A stretch of 62,903 nucleotides of DNA, counting the filler, from Basidiobolus ranarum (taxonomy: Eukaryota): assembly GCA_040143965.1 (NCBI GenBank). It is 56 parts of 56 records of this genome, joined end to end, with 100 filler letters (N's around TTAATTAATTAA, not from the genome) between each part and the next. Parts side by side here need not be neighbours in the genome. Positions count along the whole stretch, not along the records: positions 36,094 to 37,117 come from JASJQH010006780.1; 55 more parts are not named here. The stretch is one strand, 5' to 3'. Position 1 is the first letter of the stretch, and every line of letters starts with the position of its first letter. This document shows, one piece after another, positions 1-62,903 of this stretch. The position numbers and the translations under genes were made by a program. The notes below the pieces were generated by a model, which worked only from the letters and a program-made list of their open reading frames with translations, made no database searches and had not been told where the DNA came from.

Positions 1-1032
1 ATTAACATTCTTCTAGCTATCTGGTGGATACTCTGCAATATTGTGCCACTCTGTATTAAGTTCTTCCTAGATATCTGCATGGTCAACACCAGACTGAATG
101 TCAAGTTGAATGTTCTTCTTCTGAAGCCACTTTCTGCTTATTTGCGCTGTGATTTTCCCTTCATACTTTTGAAAATACTCCTCCAGCATTTGACTATTTT
201 TATATGTCCTTGTAGTGTGACACTATTGAGAGTGCTTTGTGGAGTTTGTGGGGCTTTTTGCTTGCCTCTAAATTTGAAGCTAATTTGAACACTAAATAAA
301 GTAGCTGTTGAGGTTGGAAGGCCATGAGTTTAATTTACTGGTGTTTTAGCTTGTTGAGAGATGCCAGGTGTTGGATAAACTTCCAAATTTAGCACTCTTC
401 CAACTGGTGTGCCTGGTTTGATGGTGAAATTAAGCTTTTTTGCCAGTATATCTGACTCTGGAAATGCAGATCTTCATAATGGTGTGAAGAATTTGGTAAG
501 TGGGACATTAGAGCCTGAACTCACTGGCTCTTTTGCTTTTCCCTTGGGTTTACTAACTTCCTGCTCTTTGAGTACTTCTTTAGCTGCTTGTCTTTCTTTT
601 CAAAGTCAAAAATTTTGTTCATTTTTGAGATGTTTCATGAATAGGTCTATACTAGCCCCACAATTGGCCCAAATAAAGGTTATTTCAAGCAAAATTCTGC
701 CCAGTTTCTAAAATGTTAAACCACTCATCGTCAGAGCAAGTGATGGCAGCTCTGATGTTCAGAGTCTTTAGGTTTGCCAGGTTTCCTGTGAGATTTCTAC
801 TTTCATGTGCCCAAGCAATTTTTAGTTGTTTTGTAGGCTTCATGGTCTAACACATATTCTGCTCTGCTAGATTGTCACAGTTACATTTGTATGTATGGTG
901 TAGGTTTGATTGAAATCCCATATGAGAATGGATGGAGGGAGCTCCATGTTGCTCTAGCTCAAGTACAGCATTCTGAAGGTCTTGTATCATTGTTGAGTGA
1001 CTCTCTAACTGTTGACTAGTTGCTTCCAAATA
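1..1032 (-). mobile_element. CACTA/EnSpm-type element, decayed ORF2 fragment
   Basis: Same sequence family as 4529-5559, 39465-40487 and 52929-53830 (ATSQQLESHSTMIQDLQN..., LEVYPTPG...). Contains stops and deletions. Confidence 0.85.
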
Positions 1033-1132
1033 NNNNNNNNNNNNNNNNNNNNNNNNNNNNNNNNNNNNNNNNNNNNTTAATTAATTAANNNNNNNNNNNN
1101 NNNNNNNNNNNNNNNNNNNNNNNNNNNNNNNN
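1033..1132. other. Artificial contig linker N44-TTAATTAATTAA-N44 (first of 55; last at 61786-61885)
   Basis: Identical 100-nt spacer with stops in all six frames recurs about every 1.12 kb. Intervening contig lengths fall monotonically from 1032 to 1018 bp. Confidence 0.99.
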
Positions 1133-1246
1133 ATCTTGAACTTCCAAAGGTGAAAGTCTTCACCATCAAACTTCTCTGTGGATGCAAAAACATTGGTAAT
1201 AGTACTGGTAGACATTCCTTTAACAGCTAGCTTGGGGCTCATAGCC
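1133..1246 (-). mobile_element. Ty1/Copia primer-binding site and gag start (family B)
   Basis: GGCTATGAGCCCCAAGC immediately follows the LTR, then MSTSTITNVFASTEKFDGEDFHLWKFK, a Copia gag N-terminus. Confidence 0.85.
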
Positions 1247-1598
1247 TGATAAAAGTGTTTAGGTGATTTAGGAGTGTTTTGGACAAGATTTGGATTTGTG
1301 AATTAGACACTTGAGTTTTATTGAATTGAATATGTCCTATTGATAGTTTACTATGATATAGGACTAGTGGATGTGCTTAGATCATAACAAACATGCTTGC
1401 TAAGCATGGGTGAAAATTTGAGGTGATTTGGAGAAGTTTTGAGAAAATAGTGAAAATTGGTAAAAATGATCTAATTGATATTTCTATGAATTAGAGCAAT
1501 AAGCACACATTTTTGAATACCCAAATTGAGTGCTAAATAATCAGAATATGAATAAATTAACTACAAAATAATGAGTTGCTATTTACCTAATTTCAACA
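1247..1598 (-). repeat. Complete Copia LTR, family B (~352 bp), inserted into CACTA ORF2
   Basis: Minus strand runs TGTTGAAATT...CTTTTATCA (TG..CA). Related copies at 28881-29246, 42834-42891 and 62627-62903. Confidence 0.85.
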
Positions 1599-2164
1599 AT
1601 TTTAACATTTTGAAAAGTACAAGTTGAGGTTGGAGAGCCGGGAGTTTTATTTGTTAGGGTTTTGGCTTGTTGAGAAATGCCAGGTTTTGGAAAAACTTCC
1701 AAATTTAGTGCTCTTCCAACTGGTCTACCTGGTTCCATGGTGAAATTAAGCTTTTTTGCCAGTATATCTGACTCTGGAAATGCAGAACTTCATAATGGTG
1801 TGAAGGAATTGGTAAGTGGGACAGTTGAGCCTAAACTTGCTGGCTCATTTGCTTTTCCCTTGGGTTTACTAACTTCCTGCTCCTTGAGTACTTCTTTAGC
1901 TGCTTTTCTTTCTTTTCCAAGTTGATAAATGCATACATTTTTGAGATGTTACATGAATAGGCCTATAATAGCCCAACTGCCACTTGCTTGCAAAAACCCC
2001 GGATAAGCAACATAAAATAAGTCAAGAACCTTCCAAGTAATGCCTGGTTTTTAGTTTTTCCACAATTGGCTCAAATCCAGGTGGTTTTGGGCAAGATTCT
2101 GCACAGTTTCCAAAACGTTAAAACACGCTCCATCAGAGCAAGGGACAGCAGCTCTGAGATTCAG
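1599..2164 (-). mobile_element. CACTA ORF2 fragment
   Basis: Homologous to the other ORF2 copies. Confidence 0.85.
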
Positions 2165-2264
2165 NNNNNNNNNNNNNNNNNNNNNNNNNNNNNNNNNNNN
2201 NNNNNNNNTTAATTAATTAANNNNNNNNNNNNNNNNNNNNNNNNNNNNNNNNNNNNNNNNNNNN

Positions 2265-2724
2265 AACATCATATGTGCTATGCCATCCCTTCTTGGCAAT
2301 CTGGTGTCCATTCATCCAGTTACCTTATATGGAAGTCAAGTTCTTTGGAACAGTCCATGAAACCTAACTAATCATGTAATCCAACACATAGTGTATTTCT
2401 GCCAAGACCTTCCATGGAAGGTCACCTGATCATCCTTACATCATCCCTCTTTGTATTGGTCCTGGTAGTCCCCAACACCCCAACTCTCAAACTTGCCCCA
2501 GTACATTCCCTATTCAGTATATTATGTTTCACCTTGCAATATCTATATAAGCCCCATATATTCCTTGATCAGACCTTAGTCTGATCAACACCAGTTATCA
2601 ATAAAGATTCTTGCCAAAGTATCTTCCTTGTCCAGTCTTGTCTTGTGGTCTACACCCAAGTACTCTGCTGCCTTCTAGTCTCTTGTTGTTGTTTCCAGTC
2701 CTTGTCCAGTTCCTTATTGTAACA
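2265..2724 (+). repeat. LTR fragment (probably Gypsy-type) inserted in Copia gag
   Basis: Ends ...TTATTGTAACA. A reverse-complement copy lies at 19611-20238. Confidence 0.65.
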
Positions 2725-3296
2725 ATTAGAAGCTTACAAGAAAAGAAACAAGAAGGCCTTAAATGTCATTTGTCAAAGTTTGAAGGATTCACAACTTGTA
2801 AATATTCAATATGCAAAGACTTCCCATCAAGCTTGGACTATATTGGAAGAGTGTTATGAAGCAAAGAGTCTTGCTAATAGACTTTTTCTCAGACAAAAAT
2901 TCTTCAATCTATAGATGGAAAAGTCTGAAAGCATGGTTACTCATATTGCAAATGTGAGATCTTTGTCAAAACACCTGGAAAATGTTGGTGCAACTTTACA
3001 GGAAGAAGATGTCATTATGACTCTTCTCAGTAGTCTACCAGAACAGTATTCAAACTTGGTCACAGCTTTGGAAGCAAGATCTGACAAGTTCTCTTTGGAG
3101 TTTGTGGTAGCAAGGCTAATGGATCAACATCTCAGAAGTAACAATTTGGAAAAAGAATCTGAGGAAGTGGCTCTTTTTGGAGCTAAAAATGTAGCTTTGG
3201 CAAGTACAAAGGTTACAAAAGAAGGAAACCAGGTTTATGCTATGGTTGTAACAAACCAGGATACCAGATAAAAGATTGCAAATCAAGAAATTACAA
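2725..3296 (+). mobile_element. Ty1/Copia gag fragment (UBN2-type with zinc knuckle), decayed
   Basis: LANRLFLRQKFF...LLSSLPEQYSNLVTALE. Paralogues at 30472-31496 and 41711-42622. Confidence 0.9.
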
Positions 3297-3396
3297 NNNN
3301 NNNNNNNNNNNNNNNNNNNNNNNNNNNNNNNNNNNNNNNNTTAATTAATTAANNNNNNNNNNNNNNNNNNNNNNNNNNNNNNNNNNNNNNNNNNNN

Positions 3397-4427
3397 GGGG
3401 CCTCCGCTGCCAATGTTCCACCTTGGTAGCCACCCCGGGGAGCGGGAGCGGAACCTTTAGGAGGGTGGCCCCCCCAAATTTCATAAAGGAACCAACCAAA
3501 GAAACCTCCAAGTAGACTACCTACAACAGGTAAAATAAGATAAAAAAATGGAATAGCAAATTCAGCTTCAATAACACTTAAATGGTTAGGATGAGTGAAT
3601 AAACTATGACTAAATAAATGAGAACCTAAACCAATAAACATATCTTTAGTTAAGTAACCGATAAGTATACTTGCTAAAGCTAATACGATTAAAGGTAAAC
3701 TCATAACCATACTAGGCTCATGAGCATGAAGGTAATTAGTTTTAGTTCCATTTGGGAAAGTTAAGAATGTAAGCGCAATTAATCTGAAAGAATAAAAAGC
3801 AGTTATAATTGCAGTTAATGTACCTAACCAATAAGCGATACCACCTGTAAATAAATATCGTCCATAAGCTACTTCCAGGATAAAATCTTTTGAATAGAAT
3901 CCAGTTAAGAATGGTAATGCCATTAGACTTAATGAACCAATTAAGATATTAGTGTAAGTAAAAGGTAATAATTGTACTAAACCACCCATTTTTCTCATAT
4001 CTTGCTCATCATTCATGGCATGAATTACTGCACCTGCTGATAAAAATAATAAAGCCTTAAAGTAAGCATGATTTACTAAATGAAATAAACTTGTTGAATA
4101 ATTCGATAAACCTACCGACATTACTAAATAACCTAATTGACTACAAGTTGAGTAAGCAATTACTCTTTTTAGATCATTTTGAAGTAAAGCACTTGAAGCT
4201 CCAAAGAAAGCAGTTAATGCTCCTATCCAAGTTATTACTAATAGAGGAGTAGAACTATATTCTAATAGAGGTGATGCTCTTAATAATAAATATACACCTG
4301 CAGTCACCATTGTTGCTGCATGTATTAATGCTGATACTGGTGTTGGTCCCTCCATCGCATCGGGTAACCAAGTATGAAGAACTAATTGAGCTGATTTAGC
4401 CATTGCAGCTATTAGTAATAATATAGC
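3397..4427 (-). CDS. nad5: NADH dehydrogenase subunit 5, internal fragment (mtDNA contig or recent NUMT)
   Basis: Uninterrupted frame with [60 protein letters not shown] and GFYSKD. AT-rich mitochondrial codon usage. Confidence 0.97.
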
Positions 4428-4528
4428 GNNNNNNNNNNNNNNNNNNNNNNNNNNNNNNNNNNNNNNNNNNNNTTAATTAATTAANNNNNNNNNNNNNNNN
4501 NNNNNNNNNNNNNNNNNNNNNNNNNNNN

Positions 4529-5559
4529 TGTTGAGAGGTGCCAGGTGTTGGATAAACTTCTGAATTTAGCACTCTTCCAACTGGTGTACCTGGTTTCATG
4601 GTGAAATTAAGCTTTTTTGCCAGTATATCCAACTCTGATATTGCAGATCTTTGTAATGGTGTGAATAATTTGGTAAGTGGGACAGTAGAGCCTAAGGTCA
4701 CTGGCTCCTTTGCTTTTCCCTTGGGTTTACTAACTTCCTGCTCCTTCAATACTTCTTTAGCTGCTTTTCTTTCTTTTCTAAGTTAATAATTGCATACATT
4801 TTTGAGATGTTTCATGAATAGGCCTATACTAGCCCAATTGCAATTTGCTTGCAAAAACCCAGGATAGGCCACATGAAATAAGTCAAGAACCTTCAGAGTA
4901 ACGCCTAGTTTTTGGTTTTACCACAATTGACTCAAATCTGGGTGATTTTGGGCAAGATTCTGCACAGTTTCCAAAATGTTAAACCACTCATCATCAGGGC
5001 AAGTGATGGCAGCTCTGACATTCAGAGTCTTTTGGTTTGCCAGTTTTCCTATGAGATTTCTACTATCATATGCCCAAGTAATTTTGGGTCAATATGTAGG
5101 CTTAATGATCCAACACATATTCTGCTCTGCTAGATTGTCATGATGATGTTCATATGTATGGTGTGGGATTGATTGAAATCCCATATGAGAATGGATGGAG
5201 GGAGCAGCATGTTGCTGCAGCTCTAGTAAGGCATTCTGAAGGCCTTGTATCACTGATGAGTGACTCTCTAACCGGTGACTATTTGCTTCTGAACACTGCA
5301 TTAATTGCAATATTGCAGCATTATTACTGTCATGGCCTGTATAGCAAATTTGTATTTTTTACTTAGGATTGCATACAAATCTTTATGGTGTTCTGCCTGC
5401 AATTCCCTTGTTCTAATAATTCTATCCAAAAGTTTTATGGATGGTTGTTCAATAGTGGGCAAAGTAGCCATTTTGGAAGTTGATGGTCTTGACAGTTTTT
5501 TGGTTGAACTTTGCTCAACTATTGATTTACTATGTAATTGGGGGATCACAATCTCTTCA
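4529..5559 (-). mobile_element. CACTA ORF2 fragment
   Basis: Central ORF2 region with frameshifts. Confidence 0.85.
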
Positions 5560-5659
5560 NNNNNNNNNNNNNNNNNNNNNNNNNNNNNNNNNNNNNNNNN
5601 NNNTTAATTAATTAANNNNNNNNNNNNNNNNNNNNNNNNNNNNNNNNNNNNNNNNNNNN

Positions 5660-6690
5660 TGGTATTTGGGTGGGAGCTTAGGAACCATAGGTTTTGCTGG
5701 TTTCAGCTCTTCAGCAATACTGTCAATGGATATTGGCTTCATAGATCTTTTTAGAAGTTGGGCTGATGATGAGTTGAATACTTTGCAGGTTGGCAAAAAT
5801 GGACTAGGAGGTGGAGTTTGCTTGAACATAATAATCTTCTTCTTCCAATTGATTACTGGTTTGTGCTGCATGAGCAATAAGATACCAAGGATGACTGGGT
5901 GGTAAGGTGAAGAAATGATATTAAAGGCTGTTTCTTCTTAATGAGCAGTGGACATGAGTGTCATAAAGGGTGTCTCATGTGTTACAGTACCAGATGATGA
6001 TAGCCTTCCATCAGTTACTGCTACAATGACTGGACTAGATTTCTTGATTGTTGGGATAAAGTGGGATTTTACAAAGGCAGAGTCAATCAAACAGAAGGAA
6101 GAACCTGAATCAAGAAGTGCAGTTGTTTTTATTGACTTGGAATTTGGTAGCAGGAGTGTAATGGGCAGCTTTGATAATTTGTATGAATGCAGAGATTGCA
6201 ATGTATGGTGAAGATACATTTTTGAAGATGGTTTGCCAAACTGCATGCCCATTATTGCAAGAAGGCATAATCTGGTAACATAAGTTGATGCAGGCTTTTA
6301 ACCTTGTTTAAGTGCATGGAGCTTGGAGGCTGAAGTTCTTTATTTATCCGCATTTCCAAATGTGGCTTCCACTTAGGCAAGAATGGCAAGGAAGTTTGAA
6401 AGAAGTGGAGATTGACCTTCCATCAAAGGAGCAAACCAAGATAGAGCTGTTTCTGATAATAGTGTTCCCACTAAGCCTACTTTTGTTTGGTGAGAGGGGT
6501 AGCAATGGGGATGTAACTGGATGATGAGCTTAACTTGGTTAATAAAACCACAATAGTTTTGGCAAGTGCCATCAAACTTATTTGGTAAGGATATTTTGGG
6601 TTCAGGAGTTGGATTTGCAGGATAGTGGGTGAGCTGGATTCTGTACTTGAGCAATAGAAGTACAAAGTTCTTGATTTTCTTACTGAAGCT
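5660..6690 (-). mobile_element. Ty3/Gypsy gag-protease fragment, decayed
   Basis: PEPKISLPNKFDG gag motif, degenerate zinc knuckle, aspartic protease LLDSGS, and ILGI...QHKPVINW. Confidence 0.9.
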
Positions 6691-7439
6691 NNNNNNNNNN
6701 NNNNNNNNNNNNNNNNNNNNNNNNNNNNNNNNNNTTAATTAATTAANNNNNNNNNNNNNNNNNNNNNNNNNNNNNNNNNNNNNNNNNNNNAAACTACACA
6801 ATACTCCACACCTGGCGAAGTGACGGAGTGTGTTACACCTTGCATCAATCAAATACCTATATCAGCTTCATGTTCTGAGAATTGTGGGCAATGAGATCTC
6901 CACTTCTCAAATTGATTGAATAAAAATGGTTTATGAATACGCAAAGCAAGTTTTCGGGTGAAGTTTTCAACAAGGGATACAGTCGAACTTACAACCCTCA
7001 ATATTGGTGCAGTTAAAGAAAAAAAGTTCAAATTCGGCAGCAACATAGAGATAGACTTTTGAATAGATAAGCATATATTTAACAAACGAAGTTGAACAGT
7101 TTGTACTCTGTCAGTAGCATAATACGTAATTTATGGGGATCCATAGCATCGTTCATTCATTGCAATGGAAATGATTCTGCAGCTTAAAGTTACTGCACTT
7201 CAATATACCGTTAATAAAACAAACATTTTTGCATTAGCCAAAGTCTAAGCTAAATCTCATCACCTCTGGTTCAGAAATGCCAGTATCAATATAGCAGTCA
7301 ACTTCAACCAGATGTTATTCAAATGAATAAATCAAGTTGACTTTAATTTCATTATCGTAAAGCAGTAAGTAAGCTATGATACATAATGCAAGCAGGTATA
7401 TATTGAGCCCTATGCTGGTATATTCAAGGTATACTCATC

Positions 7440-7820
7440 ATGTATTCTACTTCCATTGCCTTCCTTCTAGCTTCTGCTTCCCTTCAAACTGTCACCGCCA
7501 CTCCACTTGGCTGCTCTTCTCCATGTACTGGCACTATCGGAAGAGTACACTACCGTTCATTGCCTTGTGAACAACAAGCAACTGACTGCAACCAGAATAT
7601 TCCAATGCAACTGCCCATTAAGACGGCCAGCATACAGGCTCCATTGCTGAGACAAGTATTCACCACTATTACCAAGAAACATGACAGTCTGAACACCGCT
7701 AACGCTAATAGCAGAAAAGGAATCAATGTCAAATATCAAACAGGCCCTAGCTTGGAGGCAGAAGGAAATGCTATCGCATGGCAATATGCTAAAGAAAAAG
7801 GTTCAGAATCTTCCGATGAA
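7440..7820 (+). CDS. Putative secreted protein, 5' part
   Basis: ATG followed by a signal-peptide-like segment MYSTSIAFLLASASLQTVTA, with 4 Cys. TATA-like TATATAT ~40 nt upstream. Non-repetitive, CpG-retaining contig; frame is open to the contig end. Confidence 0.65.
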
Positions 7821-7920
7821 NNNNNNNNNNNNNNNNNNNNNNNNNNNNNNNNNNNNNNNNNNNNTTAATTAATTAANNNNNNNNNNNNNNNNNNNNNNNN
7901 NNNNNNNNNNNNNNNNNNNN

Positions 7921-8235
7921 GCACACATATTCCTGGGACCTTCCCTAACACATTCTACATGTTAGTTTGTTTACATCTTGACAAAACTATAAATGTCAAC
8001 TTTCTACTCAATAAATCAATAAGTGAAAAGCAGCAATTCCTCTAATTCTCCAAACCACTTCCAACAGGCTCATATATATTGTTTAAATCAGCACTGCCCA
8101 AACACCTATATAGCTATATATAGCTTAGTATTTAGTTATCTTTTACTTCATTAAGATATTACCCGTTATTCTCAATTGGAATTTACTTGGAATATTCTTA
8201 CCAACTTAGAAGTTCTCAGATATAGAGATTTTTCA
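7921..8235 (+). repeat. Copia LTR family A fragments (3' part, then a second 5' part)
   Basis: Matches the complete LTR at 11528-11873. Confidence 0.8.
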
Positions 8236-9050
8236 TGTTATTGCAACACTAAACATTTGATACAGAGTAAGTCTTTGAACCCTTTTTCTTTTGCCAGGTG
8301 CCTGAGCTTATCTCGAATTTTTTGCAATCATCCCATTGATTTTATGAAATGTTCAATTGATTTCTTTAATTCCTCTCATTTTAGATGAAACACTGTAGAT
8401 CTAGATTCACCCGTTGCTGTCGAAATCACCATAAGCAAAACATCTCAGTTAAAATTCATAACCTCAACCCTCCGTCGAATATCAATAATCCAGAAACGGA
8501 ATGTGTCAACTTTTGACTACCTGATTGATAATTGTACAACAGCGACAAATTTTAAACTTGGCTACTAATTAGTGATGTTTCTCTTGTTTTCTCCTACTAG
8601 CACATATAGCTCATGACCAATGGCTGAAATATCGCATATCGTTATTTTACCGATAGTGTTCTCTCTAATTCCCAAATAAGGGTTACTGATCATCACGATC
8701 GCATTGACCAATGGCTGAAACCTCGCTCGTGTAGAAACTGACCTGATTGGACGGAATGAAAAGAAGAGAAAGAGGAAATACCTAACCATCTGTTCTAGAA
8801 TTGGGCAGACTAATCCAAATTATATATATATTATATTATATAGTATTCTTTACCTTTCCCAAAGAAGGAATTCCCATTGACCAATGGCTGAAACCTCGCT
8901 TCTGTGGAAGGATTGGACAGAAGCAGGAGTGAAGGTACCTTACCGATCTGNNNNNNNNNNNNNNNNNNNNNNNNNNNNNNNNNNNNNNNNNNNNTTAATT
9001 AATTAANNNNNNNNNNNNNNNNNNNNNNNNNNNNNNNNNNNNNNNNNNNN

Positions 9051-9656
9051 ATAAGTCTTGACAAATGCAAACATTTTGGGCCATTAACAATCCCTTGATG
9101 CCAACATATATGATTTGGCAACCCCAAAGTGTCCTGCTAGTGGTGAGTCATATCTTTCCTGCATGATTTTGAGTCTGGAAGTGTGGTCTGAAATGAAAGT
9201 CATTTCTTATAAAACAAGATATCATTTATGATAGAGAAATGGCAGTACAGGTTCAAGCTTGAGATGTTGTTGGGTGTTTCCTGGGCTTTCTTGATTGATA
9301 TTACCAATGGGTCTTCAGATTGAAGTTTGCAGATGTTTTCATGGAATGTGCTTGAACTAGGCAGAGAAAGGGCAGTTGCACTAATTTGAAGTTGATGGCA
9401 CCTCAGTAAGGAAGTATTTTGTTGGCCAAAGGCCTCATCCCCTTCTTTAGGCTGATATTCTGCTCCATGTGATAAGGCATCAGGCTTTCCTTGCTGGCTA
9501 CCTGGTTAATATGTGATCACAAAATCAAAACTGGCAAGAAATAATGACCAACTTGCTTGACAATGGTTGAGAACTTTGGTTGTACTAAAATACTGAAGAT
9601 TCTTGTGATCACAATAAACTGTGATTTTGTGATTTGCTCCTTCCAAGTATTGCTGC
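9051..9656 (-). mobile_element. Ty3/Gypsy RNase H to integrase zinc-binding fragment
   Basis: [30 protein letters not shown] and GHFGVAK motifs. Overlaps the family at 15827-16478. Confidence 0.9.
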
Positions 9657-10080
9657 TGTAGTAGGGTAGCATTGCTACCCACTAGCAGGTTGACTTATTT
9701 CCACTCCAAGCTCATTTCATTACTATTGCACAATTTTTATTTTATTATACTTATTTAACTTACCCCTATTTTCTAGCCAACCATATCACACTATTAGTAT
9801 TATCCCCAATTACTTCAGATTTATCAGTATAAACCCACATTAGCCCTATTATTTTCTGGAAAATTCTACAATCTTCCGGAACATTCCACAAGACTCTTCG
9901 AATATTCTTCAACCTTCCGGAACATTCCATGGATCACTAATCTCATGATTTATGATGATATCATAACCGCAGATCCCCACCAATAGAATTCTCTAGAACT
10001 TTCTGGAAATTCTCATTAGTAATCATATCTACCTTCAGAAAAGTATAAATAGGAGCCATATCTTTTCAAATAAAAATCAT
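9657..10080 (+). repeat. LTR-like insertion starting TGTAGTAGG
   Basis: Abruptly interrupts Gypsy pol and starts with TG. Contains internal TTCCGGAACATTCC repeats and TATAAAT. Confidence 0.55.
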
Positions 10081-10180
10081 NNNNNNNNNNNNNNNNNNNN
10101 NNNNNNNNNNNNNNNNNNNNNNNNTTAATTAATTAANNNNNNNNNNNNNNNNNNNNNNNNNNNNNNNNNNNNNNNNNNNN

Positions 10181-11110
10181 CATTTATCATAGATCTTGCC
10201 ACTTCTATTATAGTACTGTTAGCTCTTTCAGTAACTCCATTTTGTTGAGATGAATAGGGGGCAGGAGTTTCATGCTTAATTCCATAAACTTTGCAAAAGT
10301 GCTTGAATAGTGTTGAAGCATACACTCCACCATTATCTGTATGTATTTTCCTGATTTTAGTTTCAGTTTCAGTCTCCACCAGTGTTTTCCAGTCTATAAC
10401 ATTAGAGCAAGCTTCTTCTTTTCTTTCCATGAAGTAGACCCAAGTGAATCTTGTATAACCATCAACAAATGTGATTAAATATCTTTTTCCACCTAAAGAT
10501 AGATTTTGCATAGGTTCACACAGATATGATACATTAGATCCAATTATTTGACAGATTTGTTTAAACCAGAGCTCTTGAACAGTTGCCTGGCTTGTTTGTT
10601 GTATATACAGCCCTCACAAACTTCCATTTTGGTTGGGGGGTTAATTTGAGTTCCAGAATTTGACAATTTTTGATCATTGTGCCCAGATAATCAAATCCAA
10701 TATGGCCAAATCTCTCATGCCATAATTGAATAGTTTCTTGATTGGAATAACTTATATTTATACATAATCCTCTTCAATTATATGTGAGTTTTTATGAGTT
10801 TTGATCCTTTTCTCCCAAAGCTAAACAATTCCCATTTTGATCAGTGATGGTGCATCTTGATGTATCAATATTGAATTTTAGCCCTTCTGAGGTGGCCTTG
10901 CTTACAGATATTAAATTCTTGGCAATATCTGGAACATGTAATACATCCTTAAAAGTATATACTTTCTCCTCAGAAACTCCAGTTAAATTGACTTTAATTG
11001 TTCCCATGCTAATAGCATCCAATGTGCAATCATCTCCAATGAAAACCTTTCTCATTGGGATTTCTACACAATCCATAAACCAATGTTTTTCCTTTTTGAA
11101 ATGTTGGGAG
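10181..11110 (-). mobile_element. Ty1/Copia protease, GAG-pre-integrase and integrase fragment
   Basis: VLHVPDIAKNLISVS, LWHERFGH, TFVDGYTR, HTDNGG and QQNGVTERAN. Confidence 0.93.
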
Positions 11111-11310
11111 CTTTCGATCTGCCAGAGTTTTTTAAATACTAAACAAACAAACGTCTTATTATCTGACTGAACTTCATTTAAACAAATGAAAATACAACTT
11201 TTAACAATGGNNNNNNNNNNNNNNNNNNNNNNNNNNNNNNNNNNNNNNNNNNNNTTAATTAATTAANNNNNNNNNNNNNNNNNNNNNNNNNNNNNNNNNN
11301 NNNNNNNNNN

Positions 11311-11527
11311 CTTTGTTCTTTTTAACCTGGAGTAAAACTTTGGTTTCAAATAGTTTTGCACTGTTTTCTTCTCCTACAACAGTGTTCAAAAGTCCTTTCT
11401 CTTGCAGCAGCTTTTTCATTTCAATTTTCCTAACTTGATTATTGGTTCCATCCAATTTTCAGAAGGAAAAGTTCCATAAATTTGAGAAGTAGACATTACA
11501 GAGAGCACAAGCTTGGGGCTCATAACC
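11311..11527 (-). mobile_element. Copia family A primer-binding site and gag start
   Basis: GGTTATGAGCCCCAAGC abuts the LTR, followed by gag N-terminus MSTSQ...LDGTNNQV...LLQEKGLL. Confidence 0.85.
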
Positions 11528-11873
11528 TGTTAAAGTATTTGGGAGCCTGTTGGAAGTGGTTTGGAGTATTAGAGGAATTGGTGGTTTTCACTTATTGATT
11601 TATTGAATAGAAAGTTGAAATTTGTGGTTTTGTCAAGATATAAACAAACTGACGTGTAGATTATGTTATGGAAGGCCCTAAGAACATGTGTGCAAAGTTT
11701 GGGGCTTCTAGCACAAGTTTGAAAACCTATATATCTGAGAACTTCTAAGTTGGTAAAAATATTATAAGTAAATTCCAATTGAGAATAATTGATAATATTG
11801 TAGTAATTATAAGATAACCAAGTAGTAAGCTATACATGACTATATAGGTGCTTAGGCAATGCTAATTTCAACA
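11528..11873 (-). repeat. Complete 5' Copia LTR, family A (~346 bp), inserted into CACTA ORF2
   Basis: TGTTGAAATT...CTTTAACA on the minus strand. Many partial copies elsewhere in the window. Confidence 0.9.
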
Positions 11874-12339
11874 GATATCCTGCAATATTGTGCCACTCTG
11901 TATTAAGTTCTTGCCAGATATCTGCACGGTCAATACCAAACTGAATGTCAAGTTGAATGTTCTTCTTCTGAAGCCACTTTCTGCATACTTGCACTGCATT
12001 TTCCCTTCATACTTTTGAAAATACTCCTCAAGCACTTTGACTATTTCTCTATGTCCTTGTAGTGTGACACTACTGAGGGTGCTTTGTGGTATTTGTTTGG
12101 CTTTTTGCTTGCCTTTACCTTTGGGACTAATTTCAACACTTTGAAAAGTACCAGTAGAGGTTGGAGAGCCATGAGTTTTATTTGCTGATGCTTTGGCTTG
12201 TTGAGAGATGCCAGATGTTGGATAAACTTCCAAATTTAGCACTCTTCAAACTGGTGTACCTGGTTCCATGGTGAAATTAGGCTTTTTGCCAGTATATCTG
12301 ACTCTGGAATTACAGATCTTTGTAATGATGTGAAGAATT
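11874..12339 (-). mobile_element. CACTA ORF2 C-terminal-half fragment
   Basis: LNLEVYPTSG...PKGKGKQKA...VLEEYFQKYEGK. Confidence 0.85.
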
Positions 12340-12439
12340 NNNNNNNNNNNNNNNNNNNNNNNNNNNNNNNNNNNNNNNNNNNNTTAATTAATTAANNNNN
12401 NNNNNNNNNNNNNNNNNNNNNNNNNNNNNNNNNNNNNNN

Positions 12440-13468
12440 GATATAAAGCCAGACTTGTGGCTAAAGGATACTCTCAAATGGAAGGAGTGGACTACAATGA
12501 AACTTTTGCTCCTGTAGCAAAGTTTAATTCCATCAGAACCATACTAGCAGTAGCAGCAAAACACAGCTTAAAAATCCATCAAATGGATGTTAAAACTGCT
12601 TTTTTGAATGGGGACTTAAAAGAGGATATATTAATGGATCCACCAGATGGTATTGGGAATCCTGAGCACCCTGAGGATGTGTGTAAGCTACAAAAAACAC
12701 TACATGGACTTAAACAATCACCCAGGGCCTGGTACACTAAGATAGACATATACTTGAAATCACTTGATTTCTAAAAGAGTATGGCAGATATTGGGTTATA
12801 CTTCAAGACAGATAAGGGCAGTAAGGTTATACCTGCCTTTTATTTAGATGATGTGATTATAGCTACCAATAGTGATGAAGCTCACAGGAACACCAAAAGA
12901 GATCTATCAGTCCAATTCAAGAAGATCAATTTGGGTGTTCTTAAATATATTTTGGGCCTGCAGATCCATACAGATATATTGAACCAATCTATTACTCTGA
13001 ATCAATCTAAATACATCTCAGACACTCTCAGACATTACAGTTTTGAAAATTATAAGCCAATAGCAACTCCCATGAATCCAGGTGTGAAACTAGACAAAAA
13101 CCCCATCTAAAATGATAAAAATTGGCCAAATATGGCTTAAAAAATGTCATTTGAAAGCCCCAAGTTCCCTTCTCAATCTATGGTAGGTAGCTTGATATAT
13201 GCTATGACTGGAATCCAGCCAGATATCTCTTTTGCAGTGGGAGTAGTCAGCCAACATGTGCAAAACCAGGGATCTCATCATTATGCAGCAGTTAAGTGGA
13301 TGTTCAGATATTTGAAGGTGACGATTAACACAGGATTAAAGTACATATATTCTGATGAGAATAAGGATCTAATTAGATTTAGCATTGAAGATTGGTGAAG
13401 TGATATTGAGGACAGAAGATTTTTTACCGGATATGCCTTTCTCTATAGTGAAACCACCATATCTTGGA
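12440..13468 (+). mobile_element. Ty1/Copia reverse transcriptase (RVT_2), decayed
   Basis: [36 protein letters not shown] and YLDD. In-frame stops present. Confidence 0.95.
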
Positions 13469-13568
13469 NNNNNNNNNNNNNNNNNNNNNNNNNNNNNNNN
13501 NNNNNNNNNNNNTTAATTAATTAANNNNNNNNNNNNNNNNNNNNNNNNNNNNNNNNNNNNNNNNNNNN

Positions 13569-13954
13569 AATGGTGGGCTTTGATGGAGATATTGACACAA
13601 ACTCATGTTGGGTATGAGGTAAACCTTGGGAATGAAGAACTCTATAAAAATATTCAGGAGAATATATCAAAGAGACTAGGTATTTTGAAGGTGACAAATT
13701 GGCGTTCAAGTGGTAATTGTGTAAAATTTGAGTTACGTGTTTCACACATGTGTTGATCCATAGTTCTCTGAGATTTTAGCCAATCATTCGCAACTATTTT
13801 GCGAAATCTTGAAATTTCTTTCGTGATACTGAAAAAATTGATTAAAATCAAATCTAAATTGACGATTTTATGATGGTAAGTAAACAGTCAATCCCAAATG
13901 GATTAAAATTGTGACGGTTTTCCTATGATAACAATCCTCAAATTTCTGTTAGAG
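13569..13954 (+). mobile_element. CACTA ORF2 3' end and left terminus, nested in another ORF2 copy
   Basis: Ends ...AAATTTCTGTTAGAG (terminal repeat variant) and abuts internal ORF2 sequence. Confidence 0.8.
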
Positions 13955-14597
13955 GCCCAATTACCATTTGCTTGCAAAAGCCCAGGATAAGCCACATGAA
14001 ATAAGTCAAGAACCTTCAGAGTAATGCCTGGTTTTTGGTTTTTCCACAATTGACTCAGATCCAGGTGATTTTGGGCAAGATTCCACACAGTTTCCAAAAT
14101 GTTCAACCACTCATCATCAGAGCAAGTGATGGCAGCTCTGACATTCAAAGTCTTTTGGTTTCCCGCTTTTCCTATGAGATTTCTACTTTCATGCGCCCAA
14201 GCAATTTTTGGTTGTTGTGTAGGCTTAATGGTCTGACACATATTCTGCTCTGCTAGATTGTCATGGTAACATTGATATGTAAGGTGTGGGATTGACTGAA
14301 ATCCAGTATGAGAATGGACGGAGGGAGCAGCATGTTGCTGTAGCTCAAGAACCACATTCTGAAGGTCTTGTATCATTGTTGAGTGACTCTCTAACTGTTG
14401 ACTAGTTGCTTCCAAACGCTGCATTAATTGCGATATTGTGGCGTTATTGCTTGTCATGGCCTGTATAGGAACTTCATAGTTTTGACTTATGATTTCATAC
14501 AAATCATTATGGTGTTCTGCCTGCAATTCCCTTATTGTAATAATTTTATCCAAATTTTCTACGGAGGGTTGTTCAATAGTGGGCAAGGTAGCCATTT
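13955..14597 (-). mobile_element. CACTA ORF2 central fragment (open frame)
   Basis: ORF 13903-14595, truncated by the nested insertion. Confidence 0.85.
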
Positions 14598-14697
14598 NNN
14601 NNNNNNNNNNNNNNNNNNNNNNNNNNNNNNNNNNNNNNNNNTTAATTAATTAANNNNNNNNNNNNNNNNNNNNNNNNNNNNNNNNNNNNNNNNNNNN

Positions 14698-15209
14698 TAA
14701 ACCCCTGGTCGCTTAGAATGCATTGAACTCAACACTCCTTTATAAACAAAGCTGCTTCCTTTACAGGAAGTGTAGTGAGTCAACTAATGTCTTCAGTTAA
14801 CAAAGAGTCCATAACAAAAGTGTCATCTTCTTCTTCAACTGCTGATATACTACCATTGGTACTGGAATAACAAAGGTCAACATCTAGAAGCAAGTCCTCA
14901 AAGTTGTCTGGACTTACTGGTTTGACCAAAGTTGCATTTTGACCTACATCATTCTGGTCATATAGCTGTGGTAACTCCACAGTATCTTGACTTTTGGCTG
15001 CGTTACCAAAACTTTGAGGCAAACTACAGTTGGTGGACTCAATGGGCAAAACTAAAGTTGATTTAGTGGACTTATTACTGTGGTTATACACCAGGCTTTG
15101 TACAGTGACCATGCTTGGGATTATTTTTTCTATGAAGCCTCTGGGTTTCATAGCACAAGAATTTGTGACAATAATAGCAGGGCTTCTTTAAATGTTTGCG
15201 TTGCAGCAT
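14698..15209 (-). mobile_element. CACTA transposase N-terminal fragment
   Basis: ATG at 15209 (MLQRKHLKKPCYYC), same family as 44373-44978. Confidence 0.75.
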
Positions 15210-15421
15210 GAGAAGGATATTGTGGGAAAAAGAACACCTCCCACATAAGGGTGGTGTTTTAGGTAGAGCCCATCAATATCATCAGCTGATTCTGAGACAG
15301 TGTCACAGATGATTCTTCAGGGTATTTACAAGATATTTGCCGTAATGGATAGCAATTTTGATTTATTATACACTATTTCTAAGCAATTTCATTACACCAA
15401 GTTTACCATCTGAAAATTTCA
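15210..15421. promoter_or_regulatory. Putative bidirectional promoter between transposase and ORF2
   Basis: 211-212 bp spacer between divergent ATGs, conserved in four contigs (also 36739-36950, 44162-44372, 49100-49311). Promoter function is inferred. Confidence 0.6.
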
Positions 15422-15726
15422 ATGCCATTTACAAGGCATTCAAAATCTAAATCAAAATTGACTTCCAAGCCAAAGCCTGCTGGCACAAAAGGAAGAAAGT
15501 CAGCAAGAACAGAGGACTTAATTGATGAGCAGTCTAGTGATCCACTATCTACTCTAGAAGGCATTAACATGCCAGAAACTAACTCAAGTAATGATGAAGC
15601 ATTAATCAATTCACCAGATGTGTTCCTTTCCAGCAATAGTGCAAATGAAGAGATTGTAATCCCCCAGTTACATAGTAAATCAATAGTTGAGCAAAGTTTA
15701 ACCAAAACACCATCAAGACCATCAAC
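15422..15726 (+). mobile_element. CACTA ORF2 N-terminus
   Basis: MPFTRHSKSKSKLTSKPKPAG..., a basic NLS-like start shared with 36738(-), 44161(-) and 49099(-). Confidence 0.85.
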
Positions 15727-15826
15727 NNNNNNNNNNNNNNNNNNNNNNNNNNNNNNNNNNNNNNNNNNNNTTAATTAATTAANNNNNNNNNNNNNNNNNN
15801 NNNNNNNNNNNNNNNNNNNNNNNNNN

Positions 15827-16478
15827 TCTGTTTGGCCATCAGATTGGGGATGGAAGGCAGTGGAGAGATTGGCAGAGATGCCCAATGTATGGAGGAGACT
15901 TTTCCAGAATTTGGAAGCAAACTGAGGTCCTTGGTCAGAAATGATAGTTTTAGGGAGTTCATGAAGGCAGAAGATGTTTTGAGTTACCAATTCTGCTGTT
16001 TGTTTTGCATCAATTGACTTGCTTCCGGGCACAAAGTGGGCCATCTTTGTTAGACGGTCAACAATTACCAGAATTAAATCATATTTGGCAGACAAGGGTA
16101 GATCAGTTATGAAATCCAGGGAAATGTATTTCCACTGCTGATCATGAATTGGAAGTGGCTGCAGGAGGCCTTGGGGCTGATGTCTAGTAGTCTTCACTCA
16201 AGCACAAGTATCATGGGTGGAAAAATAAGTCTTGACAAATTCAAACATTTTGGGCCACCAATAATCCCTGGATGCCAACATATATGATTTGGCAACACCA
16301 AAGTGTCCTGTTAGTGGTGAGTCATGTCTTTCCTGCATGATTTTGAGTCTGGAAGTGTGGTCTGGAATGTAAAGGCACTTCTTATAAAACATGAGATTGT
16401 TGATGATAGACAAATGGTGATACAGGTTCAAGCTTGAGAGGTCTTTGGGTGCTTCCTGGGCTTTCTTGATTGATAATA
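15827..16478 (-). mobile_element. Ty3/Gypsy integrase fragment
   Basis: HDSPLTGHFG, GLLQPLP, ISLDFITDLP, IVDRLTKMAHF, ISDQGPQF and HPQSDGQT. Confidence 0.95.
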
Positions 16479-16854
16479 CCCCAACAGAAATTTGAGGATT
16501 GTTATTGTAGGAAAACTGTCACAATTTTAATCTTTTTGGGATTGACCATTTACTTACCATCATAAAATTGTCAAGTTAGATTTGATTTTAATCAATTTTT
16601 TCAGTTTCAGGAGTGAAATTCCAAGATCTTGAAAATAGTTGCACATGTTTGGCTACAATCTCAGTGAACTATGGTTCAGCACATGTCGAAAAATTGTCAC
16701 TCAAATTTTACACAACTACCACTTGAATGCTAATTTGTCACCTTTGAAATCCCTAGTCTCTTTGATATATTCTCCGGAATATTTTTATAGTGTTCTTCAT
16801 ACCCAAGGTTTAGCTCATACCCAACATGAGTTTGTATCAATATCTCCATCAAAG
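16479..16854 (+). mobile_element. CACTA left terminus inserted into Gypsy pol
   Basis: Starts CCCCAACAGAAATTTGAGG where Gypsy homology (compare 9280-9310) stops. Confidence 0.8.
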
Positions 16855-16954
16855 NNNNNNNNNNNNNNNNNNNNNNNNNNNNNNNNNNNNNNNNNNNNTT
16901 AATTAATTAANNNNNNNNNNNNNNNNNNNNNNNNNNNNNNNNNNNNNNNNNNNN

Positions 16955-17052
16955 ACTAGTGGCTCTTCTTTGGATTTACGTATAGCTCGAGCCCAAGGGG
17001 ATTCATGTTCATTTATGCTAGACATCTCTTCTTCGCGGTCGTGGCCACGCAT
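16955..17052 (-). CDS. RCF1: HIG1-domain protein, respiratory supercomplex factor 1-like, 5' fragment
   Basis: MRGHDREEEMSSINEHESPWARAIRKSKEEPLV. RK.KEEPLV is the HIG1/Rcf1 N-terminal signature; only 33 codons are visible. Confidence 0.7.
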
Positions 17053-17745
17053 TTTAAAAATATTTCAGTGGTAATTAAGTTTTGGGAGTCAGACTACTCT
17101 GTTTCTTCTAATTTCAAGCGTCTTTACGATACTCAAAAGATGTGGAGCTACAGAAATAATGTACTTGTGCACTAGTTAGAAAAGCTCATCATCCCTATTA
17201 TATAGGAAAATCCCACTTGATTGGATTTCTATTGTTTTGGATCAAAGCTACTTTCCTAGCTCTCACTAACCCTACCCCACCCTAGTAGATAAAATTCAAT
17301 GTGCCACTACATAGAATATCCCTGATTTGAACACTCTTCCATACACATCTACTTTCCACTTGCTAGTTGGGGAAATTCATCATGGTTTAGCTAGCAGTCG
17401 TGCTTACTGACCCAGCAAATAAAACGTGATATGATTTGGTAAATTCTTATACTTTAATTTTGGCTTAAATTGATATTATGAGTGGAAATATGAGGAGGTG
17501 ACTTCAAACAACAGTATAATAGCGAGCAGAATAAGATCAATGTACGGATAAAGAGAAGGAAGAACAAGAGAGAAAGAGTGGATGCCGTTGTTGAATCAAG
17601 ATGTCTTTACACGCACCAATGTTGGAATGCTTGTATTCACCTGATGCACTTTTTGTTTTTGAATGAGAACAGATTCTATGGAGTGGAATATTATGATTTC
17701 AACTAAAAAACGTGAATTGCAGCACGGTGAGTGGAAAACATGGAA

Positions 17746-17981
17746 TTAGGCCATGTTCAAAGAAGCAAGCTGAGCTTGGTATTCAATAACCTAGAGTGAG
17801 GCAGAAAAGTTAGATTAAAATTGAGATGACTATGAATGAAATCTTATGTTACCTCGAGGGCTTGTTTGACTTCAAGGTGGGTTCTGGCTGAAGCAATCCA
17901 ATCCTTGGCAATATTCTTGGGCCAACCTTTTAGTTGGTTGAATTCACGAGCGGCGGTTTCCAAATCGTTCTCTCTAAGGAA
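17746..17981 (-). CDS. MIC60: MICOS subunit Mic60 (mitofilin), 3' fragment with intron 17791-17852
   Basis: [57 protein letters not shown]. 62-nt GT..AG intron with a CTAAC branch site. Confidence 0.9.
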
Positions 17982-18082
17982 GNNNNNNNNNNNNNNNNNN
18001 NNNNNNNNNNNNNNNNNNNNNNNNNNTTAATTAATTAANNNNNNNNNNNNNNNNNNNNNNNNNNNNNNNNNNNNNNNNNNNN

Positions 18083-18843
18083 AATACCTGTATAGTCATA
18101 TATAGCTTAGTACTTAGTTATCTTATAACTCACTATGATATTATCAATTATTCTCAATTGGAATTTACTTAGAATGTTTTTACCCACTTAGAAGTTCTCA
18201 GATATATAGATTTTTCAAACTTGTGCTAGAAGCCCCAAACTTTGCACATATGTTCCTGGGACTTTCCTTAGCATATTCTACATGTTAGTTTGTTTACATC
18301 TTGACAAAACTATAAATGTCATCTTTCTACTCAACAAATCAATAAGTGAAAACCACCAATTCCTCTAATTCTCCAAACCACTTCCAGCAGGATCCCAAAT
18401 ACTTTAACAAAGTAAACTGCTCAAAGACTTGGTGTTTCTCAAAGTTTACCCACCAAAATTTTCAAGGATAATCTCAGTTGTATTTCTTTAGCTAAAAATT
18501 CCAAATTTCATGCTAGAAGTAAGCATATTGACACTCAGCATCACTTTGTTAGGGAAGATATTGAGAATATGCACATCCAACCAGAGTACTGTCCAACTGT
18601 GGGCATGATTGCTGACATCCTTACCAAACCATTACCCAAGACAAAATTTGAAGAATTAAGATATAAGTCAGGATTAAGATATATGTTTATTTAGTTGAGT
18701 GGGAGTGTTGTTGGTTTTGTTTATTATATTTTTTATCTCTATCTTTATACACCTAACTGTTTCATGTAGCACATATAAGTTAGTTAACATTACTTGGGCA
18801 AATATCACTTAACTGCCAATTGGAACATATATTATATATATAT
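18083..18843 (+). mobile_element. Copia LTR-A (to 18409), RNase H end, polypurine tract, LTR-C start (18706)
   Basis: RSKHIDTQHHFVR, ADILTKPL, then GAGTGGGAG followed by TGTTG. Confidence 0.85.
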
Positions 18844-19110
18844 CTCTAACAAAAATAAAATCCATATGATCCGGATCGGATCCACCCTCCGAAATAGCAA
18901 AACCGTTAGAGAACCATCACAATATTGCTGGCTTGCATTCTGCCGGGATTTTGATGGTGAGATGGCGGTTTCTTGACAGTATCTTAATGGTATTCATATA
19001 TGTTAAAATATTGATCCTCAAATTTGGCATGCGTTATTCAATAACCAGCAATTTTTGCAAAAATATAATTTTTGAATGGCAAATTACTGGGTTTACTGCT
19101 GTAGGAATTT
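18844..19110 (+). mobile_element. CACTA right terminus inserted into the TA-rich tract of LTR-C
   Basis: CTCTAACAAAAATAAAATC..., same as 26427 and 59266. Confidence 0.8.
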
Positions 19111-19210
19111 NNNNNNNNNNNNNNNNNNNNNNNNNNNNNNNNNNNNNNNNNNNNTTAATTAATTAANNNNNNNNNNNNNNNNNNNNNNNNNNNNNNNNNN
19201 NNNNNNNNNN

Positions 19211-19610
19211 CTGGCATTTTTGGTCAAATATTGATCTGTTCTAGTCGAGAATCATTGCATATGTGGTACTTCCAAAAGCTCTGAGATTAGCCACATCAGG
19301 TTTACTTCCAAACCAAGCTTGATAAGGTGTCATCACTAATAGAGACCTAGAAGGACATTGAATCCTAGTGTATACTGCAGTTGCAACTGATTCAGCCCAA
19401 GACTGTTTTGGTAAGTCTTGATCATGAAACATAGATCTTGCCTTTTCCATTATTGATCTGTTTGCACATTCTGCTACTCCATTCTGCTGTGGGGAATATG
19501 GCACTGTAGTCTGCTGCTTTATCCCATGTGTAGAGCAGAAGTTTGAGAAGAGTTTTGAGGTATATTCCCCTCCATTATCAGTATGGATAATCTTAATCTT
19601 TAGACCTGTT
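19211..19610 (-). mobile_element. Copia integrase fragment
   Basis: IHTDNGGEY, PQQNGVAE, WAESVATAVY and LRAFG. Confidence 0.92.
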
Positions 19611-20238
19611 TATCACAATAAGGAACTGGACAAGGACTGGGAACAACAACAAGAGGCAAGAAGGCCAGAGAGTAATTGGGTGTAGACCACAAGACAAGAC
19701 AAGACAAGACTGGACAAGAAAGATACTTTGGCAAGAATCTTTATTGATAACTGGTATTGATCAGATTGAGGTCTGATCAAGGAATACATGGGGCTTATAT
19801 AGATATTGCAAGGTGAAACATAATAAACTGAATAGGGAATATACTGTGGCAAGTTCAAGAGTCAGGGTGTTGAGGACTACAAGGACCAATACAAAAAGGG
19901 ATGATGTAAGGATGATCAGGTGACCTTCCGTGGAAGGTCTTGGCAGAAATGCACTATGTGTGGGATGACATGATTGGTAAGGTTTCAAGAAATGTTCCAA
20001 AGAACATGACTTCCATATAAGGAAATTTAGATGAACTAACATAAGATTGCTAAGAAGGGATGGTACAGCAGATATGATGTCATAGTATCATAATAGAAGA
20101 GTTCTATTTGCAGTGGATCAGTATGCTGAGATCAGAATCATGACAGTATCCCCTTGTTTAGTGATGGCTTCCAGACATCATAGGGCCAGGTTTTTCTGGG
20201 TAGGCTTCATGAAACTCCTGGCAAAGTTCCTTGGAATT
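19611..20238 (-). repeat. LTR fragment, same family as 2265-2724
   Basis: Reverse-complement homology to 2265-2724; interrupts Copia integrase. Confidence 0.65.
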
Positions 20239-20338
20239 NNNNNNNNNNNNNNNNNNNNNNNNNNNNNNNNNNNNNNNNNNNNTTAATTAATTAANNNNNN
20301 NNNNNNNNNNNNNNNNNNNNNNNNNNNNNNNNNNNNNN

Positions 20339-20451
20339 ATCAAAATCCCTGGCAGAAAGCAAGCCAACAATATTGTGATGGTTCTCTGACGGTTTTGCTA
20401 TTTCGGAGGGTGGATCCAATCCGGATCAAATCGATTTTATTTTTGTTAGGG
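20339..20451 (-). mobile_element. CACTA right terminus
   Basis: Ends ...GATTTTATTTTTGTTAGGG. Confidence 0.8.
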
Positions 20452-20459
20452 GCATTGAA

Positions 20460-20863
20460 TGTGTAAAGGAAAGTCCTGAAAATGTGTGTGCAAAGTTAGG
20501 GGCTTCTAACACAAGTTTGAAAAAGCTATATATCTGAGAACTTCTAAGTTGGTAGAAATATTCTAAGTAAATTCCAAATAAGAATAATAGATAATATCTT
20601 GGTGAAATGTAAGATATTTCAGTACCAAGCTATGTATGACCATAAAGTTACTTATGCAATTTAATTTCAACACTCTCTCTCAACTAAATAGTCATGTAAA
20701 CTAATCTTAATAAAGGTCCAAATTGCTCAAATATCTCTCTAGCTAATAGTTTGATTAACATATCAGCAAAAATGTCTTCTGTACAATTATAAGTTAAATT
20801 AATAAGATTATTCTCTATCGACCCTCTAATAAAGTGATGTCCAATATCTGTATGTTTGCTTCT
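20460..20863 (-). mobile_element. Copia RNase H end, polypurine tract and 3' LTR (A-like)
   Basis: SKHTDIGHHFIR, ADMLIK and GAGAGAGAG before TGTTGAAATT. Confidence 0.8.
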
Positions 20864-21059
20864 AATAGACTTGTTCCATTTTATTGAGCCAGATGAGGCC
20901 AGCTAAAAAGTGTGCCAGCACAAATTGGCACAATTGGGCACTATATGGCAAAATATTATTTACTGTTTCAGAAATAGTGGTTTTACTCATATGCTATATT
21001 TAGAAAATGTTCTTTTAGACCTTGTTGCACATTCAAAAGATGATGAAAGCATTATTCGT

Positions 21060-21365
21060 AGTGGCTTGGGTCTAGTTCTCTTAATGGATATCTTTTAGTA
21101 GGAGTGTATTGGGAATGAATCAAGATTTTGACCACTTTGCCCAACTTTGATTGAGGCCCACAGAATGATTTTCCACTATATTTCCTGCTATAATGATATA
21201 TCCCTTTAGGAAACCAAAGCTATGTTCTACTCTTGCCCTAAAATGGGAAAAAATGTCATCATAAAGCCTTTACCTCTCTTTAAGTATCTCTCCTCTGCAT
21301 CTTGTGTAAGATGTGGCACATCCTAGCCTTCTGCATTCTTCCCCAACATATGCCAAATCAGCCAT
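21060..21365 (-). pseudogene. PIF/Harbinger-ISL2EU-type (DDE_Tnp_4) transposase C-terminal fragment
   Basis: Manual translation: MADLAYVGEE...RGEILKER*RLYDDIFSHFRARVEHSFGFLK, showing the ADxxY and R..VE..FG.LK motifs. Confidence 0.75.
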
Positions 21366-21869
21366 NNNNNNNNNNNNNNNNNNNNNNNNNNNNNNNNNNN
21401 NNNNNNNNNTTAATTAATTAANNNNNNNNNNNNNNNNNNNNNNNNNNNNNNNNNNNNNNNNNNNNTGTGATATATGAAATAGTTAGGTGTATAAAGATAA
21501 AGATAACAAATATGATAAAGACAATAAACTTCAACACTTATACCATTCTATATGCTAGGTTGCATGTTAGATTATTTTCTTTACTTAAAACCTAATATCC
21601 TACCCAATAGAGACATGCAACTTTTCTTTAGTCAACATAAACAGTGGGCCAAAAATAGACCTGCCGGGTTGGCTTCCATTTGATTTGTTGTCTTAGTATA
21701 CAAAATGATTGAGAGATTTGATATTTTGGCTAACCACAATACCATCACGCTACATGAACTGTATTGGGAAGGTACCCCTTCCAAAAATGATCTATTAACT
21801 ATTGCAAAAGTACATATAAAGTGCATTTTCAGTAGTAGTTCACCATAAGGGAGGGGAATAGGAAGAAAT

Positions 21870-22313
21870 ATAAAGGTAAATGCTACTGGGTGGTAAAGCT
21901 TATTGATTGGCATAGGTATTTGGTGACCTTTAGACAGCCTTGTTCATATGAGTTAATATAGTCTGATGCACCTGGTAAGCCTTATTTTGACATTGAGACC
22001 TCAATCAAGGAGGAAAATCTTACAGAACAAAGGGCAAGGATGCATGCCACATTAATTATGCAACTTTAAAAAGGCACATAATGTTCAGTCTCACTGATCT
22101 GGATCTTGATGTTATATGTTTTCATGCTTGCTCTAAAGCACAGTTTTCACTACACAGCATGTTTCCCAAAATCCTCATGGACAGCATATGAAGTGGGCTA
22201 TAAGTAGGCTTAATGAAAAACTTACAGACATGTTGGCTAATAAAGTAAGTCAGTTGTTTTATATCCCTGGCAACACCAAGTATCAACAAAATTGTCCTTT
22301 AAGAGTTGTTGAT
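21870..22313 (+). pseudogene. Archaeo-eukaryotic primase (PrimPol/viral-type AEP) relic
   Basis: SYELI*SDAPGKPYFDIE (motif I DxE, 21989-21997), QFSLHSMF (motif II SxH, 22147-22155), TDMLANKVSQLFYIPGNTKYQQNCPL (motif III region). Two frameshifts. Confidence 0.7.
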
Positions 22314-22428
22314 ATATCAAATTCCTTGGCAGAATGTAAGCCACCAATATTGTGATGGTTCTCTGATGGTTTTGCAACCCAGAAGGATGGATCCAATCTG
22401 GATCATATTGATTTTATTTTTGTTGAGG
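22314..22428 (-). mobile_element. CACTA right-terminus fragment
   Basis: Homologous to 20339-20451. Confidence 0.75.
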
Positions 22429-22592
22429 TCTAAGACTGTAGGTTGTGGTATATTGATTCTTGAGCCTCTCAACATTGCTCTGATTAAAAAAANNNNNNNN
22501 NNNNNNNNNNNNNNNNNNNNNNNNNNNNNNNNNNNNTTAATTAATTAANNNNNNNNNNNNNNNNNNNNNNNNNNNNNNNNNNNNNNNNNNNN

Positions 22593-23618
22593 CTGCAGAG
22601 AAAGTGTATACATTTAGGGATGTACTGCATGTTCCAGATATTGCCAACAATTTAATATCTTCATGCAAAGCCACCTCTGAAGGGCTAAAATACAATTTTG
22701 ATAAGTCAGGATGTGCGATCACCAATCAAAGTGGGAATTATTTAGCTTTGGGAGAAAAGGATCAGAACATATAAGAACTTATATACAATTCAAGAGGTTT
22801 ATGTGTAAATATAAGTTATTCCAATCAACAAACTATTCAATTATGGCATAAGAGATTTGGCCATATTAGATTTGATTAAGCAATATGATCACAAATTGCC
22901 TAATTTCTGGAATTCAAATCAATCCCCCAACCAAAATGGAAATTTGTGAGATTTATATATATGGAAAATACACCAGGCAACCATTCAAGGGCTCTGGTTT
23001 AATCAAATCTGTCACAAAATTGGATGTAATTCATTCAGATTTGTGTGGACCTATGCAAAATTTATCTTTAGGCAGAAAAAGATATTTAATCATATTTATT
23101 GATGATTATACAAGATATTCTTGGGTCTGCCTGATGGTAAGAAAAGAAGAAGCTCTCTCTATCCTTAGATATTTGAAAACAATTGTGGACACTGACAGTG
23201 GAACTAAAATCTAGAAAATATGTACTGATAAAGGTGGGGAATATAATTCAACATCATCCAAGCACTTTTGCAAAGTTCATGGAATTAAGCAAGATACTAC
23301 TGCCCCCTATTCACTGCAACAAGATGGAGTTGCTGAAAGAGCTAACAGGACTATAATAGAAATGGTAAGAGCTATGATAAGTGCACAAAACTTATCTCAT
23401 AACTTTTGGGTGGAATCTGCTGCTATACCTGTATATCTGAAGAATAGAAATTTTATTTGAAGTCTGTCTAACTCTTCACCATATCAAACTTGGTTTGGAG
23501 TTAAACCTGATGTAAAACATTTGAGGATCTTTGGATGCATTGCATATATCAAAATTATGACCAAAAATTGGTCTAAATTTAATCCAAGAAGTAAGAAAAG
23601 CATATTTCTGTGCTATTG
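22593..23618 (+). mobile_element. Copia pol (GAG-pre-integrase and integrase) fragment
   Basis: LWHKRFGH, IHSDLCGP, FIDDYTR and QDGVAERAN. Confidence 0.93.
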
Positions 23619-23718
23619 NNNNNNNNNNNNNNNNNNNNNNNNNNNNNNNNNNNNNNNNNNNNTTAATTAATTAANNNNNNNNNNNNNNNNNNNNNNNNNN
23701 NNNNNNNNNNNNNNNNNN

Positions 23719-24068
23719 ATATGGGTATCAATATCGCCCAACAATTTTTGAGAATTGTCACCAAGATAGAGTTCATAGGCTTTGGTGAAGGAGAGAACCT
23801 TGTGCTTAATATTGAATACAGGGTTTCCGTGCATATCCATCACCGTTTTTTTCTGTGAAAAGCCACTGAAGAAACGACCATGACACCTGAATAGCACTGT
23901 ACCGTTTGAATCTTTGATTTTGAAGTCATCTCCACTCAGAGAAATCAGCTCTCGGAGGTAAAGGATTGTTGGCTGTTGCGCAATATATTGTGAGCCGATG
24001 ACTCCAACTGGTGGATTCACTAAAACTAGCGGTCGAGGTCCATAAGTATCAGAATATGAATTGCCCAT
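23719..24068 (-). CDS. LURP-one-related (Tubby C-terminal-like) protein, 5' part
   Basis: LYLRELISLSGDDFKIKDSNGTVLFRCHG...KKTVMDMHGNPVFNIKHK, a typical fungal LOR pattern. Open frame with CpG retained. Confidence 0.85.
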
Positions 24069-24522
24069 TGAAGTGATGAATGTTTAGGAAAATACTGTAG
24101 TCCTCAGCTTTTATTTGTTCTTGCTCAAAAGCTTGTACACCAACAATCCCGAATATGTCACCTAGGTGTAGCAAGAGGAAAATTTATCCGTGACAAATTT
24201 ATTAGCTAATATAGCCCAACATGCATTATTCAGGGATGTTTATTCTTCGTGCAGCATAAGAATATGTATATATATCTAAAAAAGCTCGTGAGGAATTCCA
24301 CAAATATAAACACCAAGCTCTTATAACTAGTCATCAAACTTGTATGACGCTAGCTTCTTTTCAGATACAGCTTCCTACATTCCCGTGAATGAAGATACGA
24401 GAGAAGATAGCCTCCAAGAACCGGATTGAGAGGTTACACAAAGATGGAAACTACTATTGTAGAACGTCGAAGATCTTGAGAAGAATCTTTGCGGCAAATA
24501 TTTAAGTAACTAGGTTTCTAAA

Positions 24523-24744
24523 TTAATCTTCATATGATTCATCCATCATGATGCATAAGGATACCATCAAAGCCATATCGACTCCAGGTGCAATCTCGAG
24601 ACAATAGTCATGTTTGTCAAGAAGAATTTGTCGCGCAGTAACTGGTCGAAAGACCTTAGCAAGCAGCGTTCCACCTCTCTTTGGATCTCCTCGAAAAATA
24701 AATGCTTCGTGAACACGGAAGTCTCCTTTCACTATAAACTGACA
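24523..24744 (-). CDS. LURP-one-related protein, 3' part (upstream tandem paralogue)
   Basis: VKGDF...LLAKV.R...DYCLEIAPGVDMALMVSLCIMMDE, the LOR C-terminal motif. Confidence 0.85.
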   Translation of the reverse strand, partial: CQFIVKGDFRVHEAFIFRGDPKRGGTLLAKVFRPVTARQILLDKHDYCLEIAPGVDMALMVSLCIMMDESYED

Positions 24745-24844
24745 NNNNNNNNNNNNNNNNNNNNNNNNNNNNNNNNNNNNNNNNNNNNTTAATTAATTAA
24801 NNNNNNNNNNNNNNNNNNNNNNNNNNNNNNNNNNNNNNNNNNNN

Positions 24845-25870
24845 TAGCACTCTTTCAACTGGTGTACCTGGTTCCATGGTGAAATTAAGCTTTTTAGCCA
24901 GTACATCTGACTCTGGAAATGCAGATCTTCATGATGGTGTGAAGAATTTGGTGAGTGGGACAGTAGGGCCTAAACTCACTGTTTCCTTTGCTTTTCCCTT
25001 GGGTTTACCAACTGCCTGCCCCTTGAGTACTTCTTTAGCTGCTTTTTTTTCTTTTCCAAGTGAATAATTGCTCACATTTTTATTGAAATTTTTGGGTGGT
25101 AAGCTTTGTGTGATGGAATTGCTTAGAAAGAGCTTATAATACACCAAAGTTGCCATCCATGACTGGAAATATCTTGTGAATCCCCTCATGACTCATCCAT
25201 GGAACTGTCTCAGAATTAGCCAACGACATTGATGGGATGTACCTATATTACCACCTTTATGTAGGAGATGTTCTTTTTTCTACAATATCCTTAAACATTT
25301 AAAGAAGCCCTGCTATTATTGTCACAAATTCTGGTGCTATGAAAGCCAGAGGCTTTGTAGGAAAATGTTCACAAGCACAGTCACTGTGCAAAGCCACCAG
25401 GCACACAAAGCCACCAGCTGCACAAAACCTGGTTGATATTAATGATTATAAGTGCACAAAAATAACTTGAGTTTTGCCCACTGAGTCCACAGGCTCTGCT
25501 TTGCCTCAAAGTTTTGGTAACACCACCAAAAGTTAAGATACCATGGAGTTAATACAGTTATATGACCAGAATGATGTAGGTACAATTTCAACTTTGGTTG
25601 AACCAGTAAGTCCAGACAACTTTGAGGACATGCCGTAAGATATTGACCTTGGTTTTTTCAGTACTGATGGTAGTATATCAGAAGTTGAAGAAGAATACAA
25701 TGGTTGTGTTACAGATTCTTTGTTATTGGCATGCATTAGTTCACCTATAACACTTACACAAAGGAAGCAGATTTGATTATTCAGGAGTGAAGAGTTCAAT
25801 CTAATCTTAGCAACCAGGTGTTTATTGGTTTTCTTAGACTTTTACCACAGTTGATTGGCAACTGTTGCTT
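24845..25870. mobile_element. Internally deleted CACTA copy (ORF2 on -, transposase N-terminus on +)
   Basis: Mid-ORF2 is fused to the spacer at ~25080 and the transposase ATG region is deleted at ~25292. Confidence 0.8.
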
Positions 25871-25970
25871 NNNNNNNNNNNNNNNNNNNNNNNNNNNNNN
25901 NNNNNNNNNNNNNNTTAATTAATTAANNNNNNNNNNNNNNNNNNNNNNNNNNNNNNNNNNNNNNNNNNNN

Positions 25971-26996
25971 CCTAAAATAATAATGCTACATATCTTGATC
26001 TATCTCAGCAAGAAGTCTGTCATGAAGCTTTCCTAGAAATACCTTCAGATTAATACACCAATACATTGGTCCAAATTATAGAGGTACTTACTCTGTGTCC
26101 ATGGATTGGGCTTTGTTGCTGTTTTTGTGCTTAAACAATGCAAAAACCCATGGGCATATTAAAAAGAGCCCTTTGTTGGAAGATTGATATATTCTGCAGT
26201 CTCCTTAACTCATTATATCACATCCATGACTGATTTTACTGATATATTGTTAATCAGATTAGCATATGTTAATACTGACAATTTCACATAGAGCATCATT
26301 TCACCTCAGGTGTGCTCCATTTGAACCCCCAGAATGAATAGCAAGGGCCTATAGTTTCTGAACCTTGTGAAAAATGTAGCAGGCAATGTATTGAATACCA
26401 ACATAGATTCAGTCTATCTTATTTAACCCTAACGAAAATAAAATCAATTTGATCCGGATTGGATCTACAATCCAAAATAGCAAAAGTGTCAGAGAACCAT
26501 CACAATATTGTTGGCTTGCATTCTGCCAGGGATTTTGATGTTGTGATGGCGGTTTTTGATGGCAACTTAATGGTATTCATACATATTAAAATACTGATCC
26601 TCAAATTTGGCATGTGTTATTTGATATCCAGCAATTTTTGCAAAAATATAATTTTTGAATGGCAAATTACTGGGTTTATAGCTGTAGGAATTCAAACTTT
26701 TATGCATGCCTTTATTTAAAAGCAACATAGTTCAATATAAAGGTACTTACTCTGTGTCTGTGGATTGGGCTTTGTTGCTGTTATTGTGCTCAAACAATGT
26801 GAAAACTCATGAGCTCATTGAAAAGAGCCTTTGTTGGCAGGTTGATATACTCTGGAGTCTCTTTAACCCATTGCATTACTTCCATCACTGCTTTTGCTGA
26901 TATATTGTTAATCAGATTAGCATAGGGTAATACTGACAATTTCACACGGAGCATCATTTCACCACAGGTGCACTCCATTGGGAACTCCCAGAATGT
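25971..26996 (-). mobile_element. Two CACTA transposase C-terminal fragments separated by a right terminus at 26427
   Basis: FWEFPMECTCGEMMLRVKLSVLPYANL-type sequence occurs twice. CCCTAACGAAAATAAAATC at 26427. Confidence 0.85.
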
Positions 26997-27096
26997 NNNN
27001 NNNNNNNNNNNNNNNNNNNNNNNNNNNNNNNNNNNNNNNNTTAATTAATTAANNNNNNNNNNNNNNNNNNNNNNNNNNNNNNNNNNNNNNNNNNNN

Positions 27097-27813
27097 AAAT
27101 CTAGTGGTGAGTTGTATAGATTCCTCTTGTGAAATAGAAACCTCATCAGGAGTCTCTTTGATTTGGAGTGATCTAGTACATCTCTGCAATGGTCTGGACT
27201 GCTCCAATTTGCCTTTGGGAATATCTTCTGATTCAATAAATTGTCCTGCTTTTCTCTTTACACCTCTATTGATTACTCTTGCCATAGTGTCCTGAAAAGT
27301 TGTTTTGAACTCTGCAACCTCCATCAACAGTTGCTGTAAAGTCTCATTGAGTAGTGGTTGATATCTATTTAGAACATCTTTTGTCTCTAAAGTTGAGGCA
27401 TCAATGGTTGCTTCCAGTCCATACAAGCAAAAACATTATTGGAATTGTGTCTTTGCGGACTCAAAATTGAAATTCCTATTTCTTAATTCACACTCTCTAT
27501 CCTCATGAATATTATTGTATACTTTCTTGCAGACTTCTGAAGGCATGAAGATATAGTATTCTCTCCAAAGTGGAGCCAAAAGTTGCTTCCACTTTTGTCT
27601 AATGCCCCCTTCCCCAGCTTTTGTCAAGTTTATCATTAGCTCCCATATATGCAAGCAAGAATTCATTGTTTATACCTGGGAATCTGTAAAATCATTAGGT
27701 GCATGCTACTTTGTACCACCCACACCTTCATTTGACTGCACATGCAAAATTTTGGAAGTGATGGTTTCCTGTACCACAGTAGATTATGAATCAGGAAGAA
27801 TCTGTTTTGACAT
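27097..27813 (-). pseudogene. Decayed ORF with a possible Myb/SANT-like (trihelix) domain
   Basis: One frame with internal stops: K*HAPNDFTDSQV*...QKWKQLLAPLW...SEVCKKVYNNI. CpG-depleted. Confidence 0.45.
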
Positions 27814-28880
27814 GAAATGTAGCTACCATATATATCTATGATGTTAGAATTTATTGGTTTCGATTGGAATTAGGGATCTTTTTATATTAGTGGTTAAAAT
27901 GTCAAAGTTAATTTCCTATAGTTTGAACAAGCATACTGCATTCTGCTTTGAGCTGTTTTGATATGTACACTAAATAAATTGATATGCATCATACTATGAT
28001 TAACTTTGCTGATGCAGTTTATTATACAATTTCTATGCAATTACCTATAATTGAAATAAATAGGATAATAAATGCAAACAGAAATTCTATTATACAGAAT
28101 GTAGGGAATTTTACCATGATANNNNNNNNNNNNNNNNNNNNNNNNNNNNNNNNNNNNNNNNNNNNTTAATTAATTAANNNNNNNNNNNNNNNNNNNNNNN
28201 NNNNNNNNNNNNNNNNNNNNNCAAAAAACACATGTTTTGAATGGCAGAACTGAGCCCCAAATAATCAGAGTATGGATAAGCCAAGTAATGAGATGCTGTT
28301 TAACTAGTTTCAACAAGAGAAACAAAGTTCTTCAATCATTAAGATCAGCACTGTTACTATCCCAGCAAGTGTGCAAGTACAAAATTTGAAATCAACTAAG
28401 CCGCATCTTTCCTAAGAAGCCAGAATGACTCAGATTGGACATTGATTTGGCAAGTTAGAATCCAACGCAAAGCAAGCAATATCTCTGACCAAAGATTAAA
28501 GAAAGCAGCTAACTAACAGCTGTTTAGATTGGCAACATCTTGTGATCTAGCAAATGAGAAGAGCTGAGTATTTGCACATGCATGAATTTGAAACTCTGTT
28601 TATGTAAACCCAATTTCTAAGCAAAGGCTGATGTAGTTGCAATTGATCACTGATTCTTACTCCTAAGCTATCTCAGACTAGTGAACATAATCTGTTTGAT
28701 AAAAAGTGATTAAGCTTTCATCTATATTTCTGATCCTCCTTTTGGGTTCCAGAGAACATCATCCCAAAACACTGGCCTTCCTTTAAAATCAAGATATTCA
28801 TCTAGTCTGAACAGAAAGGTAATAATGGCTCATATTGCAACTTCAGGATTGTTTTTGACATTGTCAAAGTATTGCAATAC

Positions 28881-29246
28881 TGATAAAAGTGCTTATGAAA
28901 TTTGGAAGTATTGTAGACAAGACTGGGATTTGTGAATGGGAAACTAACATTTTATTGAATTAAATATGTCCTATTAATAGTTTACTATGAAATAGGACTA
29001 TTAGATGTGCTTAGATTTTAACCAACATGCCTTTTAAGCATGGATGAATATTTAAGATGATTTGAAGTGTTGAAATTAGGTAAATAGCAACTCATTATTT
29101 AGTAGTTAGTTTATTCATATTCTGATTATTTAGCGCTCAATTCTGTTATTCAAAAACGTGTGTTTATTGCTCTAATTGATAGAAATATCAATTAGATCAC
29201 TTTTACCAATTTTCACTATTTTCTCAAAACTTCTCCAAATCATCTC
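28881..29246. repeat. Two nested Copia LTR-B fragments in opposite orientation
   Basis: TGATAAAAG at 28881; TGTTGAAATTAGGTAAATAGC at ~29068. Confidence 0.8.
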
Positions 29247-29346
29247 NNNNNNNNNNNNNNNNNNNNNNNNNNNNNNNNNNNNNNNNNNNNTTAATTAATT
29301 AANNNNNNNNNNNNNNNNNNNNNNNNNNNNNNNNNNNNNNNNNNNN

Positions 29347-30371
29347 CATCAACCCTTTGACTTTAGCACCAAAGAAGGATTCACAAGGAAATCTTATGCT
29401 AAAAAGATACTGTTTAGATCCAAGACCTCTAAACAAGCTACTACAGGATGATAGATTTCCTATCCCTAGGAACAACAACATCTTTCCTTTGCTCTCAGGA
29501 GCACAAGTATTTTCTAAATTGAATTTAAAAGATGTTTATCATCAATTTCAGATTCATCTAGACCACCAACACAAGACTGCTTTCACATGGAGAAACATGC
29601 AATGGATGTTTCAAGGAGCACCCTGTAGACTCAAGACATTGACTAACAAGTTTTAAAGAGTTATGACTATCATTCTCAATGATACTAGCTATGCCTTAGT
29701 GTTTGTTGATGATGTTATCATCTTCTCAACTGATTGAGTTGATCATACAACCCATGTTACTAATATTATCAACCATCTTACTTCTGGTGGACTTATCCTG
29801 AATGCTGAAAAAAGCAGCCTTGCTTGCCTTCAAATCAATCTAATTGGTTTTATTGTTATTCCTACAGGCTACCAATCAGATCCTTACAAGTTAGTCAACA
29901 TTAAGGATTGGCCTAAGCCCACCACCGCTAAATTACTTCAAAACTATCTTGGAGTCTTCAACTATTTTAAGGAACATATGCCACTTTTGTCTACTCTAAG
30001 TGCACCACTTGATTTCTTACAACATAATCCAAGTCTACTCTCAGTTAGGACTAAAGTACATGACCAAGCCTTTGATTCACTATGCACAATGCTTCCCCAA
30101 GCTCCTACTCTATCTTATCCTGACTTTTCCAAGCCTTTATTTGTTGCTACCAATGCATATAATGTTGGGTGAGAGAACGTTCTTTGCCAGGACAAAGACC
30201 AAAATCCACCGGATTGGAATTCTTTCAAGCCAGATCTTTACAGCCTACTGAATGCAATTATTCTGCTACCAAGAAGGAATTAATAGCCATTGTGTTTGCC
30301 TTCAAGAAATTTCACCAGTACCTCTGGGGAAATCATTTTACTCTTTACACTGACCACTGAGCACTTGTCTA
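29347..30371 (+). mobile_element. Ty3/Gypsy reverse transcriptase and RNase H fragment
   Basis: RYCLDPRPLN, HKTAFT, FVDDVII, NYSATKKELIAIV and FTLYTDH. Confidence 0.93.
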
Positions 30372-30471
30372 NNNNNNNNNNNNNNNNNNNNNNNNNNNNN
30401 NNNNNNNNNNNNNNNTTAATTAATTAANNNNNNNNNNNNNNNNNNNNNNNNNNNNNNNNNNNNNNNNNNNN

Positions 30472-31496
30472 GATGTAGTCTCTGGAGATGAAAAGGAACC
30501 TTCTGACCCTTCTTTATTGGAAGCTTACAAGAAAAGAGATAAGAAGGCCTTTAATGTCATTTGTCAAAGTTTGAAGGATTCATAACTTGTGAATATTTAT
30601 TAAGCAAAGACTTCCCATCAAGCTTGACTATATTGGAAGAGTGTTATGAAGCAAAGAGTCTTGCCAATAGACTCTTTCTCAGACAAAAATTCTTCAATAC
30701 AAAGATGGAATAGTCTGAAAGCATGGCTACTCATATTGCAAATGTGAGATCTTTGGTTAAACAACTGGAAAATATTGGTGCAACTTTACAGGAAGAAGAT
30801 GTTTTTATAACTCTTCTGAGTAGTCTACCAGAACAGTATTCAAACTTGGTCACAGCTTTGGAAGCAAGATCTGACAAGTTGTCTTTGGAGTTTGCAGTGG
30901 CAAGGCTAATGGATCAACACCTCAGAAGTAAGAATTTGGAAAAAAAATCTCAGGAAGTGGCTCTTTTTGGAGCTGGAAAACATAGCTTTGGCAAGTACAA
31001 AGGTTACAGAGAAGGAAACCAGGTTTATGTTATGGTTGTAGTAAACCTGGACACCAGTTAAAAGATTGCAAATCCAGAAATTACAATAACAATGAGAAGT
31101 CATAACAATCAAATCAGGTTTTAACTAAAGAGATGGTTTTAATCATTTCTGCCCTATTGGTGACCTGTAAACAAGACTGTAGGTTGTGGTATATTGATCT
31201 GGAGCCTCTCAACATTTCTCTAATTGAAAATACTGGTTTAAGACACTCAAAACTGACATAAACAAGAAGGTTTATATGGGTGATGAGCAGCCACTAGAAG
31301 CTCTGAGAGTGGGAGAAATTGAAGTGGATCTTGGGGGCATCTCTGGGGACATGTATTTGACACTGAAAAATGTGCTATATGTGCCTGGGAAAGCAAAATA
31401 TTTGTTATCAGTGAGTGAAGCTACATCTGAGGGATAGAGCATTCATTTTGATCAAAATGGCAGTACAATCAGGGACCAAAAAGGGAATTATGCAAC
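30472..31496 (+). mobile_element. Copia gag-protease fragment
   Basis: LLSSLPEQY, CYGCSKPGH knuckle, WYID.GASQH. Confidence 0.9.
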
Positions 31497-31596
31497 NNNN
31501 NNNNNNNNNNNNNNNNNNNNNNNNNNNNNNNNNNNNNNNNTTAATTAATTAANNNNNNNNNNNNNNNNNNNNNNNNNNNNNNNNNNNNNNNNNNNN

Positions 31597-32621
31597 CAAA
31601 GTTCAACCAAAACACCATCAAGACCATCTGCTTCTAAAACAGCTACTTTGCCCACTATTCAACAACCCTCCGTCAAAAATTTGGATAGATTTATTACAAT
31701 AAGGGAATTGCAGTCAGAACACCATAATGATTTGTATGCAATCATGAGTAAAAACTATGAAGTTGCTATACAGGCCATGACAAGCAATAACACCACAATA
31801 TTGCAATTAATGCAGCGTATGGAAGCAACTAGTCAACAGTTAGGGAGTAACTCAACAATGATACAAGACCTTTAGAATGCTGTTCTTGAGCTACAACAAC
31901 ATGCTGCTCCCTCCATCCATTCTCATATGGGATTTCAGTCATTCCCATGCCATATGAACAACAACATGGCAATCTAGAAAGAGCTGAATATATGTTGGAA
32001 GAAATCTCATGGGAAAACTAGCAAACCAAAAGATTCTAAATGACAGCGCTGCAATCACTTGCTCTGATGATGAGTGATTTAACATTTTGGAAACTGTGCG
32101 GGATCTTGCCCAAAATCACCTGGATTTGATACAATTGTGGAAAAACCAAAAACCAGGCATTACTGTGAAGGTTCTTGACTTATTTCATGTGGCTTAACCT
32201 GGGTTTTTGCAAGCAAATGCCAATTATGCTAGTATAGGCATATTCATGAAACATCTCAAAAATGTACACAATTATCAACTTTGAAAAGAAAGAAATGAAG
32301 CTAAAGAAGTACTGAAGGAGCAGGAAGTTAGTAAACCCAAGGCAAAAGCAATGGAGCCAGTGAGGTTAGGCTCTACTGGCCCAGTTACCAAATTCTTCAC
32401 ACCATTACAAAGATCTGCAATTCCAGAGTCAGATATACTGGCAAAAAAGCTTAATTTCACCATGGAACCAGGTTCACCAGTTGGAAGAGTGCTAAGTTTG
32501 GAAGTTTATCCAACACATGGCACCTCTCAACAAGCCAAAACACCAGCAAATAAAACTCACAGCTCTCCAACCTCAACTGGTACTTTTCAAAGTGTTGAAA
32601 TTAGTCCCACAGGTAAAGGCA
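31597..32621 (+). mobile_element. CACTA ORF2 fragment
   Basis: Homologous to the other ORF2 copies. Confidence 0.85.
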
Positions 32622-34969
32622 NNNNNNNNNNNNNNNNNNNNNNNNNNNNNNNNNNNNNNNNNNNNTTAATTAATTAANNNNNNNNNNNNNNNNNNNNNNN
32701 NNNNNNNNNNNNNNNNNNNNNTTTCCAGCTGGTTGCGTCATCAATCAACCAATCTAGCTTCCTTGAGATATACACCAGGTCTACTTGAAAGTTATCTGAC
32801 ACTCACACATTAAATACTGATATGGATTCGAGCACTATCACAAACCATACATAAATGCAAACCATAGAATAAGCGATATGACGGTCTTGGTAGGCACAGG
32901 TTTCCCTAGCCCCATTTAGTCACAAAAATCTACTAATTAGGCAAATCGATTCAGCTGTTTGATAGTAGTGAGTACGTTGATTGTATTCTGAATTATGATA
33001 AATTACCTAATAGGGTAATCGCATTTTATTCTTAATCATGATCTACTACTTAATAAGGCAATCATATTCCAATCACATTTCATTAAAAGCTTGTTTACAA
33101 GCGGAAGTAAACTCACCTATTTTATCGATAGGAGCTAGCTAAATGAATATAGGCCACGGATAATAAATGGATATGGGCCACGGCCAAGGCGCAAGATGCA
33201 TTAGTTCTAGACCGTAATTAGGAAACAAGGAATGATAAACCAAGTTCATCAGAACAAGTCAGTCATTGTTTGATCACTTTTTGCCTCTTTTGGAAAATAT
33301 ACGAAATTTGTGTTCACCCGATGGATGCTTCGATTTACAGAAGGACAAAGCGGCTGCGGGTGCATTTTTCCCGACTTAGTATGTTTAGCCGATACAAAAG
33401 AATTTTTGCTTCACAAACATGGTTTCCGTGGCTAAGTGCGTGGGAGGGAGGGTGCTAGAATATTACATTAGCAAACAACTGCTAGTATTGCTAAATTGAG
33501 TGAGGTGATAGAATATTCCATTTTCAGGAATAACTCCGCATACTCCTTGGAGTCATTAGGATCTTGTTGCTACTTCAATTGCATCGCTAGGAGAAAGCTG
33601 AATTATTCTACTTGTTCTCTACAACCGCTAAGACTTGACCAGTGTATCCATAGTGCCAGAAGGTGGTTGCTTCGCTAGAAGGAAGCAGAAAGATGACAAA
33701 TACTTGGCTAGAAAGAGGTGAACAGATAACAAAGATTTGGCCAGTNNNNNNNNNNNNNNNNNNNNNNNNNNNNNNNNNNNNNNNNNNNNTTAATTAATTA
33801 ANNNNNNNNNNNNNNNNNNNNNNNNNNNNNNNNNNNNNNNNNNNNTTATGCAAAGTTGATCTAAGCATTTATTCAAGTACTCATGTATGTTAATAAAATT
33901 GGAATAGAGCTTAACTATCTAGCTCAAGTAGATACAAACCAAGTGTCATCATCATTGAGTTAATCAATAACCCCTGGTATATTTCATCCAACATGACACT
34001 TAAGTTTATGCGATTATGTGTAGAGCTTGGGGCCTCTTGAAAAAAATCGAAGAATCAAGTAGACGCAGTAATATTCAATTCCATATAAAGCAGAAATATT
34101 AATTCAATTCATGATATTGTGTAGTGACAATATTATTCCGGTTGCGACGAGTATTCAAAAGTATACATATGGCTATACCAAATGAAACCTAAAGAGTGGG
34201 AAATAAAGTTGTCACTTCTACCTGAGCTGAAAATTAATTTAACTTCAATGTCAATTACAAGTGAGGTAAGTACCGAAGTTAAGATGGTGAGATATGAAAT
34301 GATAAATTGAACTCTTCAGTTGATTACATTTCCCACTTGAGTCGTTGATAGTTCAAAGATAGACCATACGAAACACTGAGATTTTAGCATCTACTGACAA
34401 TCTTTCAGCCAACGGTTTAATTTGGTTTATCTAATGTTTATCACTCTTTCTAGTAGTTAAGGCGGGAAATGTATAAAATGTGCATCCCCGTAGTGTTCAA
34501 CGTTCATGTGGAATCCAGAATTTATAAAGCGAGTAAATCTCTCGATCAATCCAAGTTCTGAAAGTAAGAGTTCTTCCTCTCTTGTTGGGGATTCTACAGT
34601 AGTAAATTCGCAGATAAAATCAAGTCGCAAAGTATATTATGGAGATAGGTAATGCGCTGGTGCTTACTTCCGTTGTTTGGCAAAGCACTAAGTTTTTTTT
34701 AAATAGATACATTCCTCGAAGGGATTTCAATTTAGTTCATAGGTATGAATTGCTGAAAACAAAGCCGGAATCTAGCACTGAAGTTGTTGAATCTCCTGGG
34801 TGCTTGCAGTTTCGTTCCATGATCTTTTTCTTGCAGGAAACTAATATTACAACATGCATTTAACTTCAANNNNNNNNNNNNNNNNNNNNNNNNNNNNNNN
34901 NNNNNNNNNNNNNTTAATTAATTAANNNNNNNNNNNNNNNNNNNNNNNNNNNNNNNNNNNNNNNNNNNN

Positions 34970-35993
34970 TGAATGTCAAGTTGAATGTTCTTCTTCTAAA
35001 GCCACTTTCTGCATACTTGCACTGAGTTTTTCCCTTCATACTTTTGAAAATACTCCCCAAGCACTTTGAGTATTCTTGTTCATACTTGTAATGTGACACA
35101 ACTAAGGGTGCTTTGTGATGTTTGTGTGGATTTTTGCTTGCCTTTAATTTTGAGGCTAATTTCAACACTTTGAAAAGTACCAGTCAAGGTTGTAAAGCCA
35201 TCAGTTTTATTTGCTGGTGTTTTGACTTGTTGAGGGGTGCCAGGTCCTGGATAAATTTCAGAATTTAGCAGTAATGGAGCTGATTGTTATAATTTAAAGA
35301 AACAACCTACCATGGCACTTTCTACAACAGAAGTGGAGTACATGGTTGCCAGTGAAGCAACAAAAGAATCAATACAGTTACTAAAGCTCTCTACAGGTTT
35401 AGGTTATTCTTAAAGTTCACCCACTACCCAATTTCAAAATCATCAAAGTTGTATCAAATTAGATAAAAATCCCATATTTCATGATAGAAGCAAGCATATA
35501 GATATTAGATATCAATTCATTAGAGAGACTGTAGAGGATAAGCTTATCAACTTATTATTCTACACAAGACATGATTGCTGATATACTAACCCAACATTAG
35601 CTTGACAGAAATTTGGAGCTTCCTTTGGATTTGTAAATATGACCATATAGCTGGGTGAGAGTGTCAAAATTAGCATTGCCTAGGCATCTATGTAGTCATA
35701 TATAACTTTAACTTATTTATCCTATATTTTGCTAACCTAATACCTATTACTTGCAATTGGAATTTACTTTGAATATTTCTGGCTACATAGAAGTTCTTGT
35801 TAGAGGATCTTGACATAATGAGAGTATACTGTGTGTATTAGAAGCAACATATGATAGTGAATGTTAATTACTTTATTCTTAGGAGCATATGGTGACTTAT
35901 TTGGTAGAAAGGTAAATTAATTGTTTCAGAAATTCAGGATTTGGCTTAATAAGATATAGTAGAGAAGTGGGGGTAATAAGACATACTTGTTAT
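34970..35993. mobile_element. Mosaic: CACTA ORF2 (-) to ~35270, Copia RNase H (+), polypurine tract, LTR-A-like and LTR-D fragments
   Basis: KKQPTMALSTTEVEY, RSKHIDIRYQFIR; LTR start TGTCAAAATTAGC at ~35662. Confidence 0.8.
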
Positions 35994-36093
35994 NNNNNNN
36001 NNNNNNNNNNNNNNNNNNNNNNNNNNNNNNNNNNNNNTTAATTAATTAANNNNNNNNNNNNNNNNNNNNNNNNNNNNNNNNNNNNNNNNNNNN

Positions 36094-36738
36094 ATGGTGA
36101 CATTCATATGTATGGTGTGGGATTGATTGAAATCCCATATGAGAATGGACAGAGGAAGCAGCATGTTGCTGTAGCTTGAGTACAGAATTCTGAAGGTCTT
36201 GTATCATTGTTGAGTGAATCTCTAACAGTTGACTAGTTACATCCAAACGCTGCATTAATTGCAATATTGCAGCATTATTGCTTGTCATGGCCTGTATAGC
36301 AACTTCATAGTTTTTACTTATGATTGTATACAAATCATTACGGTGTTCTGCCTGCAATTCCCTTATTGTAATAATTCTATCCAAATTTTCTATGGAGGGT
36401 AGTTCAATAGTGGGCAATGTAGCCAATTTGGAAGTTGATGGCCTTGACGGTGTTTTGTTTGAGTTTTGCTCAACTATTGATTTACTACATAGTTGGAGGA
36501 TTATAATCTCTTCACTTGCACTATTGCTGGAAAGGAACACATCTGGTAAATTGATTAATGCTTCATCATTACTTGAGTTGGTTTCCGGCATGTTAATGTC
36601 TTCCAAAGTGGATAGTGGATTGCTAGACTGTTCATCAATTAAGTCCACTGCTTTTGCTGGTTTTTTTTGTTTTGTGCCAGCAGGCTTTGGCTTGGAAGCC
36701 AATTTTAACTTAGATTTTGAACGCTTTTTGAATGGCAT
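36094..36738 (-). mobile_element. CACTA ORF2 N-terminal 215 codons (open frame)
   Basis: Basic N-terminus, Ser/acidic linker, and heptad-like segment ILQLMQRL...IQDLQNSVLKLQQ. Confidence 0.85.
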
Positions 36739-36950
36739 TGAAATTTTCAGATGTTAAACTTGGTGTAATGAAATTGCTTAGAAACAGCTTATAATAAACC
36801 AAAATTGCCATCCATTACCGGAAATATCTTGTAAATCCCCTGATGACTCATCTGTGACACCATCTCAGAATCAGCTGATGATATTGATGGGCTATACCTA
36901 AAATACCACCCTTATGTGGGAGGTGTTCTTTATTCTACAATATCCTTCTC

Positions 36951-37117
36951 ATGCCACAACACAAACATTTAAAGAAGCCCTGCTATTATTGTCGCAAATT
37001 CTTGTGCCATGAAAGCCGGAGGCTTCATAGAAAAAATAATCACAAGCAGGGTCACTGAACAAAGCCACCAGCTGCACAAAGCCTGGTGTATAACAACAGT
37101 AATAAGTGCACGAAATT
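36951..37117 (+). mobile_element. CACTA transposase start
   Basis: MPQHKHLKKPCYYCRKFLCHESRRLHRKNNH (C-x2-C-x11-H-x4-H). Confidence 0.75.
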
Positions 37118-37217
37118 NNNNNNNNNNNNNNNNNNNNNNNNNNNNNNNNNNNNNNNNNNNNTTAATTAATTAANNNNNNNNNNNNNNNNNNNNNNNNNNN
37201 NNNNNNNNNNNNNNNNN

Positions 37218-38241
37218 AATCAGATTAGCATATGGTAATACTGACAATTTCACATGGTGCATCATTTCACTACAGGTGTGCTCCATTGGGAACTCCCAGA
37301 AATATAGCAAAGGCCTATAATCTCTAAGCATTGTGAAAGATGCAGCAGGGAATGTGTTGAATACCAGCATAGATTCAGTCTATCTTCTTTAAACCTGTAA
37401 TGAAGTTTTTCATATCCAATTAAAAAATCTTCTCACAGTTGCTGTATCTGCCTGAGATCTGCCAATGTGAGTTGATGCCATAAGAATATATTAACAATAT
37501 CCACAAACAACTCCCAATGTTGCCTATACTTATCAGCCAGAAATCTTTTCAAAGTTCCACTTGAATATATACAAATCCAATACTTCCAGTCTTTGCATTT
37601 GAATAAACACCTTGATGAGCAGATATTGATGGGAGTCCTGGTAAGACATTATGGTATCTTGACGTTTTCAATCATTTTGCCAATTGATTCAATCTTTGAT
37701 CCTATCTTGAATGGCTCATTCATATTGAATTTTCCACTATATAGCTGAGTAAGTAGTGTTGGAATGCTGTTGAATAGTAAGTGCATAGTGCCTCACAGGA
37801 AGCTCTGGCTCCTGCTGATCCCCATTAGCAATATAATTTTAAGCTTACTGCTAATACCAATTTTGATGTTAGACTGACTATTGGTGAATTGATATCAGTG
37901 ATCATATTAAAATTTGACCAGGCTCTTGACAGTAAAACCATGAAGTTTAGTGTTGTAATTCAATAGTAGTAAGGTGTATGTCTGATAGAGTAAACCCCAT
38001 TGATTTGACAAAATTTACAGCAAGATAGTGCATTGTTCCTGCAAAAACCTCCAAGTTTACTGATGGCAGGAGTGTCACCAATGCATACAATGATATTAGC
38101 TTTAATAAAATATTCACCCATCTGAACCCTATTAGATAACCATTCAAATTCTGCAATCAAAGGCTCCAAGCAGCTATCTATAAGCACTGGTGATTTAGGT
38201 CCAGATATGATGGATAGTATCAAAATATTATGACTCTTATA
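37218..38241 (-). mobile_element. CACTA/EnSpm (Transposase_21/tnp2-type) transposase catalytic core, decayed
   Basis: IISGPKSP..ID..LEPLIAE, IGDTPAISK.GG, CCKFC, MHLLFN, FKCKDW..W, H.LLH and FWEFPME. Confidence 0.9.
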
Positions 38242-38341
38242 NNNNNNNNNNNNNNNNNNNNNNNNNNNNNNNNNNNNNNNNNNNNTTAATTAATTAANNN
38301 NNNNNNNNNNNNNNNNNNNNNNNNNNNNNNNNNNNNNNNNN

Positions 38342-38870
38342 ATAGAAGATTAGGCCACATTGGGGAACAAAAACTGACCCAAAAGATCTGAAATCAGCTT
38401 GTTTCAGGCTTGAAAATTGCAAATATCACTAAATTGGATCCGTCTGAAGGTTGCATATATGGAAAGCATCACATGCAGCTATATTCAAGCTCTGGAAAGA
38501 TCAATTCCACTCAGATTTTTGCCCTGGTTTATTCTGACCTAGGTGGGCCCACAAAAAATGTCTCACTGGGTGGTAAAAGGTACTCTATGACCTTTATTGA
38601 TTACAAAACAAGATATACTTGGGCATTCTTTCTCAAAGCAAAATCTGAAGCCTTAGCTACATTCAAGCACTACAATGCAATGGTAGAGAAAGAATCAGCA
38701 CAAAAATAAGGGTACTAAGGGGTGATAATGGTGGAGAATACTGCTCTAAAGACTTTGCTAGTTTTTGCTCTAAACAAGGAATTAAGCAACTAACTACTGT
38801 ACCTTATACTCCACAGCAAAATAGAGTTGCAGAACATGCTAATATGACAATAGTGGAGATGACAAGATCA
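38342..38870 (+). mobile_element. Copia integrase fragment
   Basis: VYSDLGGP, TFIDYKTR, RGDNGGEY and PQQN.VAE. Confidence 0.9.
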
Positions 38871-39088
38871 TGTTTAATATTTCGTCTAACTCTAAATTTG
38901 TATTATGCACATTTCGAAACTTTTATATTTTTTTATATATTTTTTTATATACTTTTTTGTATATTTTAATTTTTATATACACAAAACTGTCAGTTAAAAA
39001 TATTAAAGATCTTTTTATTCAAACATATATTTTTTGTTTAGTTTAACCATTTTATATAAAAACTTTTTTATCATATATGCATCTTTGT

Positions 39089-39364
39089 CTATTCTAGATA
39101 CACTTGCTCGTAGGCATATTCATCTGGGTTTTTAGTACCAATAACAATTGTTATTATTGCCATTACTGTGCTCAACAATGGTACATATGTATGCGTTTTT
39201 AAAGCCAATATAATCCCTGTATAAGTTTGCGATAAATCTCCTATCGCATGTCCAAGTATTTGAAAATATCCTTTCTCAACTCTCAGATTTAACCTGTAAA
39301 ACATTGCTGATATAATTGCTGCAGTAAAATGCAAGACAACAATTGTATACATATATCCAATTAC
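39089..39364 (-). CDS. Hydrophobic, membrane-protein-like ORF 3' end in very AT-rich DNA
   Basis: Open from the contig edge to TAG, with two or three hydrophobic segments. Family not recognised. Confidence 0.4.
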   Translation of the reverse strand, partial: VIGYMYTIVVLHFTAAIISAMFYRLNLRVEKGYFQILGHAIGDLSQTYTGIILALKTHTYVPLLSTVMAIITIVIGTKNPDEYAYEQVYLE

Positions 39365-39464
39365 NNNNNNNNNNNNNNNNNNNNNNNNNNNNNNNNNNNN
39401 NNNNNNNNTTAATTAATTAANNNNNNNNNNNNNNNNNNNNNNNNNNNNNNNNNNNNNNNNNNNN

Positions 39465-40487
39465 CCAAGCCCACCATTGTATTAACATTGCTGAATCAAC
39501 ATTCTCCCAGCTATCTGGTGGATACCCTGCAATATTGTGCCACTCTGTATTAGGTTCTTCCCAGATATCTGCATGGTCAACACCAGACTAAATGTCAAGT
39601 TGAATGTGCTTCTTTTGAAGCCACTTTCTGCATACTTGCACTGCATTTTTCCATTCAAACTTTTGAAAATACTCCTCAAGCACTATGACTATTTTTGTAT
39701 GTCCTTGTAGCATAATACTACTGAGGGTGCTTAGTGGTGTGTCTGTGGCTTTTTGCTTGCCTTTACCTTTAGGGCTAACTTCAACATTGTGAAAAGTACC
39801 AGTAGAGGTTGGAGAGCTGTGAGTTTTATTTGCTGATGTTTTGGCTTGTTGAGAGATGCCAGGTGTTGGATAAACTTCCAAATTTAGCACTCTTCCAAAT
39901 GTTGTACCCGGTTCCATGGTTAAATTAAGCTTTTTTGTTGGTATATCTGACTCTGGAAATGCAGATTTTTGCAATGGTGTGAAGAATTTGGTTAGTGGGA
40001 CAGCAGAGCCTAAGCTTACTGCCTCCTTAGCTTTTCCCTTGAGTTTACTAACTTCCTGCTCCTTCAGTACCTCTTTAGCTGCTTTTCTTTCTTTTCCAAG
40101 TCAATAATTGCATACATTTTTGAGATGATTCATGAATAGGCCTATACTAGCCCAATTGCCATTTGCTTGCAAAAGCCCAGGATAAGACACATGAAATAAG
40201 TCAAGAACCTTCAGAGTAATGCCCGTTTTTTGGTTTTTCCTTGAATGGCTCCAATCCAGGTGATTTTGGGCAAGATTCCACTCAGTTTCCAAAATGTTAA
40301 ACCACTCATTATCAGAGCAAGTGATGGCAGCTCTGACATTAAGAGTCTTTTGATTTGCTGGTTTTCCTATAAGATTTCTACTTTCATGTGCCCAAGCAAT
40401 GTTGGGTTGTTGTGTAGGCCTAATGGTCCAACACATATTCTGCTCTGCTAGATTGGCATAGTGATGTTTATATGTATGGTGTGGCAT
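39465..40487 (-). mobile_element. CACTA ORF2 central to C-terminal fragment
   Basis: EWFNILET...NWASIGLFMNHLKN...CRKWLQKKHIQLDI. Confidence 0.85.
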
Positions 40488-40859
40488 NNNNNNNNNNNNN
40501 NNNNNNNNNNNNNNNNNNNNNNNNNNNNNNNTTAATTAATTAANNNNNNNNNNNNNNNNNNNNNNNNNNNNNNNNNNNNNNNNNNNNTAATTCTCACATA
40601 ATTCACATGTATATAAAATATATGTTCCGATTTGCAGCTAAGTGATATTTGACTAAATAATGTTGACTAACTAATATGTGATATATGAAATAGTTAGGTG
40701 TATAGGGATAACATATATGATAAAGACAATAAACTTCAACAAAAACATGCTTGCAGATATACTAACAAAGCCACTCAAAACTTCAAGCTTTGAGAAGTTA
40801 AGAGCAGGAATATGCATTAGTGAATATATGCACAATGCTGAATAAGAATTATAGGAAGG

Positions 40860-41176
40860 TGTTGGATAATTAATCTTTATTCAATATCATAGTTAACTTT
40901 AGTTATAATACATAAATCAGAAACAGAAAACAACATATCTATAGCCCCCATATTCAAAATAGGAATATCCCTATATCTATATAACAAGTATGTCTTATTA
41001 CCCCCACTTATCTATTATATTTTATTACACAAACTCCTGAATATCTCAGACAATTGATTTACTTTTCTACGATATGAGTCTCCATATACTCTTAAGAATA
41101 AAGCAACTAAAACACACAATCATAAGTTGCTTCTAATACTCAAAGTCTACCCCCATTATGTCAAGATTCTCCAACA
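40860..41176 (+). repeat. Complete 3' Copia LTR, family D (~317 bp)
   Basis: TGTTGGA...TCCAACA, preceded by LADILTKPL RNase H end and purine tract ATAGGAAGG. Confidence 0.85.
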
Positions 41177-41552
41177 ATGTTTTGAGTATTACAATCAATA
41201 AAGTTTACTTCTTTGTCTTGAACTTTCTCTTGTATAAAATGATGTTTTATGTCAATATATTTCATCCTTGAGTGATGCTCAGGATTTTTGGTGATCTGAA
41301 TACAACCAATATTATCTTGATATATTGGGGTAGGATTAACTTGCTTGTATCCTAGTTCCTTGAGAAGAATCCTTAGCCATATAGCTTCTTGAACAGCTAT
41401 AAAGCTTGCCATATATTCTGCTTCTGTGGTTGATAATGTGACAGTTTGTTGTTTCTTGCTAATCCAGCTTATTGGCCCACCTGCTAGCTTGAACACATAT
41501 CCAGTTCTGGATTTACAGTCTTCTGTATGGTCAGCCCAGTCTGCATCAGGTA
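41177..41552 (-). mobile_element. Copia RNase H fragment
   Basis: [29 protein letters not shown] and [10 protein letters not shown]. Confidence 0.95.
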
Positions 41553-41710
41553 TAAGAAAGGAAAATTTGGGCATTCGTGATTTTATTATTTTTGTAACTC
41601 GTAATTCTAGNNNNNNNNNNNNNNNNNNNNNNNNNNNNNNNNNNNNNNNNNNNNTTAATTAATTAANNNNNNNNNNNNNNNNNNNNNNNNNNNNNNNNNN
41701 NNNNNNNNNN

Positions 41711-42622
41711 AGCCACATGTAGCATATTTTACAGTGTCTAACAGATGTCCCCAGAGATGCCCCCAAGATCCACTTCAATTTCTCTCACTCCCAGAGCTGC
41801 AAGTGGCTGGTCATCTCCCATATAAACCTTCTTACCTATGTCAGTTTTAATTTTCTTAAACCAGTTTTTTTTGATTAGAGAAATGTTGAAAGGCTCCAGA
41901 ATCAATATACAGCAACCTACAATGTTGGTCAGAGGTCACTGATAGGGTGGAAATGAATAAAACTTCCTCTTTGGTTGAAACCTGATTTGTTTGTTCTGAC
42001 TTCTCATTATTACTGCAATTTCTTGATTTGCAATCTTTTATCTGGTATTCTGGTTTGTTACAACCATAGCATAAGCCTGGTTTCCTTCTTTTGCAACCTT
42101 TGTTCTTGCCAAAGCCAGGTTTTCCAGCTCCAAAAAGAGCCAATTCCCCAGATTCTTCTTCCAAACTCTTACTTCTGAGGTGTTGATCATTTAGCCTTGC
42201 CACCACAAATTCTAGAGATAACTTGTCAGATCTTGCTTCCAAAGCTGTGACCAAGTTTAAATACTGTTCTAGTAGACTACTTAGAAGAGTATTAACAACA
42301 TCTTCTTCCTGTAAGGTTGCACCAATATTTTCCAGTCATTTTGCAAAATATTGCATATTTGCAATATGAGTAACCATGCTTTCAGACTTTTTCATCTCTA
42401 TATTGAAGAATTTTTGTCTGAGAAAGCGTCTATTAGCAAGACCCTTTGCTTCATAACACTCTTCCTATACAGTCCAAGCTTGATTGGAAGTCTTTGCATA
42501 TTGAATATTCACGAGTTGTGAATCTTTCAAACTTTGACAAATGGCATTAAAGGCCTTCTTGTCTCTTTTCATGTTAGCTTCCAGTGAAGAAAGGGTCAGA
42601 AGGTTCCTTTTGATCTCCAGAG
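41711..42622 (-). mobile_element. Copia gag-protease fragment
   Basis: CYGCNKP knuckle, YIDSGAFQH. Confidence 0.9.
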
Positions 42623-42833
42623 GTATGATGAGCGAATCATCACCTGAATTTTACTCATCTTGATGTTTTAGTAATAGACTGGGTGATACAGAGCTATCGC
42701 ACCATCCTTGTTTGTTCTCTATGAATTAGCTACNNNNNNNNNNNNNNNNNNNNNNNNNNNNNNNNNNNNNNNNNNNNTTAATTAATTAANNNNNNNNNNN
42801 NNNNNNNNNNNNNNNNNNNNNNNNNNNNNNNNN

Positions 42834-43856
42834 TATTTGCAAATCCATATCTTGTCCAAAACACTTCCAAATCCCCTAAACACTTTTATCGGGTTATGGA
42901 CCCCAAGCTAGTTGTTAAAGGAATGTCTACCAGTACTATTACCAGTGTCTTAGCATCCACAGAGAAGTTTGATAGTGAAGACTTTTGCCTTTGTAAGTTC
43001 AAGATGCAAATGGTGCTAGAAGACAAGGACCTTTGAGGATCTGTTACAGGAGAAGCAATAGAGCCAAAAAGACCACCAGAAGCTATCCTTGCCTTTCTCA
43101 AGAAGCAGGGGAAAGCACTCTCTACACTTTGTCTACATGTCAGAGATTCTCAATGGAGGCACATATAATCAGCTAAAAACATCAAAATTGCTTGGGAAAC
43201 ACTTGAGAGACTAAATGAGACTAAAAGTCTGGCTAATAGGCTATATCTTGTGTGAAAATTATTCTCAATGCAGATGAATACTGATGATTCTATGCACAAG
43301 CATAAATATCGGATAAAAACTATGGCTGATCAGCTCTCATCCATTGGAGCACCTCTAAACAAAGATAACTTAGTCATGACACTGCTTGGGAGCCTGCCAG
43401 ACAAGTTTGCAAACCTCATAATTGCCCTGGAATCAACATCAGTGCTATCAACTACAGAACATGTTGGTGCTAGGTTTTTGAATGAAAAATAAAGGAGATC
43501 TATTTCTCAGCAAAATATTGCCAAACAGGCATTTTTTGGAGCTGTAAAACCTCCCACAGGCTTCAATAATGGTGCTCCTGTTAGGAAATTAAACATCTGC
43601 AAGTATAGCTAGAAACCAGGCCATTCAATCAATGATTGCAGAAAAAGGATTTTTGCTGAAATGCTAAAATCAGAACAAGCAAATCAAGTAAGCACTGATA
43701 GAGATCATCTAATTGTGTCTGCCCTATCAGTAACCACTAAAGAAGACTCAATAACATGGTACATTGATTCAGGAGCTTCCCAGCATATGACAAACAGGAA
43801 AGATTGGTTTTCCAGCTTAAAACCAATCCAAACACAAAAACTCTACTTAGTTGACA
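42834..43856 (+). mobile_element. Copia family B LTR end, primer site, gag and protease
   Basis: GGTTATGGACCCC at 42892; MSTSTITS..EKFD, LLGSLPDKF and WYIDSGASQHMT. Confidence 0.92.
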
Positions 43857-43956
43857 NNNNNNNNNNNNNNNNNNNNNNNNNNNNNNNNNNNNNNNNNNNN
43901 TTAATTAATTAANNNNNNNNNNNNNNNNNNNNNNNNNNNNNNNNNNNNNNNNNNNN

Positions 43957-44978
43957 AGGAACACATCTGGTAAATTGATTAATGCTTCATCATCACTTGA
44001 GTTAGTTTCCAGCAGGTTAATGCCTTCCAGAGTGGACAGTGGATTACTAGACTGCTCATCAATTAAGTCCTCTGTTCTTGCTAGTATTGTTGCTTTTGTG
44101 CCAGCAGGCTTTGGCTTGGAAGCCAATTTGGATTTATATTTTGGACACTTTTGAATGGCATTGATATTTTCAGATGGTAAACTTGGTGTAATGAAGTTGC
44201 TTAGAAACAGCTTATAATAAATCAAAATTGCCATCCATTACCGGAAATATTTTGTAAATCCCCTGATGACTCACCTGTGACACTATCTCAGAATCAGTTG
44301 ATGATTTTGATGGGCTATATGTAAAATACCTTCCTTACATGGAAGGTGTTCTTTTTCCACAGTATCCTTCTCATGCCACAACACAAACAATTAAAGAAGC
44401 CCTGCTATTATTGTCTCAATTTCTTGTGCTATGAAAGCCAGAGGTTTCATAGAAAATGTAATCACAAGCACAGTCACTGTACAAAGCCATCAGCTGCACA
44501 GAGCCTGGTGTATAACAACAGTAATAAGTGCACTGAATCAACTTTAGTTTTCCCATTGCATCCACCAACTGTACATTGCCTCAAAGTTTTTGTAACATTG
44601 CCCAAAGTCAAGATACCATGGAGTTACCACAGTTATATGACCAGAATGATGTAGTTAGATATGCAACTTTGGTCAAACCAGTAAGTCCAGACAACTTTGA
44701 GGACTTGCTGCTAGATGTTGACCTTGGTTATTCCAGTACTGATGGTAGTATATCAGAAGATGAAGAAGACAATGGTTTTGTTACAGACTCTTTGTTATTG
44801 GCAAACATTAGTCCACTCATAACACTTACTGTAAAGGAAGCATCTTTGATTATTGAGGAGTGGAGAGTTCAATCCAATCTTAGCAACCAGGTGTTTATTG
44901 GTTTTCTTACACTTTTACCACAGTTGACTGGCAACTGTTGCTTGCCACAGACCTGGTACAAGTGGAAATCACTTGTCA
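43957..44978. mobile_element. CACTA centre: ORF2 start (44161, -) and transposase N-terminus (44373, +)
   Basis: Divergent ATGs 211 bp apart. MPQHKQLKKPCYYC...EWRVQSNLSNQVF..LL...LPQTW. Confidence 0.85.
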
Positions 44979-45078
44979 NNNNNNNNNNNNNNNNNNNNNN
45001 NNNNNNNNNNNNNNNNNNNNNNTTAATTAATTAANNNNNNNNNNNNNNNNNNNNNNNNNNNNNNNNNNNNNNNNNNNN

Positions 45079-46100
45079 CACTAAACCCAATTAGATCCTT
45101 ATTCTCATAAGAATAAGTGTATCTCAATCACTGCTCAATTTTCCCCTTCCAATATCTGAAAATCTGCTTAACTGCTGTGCAAAGCTCAGATCCTGGGTGT
45201 TGCACATGTTGGCTGACTACTCCCACTTCAAAAGAGATATCCGGATGTGTCCAAGCCATACTATAGATCAAACTGCCCACAAGAGATTGATAAGGGAAAT
45301 CAGGGCTTTCAAATGACATATTTTGAGCCATATTTGGCCAATTTTCATCATATTTGATAGGATTTTTGACTAGTTTTGCACCTGAATCCATGGGAGTTGT
45401 TACCAGATTACAATTCTCCATCCTGTAACATCTGACAATGTCTGAAATGTATTTGGATTGACTCAGAGTGATAAATTCACTCAATATATTTGTATGGATC
45501 TGCATGCCAAAAAAATACATCTAAATGAGTCATCTTGAATTGGATTGATAGATCTCTTTTGGTGTTCCAGAGCACTTCATCATTATTGGTAGCTGTAATC
45601 AGATATACTATATATATAACACAAATATCACCTTACTGTCCTTATCTGTCTTAAAGTAGATCACAATACTTGCCATACTATTTTGGAAATCAAGTGATTC
45701 CAAGTATGTGTCTATCTTAGTGTACCAGGCCCTAGGCAATTTTTTAAGTCCATAAAGTAGTATTTGTAGCTTACACACACCCTCAGGGTGCTCAGAATCC
45801 ACAAAGCCATCTGGTTGATCCATGAATATATCCTCTTCCAAGTCCCCATTCAAAAAAGCAGTTTTAGCATTGATTTGTTAGATTTTTATGCTCTATTTTG
45901 CTGTTACTGCTAGTATAGTTCTGAAGAATTAAACTTTGCTACAGGTGCAAGTGTTTCAATGTAGTCCACTCCTTCAATTTGAGAGTATCCTTTAGCCACA
46001 AGTCTGGCTTTATATCTTTCTAATGATCCTTCAGCTTGGTGGTTAACTTTAAATACCCATTTTCATCCAATTGATTTGTGATCATCATATAACTTGATAA
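45079..46100 (-). mobile_element. Copia reverse transcriptase fragment
   Basis: [20 protein letters not shown] and YGLKK.PRAW. Confidence 0.93.
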
Positions 46101-46200
46101 NNNNNNNNNNNNNNNNNNNNNNNNNNNNNNNNNNNNNNNNNNNNTTAATTAATTAANNNNNNNNNNNNNNNNNNNNNNNNNNNNNNNNNNNNNNNNNNNN

Positions 46201-47222
46201 ACCTCCAGAATAGTGCTGATTGTATTTTCTGGATCATGAACTGTGATTTGAGGTGAAAAATTTGCTTTTTCATCAAAAAGCACATCTCTGCTCTTGATTA
46301 ACTTCTAATTTTTTGGTATCAGACAGTCTGTAGGCCTTTGATCCATCACAATAACCAAGAAATATGCATTTTTTGCTTTGGGGTTCCAATTTTGAGCATT
46401 TTTGAGCAGGAATTAGGCAATATGCCATGCAACCAAAGACCCTGAGATTATCCACTCTTGGTTTTGATCCATATAGAGCTTCAAATGGAGTAGAATCATG
46501 TAGCAGTCTTGTTGGGCATCAGCTTTTGATATAGACTGAATGGAGACAGATTCAGCCCAATATTAGTAATCTATCTTTTGATCATGTAACATTGATCTTG
46601 CCATCTCCGCTATGGTCCTATTAGCATGTTCTGTTACTCCATTTGCTGTGGAGTATAAGGTACAGCAGTTTGTTGCTGACTTCCATGTTTAGAGCAAAAA
46701 CTAGTAAGTCTTTAGAGCAGTATTCAACACCATTATAACTCCTTTGTATTCTTATTTTTTCTGCTGATTCTTTCTCTACCATTGCTTTGTAGTGCTTGGA
46801 TGTAGCAAAGGCTTCAGATTTTGATTTGAGAAAGAATACCTAAGTATATCTTGTTTTGTCTTCAATAAAGGTCATAAAGTACCTTTTCCCCCTCAATAAG
46901 AAGTTTTTCATAGGCCCACATAGGTCAGAATGAATCAGGGAGATATTCTGAGTGGATTTGGTCTCTCCAGAGCTTGAAAATGGCTGTTGCTGATGTTTTC
47001 TATATAAGAAGCCTTCACACAGATCCAATTTAGTGATAATTCCTATTTCCAAGCCTGAAACAAGCTAATTTTGGATCATTTGGGTCAGTTTTTGTTCCTC
47101 AATATAGCCTATTATTCTATGCCACATTTGACAACTAATATACCAGCTTTGGCCAAGTTTGCATGCTCAGAATGCATTTTGTTGATTTCTAGCTTGTATA
47201 AGTTTTGAGTTTTGATCCCAGT
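46201..47222 (-). mobile_element. Copia integrase fragment
   Basis: IHSDLCGP, LRVFGC and KCIFLGY...KAYR. Confidence 0.93.
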
Positions 47223-47322
47223 NNNNNNNNNNNNNNNNNNNNNNNNNNNNNNNNNNNNNNNNNNNNTTAATTAATTAANNNNNNNNNNNNNNNNNNNNNN
47301 NNNNNNNNNNNNNNNNNNNNNN

Positions 47323-47924
47323 AGAAGATGTCTTGAAAGTGGGGGAGCTGGTAAAGAAATCTTGTTTTGCAGACACGTTGGAGGAAATAGCTATGAATGG
47401 ACCTGATGCATTCTATAGGGAAAAAATTGGCAATTTCATTGTGAGTATGATTCAAAATGCTGGTGAGATCATTGCTGTGGATGATCTTAGCTAGTACCAA
47501 GCAGTATCGAAGCCTCCACCTGTAGGCTACTATCAAGGTTACAAAGTGATTGCTGCACCGCCACCTGCAAGTAGCTCAGTTGGTCTTTCAGTGCTGAATA
47601 CTCTAGAAGGAATCGAGTGATGGGATCCTGATTTCATCACTACAACAGCCCACCAACACAACAGCCAAGATTTCTTAGATGTTATCAAAGGATCAAGGAG
47701 CTCTAAGACGGCATAACATCTCAGACACAAGAACTTTTCCAGTTGAATATTACCAAGCAAGTTACCGGCATAAAGATACTCCAGGCACTACTCATTTGTC
47801 AACCATGGATAAAGAAGGCGGAATATCAATCTTGAATTTGGAACTACATCATGAAATTGGTATCGTTTTCAGTAATGACATGGATGATTTTTCCTCACCG
47901 AGATTGGTGAATGCGACTGGATAA
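47323..47924 (+). pseudogene. Gamma-glutamyltranspeptidase pseudogene
   Basis: GPDAFY, YQGYKVIAAPPPASS, catalytic-Thr motif GTTHLS and NDMDDFSSP. Frameshift, stop and internal deletions. Confidence 0.8.
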
Positions 47925-47946
47925 CGTTAAAAGCTGAAAGAATCAA

Positions 47947-48030
47947 GGATAGCATTACTAGGATAGCATCACTAGGTTAGCATTACTAGGTTAGTATTAC
48001 AAGGTTAGCATTACTAGGTTAGCATTATTC
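47947..48030 (+). repeat. Minisatellite, 6 x 14 bp (GGWTAGCATTACTA)
   Basis: Six adjacent near-identical units read directly. Confidence 0.92.
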
Positions 48031-48120
48031 GTGATGAAGTGCCTTTTAACTGTGTGATAATTGGATTTAAAATACAAGTTGAGTCGAAGAAGAAACTGAA
48101 GTAGCGGTGAAAATAGACTA

Positions 48121-48156
48121 TTGTTACCCTAATAGTTACCCAAATAGTTACCTAAA
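48121..48156 (+). repeat. Short tandem repeat, 3 x 12 bp (TAGTTACCYAAA-like)
   Basis: ttgttaccctaa tagttacccaaa tagttacctaaa. Confidence 0.75.
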
Positions 48157-48444
48157 TATTTCAATACTTAGAAATATGTGAAGATACTTCAACCAATCAT
48201 ATCTGCCAAGAGTTGTGTCAAGATCTAATACACTTTACATAGGTAATTGGGTTACTCGCATGACAGCATAGAATGCTCATATTTGCATGAATAGAGGAAA
48301 GCTGCGTCAACAATATGAAAAAGAAATATGATCGTCAAACAAATNNNNNNNNNNNNNNNNNNNNNNNNNNNNNNNNNNNNNNNNNNNNTTAATTAATTAA
48401 NNNNNNNNNNNNNNNNNNNNNNNNNNNNNNNNNNNNNNNNNNNN

Positions 48445-49465
48445 GCTAGATTGTCATGGTTACATTCATATGTATGGTGTGGGATTGATTGAAATCCCAT
48501 ATGAGAATGGACAGAGGGAGCAGCATGTTGCTATAGCTTGAGTACAGCATTCTGAAGATCTTGTATTATTGTTGAGTGACTCTCTAACTGTTGACTAGTT
48601 GCTTCCAAATGCTGCATTAATTGTAATATTGCGACATTATTGCTTTTCATGGCCTGTATAGCAACTTCATAGTTTCTACTTATGATTGCATACAAATCAT
48701 TGCTGTGTTCTGCCTGCAATTCCTTTATTGTACTAATTCTATCCAAATTTTCTATGGAGGGTTGTTCAATAGTGGGCAAAGAAGCCATTTTGGAAGTTGA
48801 TGGTCTTGACAGTGTTTTGGTTGAACTTTGCTCAACTATTGATTTACTACGTAACTGGGGGATTACAATCTCTGCACTTGCACTACTGCTGGAAAGGAAC
48901 ACATCTGGTAAGTTGATTAATGCTTCATCATTACTTGAGTTAGTTTCCGGCATGTTAATGCCTTCCAAAGTGGATAGTGGATCACTAGACTGCTCATCAA
49001 TTAAGTCCTCTGTTATTGCTGGTTTTTTTCCTTTTGTGCCACCAGGCTTTGGCTTGGAAGCCAATGTTGACTTAGATTTTGAATGCTTTTGAATGGCATT
49101 GAGATTTTCAGATGGTAAACCTGATGTAATGAAATTGCTTACAAACAGCTTATAATAAACCAATATTGTCATCCATTACCGGAAATATCTTGTATATCCC
49201 CTGATGACTCATCTGTGTCACTGTCTCAGAATCCACTGATGATATTGATGGGCTGTTCCTAAAATACCACCCATATGTGAGAGGTGTTCTTTTTTCTACA
49301 ATATCCTTCTCATGCCGCAACACAAACATTAAGAGAAGCCCTGCTATTATTGTTGCAAATTCTTGTGCTATGAGAGCCAAAAGCTTCATAGAAAAAATAC
49401 TCACAAGCACAGTCACTGTACAAAGCCACCAGCTGCACAAAACCTGGTGTATAACAACACTAATA
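48445..49465. mobile_element. CACTA centre: ORF2 N-terminus (49099, -) and transposase start (49312, +)
   Basis: Same head-to-head layout with a 212-bp spacer. Confidence 0.85.
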
Positions 49466-49565
49466 NNNNNNNNNNNNNNNNNNNNNNNNNNNNNNNNNNN
49501 NNNNNNNNNTTAATTAATTAANNNNNNNNNNNNNNNNNNNNNNNNNNNNNNNNNNNNNNNNNNNN

Positions 49566-50586
49566 TCTGGCATTTATCCAATGTTAAAATTAGAATTGCC
49601 TAAGCACCTATATGGTCAAGTATAGCTTTGTATTTAGTTACCCTACACTTCATTAAGGTATTACCCATTATTCTCCATTGGAATTTATTTTGGATAGCCT
49701 GACAAACTATATATATTTTAATGTTCCAAAGTGAGCAAACCTAACTTTCAACAGTCACACTAATGCAATGAGAATAATGGTGTTCCCAAGCTCCTATATC
49801 CAATATAATATACCTAGCTATCCTAAATTGGCATACATAATGTATAGAAGTTGAGTGGATTTTCAGATGTTTGAAAAGTACTGTGGAGTGGTACTCAGAG
49901 TACACATATTCTGGGTCAAATTTTAATCTGATGGGATATTCAGATACAAGTTGAGGAAGGGATATTGAAGATAGTACTGAAATAAGCATTGCCTAAACAC
50001 CTATGTAGTCATATATAGCTTTGTACTTAGTTATCTTATATTGAACTAAGATATTATCCATTATTCTTGATTGGAATTCACTCAGAATATTGACACCAAC
50101 TTAGAAGTTCTCAGATATACAGATTTTTCAAACTTGTGCTAGAAACCCCAAAATTTGCACACATGTTTTGGAGACCCTCCTAAATACACTCAAGATGTCA
50201 CTTTGCTTACATCTTGACAAATCTATAAATGTCAATTTTCAGCTCAATCCATCCACAAGTGAATAACCACCAATTTCTCTAATTTTCCAAACCATTTCCT
50301 GTTGAAGTTTATTGTCTTTATCATATTTATGATCTCTATCTTTATACACCTAACTATTTCATATATCACATACAAGTTAGTTAACATTACTTAGTCAAAT
50401 ATCACTTAGCTGAAAATCGGAACATATAGTATATATATATATGAATAATGTGAGAATTAGCAATTCCATATTGGCAATTTCAAACTCGTCCAAATTGCCC
50501 CAAAAATAGCTCATTTTACTCCCACAGATGTTCTGAACACAACCCCAGTGTTAGTTTTCTGTATTTCCACCAAAAAGTATAAATGC
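49566..50586 (+). repeat. Nested Copia LTR-A and LTR-C fragments with a short RT/RNase H remnant
   Basis: LTR-A-like starts at ~49582 and ~49977, LTR-C starts at ~50300; LMGYSD remnant at ~49930. Confidence 0.75.
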
Positions 50587-51807
50587 NNNNNNNNNNNNNN
50601 NNNNNNNNNNNNNNNNNNNNNNNNNNNNNNTTAATTAATTAANNNNNNNNNNNNNNNNNNNNNNNNNNNNNNNNNNNNNNNNNNNNGTATTTCTCATACC
50701 CGTTGTTTCTAGACGCTGTTTGAAGCATTTTCCATTTATTTCTTGTCAGTAGTCTTTAGCTCTTTATAGGCTATCCTTTAGGTGTTTTCCAAATTCGTCA
50801 TTTCTTGGCACCATACCTTTCAGCATTAGTTAGTAGTGTTACGCACTTCGTAGACTTTACTTGAAGTATTATAATTACGCCTAACCCTTTCCCACATGTT
50901 GATATCGGAACTGATGTATTCAAACCTGAGTTCCTTGTCAACTTGTTTATGTACGGTCAAAGATCATGCTACTTCTTTTGAATTCTAACCTAACTAGAAA
51001 TACTATTTGATGATGCGGTTTTAATCAAGTTTGTAGCCAATCATGTGGGAAGTAACAAAGTCATATTTTAGACAAAGTACGGAAAGACCAAATCTTATCA
51101 CTGATTTGGCGCATTCATCACTTGCACCGATGTACAAATGAGTTCCAGATTAGCGTCATTAACAAAGCAAAATTCTGGGTTAATTACGGTTGGACTGATC
51201 GCACACACCGATTGCTCAACATCTACTACTCATTCCCAGGATACTTGTTAATACTGTGCTTGACAGGGTCCACTTTATAGGCCCATAATTTCTGGAATAA
51301 GTCTCGGCAATTGTATTGATTTGGAGATATCGCATTAGATTGAAGTTGAAGTTTGTTTACTCTTTCTTTGTTTGGATGAGATATTCATGAAGAGTTCAAC
51401 TGTTGATTTGAATAAAAGTTAAAATAGCTATGACAATCAATTAAGATGAAGTGCCAATAACTTTGTTTCGAACAAAGTTAAACCAGAACCAATAGGGCGA
51501 AAGAGGAATCGTTAAGTCTTTGGCACTTTGTAGTCTTTTTTTTGATGTTTCCCATACCCGTCGTTTCATAGCACCATACCATTTGTCATTTTTCAATAGT
51601 CTTTAGCACTTCGTAAACTCAACCTTAAACATTTTCCTTACCCATCGTTTACTGCTTGAAGTATTTCCCATACTCATTGTTTCTAATGTTTCCCATGCCC
51701 ATTGTTTNNNNNNNNNNNNNNNNNNNNNNNNNNNNNNNNNNNNNNNNNNNNTTAATTAATTAANNNNNNNNNNNNNNNNNNNNNNNNNNNNNNNNNNNNN
51801 NNNNNNN

Positions 51808-52103
51808 GGTGGTTTTCACTTATTGATTTATTGAGTAGAAAGTTGACATTTATAGTTTTGTCAAGATGTAAACAAACTAACGTGTAGAATATGTTAAGGA
51901 AGGTCCCAGGAACATGTGGGCAAAGTTTGGGGCTTCTAGCACAAGTTTGAAAAATCTATATATCTGGGAACTTCCAAGTTGGTAAAAATATTCTAAGTAA
52001 ATTCCAATTGAGAATAATTGATAATATCTTAGTGAATTATAAGATAACTAAGCACTAAGCTACATATGACTATACAGGTGTTTAGGCAATGCTAATTTCA
52101 ACA
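51808..52103 (-). repeat. Copia LTR-A fragment
   Basis: Matches 11580-11873. Confidence 0.85.
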
Positions 52104-52928
52104 ATAAGAAGGTCCCAGATGCATGTGTGAAAAGACTGAAAAACTTATATATCTTTAAGCTTCCAAATAAATCCCAACTGAGAATAGTAGTAATGTGTTA
52201 GTTATGTATGGAATGACTAAGTACCAAGTTTGTTTATTTCAACACTATATATATGACAAAACTAAAGTTATAAATATATTGAAATATCCATTTTCCACAC
52301 TTAGTAAGGCCAGAGCTTCAGTGTGTATAGGGTAGTTGGTGAATAAAGTCAAAGGAGTTGAATCAATGACATGTGAAATATTACCATTATTATTGGCTTC
52401 CACATGTTTCTTCTGTGGCACTTGTTTTAAATATTTTTTGTGACTCTGATGAAGTATAGTTACACATGGACCAAAAATTTAGCACAATATACAACTTGTC
52501 TTCATTTGCAGAAATGCCATGAGAGCAAGGCAGAAAGAAGACACTTTGGATACATTCTATCACTACATATTTTTCCAATTTAAACCAAACTAGTAAGAGC
52601 CTAGCAAGTTACAATAATTGGGAAAATATGGGCTGTTTGGAGGAACTTTAGAGAAGTGGAGTTGTGAATAGCTTTGTGAGATAATTGTTTATTGTCCAGA
52701 AATTAAACATTTATACCTTTTGGTGGAAATACAGAAAACTAACACTGGGGTTGTGTTCAGAACATCTGTGGGAGTAAAATGAGCTATCTTTGGGGCAATT
52801 TGGACAAGTTTGAAATTTCCAATATGGANNNNNNNNNNNNNNNNNNNNNNNNNNNNNNNNNNNNNNNNNNNNTTAATTAATTAANNNNNNNNNNNNNNNN
52901 NNNNNNNNNNNNNNNNNNNNNNNNNNNN

Positions 52929-53830
52929 GAAATTTGAGGATTGATATCATAGGAAAACCATCACAATTTTATTCCATTTGGGATTGATTTTTTTTTACTG
53001 TCATAAAATTGTCAAATTAGATTTGATTTTAATCATTTTTTTCAGTTTCAGGAGTGAAATTTCAAGATCTTGCAAAAGAGTGGTCCATGATTGGCTACAA
53101 TCTCAGAGAACTACAGATCAACACATGTGCAAAAAACATAACTCAAATTTTGCACCAATACCACTTGTACACTAATTTGTCACCTTCAAAATCCCTGGTC
53201 TCTTAGATATATTCTCCCAAATATTTTTATAGAGTTCTTCATACCCAAGGCTTAGCTCATACCCAACACAAGTGTGTATCAATATCTCCATCAAAGCCTA
53301 CCGTTGTAATAATATTGCTGAATCAACATTCTTCCAGCTATCTGGTGGATACCCTGCAATATTGTGCCACTCTTTATTAAGTTCTTCCCAGATATCTCCA
53401 CAGTCAACACCAGACTGAATGACAAGTTGAATGTTCTTCTTCTGAAGCAACTTTGTGCTACTTGCACTGCATTTTTCCCTTCATACTTTTGAAAATACTC
53501 CTCAAGCACTTTGACTATTTTTGTACATCCTTGTAGTGTGACACTACTGATGGTTCTTTGTGGTGTTTGTGCGGCTTTTTGCTTGCCTTTACCTTTGGGG
53601 CTAATTTCAACCCTTTGAAAAGTACCAGTTGAGGTTAGAGAGCTGTGAGTTTTATTTGCTGGTGTCTTGGCTTGTTGAGAGGTGCCAGGTGTTGGATAAA
53701 CTTCTAAATTTAGCAATCTTGCAAATGGTGTTCCTGGTTCCATTGTAAATTTAGCTTTTTTGCCTCTATATCTGACTCTGGAATTGCAGATCTTTGTAAT
53801 GCTACAAAGAATTTAATAAGTGGGACAGTA
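52929..53830 (-). mobile_element. CACTA left subterminal region contiguous with the ORF2 3' half
   Basis: Links the GAAATTTGAGGATTG left end to the ORF2 C-terminus. Confidence 0.85.
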
Positions 53831-54048
53831 GGCAACACAGACAGCTGTTTGTGAGCTCTGGAAGGAGCAATATTGATCAAAAATTGGGCCTGATACACTC
53901 AGATCTGTGTGGCCCAATGCAGACAAAATCCTTGGGCTGAAAAAGGAANNNNNNNNNNNNNNNNNNNNNNNNNNNNNNNNNNNNNNNNNNNNTTAATTAA
54001 TTAANNNNNNNNNNNNNNNNNNNNNNNNNNNNNNNNNNNNNNNNNNNN

Positions 54049-55068
54049 AAGTCATGTACTGTTTGTACACAATTGCAATCAATGAATCTGGTAAATATCA
54101 TTCATATTTGGCTTACATACCATTGATTCCCCATCTTAAAGTTTTGATGAATCCATCCAAATATAGATCATTCATCCAATACCAAAGTACTCACTGTAAA
54201 GCTAATGGTATTACCAATATACTTGATGCATATCACTACCAGAATCTGAAAAGTCGAGGTTTCTTTGAGAACACATATGATCATGCATTTGCATTGGCTC
54301 TGTATGGTTTCTCACTAAACAAATATACTGTTCAAAAGGCTTGCTGGCCAATAATTTTTATCAACTTAAATCTTCCTCCTTCTGAACAATATGAGAGTCA
54401 TAATAATTTGATACTATCAATCATATCTGAACCTAAATCACCAGTGCTTATAGATAGCTTCTTATAGCCTTTATTTGCAGAATTTTAATGGTTATCTAAA
54501 GGGGTTCAGATGGGTGAATATTCTATTAAAGTTCATATCATTTTATGTTTTGGTGACACTCCTGCCATCAGTAAACTTTTGAGGTTTTTGCAGGCACAAT
54601 GCACTATCTTGCTGTAGATTTTTTCAAATCAATGGAGTTTATGATAAGAGGCATACACATTACCACTGTCCAAATAGAATACTAAGTTTCATGATTTTAC
54701 CATCAAGAGCCCAGTCAGATATCAATATGATCACTGATATCAATTCACCAAAAGTCAGTCTAACATAAAACTTGGTATTAGCCATAAGCTTAATATTATA
54801 TTACTAAAGGGGATCAGCTGGAGACAGATCTTCCCATTAGGCACTATGCACTTACTATTCAACAACACTCCAATACTACTTACTCAGCTATATAGTGAAA
54901 AAGTTAATATGAATGAGCCATTTGACATAGGATCAAAGCTTGAATCAATTGGAAAAATGCTTGAAAATGTCAAGATACCATCATATTTTACCACGACTCT
55001 CATCAATATCCACTCGGGTAGCCACTTATTCAAATGCAAAGGCTGGCAGTATTGGATATATTTATATT
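54049..55068 (+). mobile_element. CACTA/EnSpm transposase core, decayed
   Basis: AYIPLIPHL, LALYGF (D1 position of DGF mutated), CWPIIFINLNLPP, PKSP..IDSFL, FGDTPAISK, MHLLFNN and FKCKGWQYW. Confidence 0.9.
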
Positions 55069-55168
55069 NNNNNNNNNNNNNNNNNNNNNNNNNNNNNNNN
55101 NNNNNNNNNNNNTTAATTAATTAANNNNNNNNNNNNNNNNNNNNNNNNNNNNNNNNNNNNNNNNNNNN

Positions 55169-56188
55169 ATGTCTGGAAAAGCAGATATAGAATTTGGTGG
55201 AGAAATAGAGAGTCAGGTAGAGGAACACTAGAGATGTGTTTACTGAGGCCGGACCATCAACTGAATTTAATTTCCCAGACCTCTGGACGGTATTCGCAGA
55301 AGTGATATTTAAATATTAGTTTAAACCTCTTTACGCTAAGATTTGCTCATAACTATTTTACACCATCTTTTGGAGTTATTAGCGTGATACGGTTGTGTAT
55401 ATTCAATTAGATTTTATAATAGAAAATAAATACTCTCTTTCTTATCTACACCTTAATTGTTCGCCCCAATGTTATTCACTCTGTTTACTTGGATTCTGTG
55501 GTTCTATTAATAAGAATGATTTATAGAATCGCTCGATTGGTTAAGCCACTGCAGCTCCCTCTGTCGAGACCATACTAATTAAGGCTAAGTCAGGGTGGAT
55601 TGCAATCATTTAATCTGGATAATAGATTAATCAACACGTGAAACAAGTATGATGTAAATAAGGGCTTAGGTGGCAAGAGCCGGTGGCGTAATAATTCAAG
55701 TGACCTTCATGTGTAGAGGTATCCAATGAGTTTTACGATATCGAAATAATTCCATTGAGGGATGTTATTCTTCTCAGATTATCTATCTTAACCAAAACAG
55801 AGATTTGCTGTGTACAGAACGGGTTACTGGCATTTGGTGAAGTAATGGTTATTTATTAAATATACATAAGTGACAAATCTAACGAAATTCATGAAAGACG
55901 TCTAAGGTGTCATCTAGTTGAACTGCTCCAAGAAATTAACAAACATTGATTTTAATATTACAGACAAAATAGTTACCATAATTGCTAGTTCTAAATAACT
56001 TTCCTATGAAACCAAATATTCTTAATTCTCTACGAAATATTGTTCCTTCTATTCTCTTATCATCTAGAAGTCTGCGAAATTAAATACAGTTGATGGCCCG
56101 GCCTCATTGAACACCTCCGTTCTATCCACATCCCCTCTCTCTGAATCTCTATTTCTCCATCCGAACCTATGCCTACTTCTCCAGGCAC
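55169..56188. repeat. Contig bounded by a ~125-135 bp diverged inverted repeat (55169-~55295 and ~56055-56188)
   Basis: The left arm TGAGGCCGGACCATCAACTGAATTTAATTTC and TGGAGAAATAGAGA recur in reverse complement at the right end. Confidence 0.85.
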
Positions 56189-56288
56189 NNNNNNNNNNNN
56201 NNNNNNNNNNNNNNNNNNNNNNNNNNNNNNNNTTAATTAATTAANNNNNNNNNNNNNNNNNNNNNNNNNNNNNNNNNNNNNNNNNNNN

Positions 56289-56436
56289 GATTCTCAATTG
56301 GAATTTACTCAGATTATTATACCTAATTAGATGTTCTCTGATATATATATCTTTCTAACTTGTGCTAGAAGCCCCTAACTTTGCACACATGTTCCTGGGA
56401 CTTTTCTTAACACACTCTGCATGTTGGTCTGTTAAC
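56289..56436 (+). repeat. Truncated Copia LTR-A
   Basis: Matches the LTR-A internal part and abuts the Fanzor relic. Confidence 0.8.
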
Positions 56437-56440
56437 TTAG

Positions 56441-56748
56441 GGTAGGGTTAGCTAACCCTTTAAACTTGTCAATTTCACCATTCGGGCCAGTAACACACAG
56501 ACTTGAAGTTTTAAACTCGTCAAGGAGGAATAGCTCTAAGCCTTCTTTGGCTAGCATTTTCTCATTCTGACACCTCTATTGCGCTCTTGAAACTTTACAT
56601 TTCCAGCAGACCAGTTACCAAGTATTAATATAGTATTATCCTCAAATCTCTCTCGAAGATTCTTGGCAAGCCGTTTTTCTGATTGTAGTTCGTGAATGAA
56701 ACTTGAGATCTTTATTTCTCTAAAAGATAATAAACTATATATGATCAT
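56441..56748 (-). pseudogene. Fanzor (TnpB-derived RNA-guided endonuclease) relic, RuvC-II to zinc-finger region
   Basis: FREIKISSFIHELQSEKRLAKNLRERFEDNTILILGNWSAGNVKFQERNRGVRMR, a 1-nt frameshift at ~56559, then MLAKEGLELFLLDEFKTSSLCVTGPNGEIDKFKGLANP. Confidence 0.85.
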
Positions 56749-56959
56749 TACATTGATTTATCGAATGTAATATGAGCCTTGGTTCGCAATACCACATTCA
56801 GCATATGATTATAAAAGCACATGGATTCATTAGTAAACTTTCTGACTCTCTAAACTTCAAAAATAATAATCATTTTAATAAATCACTTTTATTTCTATAT
56901 TTACATTCTAAGTTTACAAAGTTCTCTTTGGAAGTCATCTTACGAACAGTCAAATCATT

Positions 56960-57307
56960 TTAAACCTTATTTTTCTCTTCCAGGTTGCCACGTCCTCCAA
57001 ACATATGATCAATTTGTTCCAAACTCTTTCCTTTAGTCTCAGGTACAAAGAAGTACACAAAGATGAACATAAGGACACCACATGCTCCAAAGATCATATA
57101 CAGTCCCCAGCTAATAGAGTTGATCAAGGGTGGAACAACAAGAGCAATGATGAAGTTGAAGGCCCAGTTAGAAGCAGTGGTAATACTCATGCACTTGGCA
57201 CGGACACGAGTAGAGTAGATTTCTGATGGGTAAATCCAACCAATGGGTCCCCAGGTACAGGCGAAGAATGCAACAAACAAGTAGATCAAAGCCATCGTGG
57301 CATAGCC
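56960..57307 (-). CDS. MFS sugar porter, 3' part
   Basis: TWGPIGWIYPSEI...R.K...ASNWAFNF...VPETKGKSLEQID signature. Confidence 0.95.
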   Translation of the reverse strand, partial: GYATMALIYLFVAFFACTWGPIGWIYPSEIYSTRVRAKCMSITTASNWAFNFIIALVVPPLINSISWGLYMIFGACGVLMFIFVYFFVPETKGKSLEQIDHMFGGRGNLEEKNKV

Positions 57308-57479
57308 ANNNNNNNNNNNNNNNNNNNNNNNNNNNNNNNNNNNNNNNNNNNNTTAATTAATTAANNNNNNNNNNNNNNNNNNNNNNNNNNNNNNNNNNNN
57401 NNNNNNNNTATCATATATGTTGTCTCTATCTTTGAACACCTAACTATTTCATATATCAAATACAGGTTAATTCAGATTC

Positions 57480-58428
57480 CCTATCAATATGTATATCTTA
57501 ATCCTGGATCAAATGTCCTCTTTGAATATCTGAAAATCTGCTTAACTGCTGAATAATGCTCAGATCCTGGGTTTTGCACATGTTAGCTAACAACTCTCAC
57601 TGCAAAAGAGATATATGGCCAGGTTCTAGTCATAGCATATATCAAACCACCTACGACAGATTGATAAGCAAGCTCAGGGCTTGCAAATGGATATTTTGAG
57701 CATAAATTGGCCTATTTTCATCATTTTTGATGGGATTTTTGAATAGTTTCACACTTGGATCCACGGGAGTTACTACTGGCTTACAGTTCTCCATCCTGTG
57801 ACATCTGAGAACGTCTGAAATGTATTTAGATTGATTCAGTGTAATAGAATTACTCAATATATTTGTATGGATCTGCAGGCCTAAAAAATATATATGTTCA
57901 CCTAAATCAGTCATCTTGAATTGGACTGATAGATCTCTTTTGGTGTTACTGAGAGCTTCTTCATTATTGATAGCTGTAAGCAGTTCATCTACATATAAGG
58001 CAAGTATCACTAACTGTTCTTATCTGTCTTAAAGTAGATCCCAAAATCAGCTGTACTCTTTTGGAAATCATGCAATTCCAAGTATTTGTCTATCTTAGTG
58101 TACCAGGCCCTGGATAATTGGTCAAGTCCATAAAGTGATTTTTGTAGTTTACACACGTCCTCAGGGTGCTCAGGATCCACAAAACCATCTGGTTGATCCA
58201 TGTATATATCCTCATCCAAGTCACCATTCAAAAAAGCAGTATTAACATCCATTTGATGGATTTTTAAGCTGTGTCTTGCTGCTACTGCTAGTATGGTTCT
58301 GATGAAACTAAACTTAGCTACAGGAGCAAATGTTTCATTGTAGTCCACTCCTTCCATTTGAGAGTATCCTTTAGCCACAAGTCTAGCTTCATATCTTTTG
58401 ACAGATTCATTAGCTTACTGTTTAACAA
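57480..58428 (-). mobile_element. Copia reverse transcriptase fragment
   Basis: ETFAPVAK, QMDVNTAFLNG, LYVDE and MTDLGE. Confidence 0.94.
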
Positions 58429-58528
58429 NNNNNNNNNNNNNNNNNNNNNNNNNNNNNNNNNNNNNNNNNNNNTTAATTAATTAANNNNNNNNNNNNNNNN
58501 NNNNNNNNNNNNNNNNNNNNNNNNNNNN

Positions 58529-59011
58529 TAAGATTCAATTTAGATAAGTCAGGATGCACCATCACTGATCCAAATGGGAATTATTTAGCTTTGGGAGAAA
58601 AGGACCAGAACTTATACACACTCACATATAATCCAAGAGGTTTATGTATATATATCAGTTATTCTAATCAAGAAACTATTCACTAATGGCATAAGTGATT
58701 TGGCCATATTGGACTTGAATCTTGAAGCAAAATGAGCAAAAATTGACTAATTTCTGGAATTCAAATTAGCCCCCCAACCAAAATGGAAATCTGTGGGGGT
58801 TCATATATAGCAAACAAGCCAGGTAAGCATACAAGAGCTCTAGTCTAATAAAATCTGTTAAAAAATTAACTCTAATTCATTCAGATATGTGTGTATCTAT
58901 GCAAAGTGTATCTTTATATGGAAAAAGATATATAATCACTTTTATTGCTGTTTATACTAGATACACTTAGGTCTACATTAGGGAAATAAAAGAAGAAGCT
59001 CTCTCTATTGT
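58529..59011 (+). mobile_element. Copia GAG-pre-integrase and integrase fragment
   Basis: Homologous to 22700-23165. Confidence 0.85.
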
Positions 59012-59547
59012 CCCTAACAGGAATTTGAGGTTTGTAATAGTAGGAAAACCACCACAATTTTAATCCATTTCAGATTGACTGATAATTTATTGTCATAAAT
59101 TCTTCAAGTTAGATTTGATTTTGATCATTTTGTTCAGTTTCAGAAGTGAAATTTCCAGATCTTGCAAAATAGTTGTGCATGATTAGCTACAATCTCAGAG
59201 AACTATGGATCAACACATGTGCAAAAAACATAACTCAAATTTTACACATTTACCACTTGAACACTCCCTAACAACAATAATATTGATCAAATCTGGATTG
59301 AATCCACCCTTCTGAATTGCAAAACCATCAGAGAACCATCACAATATTGGTGGCTTGCATTCTGCCAGGGATTTTGATGGTGTGATGATGGCTTCTTGAT
59401 GGTATCATGACAGTATTCATATATGTTAAAATATTGATTCTCATATTTGGCATGTGTTATTTAATTTCCAACAATTTTTGCAAAAAACTAATTTTTGAAT
59501 GGCAAATTACTGGGTTTACTGCTGCACAAATTAGAATTAATATGCAT
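59012..59547 (+). mobile_element. CACTA left terminus (59012) with a right terminus (59266) nested in it
   Basis: CCCTAACAGGAATTTGAGG and CCCTAACAACAATAA, both reading inward on +. Confidence 0.8.
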
Positions 59548-59647
59548 NNNNNNNNNNNNNNNNNNNNNNNNNNNNNNNNNNNNNNNNNNNNTTAATTAAT
59601 TAANNNNNNNNNNNNNNNNNNNNNNNNNNNNNNNNNNNNNNNNNNNN

Positions 59648-60666
59648 CTGATCAAGATATCATAGTTACAGTCCTGAATAGCCTGCCACATGTGTCTCAG
59701 AGCCTAGTAATGGCTCTAGATTCAAGAACTGAAAATTTGACCTTAAGTTATGTATTTGGCAGACTTCTGGATGAAGATATAGGCAAATCAGTACTCAACC
59801 AAAAGAATGAGGAAAATGCTTTAATAGGCAATGGGAAACCTTCTTATAAGGGTCAAAAGCACTTTAAGAAGAAAAGTAACGCATTCTGCAATTACTGTAA
59901 AAGAACTGGCCATTTAAGCAAAGATTGCTTTAAAAGAACTGCAAAAGAAGAAAAACATTGTGAATCTGGAAATGTGGTTATAACAAAAGATCACTTGTTC
60001 ATTTTTGCTCTATCTATGACTACCAACAAGGATTCTCAGATGTGGTATACTGATTCAGGAGCTTCCCAACATTTCACAAATGAAAAACATTGGTTTCTGG
60101 AATGTGAAGAAATCCCAATTAGAAAGGTTTTCATGGGAGATGACTGCACATTGGATGCTATTGGAATGGTAACAATTCAAGTCAATTTCACTGGAGTTTC
60201 TGAAGAGAAAGTATATACTTTTAAGGATGTACTACATGTTCAAGATACTGCCAAGAATTTAATATCTGTATGAAAGGCCACCTCTGAAGGGCCAAAATTC
60301 AATTTTGATAAGTCAGGATGCACCATCACAAATCAAAATGGGAATTATTTAGCTTTGGGAGAAAAAGATCACAGCTCATATAAACTTACATATAATCCAA
60401 GAGATTTATGTGTAAATATAGGTTATTCCAATCTAGAAACTATTCAAATATGGCATAAGAGATTTGGCCATATTGGATTTGATTATTTGAGCAAATTCAT
60501 CAAAAATCACATAATTTTGGAATTCAAATTAACCCCCCAACCAAAATGGAAATTTGTGAGGATTGTATATATGAAAAACAAGGCAGGCAACTGTTCAAGA
60601 GCTCTGGTTTAATCAAATCTGTCAAAAAATGGGATCTAATTCATTCAGATATGTGTGGACCTATGC
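59648..60666 (+). mobile_element. Copia gag zinc knuckle, protease and GAG-pre-integrase
   Basis: CNYCKRTGHLSKDC, WYTDSGASQH and IWHKRFGH. Confidence 0.95.
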
Positions 60667-60888
60667 NNNNNNNNNNNNNNNNNNNNNNNNNNNNNNNNNN
60701 NNNNNNNNNNTTAATTAATTAANNNNNNNNNNNNNNNNNNNNNNNNNNNNNNNNNNNNNNNNNNNNATATCCACTCCAAAATTTGTGTCTTAGGCATGAC
60801 ATTTATAGGGTTAGTGAATGAGTTTGGCAATTTAATTTGATATACCAACAATGCCAATACTAGTTTTATTTATGATGTTGACAACCAA

Positions 60889-61785
60889 ATGTGGATATAT
60901 TCTCCTGATGAAGTGCAACATCTTAGCACACAACAGCTTTTAAGTCAAATTACCAATGAGATTGGGTTTACAGCAAATAATTTTTCAACACACAGTACTC
61001 CACTCAGATATTTAGCTGATTTGAAGATACAATTGAAGGATTATCAGAAAGTTGGAGTATTATGGCTTAAACAGACCAAAGAGCACTCTCATAATGTATT
61101 GTTAGCTGATGCAATGGGATTAGGAAAAACAATACAAGTGTTAAGTCTGATATTAGAAGCACTGGAATTGCATTGCAATTTAATTGTGGTTCCACATGGT
61201 TTAATCCTCAATTAGATGAAGGAGATTATGGAAAAAAACCAACATCCCTCAAGATGATATTCACTTATTTTATGGGCAATACCAAGCTATACAACCTGAA
61301 GATCTGGAAAAAAAGCGGACAGTTATCACCACTTATGGAACATTGAGTATTGAAGCTATTCATTGTAACTTGCCTCTTTGGCATATTAAGTTCCAGCATA
61401 TTGTAGCTGACAAAGCCAATGTTCCAAAGAACTCTGCTGGCTTGAGTTTTGATAGTATTATAAAACTTTACACTTGCAAAATGCTACTTATTACCGCTAC
61501 CCCATTTCAAAACGACTTTATGGATTTGTACTCATATTTCTGTTTATTGAAAGTTTACCAAGGAACCCAAAGAGACTTTAAACAAATAGTAATTGAGGAA
61601 AAGAATGCCAATAGACTGGTGGAATGGGTGACTCAAAATATTGGTCACCTTGTATTGCGGCGCGTGCCAGAATCGAGGCTTATGGGTGAGAAAATCATTG
61701 AAATACCCCTCATTAGGCAACATATTACAGTATGCCACTTTAATGATGAAGAGCGGGCTTTATGTAATCAACTGGCGTTGGATTT
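60889..61785 (+). pseudogene. SNF2-family helicase ATPase N-lobe, disrupted
   Basis: LKDYQKVGVLWL, LADAMGLGKTIQ, LIVVP...N* (TAG at a conserved Trp position), TTYGTL, IVADKAN (degenerate DEAH), ITATPFQN and LRR. Frameshift at ~61235. Confidence 0.88.
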
Positions 61786-61885
61786 NNNNNNNNNNNNNNN
61801 NNNNNNNNNNNNNNNNNNNNNNNNNNNNNTTAATTAATTAANNNNNNNNNNNNNNNNNNNNNNNNNNNNNNNNNNNNNNNNNNNN

Positions 61886-62145
61886 TAGATGTTGACCTTG
61901 GTTATTCCAGTACCAATGGTAATATATCAGAAGTTGAAGAAGAAGACAACTGTCTTATTACAGACTCTTTGTTATTAGCAAACATTAGTCCACTCATAGC
62001 ACTTACAGTAAAGGAAGCAGCTTTGACTATTGAGGAGTGGAGAGTTCAATCTAATCTTAGCAACCAGGTGTTTATTGGTTTTCTTACACTTTTACCACAG
62101 TTGCTTGGCTACTGTTGCTTGCCACAGACCTGGTAAAAGTGGAAA
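61886..62145 (+). mobile_element. CACTA transposase N-terminal fragment
   Basis: Homologous to 44712-44970. Confidence 0.8.
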
Positions 62146-62149
62146 ACAC

Positions 62150-62903
62150 TCCCAAGTAGTGTCATGCCTAAATCATCTTCAATTAGAGGCACTCCAATAT
62201 ATGAGAGCTGATCTGCCATTGCCAAAGAATCCTCAGAATTCATCTAAATTGAGAATGGTTTGTTGTCAAAGATATGGCTTATTAGCCAGACTCTTGGTCT
62301 CATATAGTTCCTTGACTGCCTCCCAAGCATTTTGGATGTTTTTGGCTGAGTGTATGCGTCTCAAATGAGAGTCGCTGAGATGTAGACAAAGTGTACAGAA
62401 TGCTTTTCTCTGCTTCTTGTTGAAGGCAAGAATAGCTGCTAGTGGTCACAATGACTCTAGCTTTTCTTCTGTTGCAAATCCCCAAGGGTCCTGGTCTTTG
62501 GGCACCATTTGTATCTTGGACCTCCAAAAGTGAAAATCTTCACCACCAAGCTTCTCTATGAATGCAAAAACACTGGTAATAGTACTGGTAGACATTCCAT
62601 TAACAGCTAGCTTGGTGCTCATACCCTGATAATAGTGTTTAGGGGATTTGGAGGTAGGACAAAATCTGGATTTCTAAATTAAACACTTAAGCTTTCTTGA
62701 ATTGAATAGGTCCATTTTATAGTTTACTATGTAATAGGACTATTGGACATGCTTAGATTGTAAGAAACATGCATGTAAAGCATGAGTACAATTTGAGATA
62801 ATTTGGAGAAGCTTTGAGAAAATAGTGAAAGTCAATAAAAGTGATATGAGTGATATTGCAATCAATCAGAACAATAAACACACAATTTGGAATGGCAGAA
62901 TTG
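62150..62903 (-). mobile_element. Copia family B LTR (62627-62903), primer site and gag start
   Basis: GGGTATGAGCACCAAGC after the LTR, then MSTSTITSVFAFIEKLGGEDFHFW. Confidence 0.85.

What the first reader, a model, noticed from the sequence alone, without database searches (positions are those of the whole stretch)
21620..22313. Decayed AEP primase of PrimPol/large-DNA-virus type, absent from the ORF track
Seen: across stops and two frameshifts the + strand reads GKCYWVV...SYELI*SDAPGKPYFDIE...ACSKAQFSLHSMFP...TDMLANKVSQLFYIPGNTKYQQNCPL. Known: YE.I....P.K.YFD.E, S.H and D..Y...(Q/R).FR....K are motifs I-III of the PrimPol/NCLDV-herpesvirus AEP clade. It shows no obvious intron, is compact between motifs, CpG-depleted and flanked by transposon fragments. 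Inference: a relic of an endogenous giant virus or self-replicating DNA element rather than the host PrimPol gene.
Basis: partly seen in the sequence, partly recalled or inferred. Interest (0 to 1): 0.7.

Follow-up and report, generated by a model that had tools for sequence, protein, structure and literature searches.

The report
Decayed viral-type primase–helicase gene fragment
A broken, rearranged 800-base leftover of a gene that once fused a PrimPol-like DNA primase to a herpes-UL9-like origin-binding helicase, a design known from giant viruses and here found as a rare family in fungi; it is a dead molecular fossil, not the host's own PrimPol.

Summary
Window 21839-22331 (+) reads, across one in-frame stop, a 1-base deletion and a ~31-codon deletion, as the N-terminal AEP primase domain. 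Motifs I (D-I-E) and II (S-L-H) are intact; motif III is damaged.

An exhaustive search of 1.84 billion proteins with 76 residues of it gave one hit (E 4e-12). From that hit a family of 13 proteins emerged. The intact ones have ~1100 aa. Four of 13 are named, all from fungi. The architecture is PrimPol-like AEP, then a Zn ribbon, then a UL9-like SF2 helicase with a UL9-like C-terminal domain. The family profile hits human PrimPol (3.4e-9) and HSV UL9 (2.8e-13). The best viral fold matches are giant-virus origin-binding proteins.

The relic is 71-78% identical to one member, P0002. Unexpectedly, 21528-21815 is the C-terminal tail of the same protein (residues 936-1028), lying 23 b upstream of the AEP head (residues 31-225). 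This is a tail-to-head junction.

The window is not contiguous. It is 56 unlinked ~1-kb contigs joined by stop-linkers, so only the repeats inside contig 21466-22492 are true flanks. No linked viral genes could be sought.

Verdict: a fossil of a virus- or mobile-element-type primase–OBP gene. It is a new member of a known kind and of moderate interest.

The parts
21366..21465 (.). artificial linker (N44-TTAATTAATTAA-N44); left end of the contig that holds the finding
   Evidence: 55 such linkers split the window into 56 pieces of 1032-1018 b, sorted by length
21466..21538 (.). repeat fragment A, true left flank inside the contig
   Evidence: 84-96% identical to stretches in 4 other pieces (49566-50586, 40588-41610, 18083-19110, 57409-58428)
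21528..21815 (+). fragment of the C-terminal (UL9-like C-domain) tail of the primase-OBP protein, P0002 residues 936-1028, with in-frame TGA at 21681-21683
   Evidence: 75% id, E 2e-46; profile positions 932-1032; this tail is conserved in 8 of 13 family members; it lies inside the model range aligned to HSV UL9
21816..21838 (+). tail-to-head junction: about 23 b between P0002-like residue ~1028 and residue 31; residues 1029-1113 and 1-30 are missing
21839..22066 (+). AEP domain, first part (P0002 31-106); in-frame TAG at 21959-21961; motif I D-I-E at 21989-21997 intact
   Evidence: 77% id; for the motif I alignment to human PrimPol
22064..22068 (+). 1-base deletion (frameshift 1)
   Evidence: and sequence: the codons for P0002 L106 and L107 share base 22066
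22066..22185 (+). AEP domain, middle part (P0002 107-146); motif II S-L-H at 22147-22155 intact
   Evidence: 78% id
22186..22187 (+). site of a ~31-codon deletion with change of frame (P0002 147-177 absent)
22188..22331 (+). AEP domain, motif III part (P0002 178-225). The Asp at 22227-22229 is kept, but the family-invariant V-Y and R of motif III are replaced (A-N; Y at 22260-22262)
   Evidence: V-Y and R present in 7 of 7 members that have this region
22316..22424 (.). repeat fragment B, which cuts off the gene after residue ~225
   Evidence: 82-85% identical to stretches in 4 other pieces; one search shows it is the end of a longer repeat in 3 of them
22432..22492 (.). repeat fragment C (part of a copia-like element's internal region)
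   Evidence: 79-92% identical to 3 other pieces, two of which carry copia-type gag ORFs
22493..22592 (.). artificial linker; right end of the contig

Best explanation
Window 21528-22331 is a dead, rearranged fragment of a gene for a single large replication protein.

In intact relatives (~1100 aa) this protein joins, in order: a PrimPol-like AEP primase/polymerase, a CxxC...CxxC zinc ribbon, a UL9-like SF2 helicase, and a UL9-like C-terminal domain.

Inferred mechanism for intact proteins (not shown here): the C-terminal part recognises an origin, the helicase opens it, and the AEP with its zinc ribbon lays the first primer. One protein would thus start replication of a viral or other selfish DNA genome, as proposed for Mimivirus R8-type and herpes UL9/UL52 functions.

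The copy here entered the nuclear genome of a repeat-rich, CpG-methylating host, probably a fungus. It was silenced like the surrounding transposons and decayed by CpG deamination, small deletions and transposon insertion.

What is left is the tail of one gene unit abutting the head of the next, or of the same circular or concatemeric unit. It cannot make a protein and has no function.
For: Shown for the relic:
- Colinear matches to P0002 at 71-78% identity for both parts.
- The only hit among 1.84e9 proteins is a family member.

Shown for the family of 13 proteins:
- The order AEP, Zn ribbon, helicase, tail is shared.
- The AEP triad is intact in 6 of the 7 members that have the region; Walker A is intact in 8 of the 11 that have it.
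- The profile hits HSV UL9 at 2.8e-13 and human PrimPol at 3.4e-9, with motifs I-III aligned.
- Pfam Herpes_ori_bp is found in 6 of 11 members, AEP_C962R in 1 of 11 and PPL4 in 1 of 11.
- The language-model neighbours of P0002 1-300 are AEP_C962R clusters of giant viruses and chordate PrimPol, scores 0.96-0.97.

Fold evidence, on the P0002 model (mean pLDDT 66.6):
- The best solved match is HSV-1 OBP. Foldseek gives E 1.3e-16, the next family 4e-10. VIA gives Z 18.3, rmsd 11.3, 512 aligned, model 343-1071; the next chain has Z 13.8.
- The best viral matches are ~1000-1200-aa giant-virus 'replication origin-binding' or SF2 helicase proteins (Bodo saltans virus, Catovirus, Satyrvirus, Marseillevirus), E 1.9e-28 to 1e-22, ahead of the herpes OBPs.

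Architecture in print: Mimivirus R8 and an Ectocarpus viral insert have AEP fused to a UL9-like helicase (passages of PMC2373305).

Decay:
- 2 in-frame stops, 1 frameshift, 1 out-of-frame deletion, and 3 invariant motif III residues lost.
- Of 17 aligned P0002 arginines, 10 are kept (all AGR). The other 7 became Q, Q, H, C, C, stop and Y, and no CGN codon is left.
- CpG o/e is 0.06 and TpG/CpA 1.33, like the repeat pieces (0-0.15) and unlike the genic pieces (0.4-0.77).

Selfish rather than host origin (inferred):
- The family is very rare: 13 clusters in 5.8e9.
- The 4 named members are scattered over Mucoromycota, Zoopagomycota and Lipomyces.
- Several are degraded: P0007 has lost motif I, motif II, the Zn ribbon and Walker A/B; P0011 lacks the AEP and Walker A.
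Against: - No viral hallmark gene, terminal repeat or integrase is linked. The contig is 1 kb, the other 55 pieces show nothing of the family, and the relatives' contigs could not be read.
- Scans of IMG/VR and JGI metagenome contigs found no relative.
- Similarity to giant-virus proteins is by predicted fold only (11-15% identity). The model's AEP part has modest confidence (block pLDDT 48-79) and was not searched as a domain of its own.
- The relic's own fragments give no direct Pfam or PDB hit.
- The named relatives lie on large chromosomal contigs (27-976 kb), which also fits a host gene.
- The host is not identified. Its ND5 piece scores best against what I recall to be plant chains.
- The tail-to-head junction could be an assembly chimera.
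Confidence: 0.7

Rival explanations
1. It is a pseudogene of a cellular (host) gene family: a fungal PrimPol that carries its own helicase and works in damage tolerance or repriming. On this view it duplicated and decayed like any other gene, with no virus or mobile element involved.
For: - A PrimPol review states that PrimPol orthologues occur in some fungi and are lost in others (passage of PMC5295015).
- One family member is named 'DNA-directed primase/polymerase protein' by UniRef.
- The named members sit on 27-976 kb chromosomal contigs.
- 6 of 7 AEP domains keep the catalytic triad.
Against: - There are only 13 clusters in 5.8e9, and one hit in 1.84e9 representatives.
- The named hosts are scattered and several copies are degraded.
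- The domain order is that of viral replication initiators.
- The relic has the CpG decay of silenced repeats, not of the genic pieces.
- A tail-to-head junction is not expected for a single-copy host gene.
Confidence: 0.2
2. It is a processed retrocopy or simple duplicate of the host's canonical PrimPol gene.
For: The stretch is intronless and PrimPol-like. Motif I-II spacing is like that of human PrimPol.
Against: - The closest proteins (46-77% id) all carry the UL9-like helicase.
- The contig itself holds the UL9-like C-terminal tail.
- Direct searches of the fragments against PDB did not find PrimPol.
- No poly(A) trace was noted at the 3' boundary, which is a repeat insertion.
Confidence: 0.03
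3. The gene relic is real, but the tail-to-head order is an artefact: a chimeric short-read contig that joined two separate fragments of one or two dispersed copies.
For: - The piece is a ~1-kb unplaced contig bounded by repeats, in an assembly cut into thousands of such pieces.
- The two parts are in different frames, with an abrupt 23-b junction.
Against: - Both parts are equally diverged from P0002 (75% against 71-78%) and in the same orientation.
- No repeat shared with other pieces lies at the junction (matches to other pieces stop at 21538 and resume at 22316).
- Giant viruses often carry paralogous OBP genes side by side. This is my inference from consecutive accession numbers of two Catovirus hits; it was not checked.
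Confidence: 0.2

Closest known systems
Mimivirus R8-type 'origin-binding protein' of giant viruses (AEP + Zn domain + UL9-like helicase), and the Ectocarpus genomic OBP described with it
   Same: - The domain order matches that stated in PMC2373305 (passages).
- The size is similar, ~1000-1200 aa.
- Giant-virus OBP/SF2-helicase proteins are the best matches to the P0002 model in the viral fold library, with ~1100-1300 alignment columns.
- It occurs as decayed inserts in eukaryotic genomes.
   Different: Identity in the fold alignments is 11-15%.
- The 4 named members of this family are from fungi, and the family has its own conserved C-tail.
- No accompanying giant-virus genes are known for any member.
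Human PrimPol (CCDC111), PDB 5l2x/7jk1
   Same: The AEP catalytic core aligns. The family profile hits at E 3.4e-9, with motif I (Y-E-V-I..L-Y-F-D-L-E region), motif II (F-S-x-H) and motif III (D-x-x-V-Y..F-R..K) aligned. PrimPol is the only AEP in the PDB hit at E<=1.
   Different: - PrimPol has no helicase and no UL9-like C-domain.
- Its motif II-III spacer is about twice as long.
- It is a conserved cellular gene with introns (recalled).
Herpes simplex virus UL9 origin-binding protein (PDB 9hgi/9hgj)
   Same: The SF2 helicase and the following C-terminal region match. Profile E is 2.8e-13. Foldseek gives 1.3e-16. VIA gives Z 18.3 over model 343-1071 against chain 27-748, 4.5 Z units above the next helicase.
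   Different: - UL9 has no primase domain; herpes primase UL52 is a separate protein.
- Sequence similarity is significant only around helicase motifs I-II (Pfam profile positions ~50-204 of 820).
ASFV C962R and poxvirus D5-type primase-helicases
   Same: An N-terminal AEP is fused to a replicative helicase. There is a weak Pfam AEP_C962R match in 1 of 11 members at 4e-5 (P0001 reached only 0.011, above that scan's 0.01 cut-off).
   Different: Those use an SF3 (D5) helicase, not an SF2 UL9-like one (recalled).
Phage/plasmid AEP-SF2 helicase fusions (All3500 family; PHROG 4913 'replication')
   Same: The same logic applies: a primase fused to a UL9-like SF2 helicase on mobile elements (passage of PMC5862659). 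The helicase part hits phrog_4913 at 2e-24 and phrog_3712 'replication origin binding' at 2.4e-8.
   Different: The AEP there belongs to the PrimPol-PV1 supergroup of bacteria and archaea, according to that paper. Here the AEP matches eukaryotic PrimPol.

Membership tests
AEP superfamily, PrimPol / NCLDV-herpesvirus kind | Motif I: two acidic residues (DxE/D) after a hydrophobic strand | tested here: met
   The relic has D-I-E at 21989-21997. This aligns with PrimPol D-L-E through the family profile. It is intact in 6 of 7 family members with the region.
AEP superfamily, PrimPol / NCLDV-herpesvirus kind | Motif II: small-x-His | tested here: met
   The relic has S-L-H at 22147-22155. This aligns with PrimPol S-R-H. 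It is intact in 6 of 7 members.
AEP superfamily, PrimPol / NCLDV-herpesvirus kind | Motif III: hD followed by V-Y....F-R..K | tested here: inconclusive
   The Asp is kept at 22227-29, but V-Y has become A-N and R has become Y in the relic. The family has it in 7 of 7 members. It was once met and is now degraded.
AEP superfamily, PrimPol / NCLDV-herpesvirus kind | Significant profile similarity to a solved or curated member | tested here: met
   The family profile against human PrimPol gives E 3.4e-9. AEP_C962R reaches 4e-5 in 1 of 11 members. The relic's fragments alone give no hit; they are tied to the family by 71-78% identity.
AEP superfamily, PrimPol / NCLDV-herpesvirus kind | AEP fold (alpha-beta module plus RRM-like module) | tested here: inconclusive
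   The whole-protein model has pLDDT 48-79 in residues 1-200.
UL9-like origin-binding SF2 helicase | Walker A/B and SF2 motifs with best similarity to UL9 | tested here: met
   This holds for the family: Herpes_ori_bp is above the gathering score in 6 of 11 members, the PDB profile gives 2.8e-13, and UL9 is the top fold match. The relic has lost this part entirely.
UL9-like origin-binding SF2 helicase | C-terminal domain after the helicase, as in UL9 | tested here: inconclusive
   The VIA alignment to 9hgi_A runs to model residue 1071 and chain residue 748. A range gives only the first and last aligned residue, and rmsd is 11.3. The relic keeps residues 936-1028 of this region. DNA binding is not testable here.
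Mimivirus R8-type AEP-Zn-UL9 fusion (giant-virus OBP) | Domain order AEP, Zn-binding element, UL9-like helicase in one polypeptide | tested here: met
   See alignment A2/A3 and the motif table. The architecture of R8 is taken from passages of PMC2373305.
Mimivirus R8-type AEP-Zn-UL9 fusion (giant-virus OBP) | Sequence or phylogenetic affinity to giant-virus members; linkage to giant-virus core genes | not testable with these tools
   No R8 or other giant-virus sequence could be fetched. The viral and metagenome contig scans were negative. No host genome is held. There is only fold-level similarity.
Canonical cellular PrimPol (host gene or its retrocopy) | AEP followed by a UL52-like zinc finger, no helicase; closest relatives are cellular PrimPols | tested here: not met
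   The closest relatives all carry the UL9-like part, and the contig itself carries its tail.
Functional gene | Open reading frame with a start and all domains | tested here: not met
   There are two in-frame stops, one frameshift and one out-of-frame deletion. Residues 1-30, 147-177, 226-935 and 1029-1113 are absent.

The most novel reading that the evidence does not exclude
The 13-protein family marks an undescribed lineage of DNA replicons of fungi: small viruses or plasmid-like episomes whose only replication protein is an R8-type primase-OBP fusion, and which replicate as circles or head-to-tail concatemers.

On this reading the tail-to-head junction at 21816-21838 is a fossil of that form. 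The short contigs (2.2-6.4 kb) that carry 9 of the 13 proteins would be near-complete units rather than assembly fragments.
Probability: 0.1. Interest if true: 0.75.

Novelty: new member of a known kind. Interest (0 to 1): 0.4.

Why it matters
DNA viruses of fungi are almost unknown. Published fungal traces were found with PolB as the probe, and listed D5 primase-helicase, SNF2 helicase and RNA polymerase genes beside it (passages of PMC7017919; PMC13533422). An R8-type primase-OBP gene is not among those markers.

A rare but coherent family of such genes, with intact and decayed copies in several fungal lineages, offers a second, independent probe for past DNA-virus or episome infections of fungi. 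It also gives a natural set of single-chain 'origin binder + helicase + primase' enzymes for biochemistry.

My literature searches found no description of this fusion in fungi. Supplements were closed and Iyer et al. 2005 could not be read, so it may be listed there.

A practical point: windows built from concatenated contigs create false neighbourhoods.

Tried and rejected
- Pfam on the five raw fragments gave nothing relevant.
- PDB phmmer with three fragments gave only chance-level hits.
- Rfam on the whole window gave 0 matches.
- Earlier-findings look-ups gave nothing.
- IMG/VR scans with P0001 and with alignment A2, and the two JGI metagenome scans, found no relatives.
- A Walker-A-based DNA pattern scan of IMG/VR gave 6 loci. 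All encode ~420-540-aa ORFs that match the family only around Walker A (E 5e-5 to 8e-4), so none counts as a relative.
- The first structure job, on a 2-sequence alignment, was useless (pLDDT 29.7).
- In the second model the AEP domain could not be searched alone. PrimPol or other AEP folds are absent from the lists, which the helicase fills; this says nothing about the fold.
- Host identification failed. The atlas look-up of the ND5 piece gave only the family. The PDB ranking put what I recall to be plant chains first (about 400 bits), above chains I recall as Chaetomium (354) and Yarrowia (311). The table gives no organisms, so the host is left open.
- A phylogeny against cellular PrimPol and giant-virus primases was not built, because no such sequences could be obtained.

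Full report
**1. The window.**
The 62,903 bases are not one stretch of a chromosome. They are 56 pieces of 1032 down to 1018 b, sorted by length and joined by 55 identical 100-b linkers (N44, a six-frame stop dodecamer, N44). This is a pseudomolecule of unplaced small contigs. The finding lies wholly in piece 21466-22492 (1027 b). Anything beyond those limits is not physically linked to it.

**2. The observation.**
The quoted reading is present. I took window 21839-22069 by reference, with its single TAG read as X, and ran an exhaustive phmmer against 1,835,955,588 representative proteins. It returned exactly one protein, P0001 (959 aa; E 4.2e-12; 46% identity over query 5-75).

P0001 carries Pfam Herpes_ori_bp (6.6e-19, above the gathering score) and a weak AEP_C962R match (0.011, below the gathering score). 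Word-based searches from P0001 and from its relative P0002 then gave 13 proteins in all:
- 2 of 375 candidates;
- 11 of 6273 candidates;
- 2 further, shorter ones of 2838 candidates.

P0002 (1113 aa) is much the closest to the window. Its matches are:
- residues 31-108 = window 21839-22072 (77%);
- residues 107-146 = window 22066-22185 (78%);
- residues 178-225 = window 22188-22331 (71%).

The joint E-value is 2e-60. Only this one of the 56 pieces is hit at E below 0.01; the next best hit, to another piece, has E 0.054. A profile of the 13 proteins, searched with all filters off against every open stretch of all 56 pieces, found six segments. All lie in 21528-22352 (E 5e-9 to 0.04), and the next best elsewhere has E 3.2. 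Chance is excluded.

**3.
It matches P0002 residues 936-1028 (75%, E 2e-46), the C-terminal tail of the same protein. That tail is a real part of the family: 8 of the 13 members have it (P0001's aligned segment is divergent).

So the relic reads tail (936-1028), then about 23 b, then head (31-225), on the same strand but in different frames. Residues 1-30, 226-935 and 1029-1113 are absent.

**4. Lesions (with the sequence).**
- TGA at 21681-83.
- TAG at 21959-61.
- One base lost within 22064-68. The TAA at 22067-69 stands only in the frame that is left there.
- A ~31-codon deletion with frame change at 22186-87 (P0002 147-177). This is why motifs II and III look so close.
- In motif III, the family-invariant V-Y and R (7 of 7 members) are replaced.

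Motif I (D-I-E, 21989-97) and motif II (S-L-H, 22147-55) are intact.

Of the 17 arginines of P0002 in the aligned parts, 10 are kept, all as AGR codons. The other 7 became Q, Q, H, C, C, stop and Y, and no CGN codon is left. That is the pattern of CpG deamination.

The contig has CpG o/e 0.06 with a TpG/CpA excess of 1.33. This is like the repeat-derived pieces (0-0.15) and unlike the genic pieces (0.4-0.77).

**5. True flanks.**
Inside the contig the relic is bounded by three fragments of dispersed repeats:
- 21466-21538, with copies in 4 other pieces;
- 22316-22424, with copies in 4 others;
- 22432-22492, with copies in 3 others, two of them copia-like.

The central 21539-22315 has no copy in the other 55 pieces.

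**6. The family.**
Alignments A2 and A3 show one architecture:
- an AEP core;
- a CxxC...CxxC zinc ribbon;
- an SF2 helicase with Walker A, D-E-A-T-F and Q-A-G-H-S motifs;
- a conserved helical tail.

The profile hits HSV UL9 (2.8e-13) and human PrimPol (3.4e-9, two stretches covering motifs I-II and motif III). No other AEP is hit at E<=1.

The language-model neighbours of P0002 1-300 are giant-virus AEP_C962R clusters and chordate PrimPol.

A model of P0002 built on the 13-sequence alignment has mean pLDDT 66.6. The helicase scores 80-93 and the AEP 48-79. Its best solved match is the HSV-1 origin-binding protein:
- Foldseek E 1.3e-16, against 4e-10 for the next family;
- VIA Z 18.3, rmsd 11.3, 512 aligned, model 343-1071 against chain 27-748, with the next chain at Z 13.8.

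So the similarity to UL9 appears to run past the helicase into the C-terminal region that the relic partly keeps.

In the viral fold library the best matches are giant-virus proteins of about the same length, named origin-binding protein or SF2 helicase (Bodo saltans virus, Catovirus, Satyrvirus, Dasosvirus, Indivirus, Marseillevirus). Their E-values run from 1.9e-28 to ~1e-22, ahead of the herpes OBPs at ~1e-19.

The fusion of an AEP with a UL9-like helicase, with a Zn domain, is in print for Mimivirus R8. It is also in print, without the Zn domain, for a viral insert in Ectocarpus (passages of PMC2373305, citing Iyer et al. 2005, which I could not read).

**7. Host or parasite?**
Four of the 13 proteins are named: Parasitella parasitica, Thamnocephalis sphaerospora, Lipomyces mesembrius and L. 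starkeyi. The other nine come from unnamed assemblies.

The family is very rare for a cellular gene, and its named hosts are scattered. It includes degraded copies: P0007 has lost motif I, motif II, the Zn ribbon and Walker A/B, and P0011 lacks the AEP and Walker A.

Together with the viral architecture and the repeat-like decay of this copy, I read it as a gene of a DNA virus or other selfish replicon that has been endogenised repeatedly.

This is inference. No linked hallmark gene is known for any member. The named copies lie on large chromosomal contigs. A review notes that PrimPol orthologues exist in some fungi (passage of PMC5295015). I give the host-gene rival 0.2.

**8. The host.**
It is unidentified. 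For a fungus:
- the named relatives are fungal;
- TE-restricted CpG decay;
- a sugar transporter, LOR and tnp2-type transposase pieces.

Against, or neutral: the ND5 piece scores best against PDB chains that I recall to be plant ones.

No bench work in the host is proposed.

**9. Verdict.**

The giant-virus origin is plausible but unproven. The transposon 'neighbours' beyond the contig are an artefact. It is a new member of a known kind.

Noticed in passing
whole window; linkers at 1033-1132, 2165-2264, ... 61786-61885: The window is a chain of 56 unlinked ~1-kb contigs sorted by length and joined by N44-TTAATTAATTAA-N44 spacers. Any finding in this window that relies on neighbourhood across a spacer is unsafe.
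   Followed up: yes
3399-4427 (-): One open 343-codon frame for mitochondrial NADH dehydrogenase subunit 5. It aligns contiguously with residues ~223-533 of solved ND5 chains. All 5 Trp codons are TGG, GC is 0.35 and CpG o/e is 0.44. The best PDB scores are to chains I recall as plant ND5 (~400 bits), above chains I recall as fungal (354, 311).
   Followed up: partly
all pieces: CpG o/e is bimodal. It is 0-0.15 with TpG/CpA excess in repeat-derived pieces and 0.4-0.77 in genic pieces (e.g. 23719-24744, 32722-33745, 50687-51707). This fits methylation aimed at repeats.
   Followed up: partly
56963-57307 (-); 23721-24083 (-); 54051-54464 (+): Three likely host or transposon gene fragments: the C-terminal end of a Sugar_tr transporter (2.4e-34), a LURP-one-related domain (2.8e-15), and a weak tnp2-type transposase (8e-5, below the gathering score).
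   Followed up: partly
60841-61783 (+): An SNF2-family helicase N-terminal region split by a stop at ~61213-61219, with an altered DEAH-box region. It is a probable pseudogene. Fungal giant-virus inserts are reported to carry D6/D11-like SNF2 helicases (PMC7017919 passage), but no link to the finding can be drawn across contigs.
   Followed up: no
13906-14595 (-), 36046-36753 (-), 48531-49175 (-), 43905-44237 (-), 15383-15778 (+); and 39591-40100 (-), 11868-12245 (-), 32285-32677 (+), 53291-53812 (-): Two repeated ORF families of unknown kind, each present in 4-5 pieces. The two tested representatives (13906-14595, 39591-40100) have no Pfam match. They are probably parts of one abundant uncharacterised transposon.
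   Followed up: partly
P0007 (Thamnocephalis sphaerospora) and P0011 (Lipomyces mesembrius), alignment A3: P0007 is full-length, but every catalytic motif (AEP I and II, Zn ribbon, Walker A and B) is replaced. P0011 lacks the AEP and Walker A. These are either annotated pseudogenes or members exapted for a non-enzymatic role.
   Followed up: partly
fold search of the P0002 model, viral library: Several giant viruses contribute two or three different hits each (Bodo saltans virus 3, Catovirus 4, two of them with consecutive accession numbers). This suggests paralogous, perhaps adjacent, OBP-type genes in one genome, which bears on the tail-to-head order of the relic.
   Followed up: no

Follow-up and report, generated by a model that had tools for sequence, protein, structure and literature searches.

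The stretch of DNA analysed here (the window), 62,903 nucleotides from the fungus Basidiobolus ranarum, is made up of 56 contigs of 1018–1032 bp each, sorted by length and numbered c1–c56, with N/TTAATTAATTAA spacers between them and a G+C content of 31–40%. Positions 36094–37117 are exactly one of these contigs, c33, in which two genes face away from each other. On the reverse strand lie the N-terminal 215 codons of a gene named ORF2 (36094–36738), encoding a basic N-terminus followed by an acidic/Ser-rich linker and the first part of a coiled coil, in a frame that is open to the contig edge and has relatives in the B. ranarum database proteins P0005 and P0001. On the forward strand is the start of a transposase gene (36951–37117), with a CxxC...H....H motif, which here runs into a stop after 35 codons. 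The two are separated by a 212-bp intergenic spacer (36739–36950) that contains small palindromes. The original prediction read this locus as part of an abundant CACTA/EnSpm transposon family with a second, divergent gene of unrecognised family, and on the evidence of the 56 contigs and public protein collections that reading holds: the transposase matches tnp2, and ORF2 is without a Pfam family.

A backbone tiled from c36, c33, c40 and c56 aligns to 17 of the 56 contigs. Three further contigs carry the tnp2 core and two further contigs the left arm of the element alone, bringing the family to 20–22 contigs, with c26 and c39 counted in the 22 solely via a common non-coding block. The high copy number first noted is thus real, and the earlier figure of about 23 contigs comes down to 20–22. 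The contigs c33, c14, c40 and c44 are mutually 86–91% identical, that is, copies of one repeat, and the closest copy of c33 is c44 (48445–49465, forward strand; 91.5% identity over 1011 bp), with ORF2 running down from 49099 and the transposase ATG at 49312. In c14 (14698–15726, reverse strand) the junction is reversed, the transposase running down from 15209 and ORF2 up from 15422.

Facing-away ATG pairs are present in all four of the contigs for which they had been claimed. The reverse-strand ATGs lie at 36738 (c33), 44161 (c40) and 49099 (c44), with the corresponding forward ATGs at 36951, 44373 and 49312, and the pair in c14 (15209/15422) is in the opposite orientation. The spacer is 212 bp in c33, c44 (49100–49311) and c14 (15210–15421), and 211 bp in c40 (44162–44372). 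This spacing had been described as conserved in four independent contigs; all four pairs are real, but because the contigs are copies of one repeat, its constancy shows common descent and not four independent functional confirmations. The ORF2 ATG is in frame in c33, in c14 and in P0005, and out of frame in c40 and c44 owing to a one-base difference in an A-run. ORF2, spacer and transposase N-terminus are contiguous in the four contigs, and the spacer and transposase start are also joined to ORF2 in c23 (24845–25870, forward strand), an internal-deletion derivative in which the 3′ part of ORF2 runs straight into the spacer and the transposase N-terminus; c23 supplies a fifth copy of the spacer, with both ATGs deleted. 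The spacer may serve as a bidirectional promoter driving both genes.

ORF2 occupies the reverse strand as an intronless gene of approximately 585 codons, which bears out the manual estimate of roughly 600 residues made earlier. Its majority consensus comprises 358 and 212 codons with a single stop between them. At that column the six covering copies read TGA, TGA, CAA, CAA, TAA and TCA, a pattern that fits CpG decay on either strand, so that the consensus stop is best explained as a decayed CGA; P0007, a B. ranarum protein, has Q at this codon and reads on. Restoration of 73 CpG sites, a step suggested at the outset, produced one open frame of 571 codons, and the frame ends about 39 codons further left, within the left arm. 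From its Lys-rich N-terminus the protein proceeds through an acidic/Ser-rich linker, a coiled coil and a conserved block to a Lys/Ser/Pro-rich stretch and finally a Trp-rich C-terminal part. The conserved block carries the motifs GFQ..PH, NL..QN and QQP.IAWA.E.R.L.GKP.NQKTL, followed by a Trp-containing helical block. The basic N-terminus, coiled-coil-like segment and Trp-rich C-terminus that the original prediction had attributed to ORF2 are all seen in the copies, and its helical-block motif is present in c13 and c36. The longest intact piece, of 230 codons, spans the coiled coil and conserved block in c13 (13955–14597, reverse strand), and c36 (39465–40487, reverse strand) covers the helical block, the Lys/Ser/Pro-rich stretch and the Trp-rich C-terminal part with two in-frame stops. 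Contig c5, which lies wholly inside ORF2, has no open run as long as 90 codons.

Stops or frameshifts occur in every assessable copy, and all copies in the window are pseudogenes decaying neutrally. Substitutions found in a single copy of ORF2 number 113, 128 and 108 at codon positions 1, 2 and 3, respectively, an even distribution that indicates neutral drift since insertion; substitutions shared between copies are few (9, 5 and 10). Under such neutral decay no selection among copies is detectable, so dN/dS, a comparison that had been put forward, cannot reveal function in these copies. Divergence from the consensus outside CpG sites is 5.6%. Across all 56 contigs, CpG has an observed/expected ratio of 0.20, with TG and CA at 1.30, and within the family C-to-T change at restored CpG is about ten times that in other contexts, a ratio that is partly circular as restoration itself assigns the CG sites. 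Judged from these sequence signatures, the loss of CpG bears the footprint expected of methylated-cytosine deamination.

The relatives of ORF2 are very few. With the 230-residue c13 piece as query, an exhaustive HMMER scan across 1.84 billion representatives found five, of which three, the nearest, are B. ranarum ‘hypothetical proteins’ of 122–189 residues, and the other two, P0002 (299 residues, 37% identity) and P0004 (243 residues, 41% identity), derive from ENA assemblies. All five are short or fragmentary, and none carries the name of a host gene. Word-index searches yielded three proteins among 7252 candidates with the ORF2 profile and two among 300 with the C-terminal part, and a metagenome scan with the profile gave 129 pattern matches, none of which was confirmed. 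P0002, P0004 and the window copies have 24 invariant columns in common, P0004 shows the same succession of parts from the basic end through the acidic linker and the coiled coil to the conserved block, and CpG restoration lifts the identity of ORF2 to P0002 from 39.6 to 42.1% and to P0004 from 41.6 to 45.5%. These relatives, the invariant columns and the gain on restoration together argue that ORF2 represents a real, long-lived and very small protein family.

Attempts at placing this family among known proteins gave little. Pfam scans of five window fragments of ORF2, P0002 and P0004 returned no family above cut-off and detected no DNA-binding or other domain, including the TET/JBP dioxygenase domain, and the plant TnpA/TNP1 families gave no match to the same seven sequences at E-values up to 1. 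The lack of a TnpA/TNP1 match lowers the case that ORF2 is a TnpA, but not that it works like one. The structure and profile searches proposed earlier were run on ORF2 and supplied no lead to a family or role. A profile search of the PDB returned coiled-coil proteins only (best E 0.007), and a search of the ESM Atlas with P0002 reached a best feature score of 0.87 against a bar of 0.9, with all structure matches at TM <0.5. The AlphaFold model of P0002 has a mean pLDDT of 58, with only a long helix at residues 7–74 confident (pLDDT ~90), and that of the c36 conserved block a mean of 51.8. The best Z of 6.8 in a fold search with the helical-block model is background for helical domains; DNA-binding helical domains occur among the matches of that search and, since these lie at background level, do not count as evidence. 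The predicted helix of P0002 and the coiled-coil matches in the PDB do support a coiled coil in ORF2.

Beyond ORF2 lies the left end of the element, which reads 5′-CCCYAACAG at three junctions. A segment of approximately 375 bp situated to the left of the c36 start is found in c48, c15, c53 and, inverted, c13; its outer end reads 5′-CCCYAACAGAAATTTGAGG, and the terminal 19-mer occurs three times in the window against 0.08 expected. The first occurrence, in c15, consists of the terminus 5′-CCCCAACAGAAATTTGAGG and the ~375-bp arm (16479–16854, forward strand) inserted in a retroelement integrase gene, whose flank contains an rve domain and whose empty site is represented by c9. The second, in c53 (59012–59265, forward strand), carries the terminus CCCTAACAG with 250 bp of arm, beyond which another repeat interrupts it, and is inserted in a Copia-like pol with empty sites in c10 and c21. 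The third, in c13 (13569–13954, reverse strand, terminus at 13954), marks a nested insertion, in which a second copy sits inverted within the ORF2 of another member of the same family, with empty sites in c36 and c5. Three different flanks, each uninterrupted in another contig, provide good evidence for a true CCC-type transposon end, and the left terminus anticipated by the original prediction is thereby located. Termini of EnSpm/CACTA elements form terminal inverted repeats and are of the CACTA/CAC type, or CCC in animal and fungal members; those of maize En/Spm read CACTA.

Arm and ORF2 form one unit, since the left arm is continuous with the ORF2 3′ end in c48 (52929–53948, reverse strand); in c13 the arm adjoins the ORF2 3′ end by 12 nt. 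The segment in c13 and c15 continues into the first bases of c36, and the ORF2 reading frame extends into the arm in c13, c15 and c48, leaving a non-coding arm of about 250 bp from terminus to ORF2 stop. The start of c36 was considered as the left end and rejected, as the sequence of c48, c13 and c15 continues leftwards. The c15 arm contains five short AAAWTGTCAC-like repeats in both orientations; the motif has 31 matches in the window against 16.9 expected, five of them within this one 230-bp arm, and is less frequent in other copies of the arm, a weak signal that serves as a lead only. The right terminus that had also been anticipated was absent from the window on motif search, a degenerate 15-mer giving four matches against 2.0 expected, a number reached by 19 of 100 shuffles. 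The fourth of these matches, at 35600 in c32, is unconvincing as a right end. Pairing of inverted ends and a target-site duplication, which measures 3 bp in EnSpm/CACTA elements and 2–5 bp across the wider clade, were likewise not seen in these contigs of about 1 kb.

The transposase begins with a C2H2-like CxxC...H....H motif and a variable acidic stretch, followed by a conserved segment, ...EEWRVQSNLSNQVF...LPQTWYKWK.... The short c33 piece has no Pfam match. A 147-residue piece from c40, in which the N-terminal region extends from 44373 to 44978 on the forward strand, matched one of 404 candidates in a search of longer proteins: P0006, a 698-residue protein from an ENA assembly that corresponds to the piece over 144 residues (2–145) at 72% identity and matches PF02992 (tnp2; Transposase_21) with 60.3 bits. 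PF02992 and PF06869 are the only Pfam models matched by P0006 at E-values up to 1, with neither Plavaka nor KDZ among them. Residues 1–145 of P0006 are covered by c40, c14 and c23, and residues 56 to ~150 by c56. The tnp2 DDE core is carried by c49 (54049–55068, forward strand; a degenerate piece, P0006 residues 183–514, 67% identity), the first residues of which resemble P0006 175–183, and by c34 (37218–38241, reverse strand; P0006 residues 289–630); c34 scores 28.7 bits against PF02992, just over the cut-off of 28.6, and c49 22.4 bits, below it. P0006 and c34 have the same order of motifs, GDTPA ... CCRFC/CCKFC ... HSLLH ... FWEFPME, with GDTPA, CCKFC, HSLLH and FWEFPME kept in c34 in the order given for EnSpm-like transposases in PMC12730594, and the catalytic D and E are presumed to lie among them. 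Two C-terminal pieces, 86% alike and corresponding to P0006 residues 568–698 and 602–688, flank an unrelated repeat in c24 (25971–26996, reverse strand). A GTAAGT donor-like site follows ...PNPWTQ, and both c24 copies and P0006 read through it; taken as an intron donor, it makes at least one intron likely in the transposase gene, the product of which would then probably exceed 698 residues. A metagenome scan with P0006 produced 588 pattern matches and one confirmed locus, L001, with 26% identity to P0006; no ORF2-like sequence was found in its 506 bp of upstream sequence, and it gave no further transposase exons.

Contig c56 (61886–62903, forward strand) covers transposase residues 56 to ~150 and then leaves the transposase frame, entering a non-coding block of approximately 750 bp that is common to c39, c2 and c26. 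Neither a coding frame nor clear repeats nor a terminus motif was found in this block, which may represent an intron, an inserted element or a deletion derivative. Contig c26 carries a segment that is inverted relative to c2.

Taken together, the contigs establish the layout, the identity of the transposase and the decay of the copies, in a cut-and-paste element of tnp2 type with a CCC terminus, two genes, deletion derivatives and nested insertions. The copies probably derive from an abundant, moderately old and now inactive autonomous EnSpm/CACTA family, in which ORF2 would act as an accessory protein. ‘Huge expansions of CMC-EnSpm’ have been reported in Basidiobolus (Muszewska et al. 2017, PMC5751038), and host genus and superfamily are the same here; in the passages covered, that survey counts transposase domains and describes neither a second gene nor termini or structure. 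The premise of the original prediction that non-plant CCC-ended members are without a second gene is outdated. In fungi, EnSpm elements with a TET/JBP gene are described from Pucciniomycetes and Pezizomycetes, and EnSpm-like transposases are characterised by C(2)C and H(3-4)H motifs that precede the final catalytic E (Kojima 2025, PMC12730594). As far as the sections covered describe them, those elements resemble the Basidiobolus element in their tnp2-type transposase, these C(2)C/H(3-4)H motifs, a second gene within the element, and fungal hosts; they differ in that the second gene is a dioxygenase, whereas ORF2 matches no Pfam family, that the hosts are Dikarya and not a zoopagomycete, and that the termini are CAC...GTG as opposed to the CCC left end here.

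Among animals, SmTRC1 is a CCC-ended element with a fast-evolving accessory protein, PrA, proposed to be TnpA-like (DeMarco et al. 2006, PMC1636069). On the parts of that description covered, it has in common with the Basidiobolus element its CCC termini, a Transposase_21 domain and an extra fast-evolving protein (PrA) without detectable relatives. However, the SmTRC1 proteins derive from a single unit by alternative splicing of its transcripts, while ORF2 is a gene in its own right: it has no intron, lies on the opposite strand and starts from its own ATG, 211–212 bp from that of the transposase. Maize En/Spm may work in a like manner, encoding a further protein besides the transposase and having short repeats close to its ends, the last being a weak signal in Basidiobolus; it differs in that TnpA and TnpD have one promoter and one orientation, according to the passages covered (PMC1636069), in contrast to the divergent ORF2, which also lacks similarity to the plant TnpA/TNP1 Pfam families at E-values up to 1.

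A search of published papers found no description of this ORF2 or of the structure of a Basidiobolus EnSpm element. The EnSpm expansions in Basidiobolus, CCC termini with fast-evolving second proteins outside plants, and second genes in fungal EnSpm elements are already known; what appears new relative to these papers is that the second gene belongs to an orphan family and is placed divergently, together with an explicit structure for the Basidiobolus element. This provides a first structural description of the massively expanded Basidiobolus EnSpm, including a terminus, an arm, two divergent genes and deletion derivatives. The CACTA superfamily, whose second proteins are little understood except in maize, thereby gains a further unrelated accessory gene. 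For annotation, a set of short B. ranarum ‘hypothetical proteins’ is explained as fragments of one transposon gene, and consensus building in this genome needs CpG restoration.

As to how ORF2 might work, it may be an element-encoded accessory protein that would enter the nucleus by means of its basic N-terminus, self-associate through the coiled coil, and act at the element ends through the conserved Trp-containing helical block, much as TnpA does in maize En/Spm and as has been suggested for SmTRC1 PrA. A specific role as an end-binding cofactor, drawn from analogy with these systems, is less likely than not. Its main rival, which must be rated unlikely, is that ORF2 is a passenger, a captured gene not needed for transposition, such as an anti-silencing factor or a former host gene. 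TET/JBP genes, thought to counter silencing by methylation, have been captured repeatedly by fungal DNA transposons, EnSpm among them, according to the part of the source covered (PMC12730594). The CpG depletion of the window makes cytosine methylation of repeats plausible in this host, and ORF2 has no recognisable DNA-binding domain, all of which would suit a passenger. Nevertheless, ORF2 shows no enzyme domain or TET/JBP similarity, with a basic end, a coiled coil and a small helical domain it is closer to a structural or binding protein than to an enzyme, and its five relatives, short or fragmentary as they are, include none with a host-gene name. A more ambitious version of the accessory-protein reading is distinctly doubtful: that ORF2 founds a new accessory family confined to Basidiobolus-like fungi, kept over a long time (three lineages at ~40% identity), divergently transcribed off the shared 212-bp promoter, and either gathering CCC-type ends or shielding the element from cytosine-methylation silencing.

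ORF2 and the tnp2 transposase very probably belong, as two genes, to a single element. The original prediction had pointed out that the join between the Cys/His N-terminal fragment and the tnp2 core was not spanned, and this is still so within the window, where transposase residues ~150–175 are spanned by no contig and the only contig to pass residue 150, c56, enters its non-coding block and not the tnp2 core. On this basis the ORF2/Cys-His unit and the tnp2 core might be two repeat families that merely co-occur in a repeat-rich genome; such an explanation is very improbable. The missing stretch amounts to only about 30 codons and falls at contig edges, since c40 breaks off at residue 145 and c49 begins at ~175. 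P0006, from another assembly, contains both parts of the transposase in one open frame, and closes the join indirectly. It is moreover similarly related to both sets of contigs (72% for the c40 piece against 67–79% for the core; 57–72% across all N-terminal contigs), and the copies have diverged to a like extent on either side, with c49 and c34 86% identical and the ORF2 contigs 86–91%. That short-read assembly created the layout artificially, through chimeric 1-kb contigs joining unrelated repeats, is barely credible, since, although contigs break at repeat borders, c24 resembles two copies joined across a third repeat and c26 is partly inverted against c2, the junction of ORF2, spacer and transposase recurs in four diverged contigs and in c23, and the gene calls of the B. 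ranarum assembly, made independently, cover the same stretches of ORF2.

Decay of the repeat copies proceeds mainly by C-to-T change at CpG, a pattern suggesting that repeats in this zoopagomycete-like genome are subject to cytosine methylation. Across all 56 contigs of the window, the observed/expected ratio of CpG is 0.20, with TG and CA at 1.30.

In the 3′ part of the CACTA transposase gene, the motif GTAAGT directly follows the codons for ...PNPWTQ in both copies carried by contig c24 (in the region 26048–26060, and near 26740), and is likely to be an intron donor. P0006, the 698-aa database relative that bridges the N-terminus and core of the transposase, reads through this spot (SKYPY); its gene call is therefore probably unspliced and truncated. 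The soil-metagenome contig L001 (507–2951) encodes a distantly related tnp2 transposase, 26% identical to P0006, which shares the general build of the transposase of the window family, with an N-terminus rich in Cys and a long acidic stretch.

The two transposase C-terminal pieces of c24 overlap one another and are separated by a further repeat, termed repeat S (c24, 25971–26996; c53, 58529+737..59547; c17, 755–1027; c19, 1–113; c20, 851–963). Repeat S has a single sharp border beside which lie five different flanks, and thus probably represents an LTR or one end of some other element. The pieces flanking it in c24 are only 86% alike; their arrangement could reflect nesting or an assembly chimera.

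Downstream of transposase residue ~150, c56 (61886–62903) continues into a non-coding block of ~750–820 bp, which recurs in c39 (42834–43856), c2 (1133–1600) and c26 (28222–29246). In c2 the block adjoins the 3′ part of ORF2, the second gene of the family, from another copy, whereas c26 carries ~180 bp of the block in inverted orientation. The block may be the 3′ arm of a deletion derivative, an inserted element, or an intron.

The N-terminal region of ORF2 is overlapped on the antisense strand by a 145-codon open frame (36320–36757, + strand), which is also open in two further junction copies, c44 (139 codons) and c14 (107), and in the consensus (139). Its openness probably follows from codon usage in ORF2.

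Elsewhere in the window, a fully open frame of 343 codons (3399–4427, − strand) contains a Proton_antipo_M domain (E = 2e-59) and resembles a subunit of mitochondrial NADH dehydrogenase, which we take to be nad5-like; organelle contigs are therefore mixed into the window. Ordinary gene fragments also occur among the repeats, comprising a sugar transporter C-terminus (56963–57307, − strand), an SNF2-related helicase (61220–61783, + strand), and a LURP-one-related (LOR) domain protein (23721–24083, − strand). The remaining contigs are mostly degenerate pieces of Copia- and Gypsy-type retroelements, family labels that were assigned by eye except in c15, which has an rve domain match. These pieces include gag, integrase, RT and RNase H-like frames, with examples at 2265–3296, 10181–11210, 12440–13468, 15827–16478, 29347–30371 and 38342–39364.

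What the first reader, a model, noticed from the sequence alone, without database searches (positions are those of the whole stretch)
56441..56748. Fanzor (eukaryotic TnpB-like RNA-guided nuclease) relic hidden by a frameshift
Seen: the 65-aa ORF at 56551-56748(-) continues after a 1-nt frameshift as MLAKEGLELFLLDEFKTSSLCVTGPNGEIDKFKGLANP. Known: fungal Fanzor1 proteins show the pattern FRK.K.S......RL...L...FG....L..G(D/N)WS......EP..G.G.R..L...GF...L.DEF.TS..CP.C........NPR. In these, Gly replaces the canonical RuvC-II Glu and a downstream Glu is catalytic (here DEFKTS, codon 56516-56518), followed by the first CxxC of the zinc finger (decayed here to CVTG). RuvC-I, RuvC-III and the 3' omegaRNA region are missing; the 3' side is cut at a Copia LTR fragment. 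The relic sits ~210 bp downstream of a sugar transporter and keeps its CpGs, unlike the neighbouring repeats. Inference: this genome hosts or hosted a Fanzor-carrying element, and intact copies with their omegaRNA may exist elsewhere as an uncharacterised system. This copy is dead.
Basis: partly seen in the sequence, partly recalled or inferred. Interest (0 to 1): 0.88.

Follow-up and report, generated by a model that had tools for sequence, protein, structure and literature searches.

The report
Dead Fanzor1 gene fragment in fungus
This is a short, broken leftover of a Fanzor1 gene (a transposon-borne RNA-guided DNA cutter of eukaryotes) sitting behind a sugar transporter gene in a Basidiobolus-like fungus; it cannot work, and such leftovers are ordinary in early-diverging fungi.

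Summary
On the minus strand, 56733-56444 encodes about 97 codons in two frames. These match Parasitella parasitica Fanzor1 (PDB 9cf0) at abutting, collinear positions: chain 1092-1150 (E 1e-9) and 1151-1188 (E 7.4e-5). The break is a 1-nt deficit at an A4 run, 56557-56560.

A 694-node profile of 21 long fungal Fanzor1 relatives matches only nodes about 492-591. The N-terminal ~70%, RuvC-I, the second half of the zinc finger, RuvC-III and any omegaRNA region are absent. The Fanzor1-typical Gly and the downstream Glu (56516-56518) are kept. Seven of 27 strongly conserved positions are lost, including Pro and the second Cys of CPxC.

The 3' side abuts an internal point of a dispersed, CpG-free, ~325-bp LTR-like repeat. 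Its Copia assignment is not shown.

The window is 56 unrelated ~1-kb contigs joined by N spacers. Only 56289-57308 is real context. The transporter on that contig is 84-87% identical to Basidiobolus proteins.

No other Fanzor piece lies in the window. No genome or reads were available.

Verdict: a real but dead Fanzor1 relic of a known family in a lineage where it is common. Low interest.

The parts
56444..56733 (-). Fanzor1 relic: about 97 codons in two frames. It corresponds to the last RuvC strands, the catalytic-Glu loop and the first part of the TNB zinc ribbon (PpFz1 fusion-chain residues 1092-1188; profile nodes about 492-591 of 694).
56551..56748 (-). 65-aa ATG-to-stop ORF holding the first piece of the relic (FREIK...GNWSAGNVKFQERNRGVRMRK, then C and stop).
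56557..56560 (-). A4 run where the reading frame shifts by one base. It lies between ...GVRMRK and MLAKEG...; relatives read ...GMRK/R-ML.K.G... without a break.
56516..56518 (-). Glu codon of LLDEFKTSS. It aligns with the conserved Glu of Fanzor1 (>=80% conserved among 110 relatives), which is the alternative catalytic Glu of the family.
   Evidence: PMC10530073, PMC3627910
56486..56497 (-). Decayed first CxxC of the zinc ribbon. It reads C-V-T-G where relatives have C-P-x-C (Pro 95% and second Cys 89% conserved).
56290..56436 (+). Internal fragment (unit positions about 89-236 of about 325) of a dispersed LTR-like repeat with TGTTG...CAACA ends. It has no CpG, is cut by the contig edge on the left, and abuts the relic on the right.
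56749..56959 (.). AT-rich spacer (27% GC) between the transporter stop codon and the relic ORF. It shows no detectable Fanzor homology in any frame.
56960..57308 (-). 3' end of a sugar-porter (MFS) gene, open to the contig edge. It is 84-87% identical to Basidiobolus ranarum and B. meristosporus transporters.
56289..57308 (.). The 1020-bp contig that is the only real physical context of the relic. The N-spacers on both sides join it to unrelated contigs.

Best explanation
A Fanzor1-carrying DNA transposon once lay just downstream of a sugar-porter gene in a Basidiobolus-like fungus. What remains is a non-functional pseudogene fragment of about 290 nt. It covers the end of the RuvC domain and the start of the zinc-ribbon (TNB) domain.

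The fragment has lost everything upstream: the WED and REC domains, and RuvC-I with its Asp. It has also lost everything downstream of the 'NP' motif: the rest of the zinc finger, the RuvC-III 'RD' motif, the stop codon, the omegaRNA and the transposon end. It carries a 1-nt frameshift and substitutions at conserved positions.

The 3' loss coincides with a junction to an internal point of an LTR-like repeat. This points to a deletion or rearrangement after a retroelement arrived nearby, not a clean insertion.

The fragment has no nuclease or guide-RNA function. At most it is transcribed passively with the transporter's 3' region.

Shown here: the homology, the extent, the frame break, the lost residues, the flanks and the host affinity. 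Inferred: the order of events and the original transposon.
For: 1. Both pieces match PpFz1 (9cf0) at abutting positions: 1092-1150 (E 1e-9) and 1151-1188 (E 7.4e-5). Both also match SpuFz1 (8gkh).
2. Read through with X at the break, the peptide scores about 99 bits against Rhizopus and B. ranarum relatives.
3. Piece 1 finds 96 representatives at E<=1e-3 among 1.84 billion proteins. The named ones are all early-diverging fungi: Basidiobolus, Rhizopus, Helicostylum, Cokeromyces, Mucor, Bifiguratus, Syncephalis, Coemansia and Gongronella. A long relative, P0211, matches PpFz1 at E 1.6e-140.
4. The 694-node profile matches only nodes 492-556 (80 bits) and 552 to about 591 (42 bits), in two minus-strand frames. 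Nothing else on the contig matches.
5. Of 27 positions >=80% conserved in 110 relatives, 20 are kept and 7 lost. The lost ones are K of FRK, P of HEP, a Gly, a Val, a Leu, and P and the second C of CPxC.
6. The transporter stop codon lies about 225 nt upstream of the homology start, so there is no room for the missing ~490 profile nodes.
7. The 3' flank 56290-56436 is 80-85% identical to six other copies in the window. Four of them (those aligned) continue about 90 bp past the junction point; two stop short of or at it.
8. The transporter on the same contig is 84-87% identical to Basidiobolus proteins, so the contig is fungal and not a contaminant.
Against: - The frameshift lies in a homopolymer on a 1-kb contig of a fragmented assembly.
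- The relic-repeat junction could be an assembly chimera.
- Both reading frames are otherwise free of stop codons over 65 and 40 codons, and the relic keeps CpG (o/e 0.59). Inactivation may therefore be fairly recent, or the segment may be under some constraint.
- The original transposon type, its ends and target-site duplications are not visible.
Confidence: 0.9

Rival explanations
1. The locus is part of an intact or nearly intact Fanzor1 gene. It looks broken only because of assembly or sequencing errors: a homopolymer miscall and a chimeric or truncated 1-kb contig.
For: The frameshift sits in an A4 run. The contig is one of 56 contigs of about 1 kb, and one end lies in a repeat. Both frames are free of other stop codons.
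Against: Within the same contig, the transporter stop is only about 225 nt upstream of the homology start. No frame of the contig matches profile nodes 1-491. The second Cys and the Pro of CPxC, and 5 other conserved positions, are substituted, which a single miscall cannot explain. A chimera would need two independent misjoins.
Confidence: 0.06
2. The fragment has been exapted. It might act as a small expressed ORF (65 aa) or as a 3'-UTR or regulatory element of the transporter gene, and so be kept by selection.
For: It lies on the same strand as the transporter and 211 nt downstream of it. It retains CpG (o/e 0.59) while 38 of 56 contigs in the window have o/e <0.15. It has long open frames.
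Against: No orthologous conserved copy could be examined. The only Basidiobolus relatives found are other decayed fragments of 120 and 181 aa at 53-66% identity. The 65-aa ORF has no family match of its own apart from Fanzor1. CpG retention is expected for any single-copy sequence not targeted as a repeat.
Confidence: 0.03
3. The similarity is chance, or it reflects a prokaryotic TnpB or contaminant rather than a eukaryotic Fanzor1.
For: No Pfam family was reported for either piece at E<=10.
Against: There are two abutting collinear matches to one solved Fanzor1, and about 99 bits when read through. All named relatives are fungal. The same contig carries a Basidiobolus-type transporter. Long relatives themselves reach Pfam's Cas12f1-like_TNB only below its cut-off, so the Pfam miss is expected.
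Confidence: 0.01

Closest known systems
Fanzor1 of Parasitella parasitica (PpFz1, PDB 9cf0-9cf3; Xu et al. 2024, PMC11423790) and its Rhizopus/Mucorales relatives
   Same: The best solved match. The relic aligns without gaps, other than the frame break, to fusion-chain residues 1092-1188. It shares the motifs FRK.K.S, GNWSA, LlDEFkTSS.C and NP. In a 98-column tree the relic lies inside the clade holding the Rhizopus, Helicostylum and Cokeromyces sequences (96/85 support).
   Different: The relic covers only about 14% of the protein. It is frameshifted, lacks RuvC-I, RuvC-III, the rest of the zinc ribbon and the omegaRNA, and is only about 50-57% identical to these relatives.
Fanzor1 of Spizellomyces punctatus (SpuFz1, PDB 8gkh; Saito et al. 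2023, PMC10432273)
   Same: Weaker but collinear matches (E 0.011 and 0.11). The relic's Gly and Glu align to chain positions 899 and 935. That spacing of 36 equals the spacing of the 'extremely conserved G500 and E536' of Bao and Jurka 2013 (PMC3627910). Saito et al. name E541 among the Mg-coordinating residues. Equating E541 with chain 935 assumes a 394-residue tag, which I did not verify. That genome also holds partial Fanzor loci and loci with LTR-element insertions.
   Different: SpuFz1 loci are intact, with 30-nt inverted repeats and a 3' omegaRNA. None of these is present here.
Basidiobolus ranarum hypothetical proteins K7432_007251 (P0001, 181 aa) and K7432_005041 (P0002, 120 aa)
   Same: These are the closest lineage relatives. 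P0001 is 66% identical over 79 aligned residues and is sister to the relic in the tree, with moderate support (88/84). P0001 reads straight through the relic's break point (...GVGMRKMLAKEG...).
   Different: They are annotated as short genes in another species. P0001 has Gln in place of the conserved Glu (DQF) and CPTF in place of CPxC, so it looks decayed too. Orthology of the loci could not be tested.
Prokaryotic TnpB (IS200/IS605, IS607) and Cas12f
   Same: They share the ancestral fold and domain order (RuvC split by a TNB zinc ribbon). Long relatives of the relic give sub-threshold hits to Pfam PF07282 Cas12f1-like_TNB.
   Different: Canonical TnpB keeps the RuvC-II Glu where Fanzor1, and this relic, has Gly (PMC10530073). 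The relic's own pieces give no Pfam hit.

Membership tests
Fanzor1 (eukaryotic TnpB-like RNA-guided nuclease) | Significant sequence homology to experimentally characterised Fanzor1 proteins | tested here: met
   PpFz1 at E 1e-9 and 7.4e-5, abutting and collinear. SpuFz1 at E 0.011 and 0.11. About 99 bits when read through.
Fanzor1 (eukaryotic TnpB-like RNA-guided nuclease) | RuvC-I Asp: the first D of D-X(125,275)-[TS]-[TS]-x-x-C4-X(5,50)-RD (Bao and Jurka 2013) | tested here: not met
   No frame of the contig matches profile nodes 1-491. The transporter stop is about 225 nt upstream.
Fanzor1 (eukaryotic TnpB-like RNA-guided nuclease) | Gly (or Pro) at the canonical RuvC-II Glu position, plus an alternative conserved Glu downstream | tested here: met
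   The G of GNWS and the E of DEF are both kept and are >=80% conserved in 110 relatives. The family rule comes from PMC10530073 and PMC3627910.
Fanzor1 (eukaryotic TnpB-like RNA-guided nuclease) | [TS]-[TS]-x-x followed by a complete C4 zinc ribbon (TNB) | tested here: not met
   T-S-S-L-C is present, but the first pair reads C-V-T-G (second Cys lost). The second Cys pair (CHGLLRC..C region of relatives) is absent.
Fanzor1 (eukaryotic TnpB-like RNA-guided nuclease) | RuvC-III 'RD' motif (WNRD in the relatives) | tested here: not met
   Homology ends at 'NP' (56444). The sequence beyond it is the LTR-like repeat.
Fanzor1 (eukaryotic TnpB-like RNA-guided nuclease) | Uninterrupted full-length ORF | tested here: not met
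   A 1-nt frame break at 56557-56560. Only about 97 of roughly 600-900 codons remain.
Fanzor1 (eukaryotic TnpB-like RNA-guided nuclease) | omegaRNA at or after the 3' end of the ORF, next to the transposon end | tested here: not met
   The 3' region of the gene is missing and replaced by an LTR-like fragment. Rfam gives no match on the contig at E<=1. Whether Rfam models Fanzor omegaRNAs was not checked.
LTR retrotransposon long terminal repeat (for the 3' flank 56290-56436) | Dispersed repeat of a few hundred bp with 5'-TG...CA-3' inverted termini | tested here: met
   Unit of about 325 bp running TGTTGAAAT...CCAACA. Six further copies lie in five other contigs of the window.
Ty1/Copia superfamily (for the same flank) | LTR physically linked to Copia-type gag-pol (RVT_2) in the same orientation | tested here: inconclusive
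   ORFs next to LTR copies give no Pfam family. RVT_2 lies on a different contig, 57409-58428. That contig shares only a 70-80 bp stretch with the contigs carrying LTR copies at 18083-19110 and 49566-50586, outside the LTR copies themselves.
Sugar porter family, MFS (for 56960-57308) | Match to Pfam Sugar_tr above the curated cut-off | tested here: met
   PF00083, 119.4 bits against a cut-off of 22.3, profile positions 350-452 of 452.

The most novel reading that the evidence does not exclude
The Basidiobolus lineage, not named with Fanzor in any paper my search reached, still carries intact, active Fanzor1 elements of a Mucorales-like subclade with their own omegaRNA and TAM. This relic and the two decayed B. 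ranarum fragments would be their debris. That could also point to transfer of Fanzor-bearing transposons between Mucorales and Basidiobolus.
Probability: 0.15. Interest if true: 0.35.

Novelty: new member of a known kind. Interest (0 to 1): 0.12.

Why it matters
It matters little. [quoted passage not shown] 2023). Partial or retroelement-disrupted copies are already described.

The relic shows only that a Fanzor1-bearing element was once present in a Basidiobolus-like genome. A search of the library for papers holding both 'Fanzor' and 'Basidiobolus' found none. Supplementary tables of the survey papers, which may list Basidiobolus, could not be read.

The practical value is as a pointer. If the full assembly is screened, any intact copy would add one more Fanzor1 orthologue to a long list.

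A more useful by-product concerns the window itself. It is a chain of unlinked ~1-kb contigs, so any finding in it that relies on gene neighbourhood across N blocks is unsafe.

Tried and rejected
- **Pfam on the two pieces** gave no family at E<=10. This is not evidence against homology. Long relatives themselves reach PF07282 only below its cut-off, or not at all.
- **Whole-genome search and laying the genome.** No genome is held for this window.
- **Other Fanzor pieces in the window.** tblastn of 96 relatives and the 694-node profile against 336 frames of 56 contigs found only the relic's contig.
- **Residual homology upstream of 56733 or downstream of 56444.** None was found. One tblastn extension into the repeat (P0040) is a gapped, low-identity tail and was rejected.
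- **Testing 'Copia' for the LTR-like repeat.** ORFs adjacent to other copies have no Pfam family, so this stays undecided.
- **Rfam on the contig.** No match at E<=1.
- **Long Basidiobolus Fanzor proteins.** None of the 14 long homologues of P0001 comes from Basidiobolus. This is weak evidence, because the search depends on shared words and on gene calls.
- **Earlier notes of this scan.** None exist for this genome.
- **First tree (66 rows).** It dropped the B. ranarum rows because they had fewer than 85 aligned residues. I repeated it with 28 chosen rows. With 98 columns, many forks remain unresolved.

Full report
**1. What is in the sequence**

On the minus strand, the ATG-to-stop ORF 56748-56551 reads MIIYSLLSFREIKISSFIHELQSEKRLAKNLRERFEDNTILILGNWSAGNVKFQERNRGVRMRKC*. 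The next frame reads ...EKMLAKEGLELFLLDEFKTSSLCVTGPNGEIDKFKGLANPTLS*. The two frames overlap at an A4 run (56557-56560). The Lys codon of the first frame and the Met codon of the second share base 56557. Relative to an unbroken reading, one base is missing there.

**2. Is it Fanzor?**

Yes. Each piece was searched separately against all solved-structure sequences.
- Piece 1 hits Parasitella parasitica Fanzor1 (9cf0) at E 1e-9. Query residues 8-64 align to chain 1092-1150.
- Piece 2 hits the same chain at E 7.4e-5. Query residues 6-44 align to chain 1151-1188.
- The two matches abut exactly and are collinear.
- Spizellomyces punctatus Fanzor1 (8gkh) is the second hit for both pieces, at E 0.011 and 0.11.

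Other searches agree.
- Piece 1 alone finds 96 cluster representatives at E<=1e-3, four of them at E<=1e-10, among 1.84 billion proteins.
- Twenty representatives were looked up. Fourteen carry an organism name, and every name is an early-diverging fungus: Basidiobolus ranarum, Rhizopus delemar and R. microsporus, Helicostylum, Cokeromyces, Mucor mucedo, Bifiguratus, Syncephalis, Coemansia and Gongronella. Four have no name at all, and two carry only the label 'hypothetical protein'.
- A long relative from Rhizopus arrhizus (P0211, 577 aa) matches PpFz1 at E 1.6e-140. The family identity of these relatives is therefore secure.
- B. ranarum protein P0001 reads ...NRGVGMRKMLAKEGFQLYLLDQF... straight through the break point. 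This confirms the break is a frameshift, not two unrelated ORFs.
- Read through with X at the break inside a script, the peptide scores about 99 bits against the best relatives.
- Pfam reports nothing for the pieces. It also fails, or stays below its cut-off, on the long relatives. That miss carries no weight.

**3. How much of the gene is left?**

I built a profile of 694 nodes from 21 long relatives.
- It matches the contig only at nodes 492-556 (80 bits, one minus frame) and 552-612 (42 bits, the next minus frame).
- Real similarity in the second match ends at the 'NP' motif, near node 591.
- No frame matches nodes 1-491 or the C-terminal ~100 nodes.

In the alignment, relatives continue after NP with RP.RR....V.CHGLLRC.N..C......WNRD.AA.NF. 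That stretch holds the second half of the zinc ribbon and the RuvC-III 'RD' motif. All of it is absent here.

Upstream, the stop codon of a sugar-porter gene on the same strand lies only about 225 nt before the homology start (PF00083, E 2.4e-34). There is no room for the missing N-terminal ~70% of the protein.

**4. State of the remaining residues**

Among 110 relatives, 27 positions are at least 80% conserved. The relic keeps 20 of them. These include the Gly of GNWS, the Glu of DEF, the T-S pair, the first Cys and the NP motif. It has lost 7:
- K of FRK
- P of HEP
- a Gly
- a Val
- a Leu
- Pro of CPxC
- the second Cys of CPxC, which now reads C-V-T-G

Three papers give the family rules.
- Jiang et al. 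2023 state that Fanzors carry Gly or Pro in place of the RuvC-II Glu, with an alternative conserved Glu about 45 residues away (PMC10530073, passages).
- Bao and Jurka 2013 give the signature D-X(125,275)-[TS]-[TS]-x-x-C4-X(5,50)-RD. They note an extremely conserved G500 and E536 in Fanzor1 (PMC3627910, passages).
- Xu et al. 2024 place the catalytic Glu on the loop between the fifth strand and the TNB domain (PMC11423790, passages).

The relic's Gly and Glu align to SpuFz1 fusion-chain positions 899 and 935, which is the same spacing of 36. Saito et al. 2023 name E541 as Mg-coordinating (PMC10432273, passages). Equating E541 with chain 935 assumes a 394-residue tag, which I did not verify.

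**5. The flanks and the true context**

The window is not one stretch of genome. It consists of 56 blocks whose lengths fall monotonically from 1032 to 1018 bp. Each pair is joined by N44-TTAATTAATTAA-N44. These are size-sorted small contigs chained with a six-frame-stop spacer. Only 56289-57308 is physically linked to the relic.

On that contig, 56290-56436 is 80-85% identical to six other copies in five other contigs. Aligned, these define a unit of about 325 bp with TGTTG...CAACA ends, which is LTR-like.
- The copy beside the relic spans only unit positions about 89-236.
- On one side it is cut by the contig edge.
- On the other it meets the relic at an internal LTR position.
- A clean retroelement insertion would place an LTR terminus at the junction. 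A later deletion or rearrangement, or an assembly chimera, is therefore needed to explain it.

I could not show that the repeat belongs to a Copia element. ORFs next to other copies have no Pfam family, and the Copia-type RT lies on another contig.

**6. Host**

The transporter fragment on the same contig is 84-87% identical to proteins of B. ranarum and B. meristosporus. It is at most 65% identical to everything else listed. The contig therefore comes from a Basidiobolus-like fungus.

In a 98-column tree of 28 chosen rows:
- The relic pairs with B. ranarum P0001 (66% identity over 79 residues, support 88/84).
- This pair sits inside a clade otherwise made of Mucorales sequences (96/85).
- That clade is apart from the Coemansia, Syncephalis, Bifiguratus and Gongronella rows.

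With so few columns this is only a hint. P0001 itself has Gln for the conserved Glu and CPTF for CPxC, so it too looks decayed.

**7. The CpG remark**

The relic has 6 CpG against 10.2 expected (o/e 0.59). The abutting LTR-like fragment has 0 against 4.4 expected. Six other LTR copies have 0-1 CpG each, with normal GpC.

Across the window, 38 of 56 contigs have o/e below 0.15 and 12 have 0.35 or more. The simplest reading is that the relic is single-copy DNA that escaped whatever process depletes CpG in the repeats.

**8. What could not be tested**

No genome is held and no sequencing runs are offered. I therefore could not test whether the A-run frameshift is real, whether the junctions are real, or whether intact copies exist elsewhere in this organism.

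Two negative results bear on intact copies.
- In the window, none of the 55 other contigs has a Fanzor match.
- In the protein databases, the only Basidiobolus relatives found are fragments of 120 and 181 aa. None of the 14 long homologues of P0001 is from Basidiobolus. This is weak negative evidence.

**9. Comparison and verdict**

By descent this is a Fanzor1 sequence. By function it fails five of the seven family features tested: RuvC-I, a complete C4, RuvC-III, an intact ORF and the omegaRNA region.

The family is well known in this part of the fungal tree.
- In S. punctatus, 42 loci hold full-length (19) or partial genes. Some have Ty3 elements inserted in or beside the gene.

A library search for 'Fanzor' with 'Basidiobolus' found no paper. 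Supplements were closed.

The finding is real and correctly read by the first stage. It is ordinary transposon debris, so interest is low.

Noticed in passing
whole window, 1-62903: The window is a chain of 56 contigs whose lengths fall from 1032 to 1018 bp, each joined by N44-TTAATTAATTAA-N44. Adjacent blocks are not physically linked, so any neighbourhood argument across an N block is unsafe.
   Followed up: yes
whole window, per contig: CpG content is bimodal. Of 56 contigs, 38 have CpG o/e below 0.15 (several have 0.00), and 12 have 0.35 or more. GpC is normal in the repeats checked. This suggests strong methylation-linked or RIP-like CpG loss confined to repeats in this genome.
   Followed up: partly
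window 7921-8235; also 11528-11873, 18083-18409, 49978-50299, 51808-52103, 20457-20672: An LTR-like repeat family of about 325 bp (TGTTG...CAACA). In contig 7921-8950, the tail of one copy (7921-8071) is followed within a few bases by the head of another (8076-8235). This may be a tandem or solo-LTR arrangement.
   Followed up: partly
window 55169-56188: This 1020-bp contig has inverted arms at both ends (55170-55292 against 56058-56187, 73-83% complementary). It could be a foldback or MITE-like element, or an assembly artefact.
   Followed up: no
window 3399-4427 (-): A 343-aa frame is open across the whole contig and matches Proton_antipo_M (E 2.1e-59). It is probably a mitochondrial NADH dehydrogenase subunit fragment.
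   Followed up: no
window 57654-58414 (-), 59650-60270 (+), 61220-61783 (+): On separate contigs: Copia-type reverse transcriptase (RVT_2) split over two overlapping frames, a Pol beta-barrel domain, and an SNF2-related domain.
   Followed up: no
window 11874-12339 and copies at 27-493, 39521-39988, 53348-53813, 34970-35270: An abundant repeat (87-90% identity between copies) abuts the head of the LTR-like unit. Its ORFs of 125-173 aa have no Pfam family. It may be the 3' internal part of the retroelement.
   Followed up: partly
protein P0001 (B. ranarum K7432_007251, 181 aa) and P0002 (K7432_005041, 120 aa): Both are annotated as hypothetical proteins but are short Fanzor1-derived fragments. 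P0001 has DQF for DEF and CPTF for CPxC, so the sister species also seems to hold decayed copies.
   Followed up: partly
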